Shown here: in pieces, positions 1 to 32,000 of the stretch | How positions within the stretch are numbered: the first letter of the stretch is position 1 | Layout of the letters: each line of letters opens with the position of its first letter | NCBI GenBank assembly: GCA_028698185.1 | Contig: JAQVDW010000005.1 | Coordinates: 60,001 to 92,000 of the forward strand | Direction of reading: 5' to 3' | DNA: 32,000 nt | DNA from: Erysipelotrichaceae bacterium | Lineage (GTDB): Bacteria; Bacillota_I; Bacilli_A; Erysipelotrichales; Coprobacillaceae | Position numbers and translations under genes: made by a program | The notes under the pieces: model-generated | What the model saw: only the letters and a program-made list of their open reading frames with translations | What the model was told of the DNA's origin: nothing | The model's database searches: none

Positions 1-547
1 GAATGTCTTTTTGCTGTTTATTGCAGCGATGCTCTACATGACATATGGTATCAAGATTGCATCGTTGATCGCCACGGTCGGATACGGCGCACCTAGCGAT
101 GCGAGCTTTGTCATAATGTTCCTGTCACTTGGTGGAATCGCAGCAGGGATATTTTTTGGCCGGATCATCCGGGTCACAAAGGGATACTCGGCTACAGTTG
201 GTCTGGCAATCCTGGCGGTCACCATGGTCCTGTTCAGTGTGAGCCACTCATTGATATTGACCTTCTTTGGTGGCTTGCTTTCAGGTATCGGCTTCAAGAT
301 CTTCATGCCAGCTCTTATTGATAAAATCAACAAGTCGCCGGTCTACAACAAATCGCTGGCAACGTCACTCTTGCTGGTCGGATTCAATCTTGGGGCATTC
401 CTGTCACCCTATGGCAGCATGGTGCTGGCGGCCATTGCCGGAAAATCAGGATTGCCGGGGCTGTTCCTGGTGGACGGTGTCTGCTTCGGGATTCTTGCAG
501 TCGTCACGCTGCTGATAACACTGATGAAAGGAAGAAAAACAGCCTAG
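1..547 (+). CDS. MFS-type transporter, C-terminal half (5-prime end lies upstream of the window)
   Basis: The frame is open from the window edge to TAG 545-547; the ORF-track start at 11 is a TTG inside the frame. The product is almost entirely hydrophobic helices (FLSLGGIAAGIFFGRI, FFGGLLSGIGFKIF, LLLVGFNLGAFLSPYG) with a short basic tail, like the second six-helix half of an MFS permease. No subfamily is recognisable. Confidence 0.7.
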   Translation, partial: NVFLLFIAAMLYMTYGIKIASLIATVGYGAPSDASFVIMFLSLGGIAAGIFFGRIIRVTKGYSATVGLAILAVTMVLFSVSHSLILTFFGGLLSGIGFKIFMPALIDKINKSPVYNKSLATSLLLVGFNLGAFLSPYGSMVLAAIAGKSGLPGLFLVDGVCFGILAVVTLLITLMKGRKTA

Positions 548-590
548 TTATTCTTCCTGTTTCCCTATATAATAAAAGAAGGTGATGAAT

Positions 591-1481
591 ATGGACTTAA
601 GACTATTGGAATACTTTCTCTCGGTTGTCGAAGCGGGCAACCTGTCTAAAGCGGCGACAAATCTGCATCTTACTCAGCCGACATTGTCGCGCCAGCTCCA
701 GCAACTCGAGCAAATATATGGAACAAAACTTTTTATCCGGGGCAACCGCACGATGACTCTGACTGATGGCGGCATGATTCTAAAGAGGCGTGCCCAGGAA
801 ATCCTTGAACTCAATGAAAAAACAATCCAGGAGATCCAGGAAAACGAAAGAAATCTTTCGGGAACGATTGCCATCGGCTGTGGGGAATCACTTGGTTCGA
901 CCATTGTGCCCAAACTGATACGGGAATTTTCACAGGTCCATCCCCGGGTTAAATACCAGCTATATACCGGAGGCAATGAACTTTCCAAGGAAAAAATCAA
1001 CGAAGGAATCGTCGACTGTGCCATCGTCCTTGAACCTGTCGACAAAAACTACTACAACTATATCGAACTGCCTTATTTTGATAAATGGTGCGTGCTAATG
1101 CGCAAGGACGATCCGTTGGCAAGTATAGAAGTGATTACCCGCGACCAGCTTGAAGGAATGCCGCTAGCCATTCCCAACCGCAAGGAAGTCAAGGAAACTT
1201 TCAATAAATGGATGGGAAAGGATGTGTCGGAGCAGTTCAAGGTGGAATTCGATGTCAATTCCAATTTGGGTTTGCTTGTAAAAGAGGGGTTTTGCTATGG
1301 CGTAACCATCGAAGGGGCGGCCCAAACGATAGTCGGGGATGAACTGACATATCGTTTGCTCGAACCGGAAATTTCCTCCCAGGCCTATCTTATCTGGAAG
1401 AAGTCAGTCAAGATGTCGCGGGCATTAGAGAAATTTCTTGAAAGCGTCAATGATATAATCGGGAAATTGGGCTCCAAATAA
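591..1481 (+). CDS. LysR-family transcriptional regulator
   Basis: MDLRLLEYFLSVVEAGNLSKAATNLHLTQPTLSRQLQQLE is the canonical LysR winged HTH, and the ~297 aa length includes a C-terminal effector-domain-sized region. The ORF opens at GTG 582 / ATG 585. ATG 591 lies 8-9 nt after AGAAGG and gives the usual M-x-LR-x-L start. Confidence 0.85.
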   Translation: MDLRLLEYFLSVVEAGNLSKAATNLHLTQPTLSRQLQQLEQIYGTKLFIRGNRTMTLTDGGMILKRRAQEILELNEKTIQEIQENERNLSGTIAIGCGESLGSTIVPKLIREFSQVHPRVKYQLYTGGNELSKEKINEGIVDCAIVLEPVDKNYYNYIELPYFDKWCVLMRKDDPLASIEVITRDQLEGMPLAIPNRKEVKETFNKWMGKDVSEQFKVEFDVNSNLGLLVKEGFCYGVTIEGAAQTIVGDELTYRLLEPEISSQAYLIWKKSVKMSRALEKFLESVNDIIGKLGSK

Positions 1482-1505
1482 TAGATGCTAATGTCATCAT
1501 AAGTA

Positions 1506-1537
1506 AAAAGACCCGCCATTTTGGTGACGGGTCTTTT
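1506..1537. terminator. Bidirectional intrinsic terminator between convergent genes
   Basis: AAAAGACCCG, a 12-nt loop, then CGGGTCTTTT. The A-run upstream and T-run downstream would allow termination in both directions. It lies between the LysR stop (1481) and the minus-strand pseudogene end (1555). Confidence 0.6.
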
Positions 1538-1554
1538 ATGTCTTTGCTTGATCG

Positions 1555-2748
1555 TTATTCGAAGGTGGCAGCCACATCTTTGAGCAGTTTGATGATCGGC
1601 AGTTTTTGGGGACACATATTCTCACATTGGCCGCGCTCGATGCAATCGGACGCCTTTCCTTTGCCTTTGGTATGAACTCCGTAGTAGTAGCCGCTGCTCC
1701 AGTCGTTGAAGACCATCTTGTCGTTGTAGCAACCAAACAGATCGGGAATCGAGATGTTCATCGGGCAGCCATCAACATAGTAGCGACAGGCAGTGCAGTC
1801 GATCCGGTCGAGCGGCTCAAATATTTTCCTGACCTTTGCCACAGCTTCGTGTTTTTTATCAGTGAAAGGTTTGAAATCCTTAATGAAACTGATATTGTCT
1901 TTCATCTGTTCGATGGTACTCATTCCCGAGAGAACCTTGTAGACACCATCGAATGAAGCCGGCAAATCTTAATGCATAGCTTGCATTGGGATCGAGCCTG
2001 TCGAACACTGCCTTGGCGGCATCAGGCAGGTTGACTAACCCGCCTCCCTTGATCTGCTCCATGATCAAAATCGGTTTGCCATGCTTCGGCAGATATAATA
2101 AGCTTTCTTGCTTTGAACACTGAGGTTGTTGATGTCCATGTAGTTGAACTGGATCTGGACAATTTCGATTTCAGGATGTTCGGTCAATATCATATCAAGG
2201 ACATCGGAAGTGTCACTGAAAGAGATTCTGACATGCCTGATTTTTCCGGCCGATTTAAGTTCCTGGGCGATTTCATAGGCACGACATTTCTTAAAATGCT
2301 CATAGTTGTGACGGTCCTGGGCATGCATCAGGTGGTGGTCGCGCATTCCCTCTCCAAAGATGTCGACCTGGGCTGGGATCCCTTGTTCCAACCGGTTTTC
2401 CGGTGTTGTCGTTGATTGCCCGCCGTGGCAGGCCGACTCCTTTGCAATAATGAAGTCGTTGCGTGAATGGATGAACGGGAAGACTCGCCCGATGCCTAGA
2501 TACGCACTCGCCCGATAGACGATTTCCTTCATCTCGATCATTGTCACACCACAGTTGCAAGTTGTGGTAAGCATCGCCTTGAATTCGTCGATTCCCCGGC
2601 AACCAAGCATAGCCGCCAGGATGACAATGAAGCGGGTCTTGTCATCAAGATTTCGCTGTCTGATGACCTCGTCAAAGGCAAAATTGTCAAACAACTTGAC
2701 AAATATAGGGTCGGTGATCAATAATTCCGAATCATATCCCGGAAACAT
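1555..2748 (-). pseudogene. Chimeric, frameshifted remnant: N-terminal half of a carboxymuconolactone decarboxylase (CMD)-family gene fused to the C-terminal ~70% of an aldo/keto reductase with a 2x[4Fe-4S] tail
   Basis: There are three minus-strand ORF fragments in three frames (2748-2065, 2068-1880, 1965-1555). The first ~137 aa carry CMD-family signatures (FDNFAFDEV, LGCRGIDEFKAML, YLGIGRVFPF, TTTPENRLEQG..DIFGEGM). From HLMHAQ onward the fragments align colinearly with residues ~108-372 of the intact paralog at 29825-30943: EIEIVQIQFNY/EVEFVQLQINY, MEQIKGGG/MEPVKGGM, VLSGMSTIEQM/VLSGMSDVEQM, and Cys clusters CTACRYYVDGCP and CIERGQCENMCP. The AKR catalytic N-terminus is absent, and there are frameshifts near 2083-2090 and 1950-1960. 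Confidence 0.7.
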
Positions 2749-2957
2749 TTTTTGCGATAGTTCAGTTCAAAATCAGAAGTTGCCAATTGATATCGCCTCT
2801 TTAATTGATAAGTATTTCGCCTCCTGCCAGGACCAACAGGATGTAAGCCATTGGGTAATATGGTTGGATATCCTGGAAAAATAGGATTATAATTTGGTTA
2901 AGGTTCCATTGTTAAAATAAAATGGATGGTTTTTTCCGGTTAAAGCCGATATACATC

Positions 2958-2988
2958 ATTATAAATGATGGAGTGAATTCTATGTCAA
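2958..2988 (-). promoter_or_regulatory. MerR-type promoter (19-nt spacer) facing the CMD::AKR remnant
   Basis: The minus strand reads TTGACA-tagaattcactccatcatt-TATAAT, with -35 at 2988-2983 and -10 at 2963-2958. The spacer contains ATAGAATTCACTCCAT. This is 12/16 identical to the palindrome in the facing promoter and sits in the same register relative to the -35. Confidence 0.5.
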
Positions 2989-3058
2989 TCTGAAATTGAA
3001 CGAGACGCATCTAAGTTTGATTTGCAAAAAAAATAATGAAAAAAATTATTGAAAGCAT

Positions 3059-3089
3059 TTGACATGGAGTCGACTCCATTTGATAAACT
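3059..3089 (+). promoter_or_regulatory. MerR-type promoter/operator of the SDR-MerR-AKR operon
   Basis: TTGACA (3059-3064), 19 nt, TAAACT (3084-3089). A perfect 16-bp palindrome ATGGAGTCGACTCCAT (3064-3079) fills the over-long spacer, which is the classic layout of MerR-activated promoters. A MerR gene lies in the downstream operon. Confidence 0.6.
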
Positions 3090-3145
3090 TGGATTGTAAA
3101 GTTTATTTGTCAAACTAATAAATATATGAAATGGAGACAGGGAAT

Positions 3146-3967
3146 ATGGAAAACAAAGAAGTTGTCGTGCTTACCGGAGCTGGTTCTATCGGGTTGGCTA
3201 TCGTTCGAAGAATCGGGGTTGGCAAACACATTGTCGTTGCCGATTTGAATCTGGCAAACGCCAAAGCGGTAGCCAAAACGCTTTATGATGCCGGCTTCAA
3301 GAGCACTCCCACAACAGTCGACATCGCTTCGCGCCAGTCGATATTGAACCTGATTGCAACGGCAAAGCAATATGGAAAAATAACCCGCTTCATCAATGCG
3401 GCCGGGGTTTCCCCATCGCAGGCCCCAGTCGAAGTCATCCTTAAAGTCGATTTGTACGGTACGGCTGTATTGCTCGAGGAATTTGGCAAGGTGATTGAAC
3501 CTGGGGGCACCGGGGTTATCATTTCCTCGATGTCCGGCTATCGTTTAGGCGGGCTTGAACAAGCCCAAAGCGACCAACTGGCAACAACCGCGACTGAAGA
3601 GTTGTTGAAGCTGCCGTTTTTACAGCTTGAAAACGTTAAAGATACCTTGCATGCCTACCAGCTTTCAAAACGTTGTAACGGTCTAAGAGTAATGGCTGAA
3701 GCGGTCAAATGGGGCAAAAAAGGGGCTAGGATCAATTCCATCAGCCCAGGGATCATCATCACACCTTTGGCCAATGATGAACTAAACGGACCGAGGGGAG
3801 CCGGATATAAAGCGATGCTTGAAAACTGTCCAGCCCAAAGGGCCGGGACTCCAGATGAAGTGGCGGCTTTGGCCGACCTTATCATGGGCGACCATGGCGG
3901 ATTTATCACCGGCAGCGATTTCTTGATTGACGGCGGTGTTACGGCCAACTACTGGTATGGCAAATAG
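3146..3967 (+). CDS. Short-chain dehydrogenase/reductase (SDR) family oxidoreductase
   Basis: It has an N-terminal TGAGSIGLA dinucleotide-binding motif, the catalytic YQLSK motif and SISPG. ATG 3146 is preferred over the ORF-track ATG 3131 because GGAG (3133-3136) lies 9 nt upstream of it. Confidence 0.85.
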   Translation: MENKEVVVLTGAGSIGLAIVRRIGVGKHIVVADLNLANAKAVAKTLYDAGFKSTPTTVDIASRQSILNLIATAKQYGKITRFINAAGVSPSQAPVEVILKVDLYGTAVLLEEFGKVIEPGGTGVIISSMSGYRLGGLEQAQSDQLATTATEELLKLPFLQLENVKDTLHAYQLSKRCNGLRVMAEAVKWGKKGARINSISPGIIITPLANDELNGPRGAGYKAMLENCPAQRAGTPDEVAALADLIMGDHGGFITGSDFLIDGGVTANYWYGK

Positions 3968-3996
3968 GATGTATTGTTAATGCGAGGAAAAAAGAA

Positions 3997-4386
3997 ATGA
4001 AGATATCGCAAGTAGCTCAAAAATATGGCCTGTCGATCGATACGGTCCGCTATTATGAAAAAGCCGGACTGATCGATCCGGTCGCCAAGAACGAGAGCGG
4101 CCGCAAGGTATATCAGGAAAAGGAAATGCGCCGGATCAATTTCATCAAGTGCATGCGCCAGGCTGGGATGAGTATCGAAAACATCAAGATGTATGTCGAT
4201 CTTTTCCATGAAGGCCTAGATACCATCCCCGAGCGTAAAACCATCCTGGAAAACCAGCTAAAAAAACTCATGCACCAGCAAGAAGAGCTGGACAACCAGA
4301 TTGGATTTCTGGAGGATAAGATCGCCAATTACGAACAAACCCTGGTCAAAAGAGAAAAAGCCCGCAAGGAAATTGAAAATATCTGA
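3997..4386 (+). CDS. MerR-family transcriptional regulator (AdhR-like, single conserved Cys52)
   Basis: MKISQVAQKYGLSIDTVRYYEKAGLI is the MerR HTH, followed by a long C-terminal coiled-coil region. The only Cys is residue 52 (FIKCMRQAG). The protein is 129 aa, and GAGG lies 9 nt upstream of the ATG. Confidence 0.9.
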   Translation: MKISQVAQKYGLSIDTVRYYEKAGLIDPVAKNESGRKVYQEKEMRRINFIKCMRQAGMSIENIKMYVDLFHEGLDTIPERKTILENQLKKLMHQQEELDNQIGFLEDKIANYEQTLVKREKARKEIENI

Positions 4387-4415
4387 ATAAACAACATCGT
4401 ACAAGGAGAATACAA

Positions 4416-5384
4416 ATGGAATATGTGAATTTAGGCAATACCGGATTGAAAGTATCCAGACTTTGTGTCGGCTGCATGGGATTTGGGGTCATGGACAAGG
4501 GCGGGATTCCCGGCAAGACCGGAGAAAAAGAAGCCCGGGAAATCATCAAATATGCCCTTGACCAGGGCATCAACTTCTTTGATACGGCCAACTATTATTC
4601 GATGGGGGTAAGCGAGGAAATCCTCGGGCGGGCCATCAGGGATTTTGGCAACCGCGACGAGGTGGTAATCGCAACCAAACTCTACTATCCGATGCACGGT
4701 GGAGCCAACGCCAAGGGACTTTCAAGAAAGGCGATCTTCACCGAAGTCGAAAACTCCCTGAAACGACTGCAAATGGACTACATTGATCTTTACATCATCC
4801 ATCGGATCGACTACATGACCCCTCTTGAAGAAGTCATGGAAGCTCTAAACGACCTGGTGCGCCTGGGCAAGGTAAGGTATATCGGAGCAAGCAGCATGTA
4901 TGCATGGCAGTTTGTCAAGGCCAATGCGATTGCCAGGCAAAACGGATGGGCCCAGTTCATCTCAATGCAGGATACTTACAACCTGGTCTACCGCGAAGAA
5001 GAAAAGGAGATGTATCCGATGTGCATCGACCAGAAAATCGCGATCACCCCTTATTCGCCGGTGGCCCATGGCGTCCTTGTGAAACCTCATGATGCTCCGC
5101 GGACCGACGGGATCGGCAAGCTTCAAAACGAATACGTACTCGAACATGACCGGGAAATCGTTCGCCGGGTTGAAGAGCTGGCAGCCAAGAAGGGAATATC
5201 CAAATCGCAGCTGGCCCTGGCCTGGATGCTCAACAAGCCCCATATCACCGCGCCGCTGGTAGGCAGCTCGAAGGTCGGGTATCTTGAAGAGGCCATCAAG
5301 GCGCTGGATATCAAGCTGACCGAAGAAGAAATGAACTATCTCGAAGAGCCTTACGTGCCCCATGCCCAATACGGGTTCCGTTAA
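4416..5384 (+). CDS. Aldo/keto reductase (NAD(P)H-dependent oxidoreductase)
   Basis: MEYVNLGNTGLKVSRLCVGCMGFG, FFDTANYY and GASSMYAWQ are present, and the 322 aa length is typical of the AKR TIM-barrel family. AAGGAG lies 7 nt upstream. Confidence 0.9.
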   Translation: MEYVNLGNTGLKVSRLCVGCMGFGVMDKGGIPGKTGEKEAREIIKYALDQGINFFDTANYYSMGVSEEILGRAIRDFGNRDEVVIATKLYYPMHGGANAKGLSRKAIFTEVENSLKRLQMDYIDLYIIHRIDYMTPLEEVMEALNDLVRLGKVRYIGASSMYAWQFVKANAIARQNGWAQFISMQDTYNLVYREEEKEMYPMCIDQKIAITPYSPVAHGVLVKPHDAPRTDGIGKLQNEYVLEHDREIVRRVEELAAKKGISKSQLALAWMLNKPHITAPLVGSSKVGYLEEAIKALDIKLTEEEMNYLEEPYVPHAQYGFR

Positions 5385-5410
5385 GTTCGTGATAACTGAA
5401 TGCCAAAGTA

Positions 5411-5457
5411 AAAAAACTGACTCTTGATTGTTGCAATGATCAAAGTCAGGTTTTTTT
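5411..5457. terminator. Bidirectional intrinsic terminator (AKR / AraC convergent pair)
   Basis: A long imperfect hairpin, AAACTGACTCTTGAT...ATCAAAGTCAGGTTT, is preceded by A6 and followed by T7. It sits between the AKR stop (5384) and the AraC gene end (5461). Confidence 0.6.
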
Positions 5458-5460
5458 ATT

Positions 5461-6447
5461 CTAATCGAATTTGTCACGGTATTCCTGCGGGGTGCATCCG
5501 GCATAATCCTTGAAGCGGGAGTAGAATGAGGTCAGGTTGTTGATCCCTACAGTCTGGGCGATTTCATATATCGGCAGGGATTTGTTGTGAAGCAGGATCG
5601 AGGCCTTTTTCATCCGCTCGGTGTTGACGAGTTGCTTGAATGTCTGCCCGAAATGCCGCTTGATCAGTTTGCTGGCATATGTGGGATCATATCCTAGCTC
5701 CTGGCACATCGAAGTGAGGTTGCCCTGGATGAAGTTGGCCTGGATATAGGAAGATATGTCTTCCATCAGCTCGTCATTGCGGCCGGGAACAAGATCGAGA
5801 TTGGTGTCATATTGGAATTTCCTGAACAGATGGGTGACCAGGATCATGATGAAGTTGTCGATCAGCTCATCGGAGCAGATGCTCGGGTCGAAGTGCTCGC
5901 ACAGGATGTTGTCGATGCAGTCCTTGGCAAGCTCATCAGTGCCGGTCTTGAAGACTAGATAATGGATATGGCTGTTCTGGTTGTTCATCAGCTCATGCAT
6001 GAATTTCGACTTGTGGTGGTCGCTTGGCAGATGGTTGATGAATCTTTTTGAAAAGTAGTTCTCGCCGATAATTATGTTGATCCCAAGGTCATCGGAACTG
6101 GTCTTATCGACGCTGTGGGGGACGTGACGGTCAAATATTATCAGATCGCCCGCATTCAAGTTGAGGGTGCTTTCGTCAACAGTTATTGACAGTGTCCCGC
6201 TGTAGACGTAGGTCATGACGATGTAGTGGAAGATGTGCATCGGGGTGAACGAGGCCTGGCGGGGGTGCAGGGCAATTATATGCTCCCGCCCCGAAAATTC
6301 CCGGTCATGATTGAATACATAAAGAAAACTGTCTTTATAAGGAACTTTTTCGAATTTCTCGTCGAAGTGCTCGATAACCTCTTCATCGCTGGCATTCTGG
6401 AATGTCCTTTTGTCAGCCAGCCTTTGTTCTAGTTCTAGTTTGTTCAT
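5461..6447 (-). CDS. AraC-family transcriptional regulator (cupin sensor + double HTH)
   Basis: The C-terminus carries AraC HTH motifs (YASKLIKRHFGQTFKQLVNTERMKKASILL, IYEIAQTVGINNLTSFYSRFKDYAGCTPQEYR). The N-terminus has a cupin-like domain (GDLIIFDRHVPHS). AGGAGG lies directly upstream. The gene is divergent from the EIIC-rhamnosidase operon. Confidence 0.85.
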   Translation of the reverse strand: MNKLELEQRLADKRTFQNASDEEVIEHFDEKFEKVPYKDSFLYVFNHDREFSGREHIIALHPRQASFTPMHIFHYIVMTYVYSGTLSITVDESTLNLNAGDLIIFDRHVPHSVDKTSSDDLGINIIIGENYFSKRFINHLPSDHHKSKFMHELMNNQNSHIHYLVFKTGTDELAKDCIDNILCEHFDPSICSDELIDNFIMILVTHLFRKFQYDTNLDLVPGRNDELMEDISSYIQANFIQGNLTSMCQELGYDPTYASKLIKRHFGQTFKQLVNTERMKKASILLHNKSLPIYEIAQTVGINNLTSFYSRFKDYAGCTPQEYRDKFD

Positions 6448-6512
6448 AATACCTCCTATCCCATTATACCAACGTTTTCAATTTTTGACAGTCATAAAAA
6501 CTTTTATTGACA

Positions 6513-6542
6513 TTGTTTCTTGGTTGTGAAACCGGTTATAAT
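6513..6542 (+). promoter_or_regulatory. Putative promoter of the EIIC-GH78-esterase operon with an overlapping cre-like site
   Basis: TTGTTT (6513-6518), 18 nt, TATAAT (6537-6542). TGAAACCGGTTATA (6527-6540) matches the CcpA cre consensus TGWNANCGNTNWCA at all but one defined position and overlaps the -10. Confidence 0.35.
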
Positions 6543-6630
6543 ATCATTGTAATCAAAACAGGCCAAGCATTACAACAGTTTTCGGAAACAGAATTGAAAA
6601 ACTCAAAACAAAATATTAGGAGAGAATATT

Positions 6631-7947
6631 ATGAAAGACAATCAATTTCTTGAATCCCTTCAGGAAAAATTAGCCATCTTCTCTGGGAAGATCAGCACCA
6701 ACCCATATATCCTGGCGATCCGTGACGGGATGCTGGCATACATGCCATTCACCTTCATCGCTTCGATCTTCCTGATCGTGGCATTCCCCCCAGTTCAGGC
6801 AATAACCGATCTTATCACCAGCATCGTCGGTGTTGAATACGGTGTCTGGATGGGCAAATTAATGTATGTGGCAAGCGTTACCTTGAATATCAGCGGTTTG
6901 CTTGTGGCAATCTCATTGTCAAAAAGTCTGGCGGCGAAGTTGGAAGTGGCGGAAATGCCAGTCATCCTTACTTCAGTAGTTTCATTCCTGTTATTGACGC
7001 CACAAATGGCAACTGAAGCCGGAGATGCGATCCAGGTAGCCAAAATCGGTTCGGAAGCATTGTTCCTGGCGATGGTTGTTTCAATGTTGACAACTAGAAT
7101 ATACAAATTCATCGACAGCAAGAATCTTAAAATCAAGATGCCCGATGCGGTACCACCTGCAGTATCGGCGCCATTCGAATCAATCATTCCTTCATTCATC
7201 ATCGTATTTTTGTTCTGGGCATTGCGCCTTGTTCTTGAAGGATTCTTCGACTCTTCGGCATTGGTTATGATCAACAGCACATTGGGTATGCCAATCAAAA
7301 TGTTGGGTGGATCATTATTCGGGGTTGTAATCGCTAAAATTTTCGAACAGCTTTTATGGTTCTTTGGAATTCACGGTGGTTCGATCGTATCAGGTGTAAT
7401 GACACCAGTATTCCAAGTATTGGAAGATGCAAACAAAGCTGCTTCAATCGCTGGACAACCTTTGCCTAATATCATCTGCAACTCATTCTTCACTCACTTT
7501 GCCGGTATCGGTATCGTCGGTTCGGTAGTAGCTTTAATCATTGTGGCAAAATCAAAACGCTACAAGGAAATGGGCAAAATTGCCGGAGTTCCATATTTGT
7601 TCAACATCGGTGAACCTGCATTGTTCGGTATCCCATTGATGCTCAATGTCACATTCTTCATTCCATTCGTATTCACTTGCGCTATTTCGGCGGTCATCGC
7701 TTATCTGGCATTCGCCTCAGGTATCGTTCCGATTCCAACTGGCTTGGTTCAGTTGCCATGGACAACACCGCCTGTAATTAGCGGTTACCTTGTTACCGGA
7801 AGCATAATGGGTGGGGCATTGCAATTGTTCCTGATTGCGGTCTCTACAATCATCTGGATTCCATTCATCAAAGTTGAAGACAAGAAACTGGTTCGTGAAG
7901 AAGCCGGTCTGCCTTTAGAAGAGGAAGTGTCGAAAGTGGAAGCGTAA
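6631..7947 (+). CDS. PTS EIIC component, lactose/cellobiose family (orphan: no EIIA/EIIB nearby)
   Basis: It is a 438-aa polytopic membrane protein with family-typical motifs LLWFFGIHGG and NIGEPALFGIP. Confidence 0.85.
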   Translation: MKDNQFLESLQEKLAIFSGKISTNPYILAIRDGMLAYMPFTFIASIFLIVAFPPVQAITDLITSIVGVEYGVWMGKLMYVASVTLNISGLLVAISLSKSLAAKLEVAEMPVILTSVVSFLLLTPQMATEAGDAIQVAKIGSEALFLAMVVSMLTTRIYKFIDSKNLKIKMPDAVPPAVSAPFESIIPSFIIVFLFWALRLVLEGFFDSSALVMINSTLGMPIKMLGGSLFGVVIAKIFEQLLWFFGIHGGSIVSGVMTPVFQVLEDANKAASIAGQPLPNIICNSFFTHFAGIGIVGSVVALIIVAKSKRYKEMGKIAGVPYLFNIGEPALFGIPLMLNVTFFIPFVFTCAISAVIAYLAFASGIVPIPTGLVQLPWTTPPVISGYLVTGSIMGGALQLFLIAVSTIIWIPFIKVEDKKLVREEAGLPLEEEVSKVEA

Positions 7948-7973
7948 GCTTCTGCTTTTGATTAAACAGTATT

Positions 7974-10238
7974 ATGGTTTTAAGCAAAGATAATTTGTTT
8001 CGTGGCAGTTGGATTTATGGCAATAATTTTGATTATGGCCTTGATGATGCCGGCTACTATCAAAACAATCATAATGCAGTCCTGATTAAACAATTTGAAG
8101 TCAAAGACTTCAAAGAAGCCAGTTTTTATATAGCCGCACTTGGCTATTACATCCTGAAAATCAATGGCAAAAGGGTTGGGGATTATGAGTTGAACTCGGA
8201 TTGGACGGACTATCAAAAAATCGTATATTATGATGAATATGACATCTCCAGTTACCTTAAAGACGGAACGAACTATCTTGAAATTGAATTGGGTAACGGG
8301 ATGTATAACCCATCGCCATTGAAACTTTTTGGAAAATACAACTTGCGGGAAAAACTGGCTGAGGTGGGCACGCCAAAGATCATCTGTGATCTTGAAGCTG
8401 ACGGTGAAATTATTATTCGCTCAGACAGTTCATGGGAATATGTCAACGGGCAGTTCCTTTTCAACAACCTTTACCTTGGGGAAACAGTTGATTTCAATTA
8501 TCATGACCCAATCAAAAAACCGGTCAGCACAGTATGCGACCACCGCAATTACCAGTCGTCTTTCATCCCGAAAGTCCGGCGCATCAAGGCAGTCAAGGAT
8601 TATGAGCTTGCCGAAACTGCAAATGGTCTTATGGTTGATTTCCATGAAATGATTTCGGGATTCATCAAGATCAGCTTCAAGTCTGCCAAAGGTACTGAAG
8701 TAACCATCAGATACAGCGAATTCAAAAACGGCGATGAGCTGGAATTTGAATCGAGCTATGCCGGAAGTGTCGGCATGGTTATTGAAGGTCACAACATCAC
8801 CGGAGGACCTGGAGCGCCGGATAAGGGAATCCAAACCGATGTGATAATCGCCAATGAAGGTGTCAACGAGTTTGAAAACAAGTTCACTTATCATTCATTC
8901 CGGTATGCGCTGATTGAAGGTCTTGGGTCCGATGATATCATATCCTTGGAAGCGATCTATGTCCATACGGATCTTAAATACACTGGGAAAGTCAACTCTG
9001 AGCACGAATATTACAACGACCTTTACGATGCGGCAATCAGGACCAAACTCAACAACGTTCATAGCGTGTTCGAGGACTGCGCCCGGGAAAGGCTTGGTTA
9101 TGGCGGTGACATAGTAGCTTTGGCTTTGTCTAATCTTTACGCATTCGATGTCGAAGCCATGTTCAAAAAGACGATCATCGATTTTAGGATCGAGCAGACT
9201 GAAAACGGCGGCTTGCCGGAAACCGCGCCTTTCATGGGAATCGGATCAAATGGGACAGCCTATGGTGAAGGGCCGCTGCTGTGGCAGTTCGTCTATCCAT
9301 ACCTGATTGTCAAGAACTATCAATTCTATGGAGATAGAGAAACACTTGCAAATGAGTATCCATATTACCTGAAGCTGGTAGACTACTTGCTGAGTTTCAA
9401 TCTCGATGAACTGGCAACCCGTTGCCTGGGCGACCATGGCAGTGTCCTGACAGCTGGCAGCTTCAAAACATCCACACCGGACAAGCTGTTCACCGGCTAT
9501 TGCACAATCCTGATGTTTGTCGAATATCTTATAAAAATGCAGCATGTCCTGGAAATTGATTCACATGAATATCAAGGGAAATATGACAGGATCAAAGATG
9601 CCATTACCTCCAAGTTCCAAAACAGCGACGGTTCTTTTGGCGACGCGACCCAGACATCATATGCCTTTGCAATCGAAGCCAATCTAGGCGACATTGAAAA
9701 TCTGGTCAATCAGTTAGTGGGAAAAATCGAAACTGATGATTATGTGATCAATGCCGGGATTTTTGGAATGGCGTTTATTTATGACATCCTGAACAAGCAC
9801 CATTTCGATGAAGTGATCGAAAAATGGCTTAACCGGGAAGAAGCACCTTCATTCAAGAATATGCTTGCCAAGGGGAGCAAGGTTCTTGAGGAGCAGTTCT
9901 TCAACAAATATTCATCATATAACCATGCGATGTTCTCAAGCTATGTCCAATGGTATTACCAGGGACTAGGCGGCATCCGGGTCGAGCAAGATGCCATTGG
10001 CTGTGACAGCGTGTCAATCTGTCCGTATTTTTCCAAGCGGGTCAATGACTACGAATGTTCCTTCGATTCACGACAAGGAATGTTTAGAGTAGCCTGGCAA
10101 AGAACCGGGGACCATGTTGAATGCACCATTGATTTGCCTGAATGCCTGAACGATTGCCGGATAAATATCGGGGCAAGATATGAGGTTGTAAAGGAAAATC
10201 ACAGCACCACCAGACATGCATATGTAATCAAGGATTAA
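7974..10238 (+). CDS. Alpha-L-rhamnosidase (GH78 family), cytoplasmic
   Basis: The N-terminal segment FYIAALGYYILKINGKRVGDYELNSDWTDYQKIVYYDEYDISSYLKDGTNYLEIELGNG matches the characteristic GH78 N-terminal beta-sandwich. The rest of the 754 aa is consistent in size with a six-hairpin catalytic domain (…ERLGYGGD…). There is no signal peptide. The gene lies in a rhamnose catabolic locus. Confidence 0.75.
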   Translation: MVLSKDNLFRGSWIYGNNFDYGLDDAGYYQNNHNAVLIKQFEVKDFKEASFYIAALGYYILKINGKRVGDYELNSDWTDYQKIVYYDEYDISSYLKDGTNYLEIELGNGMYNPSPLKLFGKYNLREKLAEVGTPKIICDLEADGEIIIRSDSSWEYVNGQFLFNNLYLGETVDFNYHDPIKKPVSTVCDHRNYQSSFIPKVRRIKAVKDYELAETANGLMVDFHEMISGFIKISFKSAKGTEVTIRYSEFKNGDELEFESSYAGSVGMVIEGHNITGGPGAPDKGIQTDVIIANEGVNEFENKFTYHSFRYALIEGLGSDDIISLEAIYVHTDLKYTGKVNSEHEYYNDLYDAAIRTKLNNVHSVFEDCARERLGYGGDIVALALSNLYAFDVEAMFKKTIIDFRIEQTENGGLPETAPFMGIGSNGTAYGEGPLLWQFVYPYLIVKNYQFYGDRETLANEYPYYLKLVDYLLSFNLDELATRCLGDHGSVLTAGSFKTSTPDKLFTGYCTILMFVEYLIKMQHVLEIDSHEYQGKYDRIKDAITSKFQNSDGSFGDATQTSYAFAIEANLGDIENLVNQLVGKIETDDYVINAGIFGMAFIYDILNKHHFDEVIEKWLNREEAPSFKNMLAKGSKVLEEQFFNKYSSYNHAMFSSYVQWYYQGLGGIRVEQDAIGCDSVSICPYFSKRVNDYECSFDSRQGMFRVAWQRTGDHVECTIDLPECLNDCRINIGARYEVVKENHSTTRHAYVIKD

Positions 10239-10246
10239 TAACAGAC

Positions 10247-10279
10247 AAATGAAAAGATAACCAGGTTATCTTTTCATTT
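10247..10279 (+). terminator. Strong AT-rich hairpin after the rhamnosidase gene (possible terminator/attenuator)
   Basis: AAATGAAAAGATAACC-a-GGTTATCTTTTCATTT has 16-nt perfectly complementary arms. The T-rich tract is part of the descending arm, so it may give only partial termination. Confidence 0.45.
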
Positions 10280-10309
10280 ACCCAAAATACATGAATTGAG
10301 GAAGAGAAA

Positions 10310-12148
10310 ATGAGAAAGAAGTTAATAACAACCGCAGTATCATCATTGATGGTGGCTTCACTGTTGTCTATGAACACGGTGAATGCTGCTGTCAATATTT
10401 TTTCACCAGCCAATGTAAGCGGTACTACTGCGAGCTATAAAGCGAGCGAGGCAGGATTCAAATCGATCTACAGCGACTTGCTCACTCCGACATATTATAT
10501 CTTTGCCGGGGCCAGAACGGACCAGCAGGCCAACGAACTGATTGATGAACTTGGCATGATGGCCAATATCGAAGAGTGGGCCAGCGATGTCAATGTCATT
10601 TCGCCATTGAACGGGACAGACTATACCCAAGCTGATATGGATGCCTTCATCAATTCGGTGGGAATAGCGAGAAACGTCAAGGTCATCGGAATCGATACGG
10701 GGGCTACTTTCGTCAACAATTTCATCTCGCAAAACTGCTACTTCGTCGCCGGAATCATGGTTTATGGCGGGGAAATGAATGAGGGACTGGACTACAATGT
10801 GGCGGTGCCGGCTTATCTAAGCAATCAGAGTGAAACTGCGGTCAACTATTACAAACAGGCCAATGGAACAGACTCAAATCAAAGCAATGAAGGCTATGAA
10901 CTTGACAGCAACAAGGCGCATCCGCTCCAACAGGTGGGGATTGCCAACGGTGAAGAAACCCTGGCTCAGGCTTTTGCGAATGCCTGGGATGCGGTTTTCT
11001 CAAAGAATTACCGCCACCATATCTCAACAACCGAATTCTACAATATGCCAGTTACCGGGGTGAATTACGTAGGCAGCGTCCTGGAGAACGCCTTCGAACC
11101 TTACACTTTGGTGGAAATTCCGCAATTCGACGATCTGGGCATAACTTACAACCAGATGTTCGATCAGCCGGTTTCGAATATGCCAGGAGCATACACCTGG
11201 TTTGAATACCTGCCTGAAGACACTCTGGCAAGTGCCGATGGATCGGTTCCTCTGGTTGTGACTCTTCATGGCAACCAGAATGATCCGCGCCTGCAAGGTG
11301 ATGCATCGGGATGGGTTGAACTGGCGGCTCAGGAAAATTTCATGGTTGTTTCACCGGAATATCAGGACAAGAGCGAAAACAACTTTTTTGGCGGTGACGG
11401 TCTTGGTGATGAAGGGCTGTACAACCTGATCAAGGATCTGGAAGTCAAGTATCCCCAAATCGATTCTTCAAGAATCTACGTTACCGGTCTTTCTCAAGGC
11501 GGGGCCAAGTCATCGCTGCTTGGCATCAAATACAGCGATGTCTTCGCGGCGGTCGGAGTGGTTTCCGGAGTCAATGTCTACAATGATGAAATTCAAAGTC
11601 TCGTGGCCGATTACCAGGGCAATCAGACGGCATACCTTTACATGTGCGGGGATCACGACTTCTTCCAAATGATTCCAGTCGATGGTTCAAGCACCCATGG
11701 ATTAACTGAACTGACTAATGGCGAAGCCAATATCTGGCAACTGGATCCCAACACCCATATCTACCCGGCTCTTCAGGCTTATCAAAAAATCAACGGCCTG
11801 GCAGTGACTGAAATGGATATGTCAGCCAACAGCTATTACGGTATGGCTCTTGACAACTGGCATGATGAAACGTTGGGCGACAAGACAATGCATGTTGGAA
11901 CCCTGTCAAACGACAAAGGTGTGGTGATGAAGCTGGCAGCCGTGGAAAACCTGGCACACTGGAACTATAAACCAGAAGCAGCCTACATCTGGGATTTCTT
12001 CAACAACTATCAAAGAGACATGGTAACAGGTGAGCTGGTGCTTGTCAAAAACGACAGCAATTCAATCAGTCCATTCGTCATTGTCGGTGGTATGGCGGTG
12101 ATCGGTGTGGCAATCTACATTGTTATCAAAAGGACGAAAAAAGCTTGA
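10310..12148 (+). CDS. Secreted, C-terminally membrane-anchored alpha/beta-hydrolase (PHB-depolymerase/feruloyl-esterase-like carbohydrate esterase)
   Basis: It has a signal peptide (MRKKLITTAVSSLMVASLLSMNTVNA|AV). The C-terminal half has esterase signatures: LVVTLHGNQND, the nucleophile elbow GLSQGG, and CGDHDFF. The final ~30 aa are a hydrophobic helix plus a basic tail (FVIVGGMAVIGVAIYIVIKRTKKA). The N-terminal ~280 aa are not recognisable. Confidence 0.65.
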   Translation: MRKKLITTAVSSLMVASLLSMNTVNAAVNIFSPANVSGTTASYKASEAGFKSIYSDLLTPTYYIFAGARTDQQANELIDELGMMANIEEWASDVNVISPLNGTDYTQADMDAFINSVGIARNVKVIGIDTGATFVNNFISQNCYFVAGIMVYGGEMNEGLDYNVAVPAYLSNQSETAVNYYKQANGTDSNQSNEGYELDSNKAHPLQQVGIANGEETLAQAFANAWDAVFSKNYRHHISTTEFYNMPVTGVNYVGSVLENAFEPYTLVEIPQFDDLGITYNQMFDQPVSNMPGAYTWFEYLPEDTLASADGSVPLVVTLHGNQNDPRLQGDASGWVELAAQENFMVVSPEYQDKSENNFFGGDGLGDEGLYNLIKDLEVKYPQIDSSRIYVTGLSQGGAKSSLLGIKYSDVFAAVGVVSGVNVYNDEIQSLVADYQGNQTAYLYMCGDHDFFQMIPVDGSSTHGLTELTNGEANIWQLDPNTHIYPALQAYQKINGLAVTEMDMSANSYYGMALDNWHDETLGDKTMHVGTLSNDKGVVMKLAAVENLAHWNYKPEAAYIWDFFNNYQRDMVTGELVLVKNDSNSISPFVIVGGMAVIGVAIYIVIKRTKKA

Positions 12149-12185
12149 CAATCAAATAACAAGGTGGATAACAACCCTTGAATCC

Positions 12186-12209
12186 AAAACCCTTGCATGC
12201 AAGGGTTTT
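12186..12209 (+). terminator. Intrinsic terminator after the esterase gene
   Basis: AAAACCCTTGCATGCAAGGGTTTT is a perfect palindrome forming a GC-containing stem, followed by tGAATTT. Confidence 0.6.
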
Positions 12210-12213
12210 GAAT

Positions 12214-12241
12214 TTGTCTGGGCTGTAAATTATGGTATAAT
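12214..12241 (+). promoter_or_regulatory. Putative extended -10 promoter of the second AraC regulator
   Basis: TTGTCT (12214-12219), 16 nt, TGgTATAAT (TG at 12233-12234, TATAAT at 12236-12241). Confidence 0.45.
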
Positions 12242-12275
12242 GCGATTACAAGGCAGTTATGAAAGAGGTGGCAGC

Positions 12276-13247
12276 ATGATTTCACAAGATATCCTGGAGA
12301 AGCTGATCTGTTTTACAGATGAGGAGATCGACAATCTCAACAAGAAGAACACCATCGACTACAGCATCTTCGAAAGCGAAGATTCCAATGTCATCGATGC
12401 GGCCAAGATTCTTGAAAACGGGGCTCAGCTGGCCATCCGCAAGCATGCCCGGTTCATGGAATATCCCAAACACCGCCACAACTATCTCGAGTTGATGTAT
12501 GTGTACAGCGGCAAGATGACCCACCATATTGAAAACAAAGCCATCGTCATCAACCAGGGCGAACTGCTGCTGCTCAACCAGAATATCGAGCATTCGATCG
12601 AGTATTGCAATGAGGACGATATCATCTTCAATTTCATCATCAGACCGGATTTCCTTGAGTTTTTGGCAACGATGATCGAGGATGAAAATGAAATCAACCA
12701 GTTCATCTTCAATGCCCTCTATTCCAGTGCCAATAATGGCGAGTATCTGGTTTTCAAGGTTGCCGAAATCGAAAAGATCAAGGATGATGTCGAGTCGATA
12801 ATTACCTCGCTATATCAGGGCGCAACGACGACCTTGACCCTCAAGCTGCTGGTCGGCCTGCTTTTAAGCGATCTGATGTATTATCCCGAGACAATCGAAA
12901 CCTACAGCGCCAACAGTTTCGATTTGGTTGTTCTTAGCGGCATCTACAAATACATCGAAACCAACTACCAGAAGGCCTCGCTAGGTGAGCTTTCCAGGAA
13001 GATAAACCAGCCCGACTACAAGATCTGCAAGATTGTCAAGAAGATGACCGGCAAGACGTTTAAGGCGCTGGTCCAGGAGGTCCGGCTCAACAAGGCGGCC
13101 AGCCTGCTCAAAACGACCAATTTGCCGGTTTCGTCAATCATCAATGAAGTCGGTTACGACAACATGACTTACTTTTATCGGATTTTCGGCGATAAATTCA
13201 AGCAAAAGCCGAATGAATACCGGATTGGCAGCAAACCAAACAAGTGA
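12276..13247 (+). CDS. AraC-family transcriptional regulator (cupin + HTH), likely rhamnose regulator
   Basis: It has a cupin core (KHRHNYLELMYVYSG…GELLLLNQNIEHS) and C-terminal AraC HTHs (LGELSRKINQPDYKICKIVKKMTGKTFKALVQEVRLNKAASLL, SSIINEVGYDNMTYFYRIFGDKFKQKPNEYR). I place the start at ATG 12276, preceded by AGAGGTGG. The ORF-track start at 12105 overlaps the esterase gene and crosses the terminator. Confidence 0.85.
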   Translation: MISQDILEKLICFTDEEIDNLNKKNTIDYSIFESEDSNVIDAAKILENGAQLAIRKHARFMEYPKHRHNYLELMYVYSGKMTHHIENKAIVINQGELLLLNQNIEHSIEYCNEDDIIFNFIIRPDFLEFLATMIEDENEINQFIFNALYSSANNGEYLVFKVAEIEKIKDDVESIITSLYQGATTTLTLKLLVGLLLSDLMYYPETIETYSANSFDLVVLSGIYKYIETNYQKASLGELSRKINQPDYKICKIVKKMTGKTFKALVQEVRLNKAASLLKTTNLPVSSIINEVGYDNMTYFYRIFGDKFKQKPNEYRIGSKPNK

Positions 13248-13254
13248 ATCGATA

Positions 13255-13328
13255 TAACCTGATTGCAAATCAGGTTAATAAATAAGACAACCCACGACAT
13301 TACAAAACGGGCTGTTTTTTTTTATACT
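13255..13328 (+). promoter_or_regulatory. rhaB upstream control region: 9-bp-arm inverted repeat plus candidate -35/-10
   Basis: TAACCTGAT-tgcaa-ATCAGGTTA lies at 13255-13277. Candidate promoter elements are TTACAA (13300-13305), 17 nt containing a T9 run, then TATACT (13323-13328). The repeat could instead be the terminator hairpin of the AraC gene; this is ambiguous. Confidence 0.3.
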
Positions 13329-13345
13329 TGTTTTGAGGTGAGAAT

Positions 13346-14722
13346 ATGAATTATTATCTGGCAATCGATATCGGCGCATCCAGCGGCCGGCATATCCTGT
13401 GCAGCCTGCAAGATGACAAACTGGTCCTGGAAGAAGTATATCGGTTTTGCAACAATGTAGTTAAAAAAGAAGGTCATTATCATTGGGATATCGACAATCT
13501 CTTTGATCAGATCAAAACGGGTTTGAAGGAATGCAAGAAAGTGGGCAAGATCCCCAAGACAATGGCGATCGACACCTGGGCGGTTGATTATGCCCTGCTT
13601 GATAAAAGCGGCCAGGCTATCAACGGGGTTTACGCCTATCGGGATTCCCGCAACGATAAGGGGGTCAAATCAATCCAAAGCAAGATCGCTCCAGAAAAGC
13701 TTTACGGACTGACCGGACTCCAGTTCCAAAAGTTCAACACCATCTATCAGCTTTCAAGCGAAGATGACAGGGCTAAAAAGGAAGCATGTGATTTCCTGAT
13801 GGTTCCCGACTATCTCAACTATCTCCTTACCGGAGAAATGGCAAACGAGTACACCAACATGTCGACAACCCAGCTGCTCGACATCAAGACCAATAAGCTT
13901 GATGAAAGCCTGGTGGAACTGACGGGATTCAATCCGGACATCTTCAAGAAGATGGTGATGCCTGGGACCAAGCTGGGCCACTTTGCTAAGGACATTGCCG
14001 GCGAAGTTGGTTTTGACTGCGAAGTTGTCGTTCCGGCAACCCATGATACCGGCAGCGCCTATATGGCGGCTATCGAAGCCAACAGCATCATCCTTTCATC
14101 GGGAACCTGGTCGCTGCTGGGCATCGAGAGCTTGGAGCCGATTGTCAATGAGGCGGCCCGGTTGGCCAACTTCACCAATGAGGGCGGCTACAATTACCGT
14201 TACCGGTTCTTGAAAAACATCATGGGGCTCTGGATCATCCAGGAAGTAGCCCGAGAGTACCATGGCGAATACGGTTTTGGCCAGCTGGTCGAAATGGCAA
14301 GAAAAGAGCCGTTTAAAGGGATCTTCGATGTCAATGCCGACCGCTTCTTGAAGCCGGAAAACATGATTGAAGAAATCATTGCCTACTTCAAGGAACGCGA
14401 CCAGGCCTGTCCCAAAACCGCAGGCGAAATCGCCTATTGTGTCTACAATTCCCTGGCGTACTGCTACAAAGAGGCCATCGAGGAATTGGAAGCAATCACC
14501 GGCAATGAGTATGGAACAATCAATATCATCGGCGGTGGATGCCAGAATATCCTGCTCAATGAGATGATTGCGGCCACCTGCAATAAGAGGGTCGTGGCTG
14601 GTCCAATCGAGGCAACGGCATTGGGCAATATCCTTTCACAGCTAATCAGTGATGGTGTGGTCAACTCGCTTGAGCAAGGCCGTAAGCTGATCCGGGATTC
14701 ATTTGAAATTAAAACATACTAG
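13346..14722 (+). CDS. rhaB: Rhamnulokinase
   Basis: This is an FGGY-family kinase with the N-terminus MNYYLAIDIGASSGRHIL and motifs AIDTWAVDYALLD and IIGGGCQN. It is 458 aa and sits immediately upstream of rhaA and rhaD. Confidence 0.9.
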   Translation: MNYYLAIDIGASSGRHILCSLQDDKLVLEEVYRFCNNVVKKEGHYHWDIDNLFDQIKTGLKECKKVGKIPKTMAIDTWAVDYALLDKSGQAINGVYAYRDSRNDKGVKSIQSKIAPEKLYGLTGLQFQKFNTIYQLSSEDDRAKKEACDFLMVPDYLNYLLTGEMANEYTNMSTTQLLDIKTNKLDESLVELTGFNPDIFKKMVMPGTKLGHFAKDIAGEVGFDCEVVVPATHDTGSAYMAAIEANSIILSSGTWSLLGIESLEPIVNEAARLANFTNEGGYNYRYRFLKNIMGLWIIQEVAREYHGEYGFGQLVEMARKEPFKGIFDVNADRFLKPENMIEEIIAYFKERDQACPKTAGEIAYCVYNSLAYCYKEAIEELEAITGNEYGTINIIGGGCQNILLNEMIAATCNKRVVAGPIEATALGNILSQLISDGVVNSLEQGRKLIRDSFEIKTY

Positions 14723-14734
14723 AGGAGAATAGAG

Positions 14735-15994
14735 ATGGATTTTGAAAAAAGATATCAAGAAGCAAAAGAAGTGTATGCGACTTTAGGCATCGATGTCGAT
14801 GGAGCGTTGGAAAAATTGGATAATTTCCCGATTTCAATGCACTGCTGGCAAGGTGATGACGTGGTCGGATTTGACGGGGCAGGTGCTCTTAGCGGTGGAA
14901 TCCAGACAACTGGAAACTATCCCGGAAAAGCGACAACTCCCGAGCAACTGATGGGAGACATCGACAAGGTTTTTTCACTGACACCGGGAAAAAAACACCG
15001 GATCAACCTTCACGCCTGTTATGCGATTTTCCAGGAAGGTCAATGGGCTGACCGTGATCAACTTGAACCAAAACACTTCCAGGCTTGGGTTGACTATGCC
15101 AAACAAAGAGGGCTGGGACTGGATTTCAATCCGACTATCTTCTCCCATCCAAAAGCGACAGGGTTGACTCTGTCTTCACCGGATAAGGAAATCCGCGATT
15201 TCTGGATCAGACACAGCCAGGCCTGCATTAGAATCAGCGAATATTTCGCAACTGAACTGGGCACACCTTGTCTGATGAATATCTGGATTCCCGATGGTTT
15301 GAAGGATATCCCCGGTGACCGGATGGCACCACGAAGAAGATTCAAGGAATCGTTGGATGAGATCCTGTCAATCGATTATGACAAGGAAAAAGTTCTTGTA
15401 TGTCTGGAATCGAAGGTGTTTGGAATCGGGATGGAATCATACACCGTCGGATCATCGGAGTTCACCTTGAACTATGCCAAGAGTGCGGGAATCACTCCAT
15501 TGATGGACAACGGCCACTATCACCCGACCGAAGTCGTTTCCGACAAACTTTCGGCAATGCTGCTGTTCAATGACAAAGTGGCTCTTCACGTGACTCGTCC
15601 GGTACGTTGGGACAGTGACCACGTAGTCCTGTTCGATGATGAAACAAAAGAAATCGCCAAGGAAATCGTCAGAAATGATGCCATGGAACGGGTTCTTGTC
15701 GGGCTTGACTTCTTCGATGCGAGCATCAACCGCATATCGGCTTGGACTGTTGGGATGCACAACATGCAAAAGGCGATGCTCAACGCCTTGTTGACACCAC
15801 ACGCGCAGCTGGCAAAACTGCAGGATGAAGGCAACTTCACGAAAATCATGGCGATCCAGGAAGAGCTGAAGACTTATCCATTCGGTGATGTATGGAACTA
15901 CTACATGGCCAAAAACAATCTGCCATCATATCTTGACTGGTTCAAAGAGATTGAACAATATGAAACAGATGTATTATCGAAAAGGGGACAATAG
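14735..15994 (+). CDS. rhaA: L-rhamnose isomerase
   Basis: It is 419 aa with [20 protein letters not shown] and DNGHYHPTE, which are characteristic of RhaA. GAGGAG lies upstream. Confidence 0.92.
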
Positions 15995-15995
15995 A

Positions 15996-16823
15996 ATGAA
16001 TATATTGGAATTGGAATTTATCAAAGGATTCATCCGGATGTGCGACGACGGGTTCAACCAGGGCTGGCATGAACGCAACGGCGGGAACCTGACTTACCGA
16101 ATCAAGGCTGAAGAGATTGCAAAAACAGCAGGAATGCTTGACGAATCCAAGGAATGGGTGGCCATCGGTACCGAAGTGCCTAGCCTGGCTGGGGAGTACT
16201 TCCTGGTTACCGGTTCGGGAAAATATTTCCGCAACGTGGCTCTTGCTCCTGAAACAAATATCGCGATCATCAAAATCGATGATACCGGAACAAAATACCA
16301 GCTGCAATGGGGTCTTGTCGATGGCGGGAAACCGACAAGCGAGCTGCCATCACATCTGATGAACCATGCGGTCAAAAAGGCGGCATCAAACGGTAAACAT
16401 CGGGTTATCTACCATGCCCACACGACCAATGTGATCGCCCTGACTTTCGTATTGCCTTTGCGTGATGAAGTTTTCACTCGGGAACTTTGGGAAATGGCTA
16501 CGGAATGTCCGGTTGTCTTCCCAGGGGGAATCGGAATGGTTCCTTGGATGGTGCCTGGAGGCAAAGCAATCGCTGTGGCAACCTCTAAACTGATGGAAAA
16601 ATACGATGTGGCGATCTGGGCTCATCACGGGATGTTCTGCTCAGGTGAGGATTTCGATCTGACTTTTGGTCTGATGCATACGGTTGAAAAATCGGCGGAA
16701 ATCCTGGTTAAAGTACTGTCAATCCAGCCAACCAAGCTCCAAACTATCCAGGCCGATGAGTTCCGCGAATTGGCTAATGATTTCAATGTCAATTTGCCTG
16801 AAGAATTTCTGTTTGAAAAATAG
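15996..16823 (+). CDS. rhaD: Rhamnulose-1-phosphate aldolase
   Basis: This is a class II aldolase with GWHERNGGNLTYR, SELPSHLM and YHAHTTNVIALT. I place the start at ATG 15996, 1 nt after the rhaA stop. The ORF-track start at 15885 overlaps rhaA. Confidence 0.9.
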   Translation: MNILELEFIKGFIRMCDDGFNQGWHERNGGNLTYRIKAEEIAKTAGMLDESKEWVAIGTEVPSLAGEYFLVTGSGKYFRNVALAPETNIAIIKIDDTGTKYQLQWGLVDGGKPTSELPSHLMNHAVKKAASNGKHRVIYHAHTTNVIALTFVLPLRDEVFTRELWEMATECPVVFPGGIGMVPWMVPGGKAIAVATSKLMEKYDVAIWAHHGMFCSGEDFDLTFGLMHTVEKSAEILVKVLSIQPTKLQTIQADEFRELANDFNVNLPEEFLFEK

Positions 16824-16837
16824 GAGGGGGAACAAAG

Positions 16838-17995
16838 ATGTCAAAAAGATTTATATTAAACGAAACCAGCTACCATGGTAGCGGTGCAATCAAGGAAATT
16901 GTAAGCGAAGCAGTTTCCCGTCAATTCAAAAAAGCCCTTATTGTCACTGACAAGGACCTGGTGAAATTCCAGGTGGTCAAAAAAGTCACTGACCTGTTGG
17001 ACGAGGCGGGACTGGCATACGAGATTTTCGACGAAGTCATGGCCAATCCGACCATCGAACTGGTTACCAATGGAGTCGCTGCCTTCAAAAAAAGCGGGGC
17101 CGACTACATGATCGCCATCGGGGGCGGGTCACCTCAGGATGCGGCCAAGGCGATCGGAATCATCATCAACAATCCAGAATTCGCCGATGTGAGATCTTTG
17201 GAAGGAGTGGCGCCGACCAAAAACAAATGCGTTCCGATTATTGCAGTGGCAACGACAGCTGGAACCGCAGCCGAAACGACAATCAACTACGTCATCACCG
17301 ACGTCCAAAACAAGCGCAAGTTCGTCTGCGTCGATGTCCATGACATCCCGGTTGTGGCGATCGTTGATCCGGACATGATGGCTTCGATGCCAAAAGGACT
17401 TACTGCGGCTACCGGCCTTGATGCCTTGACTCATGCGATTGAAGGGTATACGACTCTAGGAGCGTGGGAACTCGCTGATACTCTCAATCTTAAAGCGATC
17501 GGACTGATTGCAAGAAGCCTGGAAGCAGCCTGCCAGAACGATCCCAAAGGTCGAGAAGACATGGCTTTGGGTCAATATATGACCGGAATGGCTTTCTCGA
17601 ACGTGGGACTGGGTGTGGTCCATGGGATGGCTCATCCACTAAGCGCATTTTACGACACGCCTCATGGCATCGCCAATGCCGTGCTGCTTCCTTACGTGAT
17701 GGAGTACAACAAGGACTTCACCGGTTCGAAATTCAGGGAAATCGCCAGAGCGATGGGTGTGAGTGGTGTCGACGCCATGAGCGAAGCACAGTACAAGCAA
17801 GCAGCTATCGATGCTGTTGTCACATTGTCTAAAAACTGCTCAATTCCTCAGACCTTGAGGGAAATCGGTGTCAAGGAAGAAGACCTGGAAGCCTTGAGCG
17901 AAGCGGCTATGGCCGATGTGTGCACCGGGGGTAATCCGCGTCCTTGCCAAAAGAGCGAAATCCTGGATCTATATAAAAAAGCATATAACGGTTGA
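16838..17995 (+). CDS. fucO: Lactaldehyde reductase (iron-containing alcohol dehydrogenase, 1,2-propanediol oxidoreductase)
   Basis: It belongs to the Fe-ADH family (GGGSPQDAAKAIG, LTHAIEGY, HGMAHPL). It is 385 aa and is the last gene of the rha operon, the usual position for the lactaldehyde-reducing step. AGGAGGGGG lies upstream. Confidence 0.85.
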   Translation: MSKRFILNETSYHGSGAIKEIVSEAVSRQFKKALIVTDKDLVKFQVVKKVTDLLDEAGLAYEIFDEVMANPTIELVTNGVAAFKKSGADYMIAIGGGSPQDAAKAIGIIINNPEFADVRSLEGVAPTKNKCVPIIAVATTAGTAAETTINYVITDVQNKRKFVCVDVHDIPVVAIVDPDMMASMPKGLTAATGLDALTHAIEGYTTLGAWELADTLNLKAIGLIARSLEAACQNDPKGREDMALGQYMTGMAFSNVGLGVVHGMAHPLSAFYDTPHGIANAVLLPYVMEYNKDFTGSKFREIARAMGVSGVDAMSEAQYKQAAIDAVVTLSKNCSIPQTLREIGVKEEDLEALSEAAMADVCTGGNPRPCQKSEILDLYKKAYNG

Positions 17996-18087
17996 TCGGC
18001 TGCCATGATTGACCTTATCCTCCAATAATATTGATCACCTGCGGCTATACCATTTTTGATTTTACAACACTACCACGAATATTATCC

Positions 18088-18112
18088 GACCGTGCCATAA
18101 GCACGGTCTTTT
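18088..18112 (+). terminator. Intrinsic terminator of the rha operon
   Basis: GACCGTGC-cataa-GCACGGTC followed by TTTT. Confidence 0.75.
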
Positions 18113-18528
18113 CGCCAAATGTAAAATTGCAGTCAATGACCTGAGTGGAAAAGGTAATTAGAAACGAAACAGAAGGAAAGATAAGATTTTTATGGAAAAA
18201 TTTCAAGTTAGATTCAATTCCGTAGAGGGATTTGGAGCAGATAATATCTGTTAAGCTAAGCACAAGGCACTCCGCTATCTAATCAATATCTGTATGCTAA
18301 TATTCTAGGCTGAGAAGATAACCAATGTCAATTACGAATTCCATGCAAAAGAGCGAGCGGAAAAGGATTGTATTATTGGAAGTTATTTTTTCCATAGTAA
18401 TGCAGTATCCAAGTATACACATAAATGTAGTAAAAACCTATATCTTGCATGTAAACATCTCAAGACCTCAGTACAATGCAATTGTGCCTGGTTGATGACA
18501 GTCGTTAAATCGTAATTTCTCCTTACAG

Positions 18529-18579
18529 AAAATAAAAGTAGGCACAAATTTGTAACTATCACTACAAACTTATGCCTAT
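18529..18579 (-). terminator. Intrinsic terminator of the jelly-roll protein gene (also motif copies A/A')
   Basis: The arms 18539-18554 and 18563-18578 pair at 14/16 positions on the plus strand. On the minus-strand RNA the two mismatches become G-U pairs, giving a continuous 16-bp stem followed by a U-rich tract (plus-strand AAAATAAAAG at 18529-18538). Confidence 0.6.
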
Positions 18580-18601
18580 AACATTTGAAATATTCGGAAT
18601 G

Positions 18602-19228
18602 CTATTTTTTTGTGATTTTCAGATCTTTGAAATATGCTTCGGTGCCGATTTCCGACCAAAGTCCGATTCCTCCGGTCGCATCGCTGCCATGGAACATGTC
18701 GTTGACAATCAGGGCCGGCTGGGATGCGTTGTTGACAAAAAGTAGGGCTTTTGAACCTTCGACTTCGATTTTCAAATCAATCCAGGCTTCAAATTCCATG
18801 TCCGCATAGGCTTCATATTTGCCCGCGGCAATCTCGCGCAATCTGTCATATTTGTATTCCGGATATGAATAGTATTGGATTGAATGGTTGCGGCGCAGCT
18901 GGTCATCGCAGCGGGCGTTCAGTGGCCGGACGTAAATCGATTCATAAGCGGTATTGGCAGAGTTGATGCGAAATGCCACTCCTAAAAAGCCACGGGCATG
19001 AGCGGGAGCGTCTTTCAACAGGCGGCTGAACACTTTGACTTCGATGATGCCATCATGGAAATCATCGCTACCATTGAATCGGGCGTAGGTCGGTTCATCG
19101 TCTTTGATGACTTCCGGGCTTTTCAATACTTTCAATACCGGGTCGCCATCGAGCGGTGTTTCTTCGACTGTGGAATTGACAGCGGTGAAATATTCAAGTG
19201 TCATTGGGATAAAATCAGTTTTGTTCAT
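18602..19228 (-). CDS. Hypothetical cytoplasmic protein, concanavalin-A-like/LamG jelly-roll (DUF1080-like) fold suspected
   Basis: The sequence has a beta-rich repeat pattern. The C-terminal signature ...LLFVNNASQPALIVNDMF.GSDATGGIGLWSEIGTEAYFKDLKI resembles the terminal strands of DUF1080/3-keto-disaccharide-hydrolase-type lectin folds. There is no signal peptide. The second ATG (19228) is preferred because GGAG is only ~2 nt from the first ATG (19234). This is a weak family call. Confidence 0.45.
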   Translation of the reverse strand: MNKTDFIPMTLEYFTAVNSTVEETPLDGDPVLKVLKSPEVIKDDEPTYARFNGSDDFHDGIIEVKVFSRLLKDAPAHARGFLGVAFRINSANTAYESIYVRPLNARCDDQLRRNHSIQYYSYPEYKYDRLREIAAGKYEAYADMEFEAWIDLKIEVEGSKALLFVNNASQPALIVNDMFHGSDATGGIGLWSEIGTEAYFKDLKITKK

Positions 19229-19295
19229 TTGCATTCTCCTTTGTTTTTCATGATCACACTATAGATTATAGCATCATAAAAAAGGATGTAAATAA

Positions 19296-19387
19296 GGCAC
19301 AATTTTGTAACTGTGGAATTTTTTGAAATAAGTCGTTTCAAATCGAGATTCAAATTAAGTTCTCTTGGTTACATATTTGTGCCTACT
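19296..19387. repeat. Inverted pair of the GGCACAAWTTTGTAAC motif (copies B and C) in the divergent promoter region
   Basis: GGCACAATTTTGTAAC lies at 19296-19311, and GTTACATATTTGTGCCTACT at 19368-19387 is its reverse complement (14/16 complementary), with 56 nt between them. The same motif occurs at 18537-18556 (AGTAGGCACAAATTTGTAAC) and inverted at 18563-18579. Confidence 0.6.
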
Positions 19388-19459
19388 TAACATTGATAAC
19401 TTCCCGGTGTATACTTTTAGCGGATTGGAAAATCCAAATCAAGAAAAAGGAGAAATATC

Positions 19460-19678
19460 ATGACAACATTCCAAAAAAAATTAAGTGCCCAAGCTTTCTT
19501 TAGAGCGGCGGCAACTGAGGCTTCATCATCTTGTGGCAGCGCCTGTGGTGCTGGCGATAAGGAAGTCAAAGAAGAAACTCCAAGTGCTTGTGGCAGTGCC
19601 TGTGGTGCTGGCGACAAGGAAGTCAAAGAAGAAACTCCAAGCGCTTGTGGCAGCGCTTGTGGTGCCGGGGACAAATAA
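19460..19678 (+). CDS. Cys-rich repeat peptide, candidate RiPP precursor (ACGX-repeat-like; three CGSACGAGD modules)
   Basis: AAGGAG lies 8 nt upstream of the ATG. The 72-aa product is a leader-like MTTFQKKLSAQAFFRAAATEASSS followed by (CGSACGAGDKEVKEETPSA)x2 and CGSACGAGDK. All 7 variable codons among the DNA repeat copies are synonymous in this frame. The gene lies directly upstream of a radical SAM/SPASM gene. Confidence 0.8.
   Translation: MTTFQKKLSAQAFFRAAATEASSSCGSACGAGDKEVKEETPSACGSACGAGDKEVKEETPSACGSACGAGDK
19532..19675 (+). repeat. 57-bp tandem repeat, 2.5 copies, coding for the peptide modules
   Basis: The copies are 19532-19588, 19589-19645 and a partial copy at 19646-19675. Copies 1 and 2 differ at 3 of 57 nt. 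Confidence 0.95.
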
Positions 19679-19703
19679 TTCTTAGAGTTTTTTCATCCGT
19701 TCT

Positions 19704-19730
19704 AGCTGACAGTCTTGTCAGCTTCTTTTA
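19704..19730 (+). terminator. Hairpin/attenuator between the precursor gene and the maturase gene
   Basis: AGCTGACA-gtct-TGTCAGCT (8-bp stem) is followed by TCTTTTA. It is 26 nt after the peptide stop and 56 nt before the rSAM ATG. Confidence 0.55.
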
Positions 19731-19785
19731 GAAATCACGCAAGAGCGTTGAGATAGATCATCAATAACGAAAGAGGATAATAATC

Positions 19786-20811
19786 ATGGAATATTTCGCA
19801 TTTCAATTTCATATAACCGACCAGTGTGACCAGCGGTGCGAGCACTGCTACATCTTTGCCGAGGACAACAACATCTGCTTGAAAGAGATGGAATTGGAGG
19901 ATGTTGAAAAAGTCATCACCAATTGTGTCGACATGTGTACGAGAATGGAACGACTGCCTTATTTTTACATTACCGGAGGCGATCCGATCCTCCATCAGAA
20001 TTTCTGGGATATCGCAAAACTGCTCAAAGAGCGCAACATCCCTTTTGGCATCCTGGGCAATCCGTTCCATCTCAACGATGAAACATGTGCCCGGTTGGCC
20101 CAACATGGCTGCAAGAAATACCAGCTTTCGATCGATGGGATGGAAAAAACCCATGACTTCATCCGCAAGCCTGGTTCGTTTGCGACCACCCTTGCCAAGA
20201 TTCCGGTTCTCAAAAAAGCCGGTATCGATGTGGCCATCATGACGACAGTTTCTGGAACAAATATAGATGAGATGGAAGACATTGTCGACCTGGTTGTCGA
20301 ACACGAAGCGGACATTTTCGCTTTTGCCCGCTACTGCCCGACCAGCTTTGAAAAGGAAACCCACATTGAACCATTGGAATATCGGAATTTGCTTGACCGG
20401 TTGTGGCAAAAGTTCGAAACGTACCAGGATGGGCCCACTACCTTCAACCTCAAGGACCATCTATGGAATCTCTACCTTTATGAAAAGGGCCTGTATCAGA
20501 TTCACGAAGGATTGGAACAAGACAAAATCCATGACGGATGCAACTGCGCCAACTGTCATATGACGATTTTGCCTGACGGTGCTGTCTATGCCTGCCGCCG
20601 GATGGAAAGCAATATCGGCAATGTATTGAGCCAGAGCATCTATGATCTTTATCATGGCAAGGAAATGGAAGCATACCGCCAATATGACAAGTTTGAAAAA
20701 TGCGCCAAATGCGAGCTGCTCAACTTCTGCCGCGGGTGTCCGGCGGTGGCCTATGGCTATACCCACGACATGTACGCGCCCGACCCGCAGTGCTGGAAAG
20801 AAATCGATTAG
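19786..20811 (+). CDS. Radical SAM/SPASM-domain peptide-modifying enzyme (no N-terminal RRE domain)
   Basis: The CX3CX2C motif is at residues 14-21 (CDQRCEHC), followed by a GGDP (GGEP-like) motif. The C-terminal SPASM signature is CHMTILPDGAVYAC ... CAKCELLNFCRGC ... C. The protein is 341 aa, and AGAGGA lies 8 nt upstream. Confidence 0.9.
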   Translation: MEYFAFQFHITDQCDQRCEHCYIFAEDNNICLKEMELEDVEKVITNCVDMCTRMERLPYFYITGGDPILHQNFWDIAKLLKERNIPFGILGNPFHLNDETCARLAQHGCKKYQLSIDGMEKTHDFIRKPGSFATTLAKIPVLKKAGIDVAIMTTVSGTNIDEMEDIVDLVVEHEADIFAFARYCPTSFEKETHIEPLEYRNLLDRLWQKFETYQDGPTTFNLKDHLWNLYLYEKGLYQIHEGLEQDKIHDGCNCANCHMTILPDGAVYACRRMESNIGNVLSQSIYDLYHGKEMEAYRQYDKFEKCAKCELLNFCRGCPAVAYGYTHDMYAPDPQCWKEID

Positions 20812-20824
20812 TGAGGAGGATATC

Positions 20825-21418
20825 ATGGAACAAACCAATGAAGTAATTGAATGTTTGCAAAAGCGCCGGACCTACCGCCAGTTCCAGGACCGGTCAATTG
20901 AAAGGGAGAAACTCGACCTGATTGTCAATGCCGGTCTGGTCGCCCCCAATGCCGGAGGCCGCCAGGGCCCGGTATTCATCGTTTGCCAGGATAAGACAGT
21001 CAATACATTGTTGGGAGAAGCCAGACGGCAGGCCAGTTCCATTCCAACCGGACGTCACGTTTCTAAGGAACAGCCCAGTGTGATCGACAATCCAAACATC
21101 AAAAACAGTTTCTATGGGGCTCCGGTGGTTGTCACCATCGCCGCACCGAAAAATTTCATTTTCAGTCAAAGTGATGCGGCTATGGCAGCCCAAAATATGA
21201 TTATCGCGGCCACCTCCCTGGAAATTGCATCTTGTTTTATCGGTAGGGCGGAAACGACTTTCAATACCGGAATCGGCGTAGTTATCTGGAATGATTGGAA
21301 TATCGCAGAAAATCTCAAACCGTTCTGTCATATCCTGCTTGGCTACCCGGCGGGAATTCCGCCCAAACCTAAACAAATCAAGGAAAACCGGGTTTTCTTC
21401 GTCAACCAGGACCAATAA
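20825..21418 (+). CDS. Nitroreductase-family FMN oxidoreductase
   Basis: It has LQKRRTYRQFQDRSIEREKLDLIVNAGLVAPNAGGRQ, a typical nitroreductase N-terminus, and is 197 aa. I place the start at ATG 20825 after GAGGAGGA. The ORF-track start at 20642 overlaps the rSAM gene. Confidence 0.85.
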   Translation: MEQTNEVIECLQKRRTYRQFQDRSIEREKLDLIVNAGLVAPNAGGRQGPVFIVCQDKTVNTLLGEARRQASSIPTGRHVSKEQPSVIDNPNIKNSFYGAPVVVTIAAPKNFIFSQSDAAMAAQNMIIAATSLEIASCFIGRAETTFNTGIGVVIWNDWNIAENLKPFCHILLGYPAGIPPKPKQIKENRVFFVNQDQ

Positions 21419-22367
21419 TGCATGATATCTGGAATCCCTGGCATGGCTGTGTGAAAATCAGCGAAGGCTGTGCCAACTGCTACATGTATTTTCTCGACAA
21501 GAAAAACGGAAAAGATGGGGCAGTGATCTATCGTTCCAAAAACAACTTTGATTACCCTTTGAAAAGGACCGCCAGGGCGAATACAAAATCAAAAGTGGCG
21601 AAATAATCCGGGTCGCGATGACTTCGGACTTCTTCCTCGAACAAGCCGACCAGTGGCGTGATGAGGCCTGGAAAATCATGGAAGCCCGTAGCGATGTCAT
21701 CTTTTTCCTGTTGACCAAACGGGCCCAACGGATCAATGAGTGCCTGCCCGAAAGTTTCCAAAACGGCCGATGGGATATGGCGAATATCTTCATCAATGTC
21801 TCGTGCGAGAATCAGCGCCTGGCCGATTTGCGGATCCCCTATCTTTTGAAAGTCCCGATAAAGCACAAGGGGATCATGGCGGCGCCTTTTATCGGGCCAA
21901 TCAACATCGAAAAGTATCTGGCAACCGGAATGATTGAACAGGTGATTTGCGGTGGGGAGAATTATGGCGGGGCGAGGATGTGCGACTTTGACTGGGTCAG
22001 GGATCTGGGGGGCCAATGCCGGGACCATCAAGTCAAGTTCGCTTTCATCGAAACCGGGTCTATTTTTTGCAAGGATGGCCAGCGTTACAAGATTGCCCCA
22101 AAAGCCATGCAAAGCCGTCTGGCCTACAAATCGAAAGCCAGTCTTGAAGGCAAGAAGATAACTTTCGATCTGCATGATGTCAATAAAAATCCGATTCCCA
22201 AAGACAAGTTGCATGTGCCCCATTACCGGGAAACTTGCCGCTATTGTGGCAGCAGATCCATCTGCAATGGTTGCAGTGACTGTGGCCGATGTAATGGCGA
22301 AATAATCACTCAGGAACAAATGAAAATCCATGACCAGGAATATTTCAAAAAAGGAGCTAAAAAATGA
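21418..22367 (+). pseudogene. DUF5131 (phage Gp37/Gp68-like three-Cys) protein with a Cys-rich C-terminal tail, interrupted by a single frameshift
   Basis: Fragment 21418-21606 carries the family hallmark WNPWHGCVKISEGCANCY. Fragment 21618-22367 carries SDFFLE, FFLLTKR, GGENYGGARMCDFDWVRDLGGQC and a tail CRYCGSRSICNGCSDCGRC. The second frame is open back to 21552. Inserting one A into the A4 run at 21562-21565 joins them as ...DYPLKKDRQGEYKIKSGEIIRVAMTSDFF... The start overlaps the nitroreductase stop (TAATG). Confidence 0.75.
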
Positions 22368-23335
22368 AAGCAGTATTGTTGGAGAAACCGATCAAAGCCA
22401 ATGAAATGAAAATTGTCGAAGTGCCAAAGCTTAAAATCAGACCAGGATGGGTTTTGATCAAAGTCAAAGGTTTCGGGTTGAACCGGGCCGAATTGATTTT
22501 GCGCAATCATGAAATCGCAGCGGATTACATCCAGAAGCCGGTTGTTCCGGGTATCGAGTGTGTCGGGGAAATTCATGATGGAGGCGACAGCCGTTTCAAC
22601 AAGGGCGATAAAGTAGTCGCCTTGATGGGCGGAATGGGCCGGAGTTTTAACGGCAGCTACAGTGAGTATGCCTTGTTGCCGGCCCACCATGTGTTCAAGG
22701 TGGAAACCGCAATGGATTGGGTCGAATTGGCTGCGATTCCCGAAACGTTTTACACGGCCTACGGTTCGCTGTTCGAATCGCTCCAGCTCAAAGGAGATGA
22801 TATCCTGCTTGTCCATGGGGCGACCTCGGCGCTTGGTTTGGCAGCCATCCAGCTGGCCAAAACAGTGGGAGCTACGGTTATTGGCACCTCACGCAAGGAA
22901 GAACGCCTGGACTTGTTGCGGGAGGTTGGTTGTGACCATGCCCTTGTGGATGATGAAAACCTGGTTGCCAAGATCAAGGATATATATTCAAAGGGCATCA
23001 CGAAAATTTTGGAATTGGTCGGAGCCCATACGATCGCCAAAACAGCCCAACTGCTTAGAATTGGGGGAATTGTCTGTGTCACTGGCAAACTGGGCGGGGG
23101 CCAGACTAACGGCTTGGATCTGATCCGCCTGCTGCCAAATGGCACCTATCTTTGTGGTTTCTACAGCAATTATCCGACCCAGGCGGTGATTGATGATATC
23201 TTCAGGATCATCGAACAACACAACATCAAGCCGGTAATTGGCCGGGTCTTCGACTTTGAGCAGATCGGTGAAGCCCATGAGGTGATGGAAAACAACCAGG
23301 CCCAAGGGAAAATTGTCATCAGAATGAGTGAGTGA
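22364..23335 (+). CDS. Medium-chain (zinc-type) dehydrogenase/reductase, quinone-oxidoreductase-like
   Basis: It has a GroES-like N-terminus (MKAVLLEKP...PGWVLIKVKGFGLNRAEL...PGIECVGE) and a Rossmann motif (VHGATSALGLAAIQLAK). It is 323 aa. The start overlaps the DUF5131 stop (ATGA). Confidence 0.85.
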   Translation: MKAVLLEKPIKANEMKIVEVPKLKIRPGWVLIKVKGFGLNRAELILRNHEIAADYIQKPVVPGIECVGEIHDGGDSRFNKGDKVVALMGGMGRSFNGSYSEYALLPAHHVFKVETAMDWVELAAIPETFYTAYGSLFESLQLKGDDILLVHGATSALGLAAIQLAKTVGATVIGTSRKEERLDLLREVGCDHALVDDENLVAKIKDIYSKGITKILELVGAHTIAKTAQLLRIGGIVCVTGKLGGGQTNGLDLIRLLPNGTYLCGFYSNYPTQAVIDDIFRIIEQHNIKPVIGRVFDFEQIGEAHEVMENNQAQGKIVIRMSE

Positions 23336-23353
23336 GACACGCAATTAAACCAA

Positions 23354-23415
23354 AAAAACCTCGCATCGACTGATCCCTGAACTGCTCAGGAGATCACAAT
23401 CTTGGCGAGGTTTTT
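23354..23415. terminator. Two-tier bidirectional terminator between the MDR gene and the HxlR gene
   Basis: The outer 11-bp stem is AAAAACCTCGC...GCGAGGTTTTT. It encloses an inner 10-bp hairpin at 23371-23396. An A-run lies on one side and a T-run on the other. Confidence 0.55.
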
Positions 23416-23446
23416 AAGTTGGCAGATTCCATAGATGAGTCTGTGG

Positions 23447-23773
23447 CTATCCGACGAAGTCCTTGTACTGGTTGCCCCATTCTTCCATCGATTTGAACAA
23501 GGGTCTAAGACTGTTGCCCATGTCGGTGAGCGAATACTCCACTTTCGGGGGCACGACCGGGTAGGCCTTGCGGTCGACAATGCCATCGGCTTCCAATTGG
23601 CGCAGGTTGTCGGTGAGCACCTTCTGGGAAATTCCTGGCAGGCTGTTTTTCAGCTCGCCAAAACGGCAGGTCGAAACCAGAAGATTCCGGATGATCAATA
23701 ATTTCCATTTGTTGCCGATGATCTCAACCATGGTGGCCACCGGGCAAGCAGGCAGTTCGTCTTTGGTAAGCAT
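23447..23773 (-). CDS. HxlR (DUF24/MarR-like) family transcriptional regulator
   Basis: The signature is CPVATMVEIIGNKWKLLIIRNLL...RFGELKNSLPGISQKVLTDNLRQLEADGIV. It is 108 aa with an N-terminal Cys10, and GGAG lies upstream. Confidence 0.9.
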   Translation of the reverse strand: MLTKDELPACPVATMVEIIGNKWKLLIIRNLLVSTCRFGELKNSLPGISQKVLTDNLRQLEADGIVDRKAYPVVPPKVEYSLTDMGNSLRPLFKSMEEWGNQYKDFVG

Positions 23774-23894
23774 AATTTTCTCCTTAGTATCTGATATGGT
23801 GTAAGTATAAAATATAATGTATGGATTGTCAATATGGTCCCGCTGATTAACCTATCTCGTTGGCCATAGTCACTTTCAGGTAACTAGATAATAA

Positions 23895-23910
23895 AAAAGT
23901 GCGTACTTTT
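23895..23910. promoter_or_regulatory. Near-perfect 16-bp palindrome in the HxlR/sirtuin divergent intergenic region (candidate operator)
   Basis: AAAAGTGCGTACTTTT has 7 of 8 positions self-complementary. It is followed by a candidate extended -10, TGgTAAGAT, at ~23924-23932 on the plus strand. Confidence 0.3.
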
Positions 23911-24023
23911 GCGAATGAATTATTTTTGGTAAGATGAATTTGGCTCAAGGAGGGCCGATGAAAATCTAATATTATAATCAGATTCAAGATGGGGATCAAT
24001 CGGTTATGGAAGGAGTTGTAATC

Positions 24024-24944
24024 ATGGAATTTTACAGCAATTATTGTCAGAAAAAAAATAAAAGTCAAAATTATCCGAGTTTGGAACAGAGAGTCAAAAC
24101 TGTTCGGGAATTGCTTGAAGAGGCCGAGTATGTTGTCATCGGGGCCGGTTCGGGTTTGTCGTCGGCGGCCGGTCTTGACTTTGGCGGCGAGCGGTTTGAA
24201 AAATATATGGGCGAATTCGGATCAAGGTATGGCTATCATGACATGTATAGCGGTGATTTTTACAACTACCAGACGCGTGAGGAATTCTGGGCGTTCGAGG
24301 CCAAGACAATCCTGGTTAACCGCTATGAGGTGCCCGGTTTGAAACTGTATCACAAGTTGTTTGACTTGATCAAGGATAAAAACCATTTCGTGATCACAAC
24401 CAATGTCGAAAGCCAGTTTGCCAAATCGGGATTCGATTCCAATCGCATCTTCGCGACCCAGGGTGATTACAGCAAGCTTCAATGTGGTGGCGCCTGCCAC
24501 GACACCCTGTATGACAATGAAAAGTTGGTCAAAGAAATGGTTGCCAAGACAAGAGACTGTGCCATCCCGACTGAACTGATTCCCAAATGTCCGATATGCC
24601 ATAGGGAAATGAAGGTCAACTTGCGCAGCGATGGCTACTTTGTCGAAGACAAATCATGGCATGAGGCCTGCAGCCGCTATGAATCATTCATCAGCTCCAT
24701 CAATAAGGCACCGGTGGTTTATCTGGAATTCGGGGTCGGCTACAATACGCCGGGCATCATCCGCTATCCCTTCGAACGCTTCACATACGCCAACCCCAAC
24801 GCCCATCTAATCCGCTTCAACCGGGACTATCCCGAAGGAATCACTGAAAACAAAGACAAGACGATCGGTTTCACCGAGGATATGAATATGGTCCTCGCCA
24901 TGTTATTCGAACCGACAAAAGGAGAACAGGAAAATGAGCTTTAA
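24024..24944 (+). CDS. Sir2-family protein, class-M-like sirtuin (probable NAD-dependent protein ADP-ribosyltransferase, SirTM type)
   Basis: It has the NAD-binding loop VIGAGSGLSSAAGLDF and Zn-ribbon Cys pairs CGGAC and CPIC. FATQGDYSKLQC occupies the position of the canonical sirtuin xxHG motif, so Gln replaces the catalytic His. ATG 24024 is preferred because GGAAGGAG lies 8 nt upstream; the ORF-track ATG 24006 is also possible. Confidence 0.75.
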   Translation: MEFYSNYCQKKNKSQNYPSLEQRVKTVRELLEEAEYVVIGAGSGLSSAAGLDFGGERFEKYMGEFGSRYGYHDMYSGDFYNYQTREEFWAFEAKTILVNRYEVPGLKLYHKLFDLIKDKNHFVITTNVESQFAKSGFDSNRIFATQGDYSKLQCGGACHDTLYDNEKLVKEMVAKTRDCAIPTELIPKCPICHREMKVNLRSDGYFVEDKSWHEACSRYESFISSINKAPVVYLEFGVGYNTPGIIRYPFERFTYANPNAHLIRFNRDYPEGITENKDKTIGFTEDMNMVLAMLFEPTKGEQENEL

Positions 24945-25473
24945 AGAAATAGGAATTGAAGAATTGGAAATAAACCCGATGACAATGATCGGAGGCGACT
25001 GGTGGTTGATCAGTGCTGGTAATGAACAAAATGGTTACAATGCGATGACGGCCTCATGGGGGCATCTAGGCGCAATCTGGGAAAGACCTGAAGGCAAAGC
25101 CCACATGGGATTGCCGACTGCCTGTGTCTATTTGCGCCCGCAACGCTATACCAAGGAATATCTTGAGCGCGAGGACATTTTCACACTGAGTGTGTTCGAA
25201 AGCAATCACAAAAGGGCCCTAGGCTACCTTGGCAGCCACAGCGGCCGCAATGAAGATAAAATCGCCAATGCCAACCTGACACCAGTATTCGATCAGGGCA
25301 CAATCTACTATGAACAGGCTAAAATGGTCTTTGTCTGCAAGAAGATCTACAATGCCCCATTGCAAGAAAGCGGCTTTGTCGATACCAGCCTGGTTGAAAA
25401 CAACTACCCGAAAAAAGATTTCCACGAAATGTATATCGGAGAAATTGTCAAAGTCCTGGTCAAGAATGACTGA
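24934..25473 (+). CDS. Flavin reductase-like (FMN-binding split-barrel) protein
   Basis: It is 179 aa, and ...NPMTMIGGDWWLISAGNEQNGYNAMTASWG... is typical of the flavin-reductase-like domain family. It overlaps the sirtuin gene end by 11 nt. Confidence 0.75.
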   Translation: MSFKEIGIEELEINPMTMIGGDWWLISAGNEQNGYNAMTASWGHLGAIWERPEGKAHMGLPTACVYLRPQRYTKEYLEREDIFTLSVFESNHKRALGYLGSHSGRNEDKIANANLTPVFDQGTIYYEQAKMVFVCKKIYNAPLQESGFVDTSLVENNYPKKDFHEMYIGEIVKVLVKND

Positions 25474-26203
25474 TGATTTGGATAACTTGACTCAAGAGCT
25501 CAACGATTTCGTCCAGGAAAAAGGGATCGATATTTTCGGGATCGGGGATGTCGACTATCTCAACCAGATGGCCCGACCCGGCCGCCGGCTAGAAGATCTG
25601 TTTCCCGGTGGCCAGGCGGTGTTGATCTTTGGCTGTGGCATAGACCATTCCCTGGCGCGGGCTTGGGTCAAATCCGGAAGAGGAAAATATCTGACTCTGA
25701 CGATGACTGCCTTGGAAAACCGTAAGTGGCTGATCAAGGATTTTCTTGCTAGAAAAGGCTACCGCACATTCGGGGGTGAATTTCACGGCGGAGGAATTTG
25801 GGAAACCGGAATCCGTCTGGGAGAAGCCGGAGCCAGTGCCGGTCTGGGCTACATTGGCAAAAACAATATGCTTATCACTCCCAAATACGGACCCCGGGTC
25901 AACCTGGCGTACCTGGTCACCGATGCCCCGCTGCAAACGACAGTGGTCACTCCCAAAAATGAATGTGGCACCTGTGCGATCTGCGAAAAATATTGCACCA
26001 GCAAGGCGATTTTAGGTGATGGTTATTTCCATGGCCGGGCCTGCGAGAGTGTCATCAACTGCATGGCAAACAAGATCCACCTGACCAGTCAGGTCACGAT
26101 GGATTGCGATATGTGTCAAAGGATGTGTCCCCAAGGGGAAATCAAATATTCAAAAATAGAACGTCAGGGTACCTGGTGGGACAAATTGGAGCAATATCAA
26201 TGA
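25466..26203 (+). CDS. Epoxyqueuosine-reductase (QueG)-like 2x[4Fe-4S] protein
   Basis: It has GLGYIGKNNMLITPKYGPRVNLAYLVTDAPL, then CGTCAICEKYC and CDMCQRMCP ferredoxin-type motifs. I place the start at ATG 25466 (ATGACTGA overlap with the upstream stop). The ORF-track start at 25310 lies inside the previous gene. Confidence 0.7.
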   Translation: MTDDLDNLTQELNDFVQEKGIDIFGIGDVDYLNQMARPGRRLEDLFPGGQAVLIFGCGIDHSLARAWVKSGRGKYLTLTMTALENRKWLIKDFLARKGYRTFGGEFHGGGIWETGIRLGEAGASAGLGYIGKNNMLITPKYGPRVNLAYLVTDAPLQTTVVTPKNECGTCAICEKYCTSKAILGDGYFHGRACESVINCMANKIHLTSQVTMDCDMCQRMCPQGEIKYSKIERQGTWWDKLEQYQ

Positions 26204-26927
26204 AAGCGAACTGGAAAATCCGCAGGCTGCCCAAAGACTTGGCTATCCTGGAAAAATATCTTGAAAAGACCCCAAAGCAGCAGGAACGCCGCGAGCTGAC
26301 GATGCTTGTCTAGGAGGCGGCTTTTGCCAAGGGAATCGAGCTTTTCCACATCCGTGATCTCAGCTGCGGATCGCAGGACATTGATTTTGGATGGGACTTT
26401 CCTCATGCCCATGCGGTTGTTTACCTGGGCATGGTGGTCAAGGACCCATTTCTACTGAGTTGCCAGTCGGTTCCCGGGAACAAGACCGGACTGTATTCGA
26501 TCGCAGCTTTGCAAGTGGAAAATTACCTTTGGGAATTTGCCGGGATCCTTGAGCTTCAAGGCTACCGGGTCAAAAAAATGGTTGGAATACCCGACCTGAT
26601 TTCCAGTTCGCCAAGGCCCTGGCCAACAGCGGCAGGGGGATGGTTGGGAAAAACGGCCGCTATTTGATTGGTGATTTTGGTTGCAAAGTCTGTCTTGGCT
26701 ATCTGGTTACCGATGCCCCGCTCCAGGGGGACGATTACCGGGATACCCAAGTAGTGCTGACCAATCCCTGTCAAAACTGCACTGTCTGCCTTGATGTCTG
26801 CCCAACCCAGGCCATCTTGCCAGGTCACATCGATCAAGACAAGTGCCTGGAAGGATGTCTTGCCTGCATGGAACATTGCCTGGCATCCCAAATAAGATGG
26901 GAAAAACTGCCTTGTGGCGAATTATGA
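26200..26927 (+). pseudogene. Second QueG-like 2x[4Fe-4S] paralog, disrupted by an in-frame TAG and a frameshift
   Basis: The frame from ATG 26200 is interrupted only by TAG 26311-26313 and stays open to 26667. The downstream frame (open from ~26580, ORF-track 26640-26927) continues the homology: FQFAKALANSGRGMVGKNGRYLIGDFGCKVCLGYLVTDAPL, CQNCTVCLDVCP, CLEGCLACMEHC. It is colinear with the paralog at 25466-26203. The frameshift is near 26590-26600. Confidence 0.6.
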
Positions 26928-26948
26928 CAGATTGAAGGAGAAAAGCTG

Positions 26949-27791
26949 ATGGAAAACCTGACCCAAAACCAACGACTGGATTGTCTGATTGACTGGCTCA
27001 AAGGGGAGTCTTATCATTACCGCAATTTGAAAGTCGATGGCGATCATGAAAAAAAGAAAGCAACCCTCAGGGCGTTGATGAATATCCGGATGCCCCGGAA
27101 TGTCCCGATGTCAATCATGACCATCCAGGATGAATATTTGCAACAAGAACGCCAAGCCACAGGTGTCGTCGGCCCTGATGCCATTCCTTCAATCGAAGAA
27201 ACATTAGGATCTGAATTGCCGTTTGGTTCCAAACTGGCCTTATGGCAGGGGGACATCACCACCCTGGAAGTCGATGCGATCGTCAATGCCGCAAACAACC
27301 AGCTGCTGGGCTGTTTCATTCCCAATCATCACTGCATCGACAACGCGATCCATTCCGGTGCGGGAATGGCCTTGCGGCTGGAGTGCGCCAATTACATGAA
27401 CAGCAGGCAAAAAATCCACGGCGACCAATATCTGGAGCCAACCGGTCAGGCAATGATCACCAATGGCTACAATCTCGCAGCTTCGTATGTGATTCATACA
27501 GTCGGCCCGATTGTCACCGGAAAGCTCGAAAATAGCCACCGCATCGCATTGAAAAGCTGTTATCACAACGTGCTGGAACGGGCCCGGGAAAATGGGCTAC
27601 GGACCTTGGCGTTGTGTTGCATCTCGACCGGGGAATACCATTTCCCCAATCTCGAAGCAGCCCATATCGCTGTGGCAACTGTCCGCGATTACCTGGAAAA
27701 TCACGGTGACTGTTTCGATTTGATCATCTTCAACGTGTTCAAGGACCAGGATTATGAATGTTACAAGAATGTACTGTCGTCAATGAAATAG
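26949..27791 (+). CDS. Macrodomain protein, protein-ADP-ribose hydrolase (sirtuin-linked type with N-terminal extension)
   Basis: The macro core is LALWQGDITTLEVDAIVNAANNQLLGCFIPNHHCIDNAIHSGAG ... YVIHTVGP ... ISTGEY. It is preceded by a ~90-aa extension. GAAGGAG lies upstream. Confidence 0.85.
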   Translation: MENLTQNQRLDCLIDWLKGESYHYRNLKVDGDHEKKKATLRALMNIRMPRNVPMSIMTIQDEYLQQERQATGVVGPDAIPSIEETLGSELPFGSKLALWQGDITTLEVDAIVNAANNQLLGCFIPNHHCIDNAIHSGAGMALRLECANYMNSRQKIHGDQYLEPTGQAMITNGYNLAASYVIHTVGPIVTGKLENSHRIALKSCYHNVLERARENGLRTLALCCISTGEYHFPNLEAAHIAVATVRDYLENHGDCFDLIIFNVFKDQDYECYKNVLSSMK

Positions 27792-27803
27792 GAGGATTCG
27801 GAC

Positions 27804-28412
27804 ATGGATTTCATCGATATTTCCAAAAAGCGCCAGACCGTGCGCAAGTTTTCCAATGAACCGGTCGAACCAGAAAAACTGGAAAAAATATTGGAGGCGG
27901 GAAGGTGGGCACCTACGGCTGTCAATGGCCAACCCCAGCGGATTCTTGTCCTGGACAATCCCGAGAACCTCATGAAGGTGAAGCAGTTCTGCAGTTTTGG
28001 CTATGACCAGAAGTATGTCGATCTGGCCCATGAGTGCGACGATTCGAAAAACGGGAAAATCAACTTGTACTATGGAGCCCCGCTGGTTCTGTTTGTCTGC
28101 TATGACCAGGATGCCTGCTGGAGACATCCCCAGACCGGAGAGAGTTCCGGAGCGACCGATGCGACAATCGTCGCCACCCATCTGATGCTTGAGGCGGCCA
28201 GTTTGAATCTTGGCAGCGTGTGGATCAGCTATTTTGATGAAACCAAAGCCCGGGAATTGTTGAACATTCCCAAGCAGTGGCAACCCGTATGCATGCTGTA
28301 TATCGGCTATCCGGCCGCGGATTTTGTGCCCAACACCCATCTAGGAGGCAAACGCCTGCCAATCGGGAAAACCTGTTTTTACAACGGGGTTCCCGGGCAA
28401 CACAATTCGTGA
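27804..28412 (+). CDS. Nitroreductase-family FMN oxidoreductase (second copy in the window)
   Basis: It has KKRQTVRKFSNEPVEPEKLEKILEAGRWAPTAVNGQPQRILVL and is 202 aa. AGGAGG lies upstream, 12 nt after the macro gene stop. Confidence 0.85.
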   Translation: MDFIDISKKRQTVRKFSNEPVEPEKLEKILEAGRWAPTAVNGQPQRILVLDNPENLMKVKQFCSFGYDQKYVDLAHECDDSKNGKINLYYGAPLVLFVCYDQDACWRHPQTGESSGATDATIVATHLMLEAASLNLGSVWISYFDETKARELLNIPKQWQPVCMLYIGYPAADFVPNTHLGGKRLPIGKTCFYNGVPGQHNS

Positions 28413-28538
28413 ATCAACAATCGCCCAGCCGGGCCATGAAATATCTTGACCTGGCTAAATTTAATTAAGTCTACTTTTTGCGCTCTGGACTCGAATCAAG
28501 AGCGCAATAATCAACTGGAAAATACAGGAGGAACAATT

Positions 28539-29759
28539 ATGGAACAGGAATTCAATATGACAGAACTGAACCGAACGAAACAAAAATTTTTAGGTGAGCG
28601 GGGCTTTGTCGGGTTCATCGCCTTTCTGGGAGCTTTTATCCCGCTGTCAACCGATATCTATTTGCCGGCGATGCCTGGCATGGTTGCCAATTTGAATACG
28701 ACAATCTCCCTGGTAAATCTGACCCTGGTGCTGTTTTTCGTCTTTTATGCGATCGGCACCTTGTTCTGGGGGCCGCTAAGCGACAAATATGGCCGCAAGC
28801 CAGTTTTGCTTGTGGGGCTTGGCATCTATCTTGTTTCCAGTGTCTTATGTGCGATGGCCTGGAATGTTTATGTCCTGATCGCCTTTAGGATTTTCCAGGC
28901 GATCGGTTGCGGGGCGGCCACGGCGGTTTCCACAGCGATGATCAAGGACACGTTTGAAGGAGCCAAGCGAGTCAAAATCCTGGCGATTGTCCAAACGATG
29001 GCTACAACTTCGCCAATCGTCTCTCCGGTTATCGGGGCCTTCATTTTAAGTGCCATTTCCTGGCGGGGGGCTTTCATTTTTCTGGCCCTGATTGGAGCTT
29101 TGAGCGTTCTGGGCGCCTTGGTCATGCAGGAGACGAATAATTCAAAATCCCAAGAGAAGATTTTCAAAACTATCGGTCGGCTGGGAGTCGTGGCCAAAAA
29201 CAAAGCTTTCATGTCTTTGCTATTGATGTTCTCATTGTTGAACGTGGCGTTCATGTCTTTTATCACGGCCTCTTCATTCATCTATGTTGACGGTTTCGGG
29301 GTCAGTGAACAAATGTACAGTTATTACTTCTCGGCCAATGCGGTTTTCCTGCTTTTAGGTCCAATGGTCTATCTGTTTTTGGCAAGATTCATTTCCACCA
29401 AGAACCTAATCAAGATCGCCTATTCAATTATCGTCTTGAGTGGAATCATGGTGGTTACCATCGGAACGAAATCACCGCTGTTGTTTTGTCTGGCTTTGAT
29501 TCCGGCTTCTCTTGCTGGCAATATGATCGGACCACCGCGGACCAATCTGATGATCGAACAGGTTGATGGGGATACTGGAGCTGCTTCGTCTTTGATCAAT
29601 GGCGTGTTTACAATATTCGGCAGCTTCGGAATGCTTTTGATTTCCTTCAATTTTGTCGACAAGATTATTTTGATGGGAAGCATGTACATCCTGGCGGGAA
29701 CAATAACATTGGCAGCCTGGATTATCTTGGCACGTAAATCATACATCATACAAAATTAA
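28539..29759 (+). CDS. MFS drug/metabolite efflux transporter, Bcr/CflA-like
   Basis: It is a 12-TM profile protein. LGAFIPLSTDIYLPAMPGM and GPLSDKYGRKPVLL are typical of the Bcr/CflA subfamily. I place the start at ATG 28539 after CAGGAGGA. The ORF-track start at 28446 has no RBS. Confidence 0.85.
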   Translation: MEQEFNMTELNRTKQKFLGERGFVGFIAFLGAFIPLSTDIYLPAMPGMVANLNTTISLVNLTLVLFFVFYAIGTLFWGPLSDKYGRKPVLLVGLGIYLVSSVLCAMAWNVYVLIAFRIFQAIGCGAATAVSTAMIKDTFEGAKRVKILAIVQTMATTSPIVSPVIGAFILSAISWRGAFIFLALIGALSVLGALVMQETNNSKSQEKIFKTIGRLGVVAKNKAFMSLLLMFSLLNVAFMSFITASSFIYVDGFGVSEQMYSYYFSANAVFLLLGPMVYLFLARFISTKNLIKIAYSIIVLSGIMVVTIGTKSPLLFCLALIPASLAGNMIGPPRTNLMIEQVDGDTGAASSLINGVFTIFGSFGMLLISFNFVDKIILMGSMYILAGTITLAAWIILARKSYIIQN

Positions 29760-29771
29760 AGTAAAATATGC

Positions 29772-29802
29772 TTGACTGGAGTTGACTTCAATGCCGTATG
29801 AT
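29772..29802 (+). promoter_or_regulatory. Third MerR-type promoter (19-nt spacer) with an operator related to the 3064-3079 palindrome
   Basis: TTGACT (29772-29777), 19 nt, TATGAT (29797-29802). TGGAGTTGACTTCA (29777-29790) matches TGGAGTCGACTCCA at 12/14 positions. Confidence 0.5.
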
Positions 29803-29824
29803 TGAATGTAGGAGGAATATTAAG

Positions 29825-30943
29825 ATGACTTATACATTTGACGACATTAAAAAATTAGGCTTCGGTCTGATGCGGCTGCCTAAAATCGGCGATGCGATTG
29901 ATATCGAACAAACCAAAGTTATGGTTGATGACTTTCTGGCAGCGGGATTCACGTACTTCGATACGGCCTGGGCCTACAGTGGCTCCGAAGATGCCATCCG
30001 GCAGGCTTTGGTGGAACGTTATCCCAGGGATGCTTTCCAGCTGGCGACCAAGAATGCGGCCTGGATCAATTGCAAAAACCGGGAAGAAGCGATTGATCAG
30101 TTTGAAACTTCACTTCGACAAACCGGAGCTGGTTATTTCGATTTCTACCTGCTCCACAACCTGGGAGAATCAAGAACCCATTTCTTCGATGATTTCGACA
30201 TGTGGACTTTCGTTCAGGAGAAAAAAGCTCAAGGGCTGATCAAGCATGTCGGTTTCTCGTTCCATTCGACTCCCGAAGAATTGGAAGAAATCCTGATCGC
30301 CCATCCGGAGGTCGAATTCGTCCAACTTCAGATCAACTATGCCGACTGGGAAAATCCGGCAATCCAATCCCGGGCTTGTTATGAAATGGCCCGCAAATAC
30401 AACAAGGCGGTAATCGCCATGGAACCGGTCAAAGGAGGCATGCTCGCCAACCCTCCCCAACCCGTGGCCGAAGTTTTCCAGGATGCCAATCCTGAAGCTT
30501 CACTGGCTTCGTGGGCGATCAAGTTCGCGGCCAATCTTGATGGGGTGGTTACTGTCCTTTCGGGAATGAGCGACGTTGAACAGATGGCTGACAATCTGGA
30601 TTACATGAAGGATTTCACCAAATTGGATGAAGGTGAAATGGCAGTCATTGCCAAAGCCCAGGAAGAACTGGCCAGAATCGACATCATCCCATGTACGACT
30701 TGTGATTACTGTGCTAAGGTCTGTCCGATGAATATCGGAATTTCCGGTTCATTCACGGCCATGAACATGATGATTGTCTATGGTGACAAGGCCAAAGCCA
30801 AACAACAGGAAAACTGGCTAGTTACCCGCCATGACAAGCAACAGGCAAGCGAGTGCATCAAGTGCGGTCTTTGCGAGGAAGTCTGCCCCCAACATATCAA
30901 AATCCGCGACCAGTTGGATCGCGTAGTTGCAAAATTGCTTTAA
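29825..30943 (+). CDS. Aldo/keto reductase fused to a C-terminal 2x[4Fe-4S] ferredoxin-like domain (intact paralog of the 1555-2748 remnant)
   Basis: The AKR N-terminus has LGFGLMRLP, YFDTAWAY and LATK. The C-terminus has CTTCDYCAKVCP and CIKCGLCEEVCP. I place the start at ATG 29825 after AGGAGG (29810-29815). It is 372 aa. Confidence 0.85.
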   Translation: MTYTFDDIKKLGFGLMRLPKIGDAIDIEQTKVMVDDFLAAGFTYFDTAWAYSGSEDAIRQALVERYPRDAFQLATKNAAWINCKNREEAIDQFETSLRQTGAGYFDFYLLHNLGESRTHFFDDFDMWTFVQEKKAQGLIKHVGFSFHSTPEELEEILIAHPEVEFVQLQINYADWENPAIQSRACYEMARKYNKAVIAMEPVKGGMLANPPQPVAEVFQDANPEASLASWAIKFAANLDGVVTVLSGMSDVEQMADNLDYMKDFTKLDEGEMAVIAKAQEELARIDIIPCTTCDYCAKVCPMNIGISGSFTAMNMMIVYGDKAKAKQQENWLVTRHDKQQASECIKCGLCEEVCPQHIKIRDQLDRVVAKLL

Positions 30944-30970
30944 GAGTTGGAATCCCAACTCTTTTTTTTT
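30942..30970 (+). terminator. Intrinsic terminator
   Basis: AAGAGTTGG-aatc-CCAACTCTT followed by a T-run extending to 30970. Confidence 0.8.
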
Positions 30971-31080
30971 GTATTTCAATTCTACATAACCAAAAACAAC
31001 TTTGTCAGTTGTCATATCGTTTTGCGACTGCGACCGCCAATGATTTCAACCAATGGTGTTTGATGAATTTTGATTTCCAC

Positions 31081-31105
31081 AAAAAAACGCCACCTTGTGG
31101 GGCGT
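31081..31105 (-). terminator. Weak intrinsic terminator of the LysR gene
   Basis: The minus strand reads ACGCC-ccacaaggt-GGCGT followed by TTTTTTT. The stem is only 5 bp. Confidence 0.4.
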
Positions 31106-31131
31106 AAATGGAACCTTTAGTTGAATCACAT

Positions 31132-31995
31132 TCAAACTTTTTTCCAGTCGATATCTTTAATTTCTTGTTCGATAAACTCAAACAGTTTTCTTTTATCTTT
31201 ATGAAATACTGCATAATATTTCATCTTTGCAGCGTCGTCAGTAATGGGCACATTGACTCTATTGGTATCATTGTTGCGCAATATCGTAATGTCAGTTCTA
31301 AAATGAGGCAGTGCAGAAGCTTTTCTTATCTCATTGAACACTGTCTCATCATTTTGTGGCAACAGGTGTGAATCGGGCAGGTATTTCAGGTTTATTTCGT
31401 TCCAAACTCCTATTTTGGACATAAGCAAAATGCTTTCACCATTGAGTTCCTGAAACGAGACCTCTTTAAACATTGCCAGCGGATGAGCCGGTGGTACTGA
31501 CAGATAGAGTTTTTCGGTGAATAATTCAATGGATAGATAATCGTTATGTTCATATGGATGGTTGAGAACGATTATGTTATATTGATTGTTTTTTAACCCC
31601 TCAATCAACGAAGTATCCGAATTCCCAATTACGTCCTCAATGACCATACCAGGATATTTCTGTTTGAAGAGATAGGTAAGGGCCCAAATTGGTGCCGGTG
31701 CCAAAGAACCGATGGAAATTGTCGTTGCCATTCGATCAAATTCATAAAGCGCAGTTTTCATATTGTGAGCCATTTCCAGGATTTTCTTGGCGTGTTCATA
31801 GGCTAACTTCCCATTGTCGTTCAAAGTTATTTTATTTTTTTTTCGGTCGAAAAGTTCCACTTCCAAGGTTTCTTCCAGGTTTTTTAGCGAACGGGTTAAC
31901 GCCGGCTGAGAGACTAACAGAACCTCTGCGGCTTTGGATATGGTATTTTGCTCGACTATCGTAACGAAATAAAGTAATTGGCTAAGGTCAAACAT
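31132..31995 (-). CDS. LysR-family transcriptional regulator
   Basis: MFDLSQLLYFVTIVEQNTISKAAEVLLVSQPALTRSLKNLEE is a LysR HTH. It is 287 aa. Confidence 0.85.
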   Translation of the reverse strand: MFDLSQLLYFVTIVEQNTISKAAEVLLVSQPALTRSLKNLEETLEVELFDRKKNKITLNDNGKLAYEHAKKILEMAHNMKTALYEFDRMATTISIGSLAPAPIWALTYLFKQKYPGMVIEDVIGNSDTSLIEGLKNNQYNIIVLNHPYEHNDYLSIELFTEKLYLSVPPAHPLAMFKEVSFQELNGESILLMSKIGVWNEINLKYLPDSHLLPQNDETVFNEIRKASALPHFRTDITILRNNDTNRVNVPITDDAAKMKYYAVFHKDKRKLFEFIEQEIKDIDWKKV

Positions 31996-32000
31996 AATCA

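Follow-up and report, generated by a model that had tools for sequence, protein, structure and literature searches.

An ACGX-repeat precursor peptide and its radical SAM/SPASM enzyme in a regulator–reductase cassette shared by anaerobes of several phyla

The 72-residue open reading frame described here is a real precursor gene beside its probable modifying radical SAM enzyme, and the pair is typical of the ACGX-repeat family, which is already catalogued. The locus is in that sense ordinary: the family was defined by curators years ago, it is named by annotation pipelines, and the present member has no new architecture. What is new is the pair's place in a cross-phylum cassette of four parts (an HxlR-type regulator, the peptide, the radical SAM enzyme and an MDR-family reductase), which is conserved in anaerobes of several phyla, has a conserved DNA box upstream and lacks a conserved exporter or peptidase. 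The gain over earlier annotation is a sharper, testable unit made up of a predicted thiol-sensing regulator, a peptide, a radical SAM enzyme and a dedicated reductase. Our account of the whole, which we hold tentatively and at rather less than an even chance, is that an ACGX precursor and its dedicated maturase work within an HxlR/MDR cassette, with Cys residues converted to heterocycles in a product that would serve stress or redox functions in the cytoplasm. Positions are those of the window, the whole stretch of 32,000 nucleotides that was analysed.

The peptide gene and its constraint

The peptide gene and its parts are as follows.

19446–19452, + strand: Shine–Dalgarno sequence AAAGGAG, read from the sequence, 7 nt ahead of the peptide ATG
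19460–19678, + strand: ACGX-repeat precursor peptide gene, 72 aa plus stop (TIGR04341, 49.7 bits)
19460–19531, + strand: leader, residues 1–24, with the family motif K-L-S-A-Q-A-F (family comparison)
19532–19561, + strand: module 1, CGSACGAGDK, with two x-C-G units (translation, repeat comparison)
19562–19588, + strand: spacer 1, EVKEETPSA (translation, repeat comparison)
19589–19618, + strand: module 2, CGSACGAGDK (translation, repeat comparison)
19619–19645, + strand: spacer 2, EVKEETPSA (translation, repeat comparison)
19646–19675, + strand: module 3, CGSACGAGDK, with the family-typical C-terminal Lys (translation, repeat comparison, family comparison)

The product of the frame at 19460–19678 (+) thus reads MTTFQKKLSAQAFFRAAATEASSS, followed by three copies of CGSACGAGDK separated by two of EVKEETPSA. 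An earlier note, made from the sequence of the window, had described a 72-aa frame with a Shine–Dalgarno sequence, a 57-bp repeat in 2.5 copies and seven synonymous codon differences between copies, and all three descriptions were borne out. The frame is real, with AAAGGAG 7 nt before its ATG; Tandem Repeats Finder reports a repeat of 57-bp period and 2.5 copies at 19530–19674 (92% matches, score 248); and codon-by-codon comparison recovers the same columns, the copies differing at exactly seven codons, at third positions only and silently in the sense frame in 7 of 7 cases. Because only around 22% of all possible single substitutions in the repeat unit, and 33% of transitions, are silent, this outcome is unlikely by chance.

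The further claim that the silent changes exclude open reading frames in other frames held for the sense strand, where the +1 and +2 frames vary between copies, but not for the antisense strand. The repeats of the antisense 85-aa frame at 19417–19674 are likewise identical between copies (ALGVSSLTSLSPAPQALP), and because this frame shares its wobble positions with the sense frame, a test of silent changes within the window cannot exclude it. The open antisense frame and its constant repeats are what could be said for a reading in which the sense frame is not a gene, being either a non-coding tandem DNA repeat or the opposite strand of a real 85-aa product. We regard that reading as almost certainly wrong and rejected the antisense product: stop codons interrupt its frame in all but 6 of 72 orthologous genes, the sense product fits the curated family model (E = 4e-13), the sense frame has a Shine–Dalgarno sequence and a conserved N-terminus, and across orthologues the modules stay identical in sequence although synonymous sites are close to saturation.

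Purifying selection on a precursor-type peptide, which the earlier note had also proposed, is evident on a wider sample. Comparison of module against module within 53 genes gives pS 0.60 and pN 0.024 (pN/pS 0.04); for orthologue pairs of the peptide gene the median pN/pS is 0.28, with synonymous sites near saturation and the modules unchanged. These comparisons show strong protein-level constraint on the (A/S)-C-G units.

A typical ACGX-repeat peptide

The peptide matches NCBIfam TIGR04341 (ACGX-repeat peptide) with 49.7 bits against a cutoff of 28 (E = 4.4e-13). The accessions TIGR04341 and TIGR04340, which the earlier note had given, are correct, and profile search puts both the peptide and the enzyme above their cutoffs. 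After the leader come six x-C-G-(S/A) units, two in each module (SCGS, ACGA, ACGS, ACGA, ACGS, ACGA), giving the multiple ACGX units expected of the family, and the gene for the rSAM_ACGX enzyme starts 108 nt downstream on the same strand. Orthologous peptides carry the PF27855 Target_ACGX label; the exact sequence of this peptide has no match in the protein collection searched. A leader motif (K/R)(R/H/L)(S/T)AQ(S/A/G)(Y/F), which KLSAQAF fits, is found across the ACGX family, and the N-terminus MxxFxKKxSAQAF is kept in the Neobacillus and Vallitaleaceae orthologues. The leader has no hydrophobic core that would mark a signal peptide, with a maximum 10-residue hydropathy of 0.78 (family median 0.45).

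For comparison we used 72 peptides extracted beside orthologous enzymes, with 199 modules between them. All 72 have 2–5 Cys modules with K/E/P/D-rich spacers, so the higher-order architecture of modules and charged spacers, put forward earlier as distinctive, is the family norm. Exactly three two-Cys modules occur in 11 of the 72, the present peptide included, and a Vallitaleaceae peptide is almost superimposable on it. Across the family, the residue after Cys is Gly in 97% of cases and the residue before it Ala or Ser in 94%; spacers are rich in A, P, G, K, E and D, with 9–17 residues from Cys to Cys; the repeat period, here 19 residues with two xCG each, is mostly 18–20 residues; and 67 of the 72 peptides end in Lys. 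All three modules here have Cys-x3-Cys-x3-Asp spacing, in which the acidic +4 residue belongs to the second Cys. Across the family, the +4 residue counted from the final Cys of each module is Asp in 121 of 199 modules and Glu in 51 (acidic in 172, or 86%); the acidic residue is absent from the other 27, and a whole sub-clade from rumen Bacteroidales ends in ACGAK.

There is no second Cys-Gly repeat frame in the window. A 72-aa gene call on the minus strand at 18045–18263 is not Cys-rich and looks spurious.

The radical SAM/SPASM enzyme

19786–20811, + strand: radical SAM/SPASM maturase of the ACGX system, 341 aa (TIGR04340; Pfam Radical_SAM and SPASM)

The enzyme scores 575.8 bits against TIGR04340 (rSAM/SPASM, ACGX system; cutoff 400) over profile positions 1–341 of 341, and an identical protein in GenBank is already named a radical SAM/SPASM protein of the ACGX system. 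Its radical SAM motif CxxxCxxC lies at C14/C18/C21 (PF04055, 75.7 bits), it matches the SPASM domain PF13186 with 37.9 bits, and the family alignment shows no variation at the cysteines C252, C254, C270, C306, C309, C315, C318 and C336. Because CxxxCxxC begins at residue 14, the protein has no N-terminal RRE domain.

The second-best model for the enzyme is that of SbtM (TIGR04082), with 183.6 bits against a cutoff of 350. This match covers profile positions 198–515 only: the roughly 197-residue N-terminal region is absent, the protein starting 13 residues before CxxxCxxC. Other models score lower, at 123 bits for AhbD, 77.4 bits for MftC (TIGR03962, cutoff 265), 69.7 bits for anSME and 69.5 bits for PapB (NF047865, cutoff 340). 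Ten distant relatives that we sampled are all ACGX-like, with SbtM as the second-best model for each, and no true SbtM was reached among the best 150 of a deep representative search. Proteins also exist in which a PapB-like and an ACGX-like radical SAM domain are fused, which suggests that the two domains do different, non-redundant chemistry. Structural comparison was uninformative on chemistry: a PDB sequence search returned only distant radical SAM cores (SkfB, E = 1.5e-11), the AlphaFold model is confident only in the radical SAM core (mean pLDDT 60.7, SPASM part below 50), and its Foldseek neighbours are generic (SkfB, SuiB, anSME, PqqE). Relatives of the enzyme occur in at least 577 reference species genomes, many of them gut Bacteroidales and Clostridia. 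Konateibacter massiliensis, Sporomusa silvacetica and Clostridium akagii are among the cultured carriers.

A four-part cassette conserved across phyla

The genes downstream of the enzyme are as follows.

20825–21418, + strand: nitroreductase-family protein, 197 aa, accessory (PF00881, 74.5 bits; source-contig gene call)
21418–22367, + strand: DUF5131 gene, broken by a 1-nt deletion into fragments of 62 aa and 249 aa, outside the conserved core
22364–23335, + strand: MDR-family NAD(P)H oxidoreductase, annotated as a zinc-binding dehydrogenase, the fourth core component (Pfam ADH_N, ADH_zinc_N, ADH_zinc_N_2)
23447–23773, − strand: HxlR-family regulator with an invariant N-terminal Cys10-Pro11 (PF01638, 117.6 bits)

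Among the 64 loci with sufficient flank, 50 have the MDR reductase gene, and in 46 loci it lies directly downstream of the radical SAM gene; three MDR homologues sampled independently are all in ACGX cassettes. The protein lacks the His of the catalytic zinc site (GIECVG). Of the 66 loci whose upstream flank is long enough, 51 have an HxlR gene, mostly in divergent orientation 130–270 nt upstream of the peptide, and the Cys-Pro of the HxlR proteins is invariant (52 of 52). A nitroreductase adjoins the cassette in 24 of 76 loci, and flavin reductases, nitroreductases and OYE-type reductases often surround it. Compared with other ACGX loci, the present genome has the nitroreductase and the broken DUF5131 gene between the radical SAM and MDR genes, and its HxlR gene is downstream rather than divergently upstream. 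Nothing essential differs: the leader motif, (A/S)-C-G-(S/A) units, charged spacers, C-terminal Lys and peptide-then-enzyme order are all shared.

Among the conserved neighbours of the 76 loci there is no conserved peptidase, ABC or MFS exporter or immunity gene, and copper-handling genes are likewise absent from the conserved neighbours. The system shows neither a signal peptide nor a conserved exporter nor a conserved peptidase. A four-part cassette without export machinery speaks against a secreted antibiotic and points instead to a stress or redox role inside the cell. The release of three short peptides from one precursor, one of the outcomes proposed in the earlier note, finds no support in a context where neither peptidase nor exporter is conserved.

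Thiol-based electrophile-stress regulons are laid out in this way, combining an HxlR regulator with an MDR oxidoreductase and nitroreductases. The pairing of an N-terminal-Cys HxlR protein with an MDR oxidoreductase and nitroreductases recalls the HxlR, YodB and QorR regulators and their divergent quinone oxidoreductases, except that here the peptide gene and the radical SAM gene stand between regulator and oxidoreductase, and the inducer and the binding of the DNA box are putative.

Cysteine-derived heterocycles as the favoured chemistry

We favour, with only moderate confidence, Cys-derived heterocycles acting as metal- or redox-active sites over Cys–Asp thioethers, because the closest characterised relative of the enzyme is SbtM, not PapB, and the peptide resembles the precursors of copper-binding oxazolins. 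The specific chemistry that we judge most likely, while thinking it likelier to be mistaken than correct, is a four-electron oxidation of each Cys to a 5-thiooxazole, by analogy with SbtM. By profile score, no characterised enzyme family is closer than SbtM/SbtMa (TIGR04082), whose 183.6 bits span the whole radical SAM and SPASM region. SbtM turns Cys or Sec into a thio(seleno)oxazole with loss of 4 H (PMC11002830); its substrate is likewise a Cys in a ribosomal peptide, and the chemistry is anaerobic and radical; the present peptide differs in having no selenocysteine codon and in being a multi-site, repetitive substrate.

On the peptide side, the nearest likeness is to the oxazolins (HvfA/HvfBC) and bufferins (BufA/BufBC), whose precursors consist of variable numbers of short repeats with two Cys-Gly motifs each. 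The repeat of that family is 17 residues long with two EGKCG each, and the modified Cys bind copper; HvfA itself contains AEGKCGEGKCG three times, and its six Cys are converted to 5-thiooxazoles that bind Cu. The differences lie in the enzyme and in the setting. Oxazolins and bufferins are made by an oxygen-dependent multinuclear iron oxidase (MNIO) with a DUF2063/RRE partner, whereas the enzyme here is a radical SAM protein, and the called neighbours and conserved clusters include neither an MNIO (DUF692) enzyme nor a DUF2063 partner. Their precursors have Sec signal peptides and act in the periplasm, in contrast to the present peptide, which has no signal peptide; and the hosts of ACGX systems are anaerobes, with a cassette that includes a reductase and an HxlR regulator.

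Against the thiooxazole, the enzyme falls below the SbtM cutoff (183.6 versus 350) and lacks the N-terminal region of around 197 residues. The acidic +4 residue, seen in 86% of modules, is exactly the one that a Cys-x3-Asp/Glu thioether calls for and is not required by a thiooxazole. Moreover, thiooxazole formation is a net oxidation for which no reductase is needed, so it leaves the dedicated MDR partner unexplained. We found no experimental report for any ACGX family member in the searchable literature and no paper describing the chemistry of the family, in agreement with its description as uncharacterised in the earlier note. Text matches to ACGX were unrelated abbreviations or a GenBank prefix; searches on radical SAM enzymes and thiooxazoles returned only MNIO papers citing SbtM, and no paper combining HxlR with radical SAM/SPASM was found.

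In the mechanism that we propose, the conserved leader (KLSAQAF) would dock the peptide directly on the RRE-less enzyme, which would go on to modify all six Cys. The two Cys of a module would in this way yield a single soft-metal or redox-active site, an anaerobic equivalent of oxazolins and bufferins, the metallophores whose formation depends on oxygen. Production of the peptide would probably start when thiol-reactive or metal stress is sensed by the HxlR-type repressor, the modified peptide would probably remain in the cytoplasm, and the MDR reductase may act on it or recycle it. In its fullest form, which is possible but doubtful, the proposal is that gut and sediment anaerobes make an HxlR-controlled, cytoplasmic, multi-site peptide with radical SAM-made Cys heterocycles of the thiooxazole type, equivalent to the copper-binding bufferins and oxazolins that MNIO enzymes make but independent of oxygen, and that this peptide, together with its dedicated NAD(P)H-dependent MDR reductase, would act as a buffer against metal or electrophile stress or as a peptide-borne redox cofactor. 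What counts against the proposal is that known sensors of the HxlR family (YodB, HypR, QorR) respond to electrophiles and oxidants rather than metals, and that the conserved neighbours include no copper-handling genes. If the thiooxazole reading is true, anaerobes would possess an oxygen-free route to copper-binding heterocycles that aerobes make with iron oxidases.

Alternative explanations

The earlier note had drawn an analogy to PapB, in which the radical SAM enzyme would join the second Cys of every module, through its thiol, to the Asp or Glu side chain four residues downstream, as in freyrasin, to give three small thioether macrocycles. The analogy survives only as a rival, on the strength of the peptide: like PapA, the precursor has repeated Cys-x3-Asp/Glu motifs and a radical SAM/SPASM maturase, the Cys-x3-Cys-x3-Asp spacing is present in all three modules, and the +4 residue across the family is Asp (121 of 199) or Glu (51 of 199). 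On the enzyme side it is weak, the PapB model giving 69.5 bits against a cutoff of 340, far under the 183.6 bits of SbtM; the enzyme, with CxxxCxxC from residue 14, has no RRE, and the PapB-like and ACGX-like fusion proteins suggest non-redundant chemistries. The peptides also differ, in that ACGX modules have two Cys, each followed by Gly, and not every module has the acidic residue (it is missing from 27 of 199, and the rumen Bacteroidales sub-clade ends in ACGAK); a thioether would account neither for the first of the two Cys in a module nor for the near-invariant +1 Gly. We consider thioether formation unlikely, if still a rival to be weighed. A secreted antimicrobial with several cores, in which cleavage after each GDK would release several identical short modified peptides, could draw on the internal GDK|E junction, which echoes the C-terminal GDK, and on the C-terminal Lys in 67 of 72 peptides. 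We think it very improbable, given that the 76 loci have no peptidase, ABC/MFS exporter or immunity gene among their conserved neighbours, that the leader is not a signal peptide, and that a stress-type regulator is predicted to control the cassette and reductases travel with it.

Two further alternatives give the MDR protein a role. It might use or recycle a redox group that the radical SAM enzyme makes on the peptide, which would be a redox cofactor or electron carrier like mycofactocin, where a small peptide and a radical SAM/SPASM enzyme (MftA/MftC) are tied genomically to nicotinamide-dependent dehydrogenases without an exporter. Mycofactocin is a precedent for a cofactor of radical SAM/SPASM origin with dehydrogenase partners (PMC10114670), and both the near-constant adjacency of one specific MDR subfamily (50 of 64 loci with flank; 3 of 3 sampled homologues in ACGX cassettes) and the frequent flavin reductase, nitroreductase and OYE-type reductase neighbours fit such a role. 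The idea is nevertheless improbable: no conserved peptidase would excise a small cofactor, there being neither an MftE-like peptidase nor MftD here; the MftC model gives 77 bits against a cutoff of 265; and several identical Cys modules, in place of the single C-terminal Val-Tyr of mycofactocin, would be unusual in a cofactor precursor. Alternatively, tailoring could proceed in two steps, the radical SAM enzyme turning Cys into dehydroalanine or a thioaldehyde by anSME-like abstraction of a C-beta hydrogen and the MDR protein reducing the product. LanJA reductases, which convert dehydroalanine to D-alanine, are zinc-/NADPH-dependent dehydrogenase-family enzymes acting on dehydro-residues of RiPPs (PMC11519912), a likeness by family description; in 46 loci the MDR gene comes straight after the radical SAM gene, and the structural neighbours of the enzyme model include anSME. 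To strip sulfur from every strictly conserved Cys seems wasteful, however, the anSME model reaches only 69.7 bits and the MDR protein has no catalytic-zinc His (GIECVG), so that this route is distinctly improbable.

DNA boxes and transcription signals

The putative regulatory elements are as follows.

19286–19311, − strand: operator-like box, copy 2 (GTTACAAAATTGTGCCTT...), the inverted partner of 19368–19393, overlapping a divergent promoter-like site
19368–19393, + strand: operator-like box, copy 1, with the core GTGCCTACTT at 19379–19388, overlapping the −35 element of the peptide promoter
19387–19415, + strand: sigma-70-like promoter of the peptide gene, TTAACA-17-TATACT (consensus match only, 10/12)
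19704–19729, + strand: hairpin with an 8-bp stem and 4-nt loop, then TCTTTT, between the peptide and enzyme genes (terminator-like scan, centroid fold)
23879–23908, + strand: full bipartite box GGTAAC-N14-GTGCGTACTT, between hxlR and a SIR2-like gene

The hairpin at 19704–19729 is probably a leaky terminator or an attenuator that sets the peptide-to-enzyme ratio, although the evidence is suggestive only: the fold of the whole intergenic region is ordinary (z = −0.4). Rfam has no RNA family in the window.

Copies 1 and 2 of the operator-like box form a 26-nt inverted repeat with 81% complementarity, and an 18-nt motif, GTTACAWAWTTGTGCCTW, has three exact occurrences against 0.19 expected. In the 300-nt stretches that precede ACGX peptide genes the core GTGC[CG]TA[CT]TT is enriched around 32-fold, and in six loci from different phyla it lies at −58 to −106. 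In three other loci of our set (L015, L030 and L041) the peptide genes are preceded by boxes of the same form as the bipartite box at 23879–23908.

The locus is a member of a catalogued peptide–enzyme family

The repeat ORF and the ORF next to it match the two halves of a named system, the ACGX-repeat peptide and its radical SAM/SPASM enzyme (rSAM).

19460..19678 (+): ACGX-repeat peptide ORF, 72 aa
7 nt 5′ of the ATG of the 72-aa ORF (+): Shine-Dalgarno-type AAAGGAG, from the sequence
19786..20811 (+): radical SAM/SPASM enzyme, ACGX system, next ORF after the peptide

The peptide scores 49.7 bits against NCBIfam TIGR04341 (ACGX-repeat peptide; cutoff 28), and the enzyme matches TIGR04340 (radical SAM/SPASM protein, ACGX system; cutoff 400) over the full length with 575.8 bits. 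The accessions given in the earlier note were the right ones. Pfam detects Radical_SAM and SPASM domains in the enzyme, GenBank holds an identical protein that already has an ACGX-system name, and orthologous peptides carry a newer Pfam label, PF27855 Target_ACGX. Relatives of the enzyme were confirmed in at least 577 stretches in a scan of one genome per species; Bacteroidales make up the majority among the relatives listed, which also include Clostridia, Negativicutes, Treponema and a Methanosarcina MAG. Within a catalogued family the locus is a typical case that had been annotated before, and the finding as first stated is not new. No paper on the chemistry or function of the ACGX family was found in 8 million full texts.

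Selection on the repeats and the choice of frame

The 72-aa product consists of MTTFQKKLSAQAFFRAAATEASSS, two copies of CGSACGAGDK-EVKEETPSA and a last CGSACGAGDK, and the gene contains a 57-bp repeat unit, present in 2.5 copies across 19530-19674 (Tandem Repeats Finder; 92% matches, score 248). Codon alignment of the three copies recovered the same seven variable columns as reported earlier, all third-position and all silent. Because only ~22% of single substitutions in the 57-bp unit (33% of transitions) would be silent, seven of seven is unlikely by chance. This pattern had been held to rule out an antisense repeat ORF, which it does not: the wobble positions of the 85-aa ORF at 19417..19674 (-) coincide with those of the sense frame, and its repeats, too, are the same in every copy (ALGVSSLTSLSPAPQALP). 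The antisense ORF was rejected as a real product on a separate count, its frame being stop-free in just 6 of 72 orthologous genes.

The N-terminus MxxFxKKxSAQAF is common to the window peptide and its Neobacillus and Vallitaleaceae orthologues, and the window and Vallitaleaceae genes encode three identical modules at a pS of 0.87, with synonymous sites nearly saturated. Judged by the curated model match, the shared N-terminus, the saturated pS and the closure of the antisense frame in orthologues, the sense frame is evidently the real one. Between modules inside the same gene, pS is 0.60 and pN 0.024 across 53 genes, bearing out the purifying selection proposed for the peptide repeats; the repeats are therefore old and kept constant at the protein level. 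The copies in the window are unusually alike in DNA, which suggests that duplication or gene conversion was recent.

Leader and modules are shared across the family

The small ORF 5′ of the enzyme was taken from 72 sources; the others had too little upstream sequence or were missed by the leader-motif pattern. All 72 extracted peptides have a leader with the motif (K/R)(R/H/L)(S/T)AQ(S/A/G)(Y/F), and all continue with two to five Cys modules joined by spacers rich in A/P/G/K/E/D, making the repeat architecture described earlier as distinctive the norm of the family. Two modules are present in 39 peptides, three in 16, four in 12 and five in 5, and successive two-Cys modules are mostly spaced by 18-20 residues. 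Exactly three CGxxCG modules occur in 11 peptides including that of the window, on which a Vallitaleaceae peptide, MSFFKKRMSAQAFMNAADNGGTSSACGSACGAGDKESEEKPSACGSACGAGDKEPEEKPSACGSACGAGDK, is almost superimposable. The residue after Cys is Gly in 97% and the residue before it Ala in 79% and Ser in 15%; 67 of the 72 peptides end in Lys. Four residues past the last Cys of a module (+4), Asp was found 121 times, Glu 51 times and another or no residue 27 times (n = 199 modules). One sub-clade of rumen Bacteroidales has ACGSACGAAKPEE and the terminus ACGAK. At the level of sequence, peptide and enzyme are shown to be a conserved pair, with (A/S)-C-G as the constrained element.

A four-module peptide from a Neobacillus MAG (orthologous locus L002:3578-3847) has a degenerate last module with Thr-Val in place of the first Ala-Cys (PSTVGTSCGAGDK).

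A four-part cassette and its putative operator

In Erysipelotrichaceae, Sporomusa and Parabacteroides, gene calls and Pfam labels gave the enzyme the same neighbours, one gene for an HxlR-family regulator and one for an MDR-family (“zinc-binding”) dehydrogenase; nitroreductase, SIR2-like, Macro, tautomerase or ABM genes are frequent additions, and there is no transporter or peptidase. Clustering of all ORFs from 76 loci placed HxlR in 51 (of the 66 loci whose upstream flank is at least 1.5 kb), usually divergently transcribed and 130-270 nt ahead of the peptide gene, and the MDR protein in 50 (of the 64 whose downstream flank is at least 1.2 kb), its gene starting within 300 nt of the rSAM stop codon in 46; a nitroreductase was present in 24 of the 76. 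Partner identity follows rSAM identity (r = 0.87 for HxlR, r = 0.68 for the MDR protein). Many of the best 120 MDR homologues share a contig with an ACGX enzyme, and all three sampled independently (Konateibacter, Clostridiaceae, Prolixibacteraceae) directly follow a Target_ACGX peptide and rSAM, with HxlR nearby. Going by this linkage, the MDR protein is a dedicated cassette component. In the window the rSAM follows the peptide; next come the nitroreductase, a frameshifted DUF5131 gene and the MDR protein, and last hxlR, on the other strand.

The catalytic-zinc His is missing from the MDR protein (GIECVG), as it is from quinone- and ene-reductase-type MDRs. An N-terminal Cys-Pro is kept in 52 of 52 HxlR partners, at the position where YodB, HypR and QorR have their redox-sensing Cys. 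In a single case, a Prolixibacteraceae locus (L090:7300-9597), a bifunctional glutamate-cysteine ligase/ATP-grasp gene (GshF-like, glutathione synthesis) adjoins the cassette, which fits a thiol-stress theme.

An 18-nt motif, GTTACAWAWTTGTGCCTW, occurs exactly three times in the window versus 0.19 expected, two copies forming an inverted pair over divergent promoter-like sites; the core GTGCSTACTT likewise occurs three times, versus 0.03 expected, one copy being bipartite (GGTAAC-N14-GTGCGTACTT) between hxlR and the SIR2-like gene.

18536-18556 (-), 19294-19311 (-), 19368-19388 (+), 23879-23908 (+): operator-like box, core GTGCSTACTT, often with GGTWAC before it
19387-19415 (+): promoter-like site (sequence scan)
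19704-19729 (+): hairpin and T-run between peptide and enzyme genes (scan and fold)

The boxes lie 5′ of the peptide gene, 3′ of a gene for a 209-aa protein, and between hxlR and the SIR2-like gene. In the 300 nt preceding ACGX peptide genes the core is ~32-fold enriched, and it stands at -58 to -106 in six distant loci (Neobacillus, Vallitaleaceae, Clostridiaceae, Sporomusa, Treponema and another Bacillota); we infer that it is a putative operator of the cassette’s regulator. The hairpin is suggestive of a leaky terminator, which it may be. The gain is a better-defined system of regulator, peptide, rSAM, reductase and conserved operator-like box, with no export genes.

Predicted chemistry

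The enzyme has no RRE domain, because its CxxxCxxC already starts at residue 14. The leader has its conserved motif and no signal peptide, and the cassette neighbours include no conserved exporter or peptidase. The leader would bind the enzyme directly, and every Cys would be a modification site.

Enzyme similarity and substrate architecture, two independent lines, point to Cys-derived heterocycles and away from the PapB-type Cys-Asp thioethers brought up in the earlier note. The best characterised match is SbtM, with a model score of 183.6 bits (AhbD 123, PapB 69.5), and for each of the distant relatives sampled SbtM again ranks second among the models. SbtM turns Cys or Sec into a thio(seleno)oxazole, a reaction that removes four hydrogens (PMC11002830). 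The ACGX peptides mirror the precursors of thiooxazole metallophores made by MNIOs, a group of iron oxidases: the six Cys in the three AEGKCGEGKCG motifs of HvfA end up as copper-binding 5-thiooxazoles, the repeat unit of that family spans 17 residues and carries two EGKCG, and in bufferins copper is bound by a pair of thiooxazoles. MNIOs are oxygen-dependent and every ACGX host is an anaerobe, so it would be reasonable for the heterocycle to be reached by a radical SAM route. We tentatively favour thiooxazole-type chemistry, against which stand an enzyme score below the SbtM cutoff, a net oxidation with no use for a dedicated reductase, the lack of conserved copper genes among clustered neighbours in the 76 loci, and an acidic +4 residue in 86% of modules.

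That acidic residue matches the Cys-X3-Asp/Glu precedent of PapB and is the part of the thioether proposal that stood; given the far lower PapB score and a substrate resembling MNIO thiooxazole precursors, we consider thioethers unlikely. Two fusions from the deep homologue search, P0273 (737 aa) and P0275 (811 aa), join an N-terminal PapB-like to a C-terminal ACGX-like rSAM/SPASM domain, a weak hint that the two do different things. It is improbable that the peptide is a mycofactocin-like redox cofactor with the MDR protein as partner, and slightly more so that the cassette performs LanJA-like two-step tailoring. A PDB sequence search, an AlphaFold model and Foldseek returned generic rSAM/SPASM neighbours only, the deep homologue search did not reach true SbtM, and Rfam gave no RNA family match in the window.

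The deep search also returned ACGX-like enzymes with N-terminal extensions of ~270-300 aa (P0244, P0247, P0251, P0255).

Other genes in the window

18602-19234 (-): 209-aa protein, divergent from the peptide gene, no Pfam or NCBIfam match
24006-24944: SIR2-like (weak match only), after hxlR
24934-25473: flavin reductase-like
26949-27791: Macro-domain
27804-28412: second nitroreductase

Homologues of the 209-aa protein lie near ACGX cassettes in four loci. The four genes listed from 24006 on all come after hxlR. In Sporomusa (L084), too, the cassette is followed by SIR2-like and Macro genes, which cluster with it in 8-9 of 76 loci and may form a linked ADP-ribose-related module. A complete L-rhamnose catabolic operon directly upstream (13346-17995; rhamnulokinase, rhamnose isomerase, rhamnulose-1-phosphate aldolase, lactaldehyde reductase) is unconnected with the cassette. 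The AT-rich ~600 bp at 17996-18601 hold one box copy; no gene there is convincing and Rfam gives no match; the 72-aa gene call of the source contig at 18045-18263 (minus strand) looks spurious. The DUF5131 gene (21418-22367), whose protein has a Cys-rich CVKISEGCANC motif at its start, is broken into ORFs of 62 aa and 249 aa by the loss of 1 nt from an A-run near 21561; it is intact (316 aa) in the otherwise near-identical contig L082, and the break could mean a pseudogene, variation between strains or an assembly error in the homopolymer.

Follow-up and report, generated by a model that had tools for sequence, protein, structure and literature searches.

Within a 32,000-nucleotide stretch of an Erysipelotrichaceae genome (the window), a gene for a small cysteine-repeat peptide is followed closely by genes for a radical SAM (rSAM) enzyme, a nitroreductase, a DUF5131 protein and an MDR reductase. 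Do these genes form one peptide-modification system, what would it make, and is it new? An earlier note, drawn from the sequence alone, proposed an undescribed five-gene unit. Profile searches placed the peptide (TIGR04341, ACGX-repeat peptide, target_ACGX) and the rSAM enzyme (TIGR04340, radical SAM/SPASM, ACGX system, rSAM_ACGX) in NCBIfam families, both with scores exceeding the curated cut-offs (Table 1); the ACGX peptide is also modelled as PF27855 (Target_ACGX) in precomputed Pfam data. An NCBI MAG protein with 100% identity to the rSAM enzyme carries the name 'radical SAM/SPASM domain protein, ACGX system'. Adjacent genes, ACGX tetrapeptide repeats and a 341-aa enzyme spanning the full model length are common to the system and the window locus, with no family-level difference between them. 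On this sequence evidence the locus belongs to the ACGX system, an rSAM enzyme with its cysteine-repeat peptide. The note was right that peptide and enzyme are a true precursor/maturase pair and that there is no N-terminal RRE, but not in calling the pair undescribed: it is already catalogued in databases, and only its chemistry and function are still undescribed. The family has been defined computationally (as a 'hypoth_equivalog'), and the literature searched yielded no publication and no experimental work on any component of the system. It is common in anaerobes, and the identity of its rSAM enzymes across phyla is 60-76%.

The compact operon described in the note was borne out at every junction. 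Gaps of 107 nt (peptide to rSAM) and 13 nt (rSAM to nitroreductase) are followed by a TAATG overlap at 21416-21420 (nitroreductase/DUF5131) and an ATGA overlap at 22364-22367 (DUF5131/MDR), and the peptide ATG is preceded, at 8 nt, by an AGGAG ribosome-binding site. Profile searches returned the expected families, Radical_SAM plus SPASM, Nitroreductase, DUF5131 and ADH_N/ADH_zinc_N. Folding also recovered the two-tier bidirectional terminator, in which an outer 11-bp stem between an A-run and a U-run accompanies an inner stem; none of 200 shuffled sequences folded as well. This terminator is common to the operon and to a convergent HxlR gene. What did not stand in the note's observation was the treatment of DUF5131 as one gene and the omission of the HxlR gene, which locus comparison identifies as a core part of the system.

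Table 1. Features of the ACGX locus (positions in the window).
Feature	Position	Strand	Details
Promoter-like site	19387..19415	+	TTAACA-17-TATACT, 45 nt 5' of peptide ATG; 10/12 consensus match only
ACGX-repeat precursor peptide, 72 aa	19460..19678	+	TIGR04341 49.7 bits vs cut-off 28
Stem-loop between peptide and rSAM genes	19704..19723	+	8-bp stem, 4-nt GUCU loop, TCTTTTAG tail
rSAM/SPASM maturase of ACGX system, 341 aa	19786..20811	+	TIGR04340 575.8 bits vs cut-off 400; PF04055 and PF13186
FMN nitroreductase-fold reductase, 197 aa	20825..21418	+	PF00881; ATG at 20825
DUF5131 gene, disrupted (three-Cys, C-x6-C-x2-C)	21418..22367	+	1-nt deletion near 21561
MDR NAD(P)H reductase, 323 aa, non-zinc, quinone-oxidoreductase-like	22364..23335	+	Pfam ADH_N/ADH_zinc_N
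Two-tier bidirectional intrinsic terminator	23354..23415	.	-41.2 kcal/mol; z -4.4 (+), -3.9 (-)
HxlR/DUF24-family regulator, 108 aa	23447..23773	-	PF01638 117.6 bits; RrpB-like

The window peptide consists of an LSAQAFF-containing leader and three (S/A)CGSACGAGDK units with EVKEETPSA linkers between them, so that each of its 6 Cys stands in an x-C-G context. A homologous peptide was present in all 76 loci having upstream DNA. Across loci, a short leader precedes 2-5 repeats of [A/S]-C-G-[S/A]-[A/G]-[C/D/E] joined by Lys/Glu/Pro linkers, with Gly at +1 of Cys in 99% and Ala or Ser at -1 in 95%. The hairpin that had been noticed in the peptide-rSAM gap was found by folding, with UCUUUUAG directly 3' of its stem. 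The spacer is structured in 54/56 related loci (mean z -4.6), and in a Bacteroidales clade 9 of 11 stem pairs carry compensatory changes. The hairpin is likely a partial terminator or attenuator setting the peptide-to-enzyme ratio.

What would the enzyme do to these cysteines? The rSAM protein has C14-x3-C18-x2-C21 and a complete SPASM cysteine set; its AlphaFold model is of low confidence (pLDDT 65.6). The best non-self family was SbtM, with 183.6 bits over the whole catalytic region, followed by AhbD (123 bits) and PapB (69.5 bits). SbtM installs a thio(seleno)oxazole at Gly-Cys/Sec-Gly via abstraction of the Cys beta-hydrogen, with a mass change of -4 Da (PMC9204691). The most likely chemistry would be an SbtM-like conversion of every A-C-G cysteine to 5-thiooxazole. 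Counting against it, the SbtM score is far under that family's own cut-off of 350, and half of the Cys lie in Cys-X3-Asp/Glu motifs, which are also compatible with PapB-type thioethers. Homology is in general a poor predictor of function among SPASM enzymes.

Cys-X3-Asp thioether cross-linking is accordingly the main rival to this chemistry. Here the same system would join the sulfur of each Cys to the Asp/Glu four residues downstream, at its beta or gamma carbon, as in the ranthipeptide-like products of PapB or QhpD, giving small rings in every repeat. Among 75 peptides, Asp indeed accounts for 36% and Glu for 14% of the +4 residues, and most of the others are a second Cys, in C-X3-C-X3-D/E units; PapB, SkfB and further SPASM enzymes that form thioethers can be recognised as homologues. 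However, the PapB model scores well below SbtM, and one peptide clade (L017, L018, L034 and others) has Lys at +4 and a ...ACGSACGAK end, with no acidic acceptor. The near-invariant neighbours of Cys (Ala/Ser at -1, Gly at +1) matter for heterocycles but are not needed for PapB-type links, and cross-linking would use up the thiols, leaving the dedicated reductase without an obvious role. We consider the thioether reading unlikely.

The place of the reductases was addressed by gene neighbourhoods. A reductase lies immediately 3' of the rSAM gene in 74/79 genome loci, an MDR in 44 and a nitroreductase in 30; the median rSAM-MDR gap is -1 nt, a stop/start overlap being typical for MDR. On the rSAM tree, one type has replaced the other at least 7 times, without loss of the reductase slot in these swaps. 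Most loci carry one type and rarely both, which does not agree with a five-gene unit. In the reverse direction, all eight reductase homologues sampled irrespective of rSAM adjoin an ACGX-type rSAM: 4/4 MDR homologues lie 3' of an ACGX rSAM, and 4/4 nitroreductase homologues lie 3' of an rSAM/SPASM gene that has HxlR upstream; at L169, one of these four loci, two ORFs make up the split rSAM. Many top MDR and top rSAM matches also have longest contigs of equal size, which suggests that these are the same contigs. The note had named, as the finding that would speak against its proposal, that homologous pairs never neighbour these genes; nitroreductase and MDR both do adjoin them, specifically and across phyla. 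As far as gene order tells, nitroreductase and MDR are alternative dedicated partner reductases of the ACGX system.

HxlR is also a regular neighbour, being present in 65/69 loci and divergent upstream in 55, with its Cys-Pro pair (Cys10-Pro11) conserved in 66/66 aligned sequences. It is predicted to be the system's thiol-based redox or electrophile sensor. The window regulator, which has the same N-terminal Cys10-Pro11, is convergent and downstream of the operon, and is 81% identical to a regulator (L001) that is divergent from the peptide gene; by this comparison, HxlR has moved downstream in the window genome. It is not adjacent to the peptide promoter there, and a search for an operator motif common to the loci found none; both count against the explanation favoured below. 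The window genome is unusual in three respects: both reductase types, an inserted and broken DUF5131, and a downstream HxlR.

Diamide, quinones and NaOCl are signals to which DUF24 regulators answer in their control of nitroreductases (HypO, YodC) and of a quinone oxidoreductase, QorA (PMC3351151), in line with the predicted sensor role of HxlR. HxlR and nitroreductase/MDR might then be an ordinary electrophile/quinone detoxification module whose reductases never touch the peptide; peptide and rSAM would share regulation only and work in parallel, e.g., as a thiol scavenger. Consistent with this, the nearest solved relatives of the MDR are generic quinone oxidoreductases (its PIG3-family match was under the cut-off), and interchangeable reductase types are expected of broad-specificity detoxification enzymes. 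But generic detoxification genes would be expected also without the peptide system, and both the eight-of-eight reverse sample and the almost always filled, often translationally coupled reductase slot speak against the idea, to which we give no better chance than to thioether cross-linking. The note's own alternative, genes 3-5 as an unrelated electrophile-stress unit, was half right: the genes resemble the classic HxlR/DUF24 module with nitroreductase or quinone reductase (PMC3351151), but the peptide and rSAM genes are inside the stress module, not beside it.

A single obligate pathway of all five genes, in which an rSAM cross-link would be followed by three tailoring redox enzymes, is highly improbable, in spite of the tight packing with overlapping stop/start codons and of a 78%-identical relative (L173) with rSAM, NTR, SIR2-like, DUF5131 and MDR genes in one run. 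Besides the single reductase of most loci, DUF5131 occurs in only 5/81 ACGX loci, and of 80 metagenome DUF5131 loci, 43 have a SIR2-like neighbour, against only 5 with an ACGX rSAM. In the window strain the gene is also frameshifted: ORF 1 (21418-21606, 62 aa) covers Pfam profile positions 9-49 and ORF 2 (21618-22367, 249 aa), in a different frame, positions 78-222, with TTTG-AAAAGG at the lesion where a 99.85% identical sibling contig (L083), encoding an intact 316-aa protein, has TTTGAAAAAGAA. The five-gene pathway is largely refuted by the neighbourhood counts. DUF5131, which the note had taken for a pathway member, is by these counts an accessory gene outside the core, disrupted in this strain; it may be a passenger from a separate SIR2-like/DUF5131 pair, a reading that goes with the overall explanation below and shares its strength. 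The counts for reductase, HxlR and DUF5131 together define the core system as HxlR, peptide, rSAM and one reductase.

As the note had reported, the neighbourhood in the window has no protease, exporter, YcaO or lanthionine enzyme. Across 81 ACGX loci, no transporter/exporter, leader peptidase/protease or immunity gene is conserved. Since export, protease and immunity genes are not conserved, an intracellular product, as the note had supposed, is favoured; a predicted thiol sensor at nearly every locus, together with a single dedicated NAD(P)H reductase, points to an intracellular stress-protection peptide, not an antibiotic. A secreted antimicrobial RiPP (bacteriocin), suggested by the precursor-rSAM/SPASM layout and an attenuator hairpin typical of RiPP operons, is the least probable reading given these absences, the acidic peptide with its repeat architecture and very high cross-phylum conservation, and the predicted stress-sensor regulation by HxlR.

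Our best explanation, whose chance we put a little short of even, is an ACGX core producing a stress-induced, thiooxazole-type cytoplasmic thiol peptide served by a partner reductase, with DUF5131 as passenger. Oxidants or electrophiles would modify the N-terminal Cys of HxlR and switch the operon on, and the hairpin 3' of the peptide gene would keep peptide mRNA in excess of enzyme mRNA. The SbtM-like rSAM would take the beta-hydrogen from each A-C-G Cys and turn the Ala-Cys unit into a 5-thiooxazole, at -4 Da per Cys. The resulting cytoplasmic peptide, with many aromatic thiols, could scavenge electrophiles and oxidants and/or bind soft metals, e.g., Cu(I), and the partner reductase, with NAD(P)H, may act on the peptide or its oxidised or adducted form. 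To our knowledge HxlR does not belong to the classical metal sensors, and the copper idea is the weaker for it. We likewise know of no MDR or nitroreductase that acts on thiooxazoles, and of no mechanism by which an MDR could reduce a disulfide, so that the reductase step is the weakest link.

How does the ACGX system compare with known ones? HypR-HypO, YodB-YodC/AzoR1 and QorR-QorA have in common with it an HxlR/DUF24 regulator with an N-terminal Cys-Pro (HypR senses through Cys14, in GCPVE, matched by Cys10-Pro11) and a nitroreductase or quinone oxidoreductase, whereas only ACGX has a peptide and an rSAM gene between regulator and reductase. Mycofactocin (MftA/MftB/MftC/MftD) likewise brings together peptide, rSAM/SPASM enzyme and flavin oxidoreductase, and yields an intracellular redox-active product tied to NAD(P) dehydrogenases, as is predicted here; however, the MftC model gives the window rSAM only 77 bits (cut-off 265), no MftB-type RRE or MftE-type peptidase is among the conserved ACGX neighbours, and mycofactocin has a single C-terminal target in place of repeats. 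PapB/freyrasin ranthipeptides match in the rSAM/SPASM enzyme and the repeated Cys-X3-Asp/Glu motifs, but the homology is weak (cut-off 340), and conservation within ACGX peptides is stronger for the flanking Ala and Gly than for the acidic residue.

The closest characterised enzyme family is that of SbtM/SbtA of Geobacter (TIGR04082), matched over the rSAM-SPASM region. In both GGUG of SbtA and ACG here, the target is flanked by small residues with Gly next. SbtM has a ~197-aa N-terminal extension that the ACGX enzyme lacks, and ACGX differs by the absence of selenocysteine, multi-repeat targets, and another taxonomic range and neighbours (HxlR, reductase). Repeated x-C-G units occur too in the 5-thiooxazole peptides made by MNIO enzymes (as EGKCG in FonA), which act in copper and stress responses (PMC12668002). 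These captophorins (bufferins, fontiphorin, oxazolin; MNIO/DUF692 with DUF2063) resemble ACGX in x-C-G repeats within a Lys/Glu-rich peptide (...AKCGEGKCGEK in FonA, ...ACGSACGAGDK in the window), in a link to stress responses and in many modified Cys per peptide, predicted in the case of ACGX. Captophorins are described by their papers from Pseudomonadota; ACGX peptides are found in anaerobes. Exported bufferin precursors carry a signal peptide, which ACGX peptides lack. A chemistry common to both is our hypothesis, with an oxygen-dependent non-heme iron enzyme in one case and a radical SAM enzyme in the other. If true, the ACGX product would stand beside the MNIO-made captophorins as their oxygen-independent counterpart.

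The peptide-rSAM pair of the window, regarded as part of a possibly undescribed system in the earlier note, proved to belong to a catalogued family. The radical SAM/SPASM (rSAM) protein scored 575.8 bits against TIGR04340 (cut-off 400), with residues 2-340 covering profile positions 1-341, and was 100% identical to an Erysipelotrichaceae MAG protein named 'radical SAM/SPASM domain protein, ACGX system' at NCBI. The peptide scored 49.7 bits against the TIGR04341 'ACGX-repeat peptide' model of NCBIfam (cut-off 28), and precomputed Pfam annotation of related contigs labels such peptides PF27855 Target_ACGX. The TIGR04340/TIGR04341 pair had already been defined computationally (NCBIfam model type 'hypoth_equivalog'). 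A search on ACGX, TIGR04340/TIGR04341, Target_ACGX and HxlR with SPASM, subscription journals excepted, found no relevant publication. The window locus is a further member of this computationally defined family, whose mechanism we infer.

The gene layout, junction lengths and overlaps described previously were borne out by the ORF map and the raw sequence. The peptide and rSAM genes are separated by 107 nt and the rSAM and nitroreductase genes by 13 nt; the nitroreductase stop and the next ATG have one base in common (TAATG), and the start of the gene for the medium-chain quinone-oxidoreductase-like NAD(P)H reductase (MDR) overlaps the stop before it as ATGA. A Shine-Dalgarno-like sequence precedes every gene of the operon. 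The hairpin between peptide and rSAM genes was recovered by a terminator scan and kept in the centroid fold. The two-tier hairpin downstream of MDR folded strongly on both strands, and its sequence predicts a bidirectional terminator common to the operon and the convergent regulator gene. Homologues of the divergent upstream 210-aa ORF (52-58% identity) were seen in two other ACGX loci (L019 and L030; L-numbers denote comparison loci from other genomes or metagenomes).

Features of the ACGX locus and its surroundings (window coordinates)
Feature	Coordinates	Strand	Remarks
Rhamnose-catabolism-like cluster	13346-17995	+	FGGY kinase, RhaA isomerase, class II aldolase, Fe-ADH; upstream, unrelated to ACGX locus
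210-aa ORF	18602-19234	-	divergent upstream of peptide promoter; no Pfam or NCBIfam match
Promoter-like site	19387-19415	+	TTAACA-17-TATACT; consensus-like sequence
ACGX peptide ORF	19460-19678	+	72 aa; ORF map and raw sequence
Hairpin after peptide gene	19704-19723	+	8 bp, tail UCUUUUAG; terminator scan and centroid fold
rSAM ORF	19786-20811	+	341 aa; CX3CX2C = C14/C18/C21
Nitroreductase-fold ORF	20825-21418	+	197 aa; PF00881
DUF5131 part 1	21418-21606	+	62 aa; PF07505 positions 9-49
DUF5131 part 2	21618-22367	+	249 aa; PF07505 positions 78-222; different frame from part 1
MDR ORF	22364-23335	+	323 aa; ADH_N/ADH_zinc_N
Two-tier hairpin after MDR gene	23354-23415	both	A-run and U-run flanks; z -4.4 (+), -3.9 (-)
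HxlR regulator	23447-23773	-	convergent with operon; PF01638, 117.6 bits
SIR2-like gene	24006-24944	+	beyond HxlR; weak NCBIfam NAD-dependent deacylase matches, no Pfam match
Flavin-reductase-like protein	24934-25473	+	after SIR2-like gene, divergent from HxlR
QueG/reductive-dehalogenase-like 4Fe-4S protein	25466-26203	+	after flavin-reductase-like gene, divergent from HxlR

We scanned a one-genome-per-species collection with an alignment of 15 rSAM homologues. Of the first 600 pattern matches 581 were confirmed, giving at least 581 loci distributed over Bacteroidota, Bacillota, Spirochaetota, Planctomycetota and Desulfobacterota. Carriers named among the matches include the isolates Clostridium akagii, Konateibacter massiliensis, Labilibaculum manganireducens and Sporomusa silvacetica. 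Eighty loci with flanks of up to 10 kb were kept, from Bacteroidales, Lachnospiraceae, Clostridium, Oscillospiraceae, Syntrophomonadaceae, Treponema and a Planctomycetota MAG; their rSAM proteins were 60-76% identical to that of the window, an unusual degree of conservation across phyla. Loci were compared by tblastn with the window proteins and by unbiased all-against-all clustering of ORFs within 6 kb. An ACGX peptide gene was present in 76/76 loci with upstream DNA and an HxlR (DUF24-family) regulator in 65 of the 69 with enough of it, divergent from the peptide gene in 55. Of 79 loci with downstream DNA, 74 had either MDR or nitroreductase as the next same-strand gene after rSAM: MDR in 44 (median gap -1 nt, so that stop and start overlap) and nitroreductase in 30 (median gap 11.5 nt). 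Four of the other five had the reductase elsewhere, on the same strand 0.6-1.6 kb downstream of rSAM in L025, L064 and L066 and upstream in L002, and the fifth contig stops early. Clustering revealed no conserved transporter, peptidase, immunity gene or further maturase within 6 kb, in keeping with the reported lack of protease, exporter and immunity genes in the operon of the window. Regulator, peptide, rSAM enzyme and one reductase form a conserved four-part unit, widespread in anaerobes and free of export or processing genes.

On a neighbour-joining tree of 81 rSAM proteins, parsimony required at least seven changes of partner type. Either MDR or nitroreductase can therefore fill what is a single obligatory slot; the window lineage is unusual in carrying both. 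Its nitroreductase is an ordinary PF00881 protein. The closest families and structures of its MDR are PIG3/zeta-crystallin-type quinone oxidoreductases; zinc alcohol dehydrogenases carry a GHE motif, at the position of which the MDR reads PGIECVG, and the catalytic zinc-ligand motif is absent. With such family resemblance it would agree that the reductases are generic detoxification enzymes working in parallel to the peptide system. However, when a large protein database was searched with both reductases and long-contig homologues were picked blind to context, all four MDR homologues (54-59% identity) lay directly after an ACGX peptide and rSAM gene, and all four nitroreductase homologues (44-49% identity) directly after an rSAM/SPASM gene with HxlR upstream. 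This restriction to ACGX loci, in 8/8 cases, makes parallel detoxification somewhat unlikely. At least 17 further top MDR matches share their longest-contig size with top rSAM matches, which suggests that they lie on the same contigs. The tight, specific coupling and the repeated swapping of two hydride-transferring enzyme classes point instead to a partner reductase that would act on the ACGX peptide or on an oxidised or adducted form of it. This is the least secure part of the model, and lacks a precedent for which bond would be reduced.

The rSAM of one nitroreductase locus from this reverse search (L169 1827-3973, Desulfobulbus oligotrophicus CP054140.1) reads as two ORFs, a 291-aa Radical_SAM and a 242-aa SPASM ORF separated by two small ORFs, and is flanked by HxlR upstream and nitroreductase downstream. 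It may represent a variant produced by splitting, rearrangement or duplication.

The window regulator resembles the Campylobacter redox regulators RrpA and RrpB. Cys10-Pro11 was kept in 66/66 aligned HxlR proteins and matches Cys14 (EGCPVE...), the sensing residue of B. subtilis HypR. That Cys lets DUF24/HxlR regulators respond to diamide, quinones, aldehydes or hypochlorite, and their targets include the nitroreductases HypO and YodC and a Corynebacterium quinone oxidoreductase (QorR-QorA) (PMC3351151). By analogy with HypR, YodB and QorR, the ACGX operon would be controlled by thiol stress. No inverted repeat was common to the peptide and HxlR promoters, and no shared palindromic operator emerged from 73 upstream regions, the best palindrome occurring in 5 loci and being absent from the window. 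The flavin-reductase-like and QueG-like genes may constitute a second HxlR-controlled operon. QueG-like homologues also adjoin HxlR and a SIR2-like gene in L100 and L117.

The window peptide consists of MTTFQKKLSAQAFFRAAATEASSS followed by three CGSACGAGDK units linked by EVKEETPSA, giving six x-C-G sites. Across the family, leaders mostly carry S/T-A-Q-x-Y/F-L/M/F (LSAQAFF in the window), replaced by MSNLENVAAFA in a Lachnospiraceae clade. A signal peptide or lipobox in the leader was ruled out by inspection, there being no hydrophobic core. Cores hold 3-8 Cys, arranged as [A/S]-C-G-[S/A]-[A/G]-C-G-[A/S/T]-[G/A]-[D/E] or single A-C-G-A-G-D units with Lys/Glu/Pro linkers between them, and the C-terminus is nearly always ...CGAG(D/E)K. 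The residue before Cys is Ala in 83% and Ser in 12%, the residue after it Gly in 99%, and that at +4 Cys in 44%, Asp in 36% and Glu in 14%. Four MAGs titled 'uncultured Staphylococcus sp.' (L052, L053, L058, L077) had Bacteroidales-typical ACGX peptides and gene order; these labels look wrong.

Pfam recognised PF04055 (75.7 bits) and PF13186 (37.9 bits) in the window rSAM. The view that the enzyme dispenses with a RiPP-recognition element (RRE) held: its SAM motif begins at residue 14, so that the window rSAM has no PqqD-like RRE or other extra domain, and no conserved small partner protein among 81 loci offered a stand-alone one. In 15 homologues C252, C254, C270, C306, C309, C315, C318 and C336 were invariant, as were C47, C51, C101, C109 and C184, which lie outside the SAM-cluster and SPASM motifs and are kept across several phyla; the latter five may ligate a further metal or cluster, or include a redox-active pair. 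Solved structures yielded, by sequence, only distant rSAM cores (best SkfB, E = 1.5e-11), and an AlphaFold2 model from the 15-sequence alignment had a mean pLDDT of 65.6, with the SAM-motif and SPASM regions below 50. Outside its own family the enzyme matched best, by a wide margin, SbtM, the Geobacter thio(seleno)oxazole maturase (TIGR04082; 183.6 bits, below the cut-off of 350), followed by AhbD (123 bits) and the ranthipeptide thioether maturase PapB (NF047865; 69.5 bits, below the cut-off of 340). Only profile positions 198-515 of 516 were matched in SbtM, and the alignment spans the entire catalytic region.

PapB-type chemistry produces thioethers at Cys-X3-Asp/Glu (PMC9413430). Thioether cross-links in such motifs are a possible alternative for the ACGX peptide and would fit half of its family's Cys residues, 50% of which have Asp/Glu at +4. 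This reading is nevertheless disfavoured, since homology to PapB is the weaker, one peptide clade has no acidic residue at +4, and the reductase would be left without a role. A secreted bacteriocin is unlikely, given the missing export, protease and immunity genes and the degree of cross-phylum conservation.

The five-gene pathway of the earlier note, with DUF5131 as a member, is contradicted by the neighbourhood counts: the expected co-occurrence with rSAM held for MDR and nitroreductase but not for DUF5131, found in only 5/81 ACGX loci. Nor is DUF5131 the single gene that had been described, for it falls into two ORFs in different frames, with no intact ORF across PF07505. Four contigs carried an rSAM protein identical to that of the window; L081 and L082 were 100% identical to the window over 4.6 kb and share the break, whereas L083 (99.85% identical) has an intact DUF5131 of 316 aa (135 bits). 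At ~21555-21570 the window reads TTTG-AAAAGG against TTTGAAAAAGAA in L083, a 1-nt deletion in the A-run with an adjacent A-to-G substitution. A programmed -1 frameshift was rejected: TTG AAA AGG is no slippery heptamer, and the 99.85%-identical strain has one more A. The break reflects either a very recent inactivation or an error of assembly; the latter is conceivable in view of the 100% identity of the window, L081 and L082, which may stem from one sample.

With the intact protein as query, 80 DUF5131 loci (L089-L168, 58-64% identity) were recovered from metagenome contigs. A SIR2-like gene lay immediately upstream in 43 of them and HxlR nearby in 15, whereas an ACGX rSAM occurred in only 5. 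DUF5131 therefore belongs, with the SIR2-like gene, to a separate two-gene module that sometimes lands in redox islands. In L173, whose rSAM is 78% identical to that of the window, the order is rSAM-nitroreductase-SIR2-like-DUF5131-MDR; in the window strain the module is both broken and split, with the MDR and HxlR genes in between. PADLOC assigned the SIR2-like protein to no defence system and DUF5131 to candidate families only (PDC-M30B, PDC-M41B). Macro-domain proteins and PNPOx_N + 4Fe-4S ferredoxin fusions recur downstream of ACGX operons (L173 4718-6175; L174 8219-9046; L170 4636-6034; L088 9678-10496), and a Macro-like ORF cluster was found in 8/81 loci. Together with the SIR2-like gene, these proteins hint that the stress islands also house NAD/ADP-ribose chemistry.

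The peptide-rSAM spacer was strongly structured in 54 of 56 loci, with a mean z of -4.6 against mononucleotide shuffles, which somewhat overstate significance. In a Bacteroidales clade (L012, L014, L016, L022, L027 and others; alignment A3) it forms an 11-bp stem, CUCCGAUG...CAUCGGAG, often with a U-rich tract on its 3' side, and two-sided (compensatory) changes keep pairing at 9/11 positions. The hairpin of the window is thus a family-wide feature. A scan of 19100-24100 found no credible Rfam family for spacer hairpin or terminator, the sole match being a snoRNA attributable to chance (E = 0.36), and none was found for the Bacteroidales stem-loop. The most plausible role of the spacer hairpin is that of a partial terminator or stabiliser, which would keep peptide mRNA above enzyme mRNA, an excess typical of many RiPP operons.

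For the peptide itself we favour, by analogy, thiooxazole formation. SbtM abstracts a Cys beta-H and turns Gly-Cys(Sec)-Gly into a 5-thio(seleno)oxazole, a product lighter by 4 Da that absorbs near 304 nm and whose thiol can still be alkylated (PMC9204691). EGKCG-repeat peptides such as FonA SGEAKCGEGKCGEK receive the same heterocycle from oxygen-dependent MNIO enzymes, and the products bind copper and arise in the course of stress responses (PMC12668002). No MNIO (DUF692) or DUF2063 partner gene was present in the window locus or in the loci with precomputed Pfam annotation listed, nor did unbiased clustering of 81 loci show any further conserved enzyme. Since x-Cys-Gly is common to the SbtM, MNIO and ACGX systems and near-invariant in ACGX peptides, the rSAM enzyme would most plausibly form a 5-thiooxazole at each A-C-G. 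The window product would then be a cytoplasmic peptide carrying six aromatic thiols.

These elements can be joined in a tentative and, taken as a whole, unlikely scheme: ACGX would be an oxygen-independent radical-SAM route to multi-5-thiooxazole peptides that serve strict anaerobes as a ribosomally made cytoplasmic thiol buffer or soft-metal chelator, induced by the HxlR thiol sensor, with a dedicated NAD(P)H reductase to keep it reduced or to recycle it. Gut and sediment anaerobes commonly carry the system, and the strict anaerobes concerned include major gut Bacteroidales and Lachnospiraceae. If the scheme were true, ACGX would be a peptide-based functional analogue of the glutathione, bacillithiol or ovothiol systems, no counterpart of which is known to us in those anaerobes. 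The underlying model, should it hold, would show how abundant gut anaerobes are protected from electrophiles, oxidants or copper. To the existing database label our comparison adds the obligate HxlR and either/or reductase partners, the exclusion of DUF5131, the conserved spacer hairpin, and a testable chemical hypothesis that ties ACGX to SbtM and to captophorins, the MNIO-made 5-thiooxazole peptides. Captophorins and ACGX peptides have x-Cys-Gly in common, whereas their enzymes are unrelated and only MNIO chemistry depends on oxygen; if the model holds, ACGX would represent a second, anaerobic enzymatic route to this newly recognised class of metal-binding peptides.

Follow-up and report, generated by a model that had tools for sequence, protein, structure and literature searches.

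The 32-kb window (the whole stretch of DNA analysed) contained a chain of plus-strand genes headed by a class M sirtuin (SirTM) gene, together with a divergent regulator gene and a neighbouring operon for an ACGX-repeat peptide. All functional statements below are based on homology and gene context. The features were as follows:

19379–19415, plus strand: promoter region of the ACGX operon (conserved box and −35/−10-like sites)
19460–19678, plus strand: ACGX-repeat peptide, 72 aa, three SACGSACGAGDK units (NCBIfam TIGR04341, 49.7 bits, cut-off 28)
19786–20811, plus strand: ACGX-system radical SAM/SPASM enzyme (NCBIfam TIGR04340, 576 bits, cut-off 400; Pfam Radical_SAM and SPASM)
20825–21418, plus strand: nitroreductase family, upstream copy (Pfam PF00881; gene call on a sister contig)
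21418–22367, plus strand: DUF5131 gene, frameshifted in this strain (an A-run near 21561 has lost 1 nt)
22364–23335, plus strand: zinc-ADH-type quinone oxidoreductase, PIG3-like (Pfam ADH_N/ADH_zinc_N)
23447–23773, minus strand: HxlR-family regulator, transcribed divergently from the SirTM operon (Pfam PF01638, E = 2e-34)
23869–23935, plus strand: putative composite operator/promoter of the SirTM operon (conserved sequence elements)
24024–24944, plus strand: SirTM, predicted ADP-ribosyltransferase (writer; PDB 5A3A match)
24934–25473, plus strand: flavin reductase-like (flavoredoxin-like) protein (Pfam PF01613; PDB 2D5M flavoredoxin, E = 5e-6)
25466–26203, plus strand: Fe-S-a, short protein resembling QueG/RdhA and carrying 2x[4Fe-4S] motifs (PDB 5D6S QueG, E = 1e-12)
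26200–26927, plus strand: Fe-S-b, pseudogene of a Fe-S-a paralogue (CAG>TAG at 26311, 1-nt deletion near 26585)
26949–27791, plus strand: zinc-dependent macrodomain (Zn-Macro), predicted ADP-ribosyl hydrolase (eraser; NF003163)
27804–28412, plus strand: nitroreductase family, downstream copy (Pfam PF00881, E = 5e-34)
28539–29759, plus strand: MFS transporter, probably on the same transcript as SirTM
29825–30943, plus strand: AKR-Fer4, a fusion of an aldo-keto reductase and a 2x[4Fe-4S] domain, probably ending the transcript
30942–30963, plus strand: intrinsic-terminator-like hairpin followed by a T-run

According to the ORF coordinates, the SirTM and flavin reductase genes overlapped by 11 nt, the flavin reductase and Fe-S-a genes overlapped as ATGACTGA, and the start of Fe-S-b (26200) lay inside an ATGA, while gaps of 21 and 12 nt preceded the Zn-Macro and nitroreductase genes, respectively. 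The original prediction had described six packed ORFs forming a single operon; the coordinates, overlaps and gaps stood and the tight chain is real, but the fourth ORF (26200–26927) is a pseudogene rather than an open frame, and the unit is larger than was noted. Since no convincing plus-strand terminator was found from 24024 up to the hairpin at 30942–30963, the MFS and AKR-Fer4 genes are probably co-transcribed, and the SirTM operon probably spans 24024 to 30943. Domain searches of the window ORFs recovered all of the Flavin_Reduct, Fer4_16/QueG-like and Nitroreductase domains. The pair does sit among redox genes, and the proposed likeness of the Fe-S proteins to QueG was borne out by the PDB match as well, although Fe-S-a remained below the cut-off of TIGR00276 (60 bits).

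The identification of a SirTM/macrodomain writer–eraser pair was upheld. The SirTM gene, with an AAGGAG ribosome-binding site 8 nt upstream of its start, encodes 306 aa, the same length as in gene calls on sister contigs, and the product matched SpySirTM (PDB 5A3A, E = 3e-54); in the alignment, QG replaced HG, whereas N127/Q146/R201 and the four zinc-binding Cys were kept. The Macro protein scored 293 bits against the curated protein-ADP-ribose hydrolase model NF003163 (cut-off 272), kept the motif GCFIPNHHCIDNAIH, and had as its best PDB match MorMacro (8RSI, E = 4e-62), the Methanobrevibacter oralis Zn-Macro, which is of a non-extended-operon type. The dN/dS values were 0.20 for SirTM relative to locus L093 and 0.24 for Macro; purifying selection still acts on both genes. 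It is most implausible that the sirtuin is a NAD-depleting part of an anti-phage defence or a plain deacylase. SIR2 domains are frequent in defence systems and DUF5131 matched two PADLOC candidate-defence models, but SirTM, Macro and the redox genes had no PADLOC match, the catalytic His of deacylases is Gln here, as in all SirTMs, the neighbours are redox genes of a housekeeping kind with an HxlR-type regulator, and the 32-kb window revealed no mobile-element or defence-island features.

Bacterial SirTM/macro pairs either form operons of their own or belong to extended ones; the type with GcvH-L and LplA2 is confined to Lactobacillales and Staphylococcaceae (Rack 2015, PMC4518038). The extended operon of Staphylococcus aureus and Streptococcus pyogenes comprises gcvH-L, macro, sirTM, lplA2 and the LLM and OYE oxidoreductases. 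The window resembles it in the writer and eraser families, the flavin oxidoreductases and the oxidative-stress biology, but lacks GcvH-L, LplA2, LLM (PF00296) and OYE (PF00724) and contains other oxidoreductase families. The absence of gcvH-L and lplA2 from the 32 kb, as originally noted, was confirmed both by a domain search of all ORFs of at least 90 aa and by tblastn; likewise, neither gene was found within 10 kb of the match in any related locus searched. This absence had been read as a departure from the canon; however, it is not new, because SirTM/Zn-Macro pairs without the module have already been described in an "operon" or "lone pair" context in Enterococcus faecalis, Treponema pedis and Methanobrevibacter oralis (Rack 2015; Ariza 2024). 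The window shares with these a QG-for-HG class M sirtuin, a zinc macrodomain in the same operon, the lack of gcvH-L/lplA2 and a Macro most similar to MorMacro, whereas in the window three genes separate writer and eraser, which do not lie side by side. The window SirTM was ~40% identical to SpySirTM (estimated by eye from the alignment) and 50–73% identical to the nearest pairs without GcvH-L. Thus, the pair is a real SirTM/Zn-Macro pair of an already described type. In the literature searched, there was no mention of an HxlR regulator, a common promoter box or an ACGX neighbour of such pairs.

The lipoyl thiols of GcvH-L are shielded by ADP-ribosylation in S. aureus, which is consistent with a target encoded elsewhere in the genome, be it a canonical GcvH or some other protein that has a lipoyl group or thiols, with the local genes being only co-regulated stress enzymes. 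Most SirTM loci among the nearest matches consisted of the pair and a regulator alone, and the targets of pairs from outside the extended operon are called unknown in the literature and may lie outside the operon (Rack 2015; Ariza 2024). On the other hand, these Zn-Macros failed to demodify GcvH-L in vitro (Ariza 2024, PMC11490716), the window Macro is closer to MorMacro than to the Staphylococcus or Streptococcus enzymes, and the Arg-Arg of SauMacro, which may belong to a basic GcvH-L-binding patch, corresponded to Thr-Gly in the window (alignment, provisional numbering). An unlinked target of this kind is therefore possible, if somewhat unlikely, and a gcvH-L/lplA2 pair may lie farther away in the genome.

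Comparative analysis of gene content revealed that Macro was in the SirTM operon in 67 of 80 loci (nearest matches, window included), adjoining SirTM in 60 of them and lying apart in seven, where the separators were DUF1848, DUF5131 or an ABC transporter and not the three genes of the window. It should be noted that both censuses, of SirTM and of ACGX, drew on the 80 matches closest to the proteins of the window, and the frequencies may therefore differ in the families at large. Among the best 80 relatives and the window (81 loci), the Fe-S pair was found in only three, namely, the window, Acetobacterium (L028) and Parasporobacterium (L033), the latter two with Fe-S-a orthologues of 52–56% identity; the window-type flavin reductase was also found in three, and a second Flavin_Reduct family in six more. 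The closest relative among the matches listed (L009, SirTM 73% identical) encoded SirTM, flavin reductase, Macro, nitroreductase, MFS and AKR-Fer4 and had no Fe-S genes.

These data bear on the earlier proposal that a co-encoded redox protein (flavin reductase, Fe-S-a, Fe-S-b or nitroreductase) is the ADP-ribosylation target, which would constitute a switch on an electron-transfer chain. The start/stop overlaps point to coupled translation of the genes from SirTM to Fe-S-b, Fe-S-a and Fe-S-b are long-standing paralogues whose tandem also adjoins SirTM behind the same box in Acetobacterium and Parasporobacterium, and a fused PNPOx-type FMN and 2x[4Fe-4S] protein adjoins SirTM in several ACGX loci; therefore, a flavin/Fe-S partner recurs in another form. 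However, the rarity of the Fe-S pair and of the window-type flavin reductase, the gene content of the closest relative and the fact that most pairs have only a regulator between or beside them (e.g., Methanobrevibacter, nearest matches) argue against it. Fe-S-b, moreover, has decayed separately in two lineages, both of which retain SirTM and Macro. An in-frame TAG (26311–26313) and the 1-nt deletion leave pieces of 37, 78 and 95 aa, and the identical break was present in six independent assemblies of the same species and is therefore not a read error. The inactivating lesions differed between the window and L093 (95.6% identical), and the decay is independent in the two lineages. The dN/dS of the dead gene (0.23) was no higher than that of its neighbours; hence, the gene died recently, and its loss reveals little about whether it can be spared in the long term. 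A redox-protein target is accordingly quite improbable, and what stands is a weaker form, in which some flavin, Fe-S or nitroreductase enzyme is almost always co-encoded. The redox genes between SirTM and Macro look like variable cargo.

The HxlR gene was directly divergent from SirTM in 38 of 80 loci (nearest matches, window included). Its product carries an N-terminal Cys in the motif ACPV, and its nearest NCBIfam models, below cut-off, were the redox regulators RrpB/RrpA. In the SirTM promoter, GTCAC-N6-GTAAC (23869–23884) was followed by the box AAAAAAGTGCGTACTT (23893–23908), which overlaps a −35-like site, and by a −10-like TAAGAT (23930–23935), in agreement with a conserved composite element of GTTAC-N6-GTAAC and then GTGCSTACTT overlapping the −35. 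The ACGX promoter contained only the second half of this element, with the box GTGCCTACTT (19379–19388) overlapping a −35-like TTAACA and a −10-like TATACT at 19410–19415. Three copies of the box were found in the window (0.03 expected), and the 10-mer GTGCSTACTT occurred 79 times in 64 of ~165 loci (~9 expected), nearly always in one orientation and shortly before SirTM/Macro or ACGX operons, followed by TATAAT ~31 nt downstream. Because the same box precedes both operons, they may be read as one stress regulon, and the HxlR protein may be the regulator that acts at the box.

Thiol-based stress regulons under HxlR/DUF24 regulators include those of B. subtilis YodB, CatR and HypR, C. glutamicum QorR and C. 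jejuni RrpA/RrpB. The window resembles them in its small winged-helix regulator, which is divergently transcribed and has an N-terminal Cys, and in having nitroreductases, quinone reductases, flavin reductases and exporters as members; this likeness is one of regulator and gene content. Neither a writer/eraser pair for ADP-ribosylation nor a radical SAM peptide system is known among the members of those regulons.

The ACGX peptide/radical SAM-SPASM system, to which the two window genes belong by scores above the TIGR04341 and TIGR04340 cut-offs, is known from bioinformatics alone and had no mention at all in the literature searched. Of the genes that follow, DUF5131 was intact (316 aa) in sister strains, and the quinone oxidoreductase scored 200 bits against TIGR02824, below its cut-off. 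The present analysis revealed a frequent linkage of ACGX to SirTM/Zn-Macro, HxlR and quinone/nitro reductases: SirTM was detected in 16 of 28 dereplicated ACGX loci (~57%; nearest matches whose downstream sequence extended for at least 6 kb), and the ACGX peptide and radical SAM genes in 8 of ~85 loci recovered with SirTM queries. The linked loci had at least eight gene orders, and their SirTMs were scattered across the SirTM tree. The matured peptide could itself be the target or carrier, in which case it would correspond to lipoyl-GcvH-L and the radical SAM enzyme to LplA2. This is suggested by the strong two-way linkage, by gene orders in which SirTM and Macro interleave with the peptide and radical SAM genes (in one locus, L136: SirTM, peptide, radical SAM, FMN/Fe-S protein, nitroreductase, Macro), by the promoter box common to both operons and by peptide units in which a conserved Asp or Glu comes after paired Cys (ACGAGD), a layout that resembles the Asp27 acceptor of GcvH-L adjoining the lipoyl dithiol. 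Nevertheless, with ACGX near only ~10% of SirTM loci, the link cannot be obligatory for SirTM, and co-regulation alone would explain it; such a role of the peptide is thus doubtful.

The best explanation, to which a probability of roughly 70% was assigned, is a SirTM/Zn-Macro pair without GcvH-L/LplA2 that is split by accessory redox genes and belongs to one stress regulon with the ACGX operon. In this Erysipelotrichaceae lineage, the pair would have been split by an inserted flavin reductase and the QueG-like Fe-S-a and Fe-S-b, the latter now dead, and would open an operon (24024–30943) with further genes for a nitroreductase, an MFS transporter and an AKR–ferredoxin fusion, preceded by the divergent HxlR-family regulator and the conserved composite promoter/operator. 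The ACGX peptide, radical SAM, nitroreductase, DUF5131 and quinone oxidoreductase operon would form the second arm. Under electrophile or oxidant stress, the regulator would turn the regulon on, SirTM would modify an acidic residue of some protein other than GcvH-L with ADP-ribose from NAD+, and Zn-Macro would take the ADP-ribose off again, the intervening redox genes presumably being lineage-specific cargo of the regulon and not an obligate substrate. The promoter box common to the pair and a cysteine-repeat peptide system suggests new candidate targets for such pairs, and the ACGX peptide is a candidate.

The gene at the head of the operon that begins at 24024 encodes a class M sirtuin (SirTM), predicted to be a protein ADP-ribosyltransferase, that is, the writer of the modification. 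In phmmer comparisons, this sirtuin matched SpySirTM (PDB 5A3A) with E = 3.4e-54 over residues 23-270. A fungal protein in which a macrodomain is fused to SirTM (8RSN) matched through its SirTM domain with 2e-19, and the value for classical Sir2 was only 0.07. The Pfam scan of the sirtuin gave no match at E ≤ 0.01, so its identity was taken from PDB and NCBIfam, the matches to solved structures being decisive by sequence. The QG pair replaces the catalytic HG, the Asn/Gln/Arg trio (N118, Q137 and R192 in SpySirTM) is present, and the segments TTNVES, ATQGDY and NLRSD align to TTNADN, HIQGEY and NKRNE of SpySirTM, respectively. Four zinc-binding cysteines were found in the window protein, and the class M hallmarks were invariant or nearly so among 23 SirTM homologues (N127, Q146 and G147 invariant, R201 conserved in at least 90%).

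Downstream of SirTM, on the same strand and with no terminator between them, lies the gene of a zinc macrodomain protein (Macro), the putative eraser. The genes of this chain are as follows:

24024-24944, + strand, SirTM; 11-nt overlap with the flavin reductase-like gene
24934-25473, + strand, flavin reductase-like gene; overlap with Fe-S-1 as ATGACTGA
25466-26203, + strand, Fe-S-1, QueG-like 2x[4Fe-4S] protein; overlap with the start of Fe-S-2 (26200) as ATGA
26949-27791, + strand, Macro; preceded by a 21-nt gap
27804-28412, + strand, nitroreductase; preceded by a 12-nt gap

The Macro protein scored 293.4 bits against a cut-off of 272 with NF003163, the curated NCBIfam equivalog model of protein-ADP-ribose hydrolase. 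It carries a Cys/His/Cys zinc motif in place of the glycine-rich catalytic loop, followed by Dx3H; this motif, GCFIPNHHCIDNAIH, was aligned to GCFIPMHNCIDNIIH of MorMacro and GCMQANHDCIDNIIH of SauMacro. The best PDB match was the Zn-Macro of Methanobrevibacter oralis (8RSI, E = 4e-62), not the S. aureus or S. pyogenes enzymes. By homology, SirTM and Macro would thus have the activities of a writer and an eraser, and the comparison of the window with the related locus L093 revealed purifying selection on both genes (dN/dS = 0.20 and 0.24, respectively).

The chain and its junctions on the + strand at 24024-28412 are as originally predicted for this DNA (listed at NCBI as Erysipelotrichaceae bacterium MAG), except that the prediction counted six open reading frames, and Fe-S-2 is not open, being interrupted by an in-frame TAG at 26311-26313 and by a frameshift. 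The flavin reductase resembles flavoredoxin, and Fe-S-1 aligns with epoxyqueuosine reductase QueG (PDB 5D6S, E = 1e-12) and more weakly with reductive dehalogenases. The first convincing terminator on the + strand was found only at 30942-30963, and therefore the MFS and AKR-Fer4 genes are probably also part of the transcript from SirTM. On the - strand, at 1555-2748, lie a Fer4 ORF (1555-1965) and a partial AKR/CMD ORF (2065-2748), seemingly a paralogue of the AKR-Fer4 fusion (29825-30943) that has broken up. In a locus of the same species extending past the right end of the window (L001), an unusually dense array of five aldo-keto reductase paralogues and a ferredoxin follows a LysR gene in a row (15158-20240). 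The window also contains a rhamnose utilisation cluster at 6631-17995 (PTS EIIC, alpha-L-rhamnosidase, esterase, AraC regulator, FGGY kinase, RhaA isomerase, class II aldolase and Fe-alcohol dehydrogenase).

The Fe-S-2 gene consists of pieces of 37, 78 and 95 aa. Alignment of the window to L093, a relative that is 95.6% identical, revealed two lesions in the window, CAG>TAG at 26311 and the loss of one nucleotide near 26585; the L093 gene has neither of them and has its own 10-nt deletion within the second cluster motif. The truncation to 37 aa recurs in six independent assemblies of the species, and strain L005 has the frameshift without the TAG stop codon. Therefore, Fe-S-2 is a true pseudogene that decayed stepwise, with separate decay in the sister lineage; the identical lesions in six assemblies and the frameshift-only state of L005 rule out a sequencing error. 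Long-term relaxed selection on Fe-S-2 was not supported either (dN/dS = 0.23, as in the neighbouring genes).

To our knowledge, GcvH-L is the sole known SirTM substrate. The extended SirTM operon of the Staphylococcus/Streptococcus type contains adjacent gcvH-L and lplA2 genes with LLM and/or OYE, whereas the window has none of these. The absence of gcvH-L and lplA2 from the 32 kb, as originally claimed, was borne out: no GcvH domain was found in any window ORF of at least 90 aa and no BPL_LplA_LipB domain in Pfam scans of the window ORFs, and tblastn of the window gave best E-values of 4 with E. coli GcvH and 0.12 with E. coli LplA. Neither LLM (PF00296) nor OYE (PF00724) was found in Pfam scans of the main ORFs of the window. 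In every related locus searched, which spans only ~10 kb to each side of the match, GcvH and LplA were likewise absent within that distance. It should be noted that bacterial SirTM/macro pairs are known both as independent operons and as part of extended operons, the GcvH-L/LplA2 type being confined to Lactobacillales and Staphylococcaceae (Rack 2015, PMC4518038). These contexts have been grouped into the pair alone, the extended operon and the fusion, and Zn-Macros from outside the extended operon, whose targets are elusive, do not demodify GcvH-L (Ariza 2024, PMC11490716). Consequently, a pair lacking GcvH-L/LplA2 is already known, and the headline feature of the window is not new. The supported reading is that the SirTM/Zn-Macro pair belongs to this known type, which lacks GcvH-L.

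The original prediction also proposed that one of the co-encoded redox proteins might be the target. This was assessed by comparing the surroundings of the nearest SirTM homologues (45-63% identity) in 80 loci, all species representatives, and in several metagenomic relatives; the counts refer to the 80 loci, window included, in which the ORF caller found SirTM. Macro and SirTM share one operon in 67 of them and are adjacent in 60; Macro is one gene away in six (DUF1848 in five, DUF5131 in one), and an ABC transporter intervenes in one. The closest relative (L009, 73% identity) contains, in this order, SirTM, flavin reductase, Macro, nitroreductase, MFS and AKR-Fer4 genes and no Fe-S genes. 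Adjacent to SirTM, the Fe-S tandem was seen in the window and in just two other loci, those of an Acetobacterium (L028) and of Parasporobacterium (L033), where it is an old a/b paralogue pair; a flavin reductase of the window type was found in three loci, and a second Flavin_Reduct family in six. The proteins between writer and eraser are therefore lineage-specific, and this species can do without one of them. The specific intervening proteins are improbable targets; what stands of the proposal is a weaker form, in that the pair is almost always accompanied by a reductase of the flavin, Fe-S, nitro or quinone kind. A fused PNPOx-FMN and 2x[4Fe-4S] protein adjoins SirTM in several loci.

Cysteine-rich DUF1848, DUF5131 and SPL-like proteins are recurrent partners of the pair (e.g., L011 7954-8883, L035, L053, L066, L105 and L124). 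Within the SirTM operon, DUF1848 was detected in 16 of the 80 loci, in five of them at a position between SirTM and Macro, and DUF5131 in 6 of the 80; an SPL-like radical SAM protein was found in Bacillaceae loci.

An HxlR-family regulator (23447-23773, - strand; PF01638, E = 2e-34) is divergent from SirTM, with a spacer of 250 nt, and has the N-terminal cysteine in the sequence MLTKDELPACPV. Of the 80 loci, 38 have such a gene in direct divergence from the SirTM operon, and in 47 it is no more than six genes away. Comparison of 106 HxlR upstream regions revealed two recurrent motifs that form parts of one composite element, in the order GTTAC-N6-GTAAC, a spacer of ~13 nt, AAAAAGTGC(C/G)TACTT over the -35 hexamer TTtACA, a 17-nt spacer and TATAAT. 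The box surfaced only through this comparison and was then tested as GTGCSTACTT; it is common to both window operons and to 64 of ~165 related loci, with 79 copies in 2.3 Mb vs. ~9 expected. Nearly all copies are intergenic, have one orientation and immediately precede either a SirTM/Macro operon or an operon for an ACGX peptide and radical SAM enzyme, ACGX denoting a cysteine-repeat peptide encoded with a radical SAM/SPASM enzyme. The window contains three copies vs. 0.03 expected:

23899, in front of the SirTM operon; with GTCAC-N6-GTAAC at 23869-23884, forming a composite promoter/operator at 23869-23935
19379, in front of the ACGX peptide gene; promoter region 19379-19415
18536-18545, - strand, GTGCCTACTT; within the gap 18264-18601 and followed after 31 nt by a -10-like TACGAT

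The third copy heads leftward to a 72-aa ORF (18263-18045) without a family match; a 210-aa ORF at 18602-19234 (- strand) matched neither Pfam nor NCBIfam but recurs in every contig of the species. The first half of the operator, sought as GTYAC-N6-GTAAC, was absent upstream of the ACGX peptide, the inverted-repeat tool found nothing in the HxlR-SirTM spacer, and the palindrome AAAGT-N4-ACTTT by itself was not significant in the window. By homology, and by analogy with the way HxlR/DUF24 regulators behave, the regulator would pair with the box and respond to oxidant or electrophile stress. In the supported reading, the SirTM/Zn-Macro pair probably opens one of two operons in a conserved HxlR-type stress regulon, and accessory redox cargo splits writer from eraser in the window.

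The other operon, at 19460-23335 on the + strand, contains in order:

ACGX-repeat peptide, 72 aa (TIGR04341, 49.7 bits vs. cut-off 28)
radical SAM/SPASM enzyme (TIGR04340, 575.8 bits vs. cut-off 400)
nitroreductase, then DUF5131, then PIG3-like quinone oxidoreductase

The peptide and radical SAM genes (19460-20811) are 107 nt apart and 4 kb upstream of the SirTM operon. A hairpin, AGCTGACAGTCTTGTCAGCT, with a T-run at 19704-19723 lies between them and is possibly an attenuator setting the peptide-to-enzyme ratio. DUF5131 (21418-22367) has lost one nucleotide from an A-run near 21561 and with it the reading frame, but sister strains have the gene intact (316 aa). In L093 (2322-3952), a break leaves the radical SAM/SPASM gene as fragments of 151 and 190 aa, and only 78 aa remain of the upstream nitroreductase; thus, different accessory genes of the cluster are broken in different strains. 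Two PADLOC candidate-defence models, PDC-M30B and PDC-M41B, also match DUF5131. That the sirtuin belongs to a defence system is unlikely, because neither SirTM nor Macro had a PADLOC match.

Of the ~85 loci that SirTM queries recovered, 8 have the ACGX peptide and radical SAM genes next to SirTM, among them a Treponema, a Marinilabiliales, a Vallitaleaceae and a Neobacillus. For the reverse census, 80 metagenomic loci with ACGX-type radical SAM genes were dereplicated at 90% identity, and 28 of the remaining loci extended 6 kb or more downstream; nearby were SirTM in 16 of the 28, Macro in 15, HxlR in 23 and a quinone oxidoreductase or nitroreductase in 26, frequencies that may be inflated in both censuses, which consist of the matches most similar to the window's own proteins. 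These ACGX/SirTM loci have at least eight gene orders, some with SirTM and Macro interleaved with peptide genes, and the ACGX-linked SirTMs are scattered across the neighbour-joining SirTM tree.

The ACGX peptide is an attractive candidate target, its units (PSACGSACGAGDK) pairing cysteines with a conserved acidic residue. In S. aureus, the thiols of the lipoyl dithiol are protected by ADP-ribosylation of the adjacent Asp27 of GcvH-L. By analogy, the GcvH-L-less SirTM/Zn-Macro pair and the ACGX peptide/radical SAM genes might each make up one half of a single conserved module under HxlR control, in which the matured cysteine-repeat peptide would take the role of the LplA2-primed lipoyl-GcvH-L of Staphylococcus/Streptococcus as a thiol-bearing carrier, and reversible ADP-ribosylation of the Asp/Glu beside its thiols would protect or gate them under stress. 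We consider this improbable, however, as ACGX genes are near only about one in ten SirTM loci and co-regulation alone would account for the linkage.

A literature search yielded nothing relevant on ACGX/TIGR04340, on DUF1848/DUF5131, on SirTM with HxlR or on macrodomain, sirtuin and radical SAM together; the HxlR link, the promoter box and the ACGX/DUF1848/DUF5131 associations were not found in the literature searched. GcvH-L-less pairs have a conserved HxlR-type promoter/operator in front and are often linked to a cysteine-repeat peptide/radical SAM system, as well as to DUF1848/DUF5131 proteins. These links make the question of the pair's targets directly testable, as they point to a few candidate substrates, to a candidate regulator site and to carriers available in culture, among them Parasporobacterium paucivorans DSM 15970, Mesobacillus maritimus, Niallia nealsonii and an Acetobacterium. 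If the ACGX peptide does prove to be the target, this would name the long-sought substrate class of GcvH-L-less pairs and would give the ACGX system a function.
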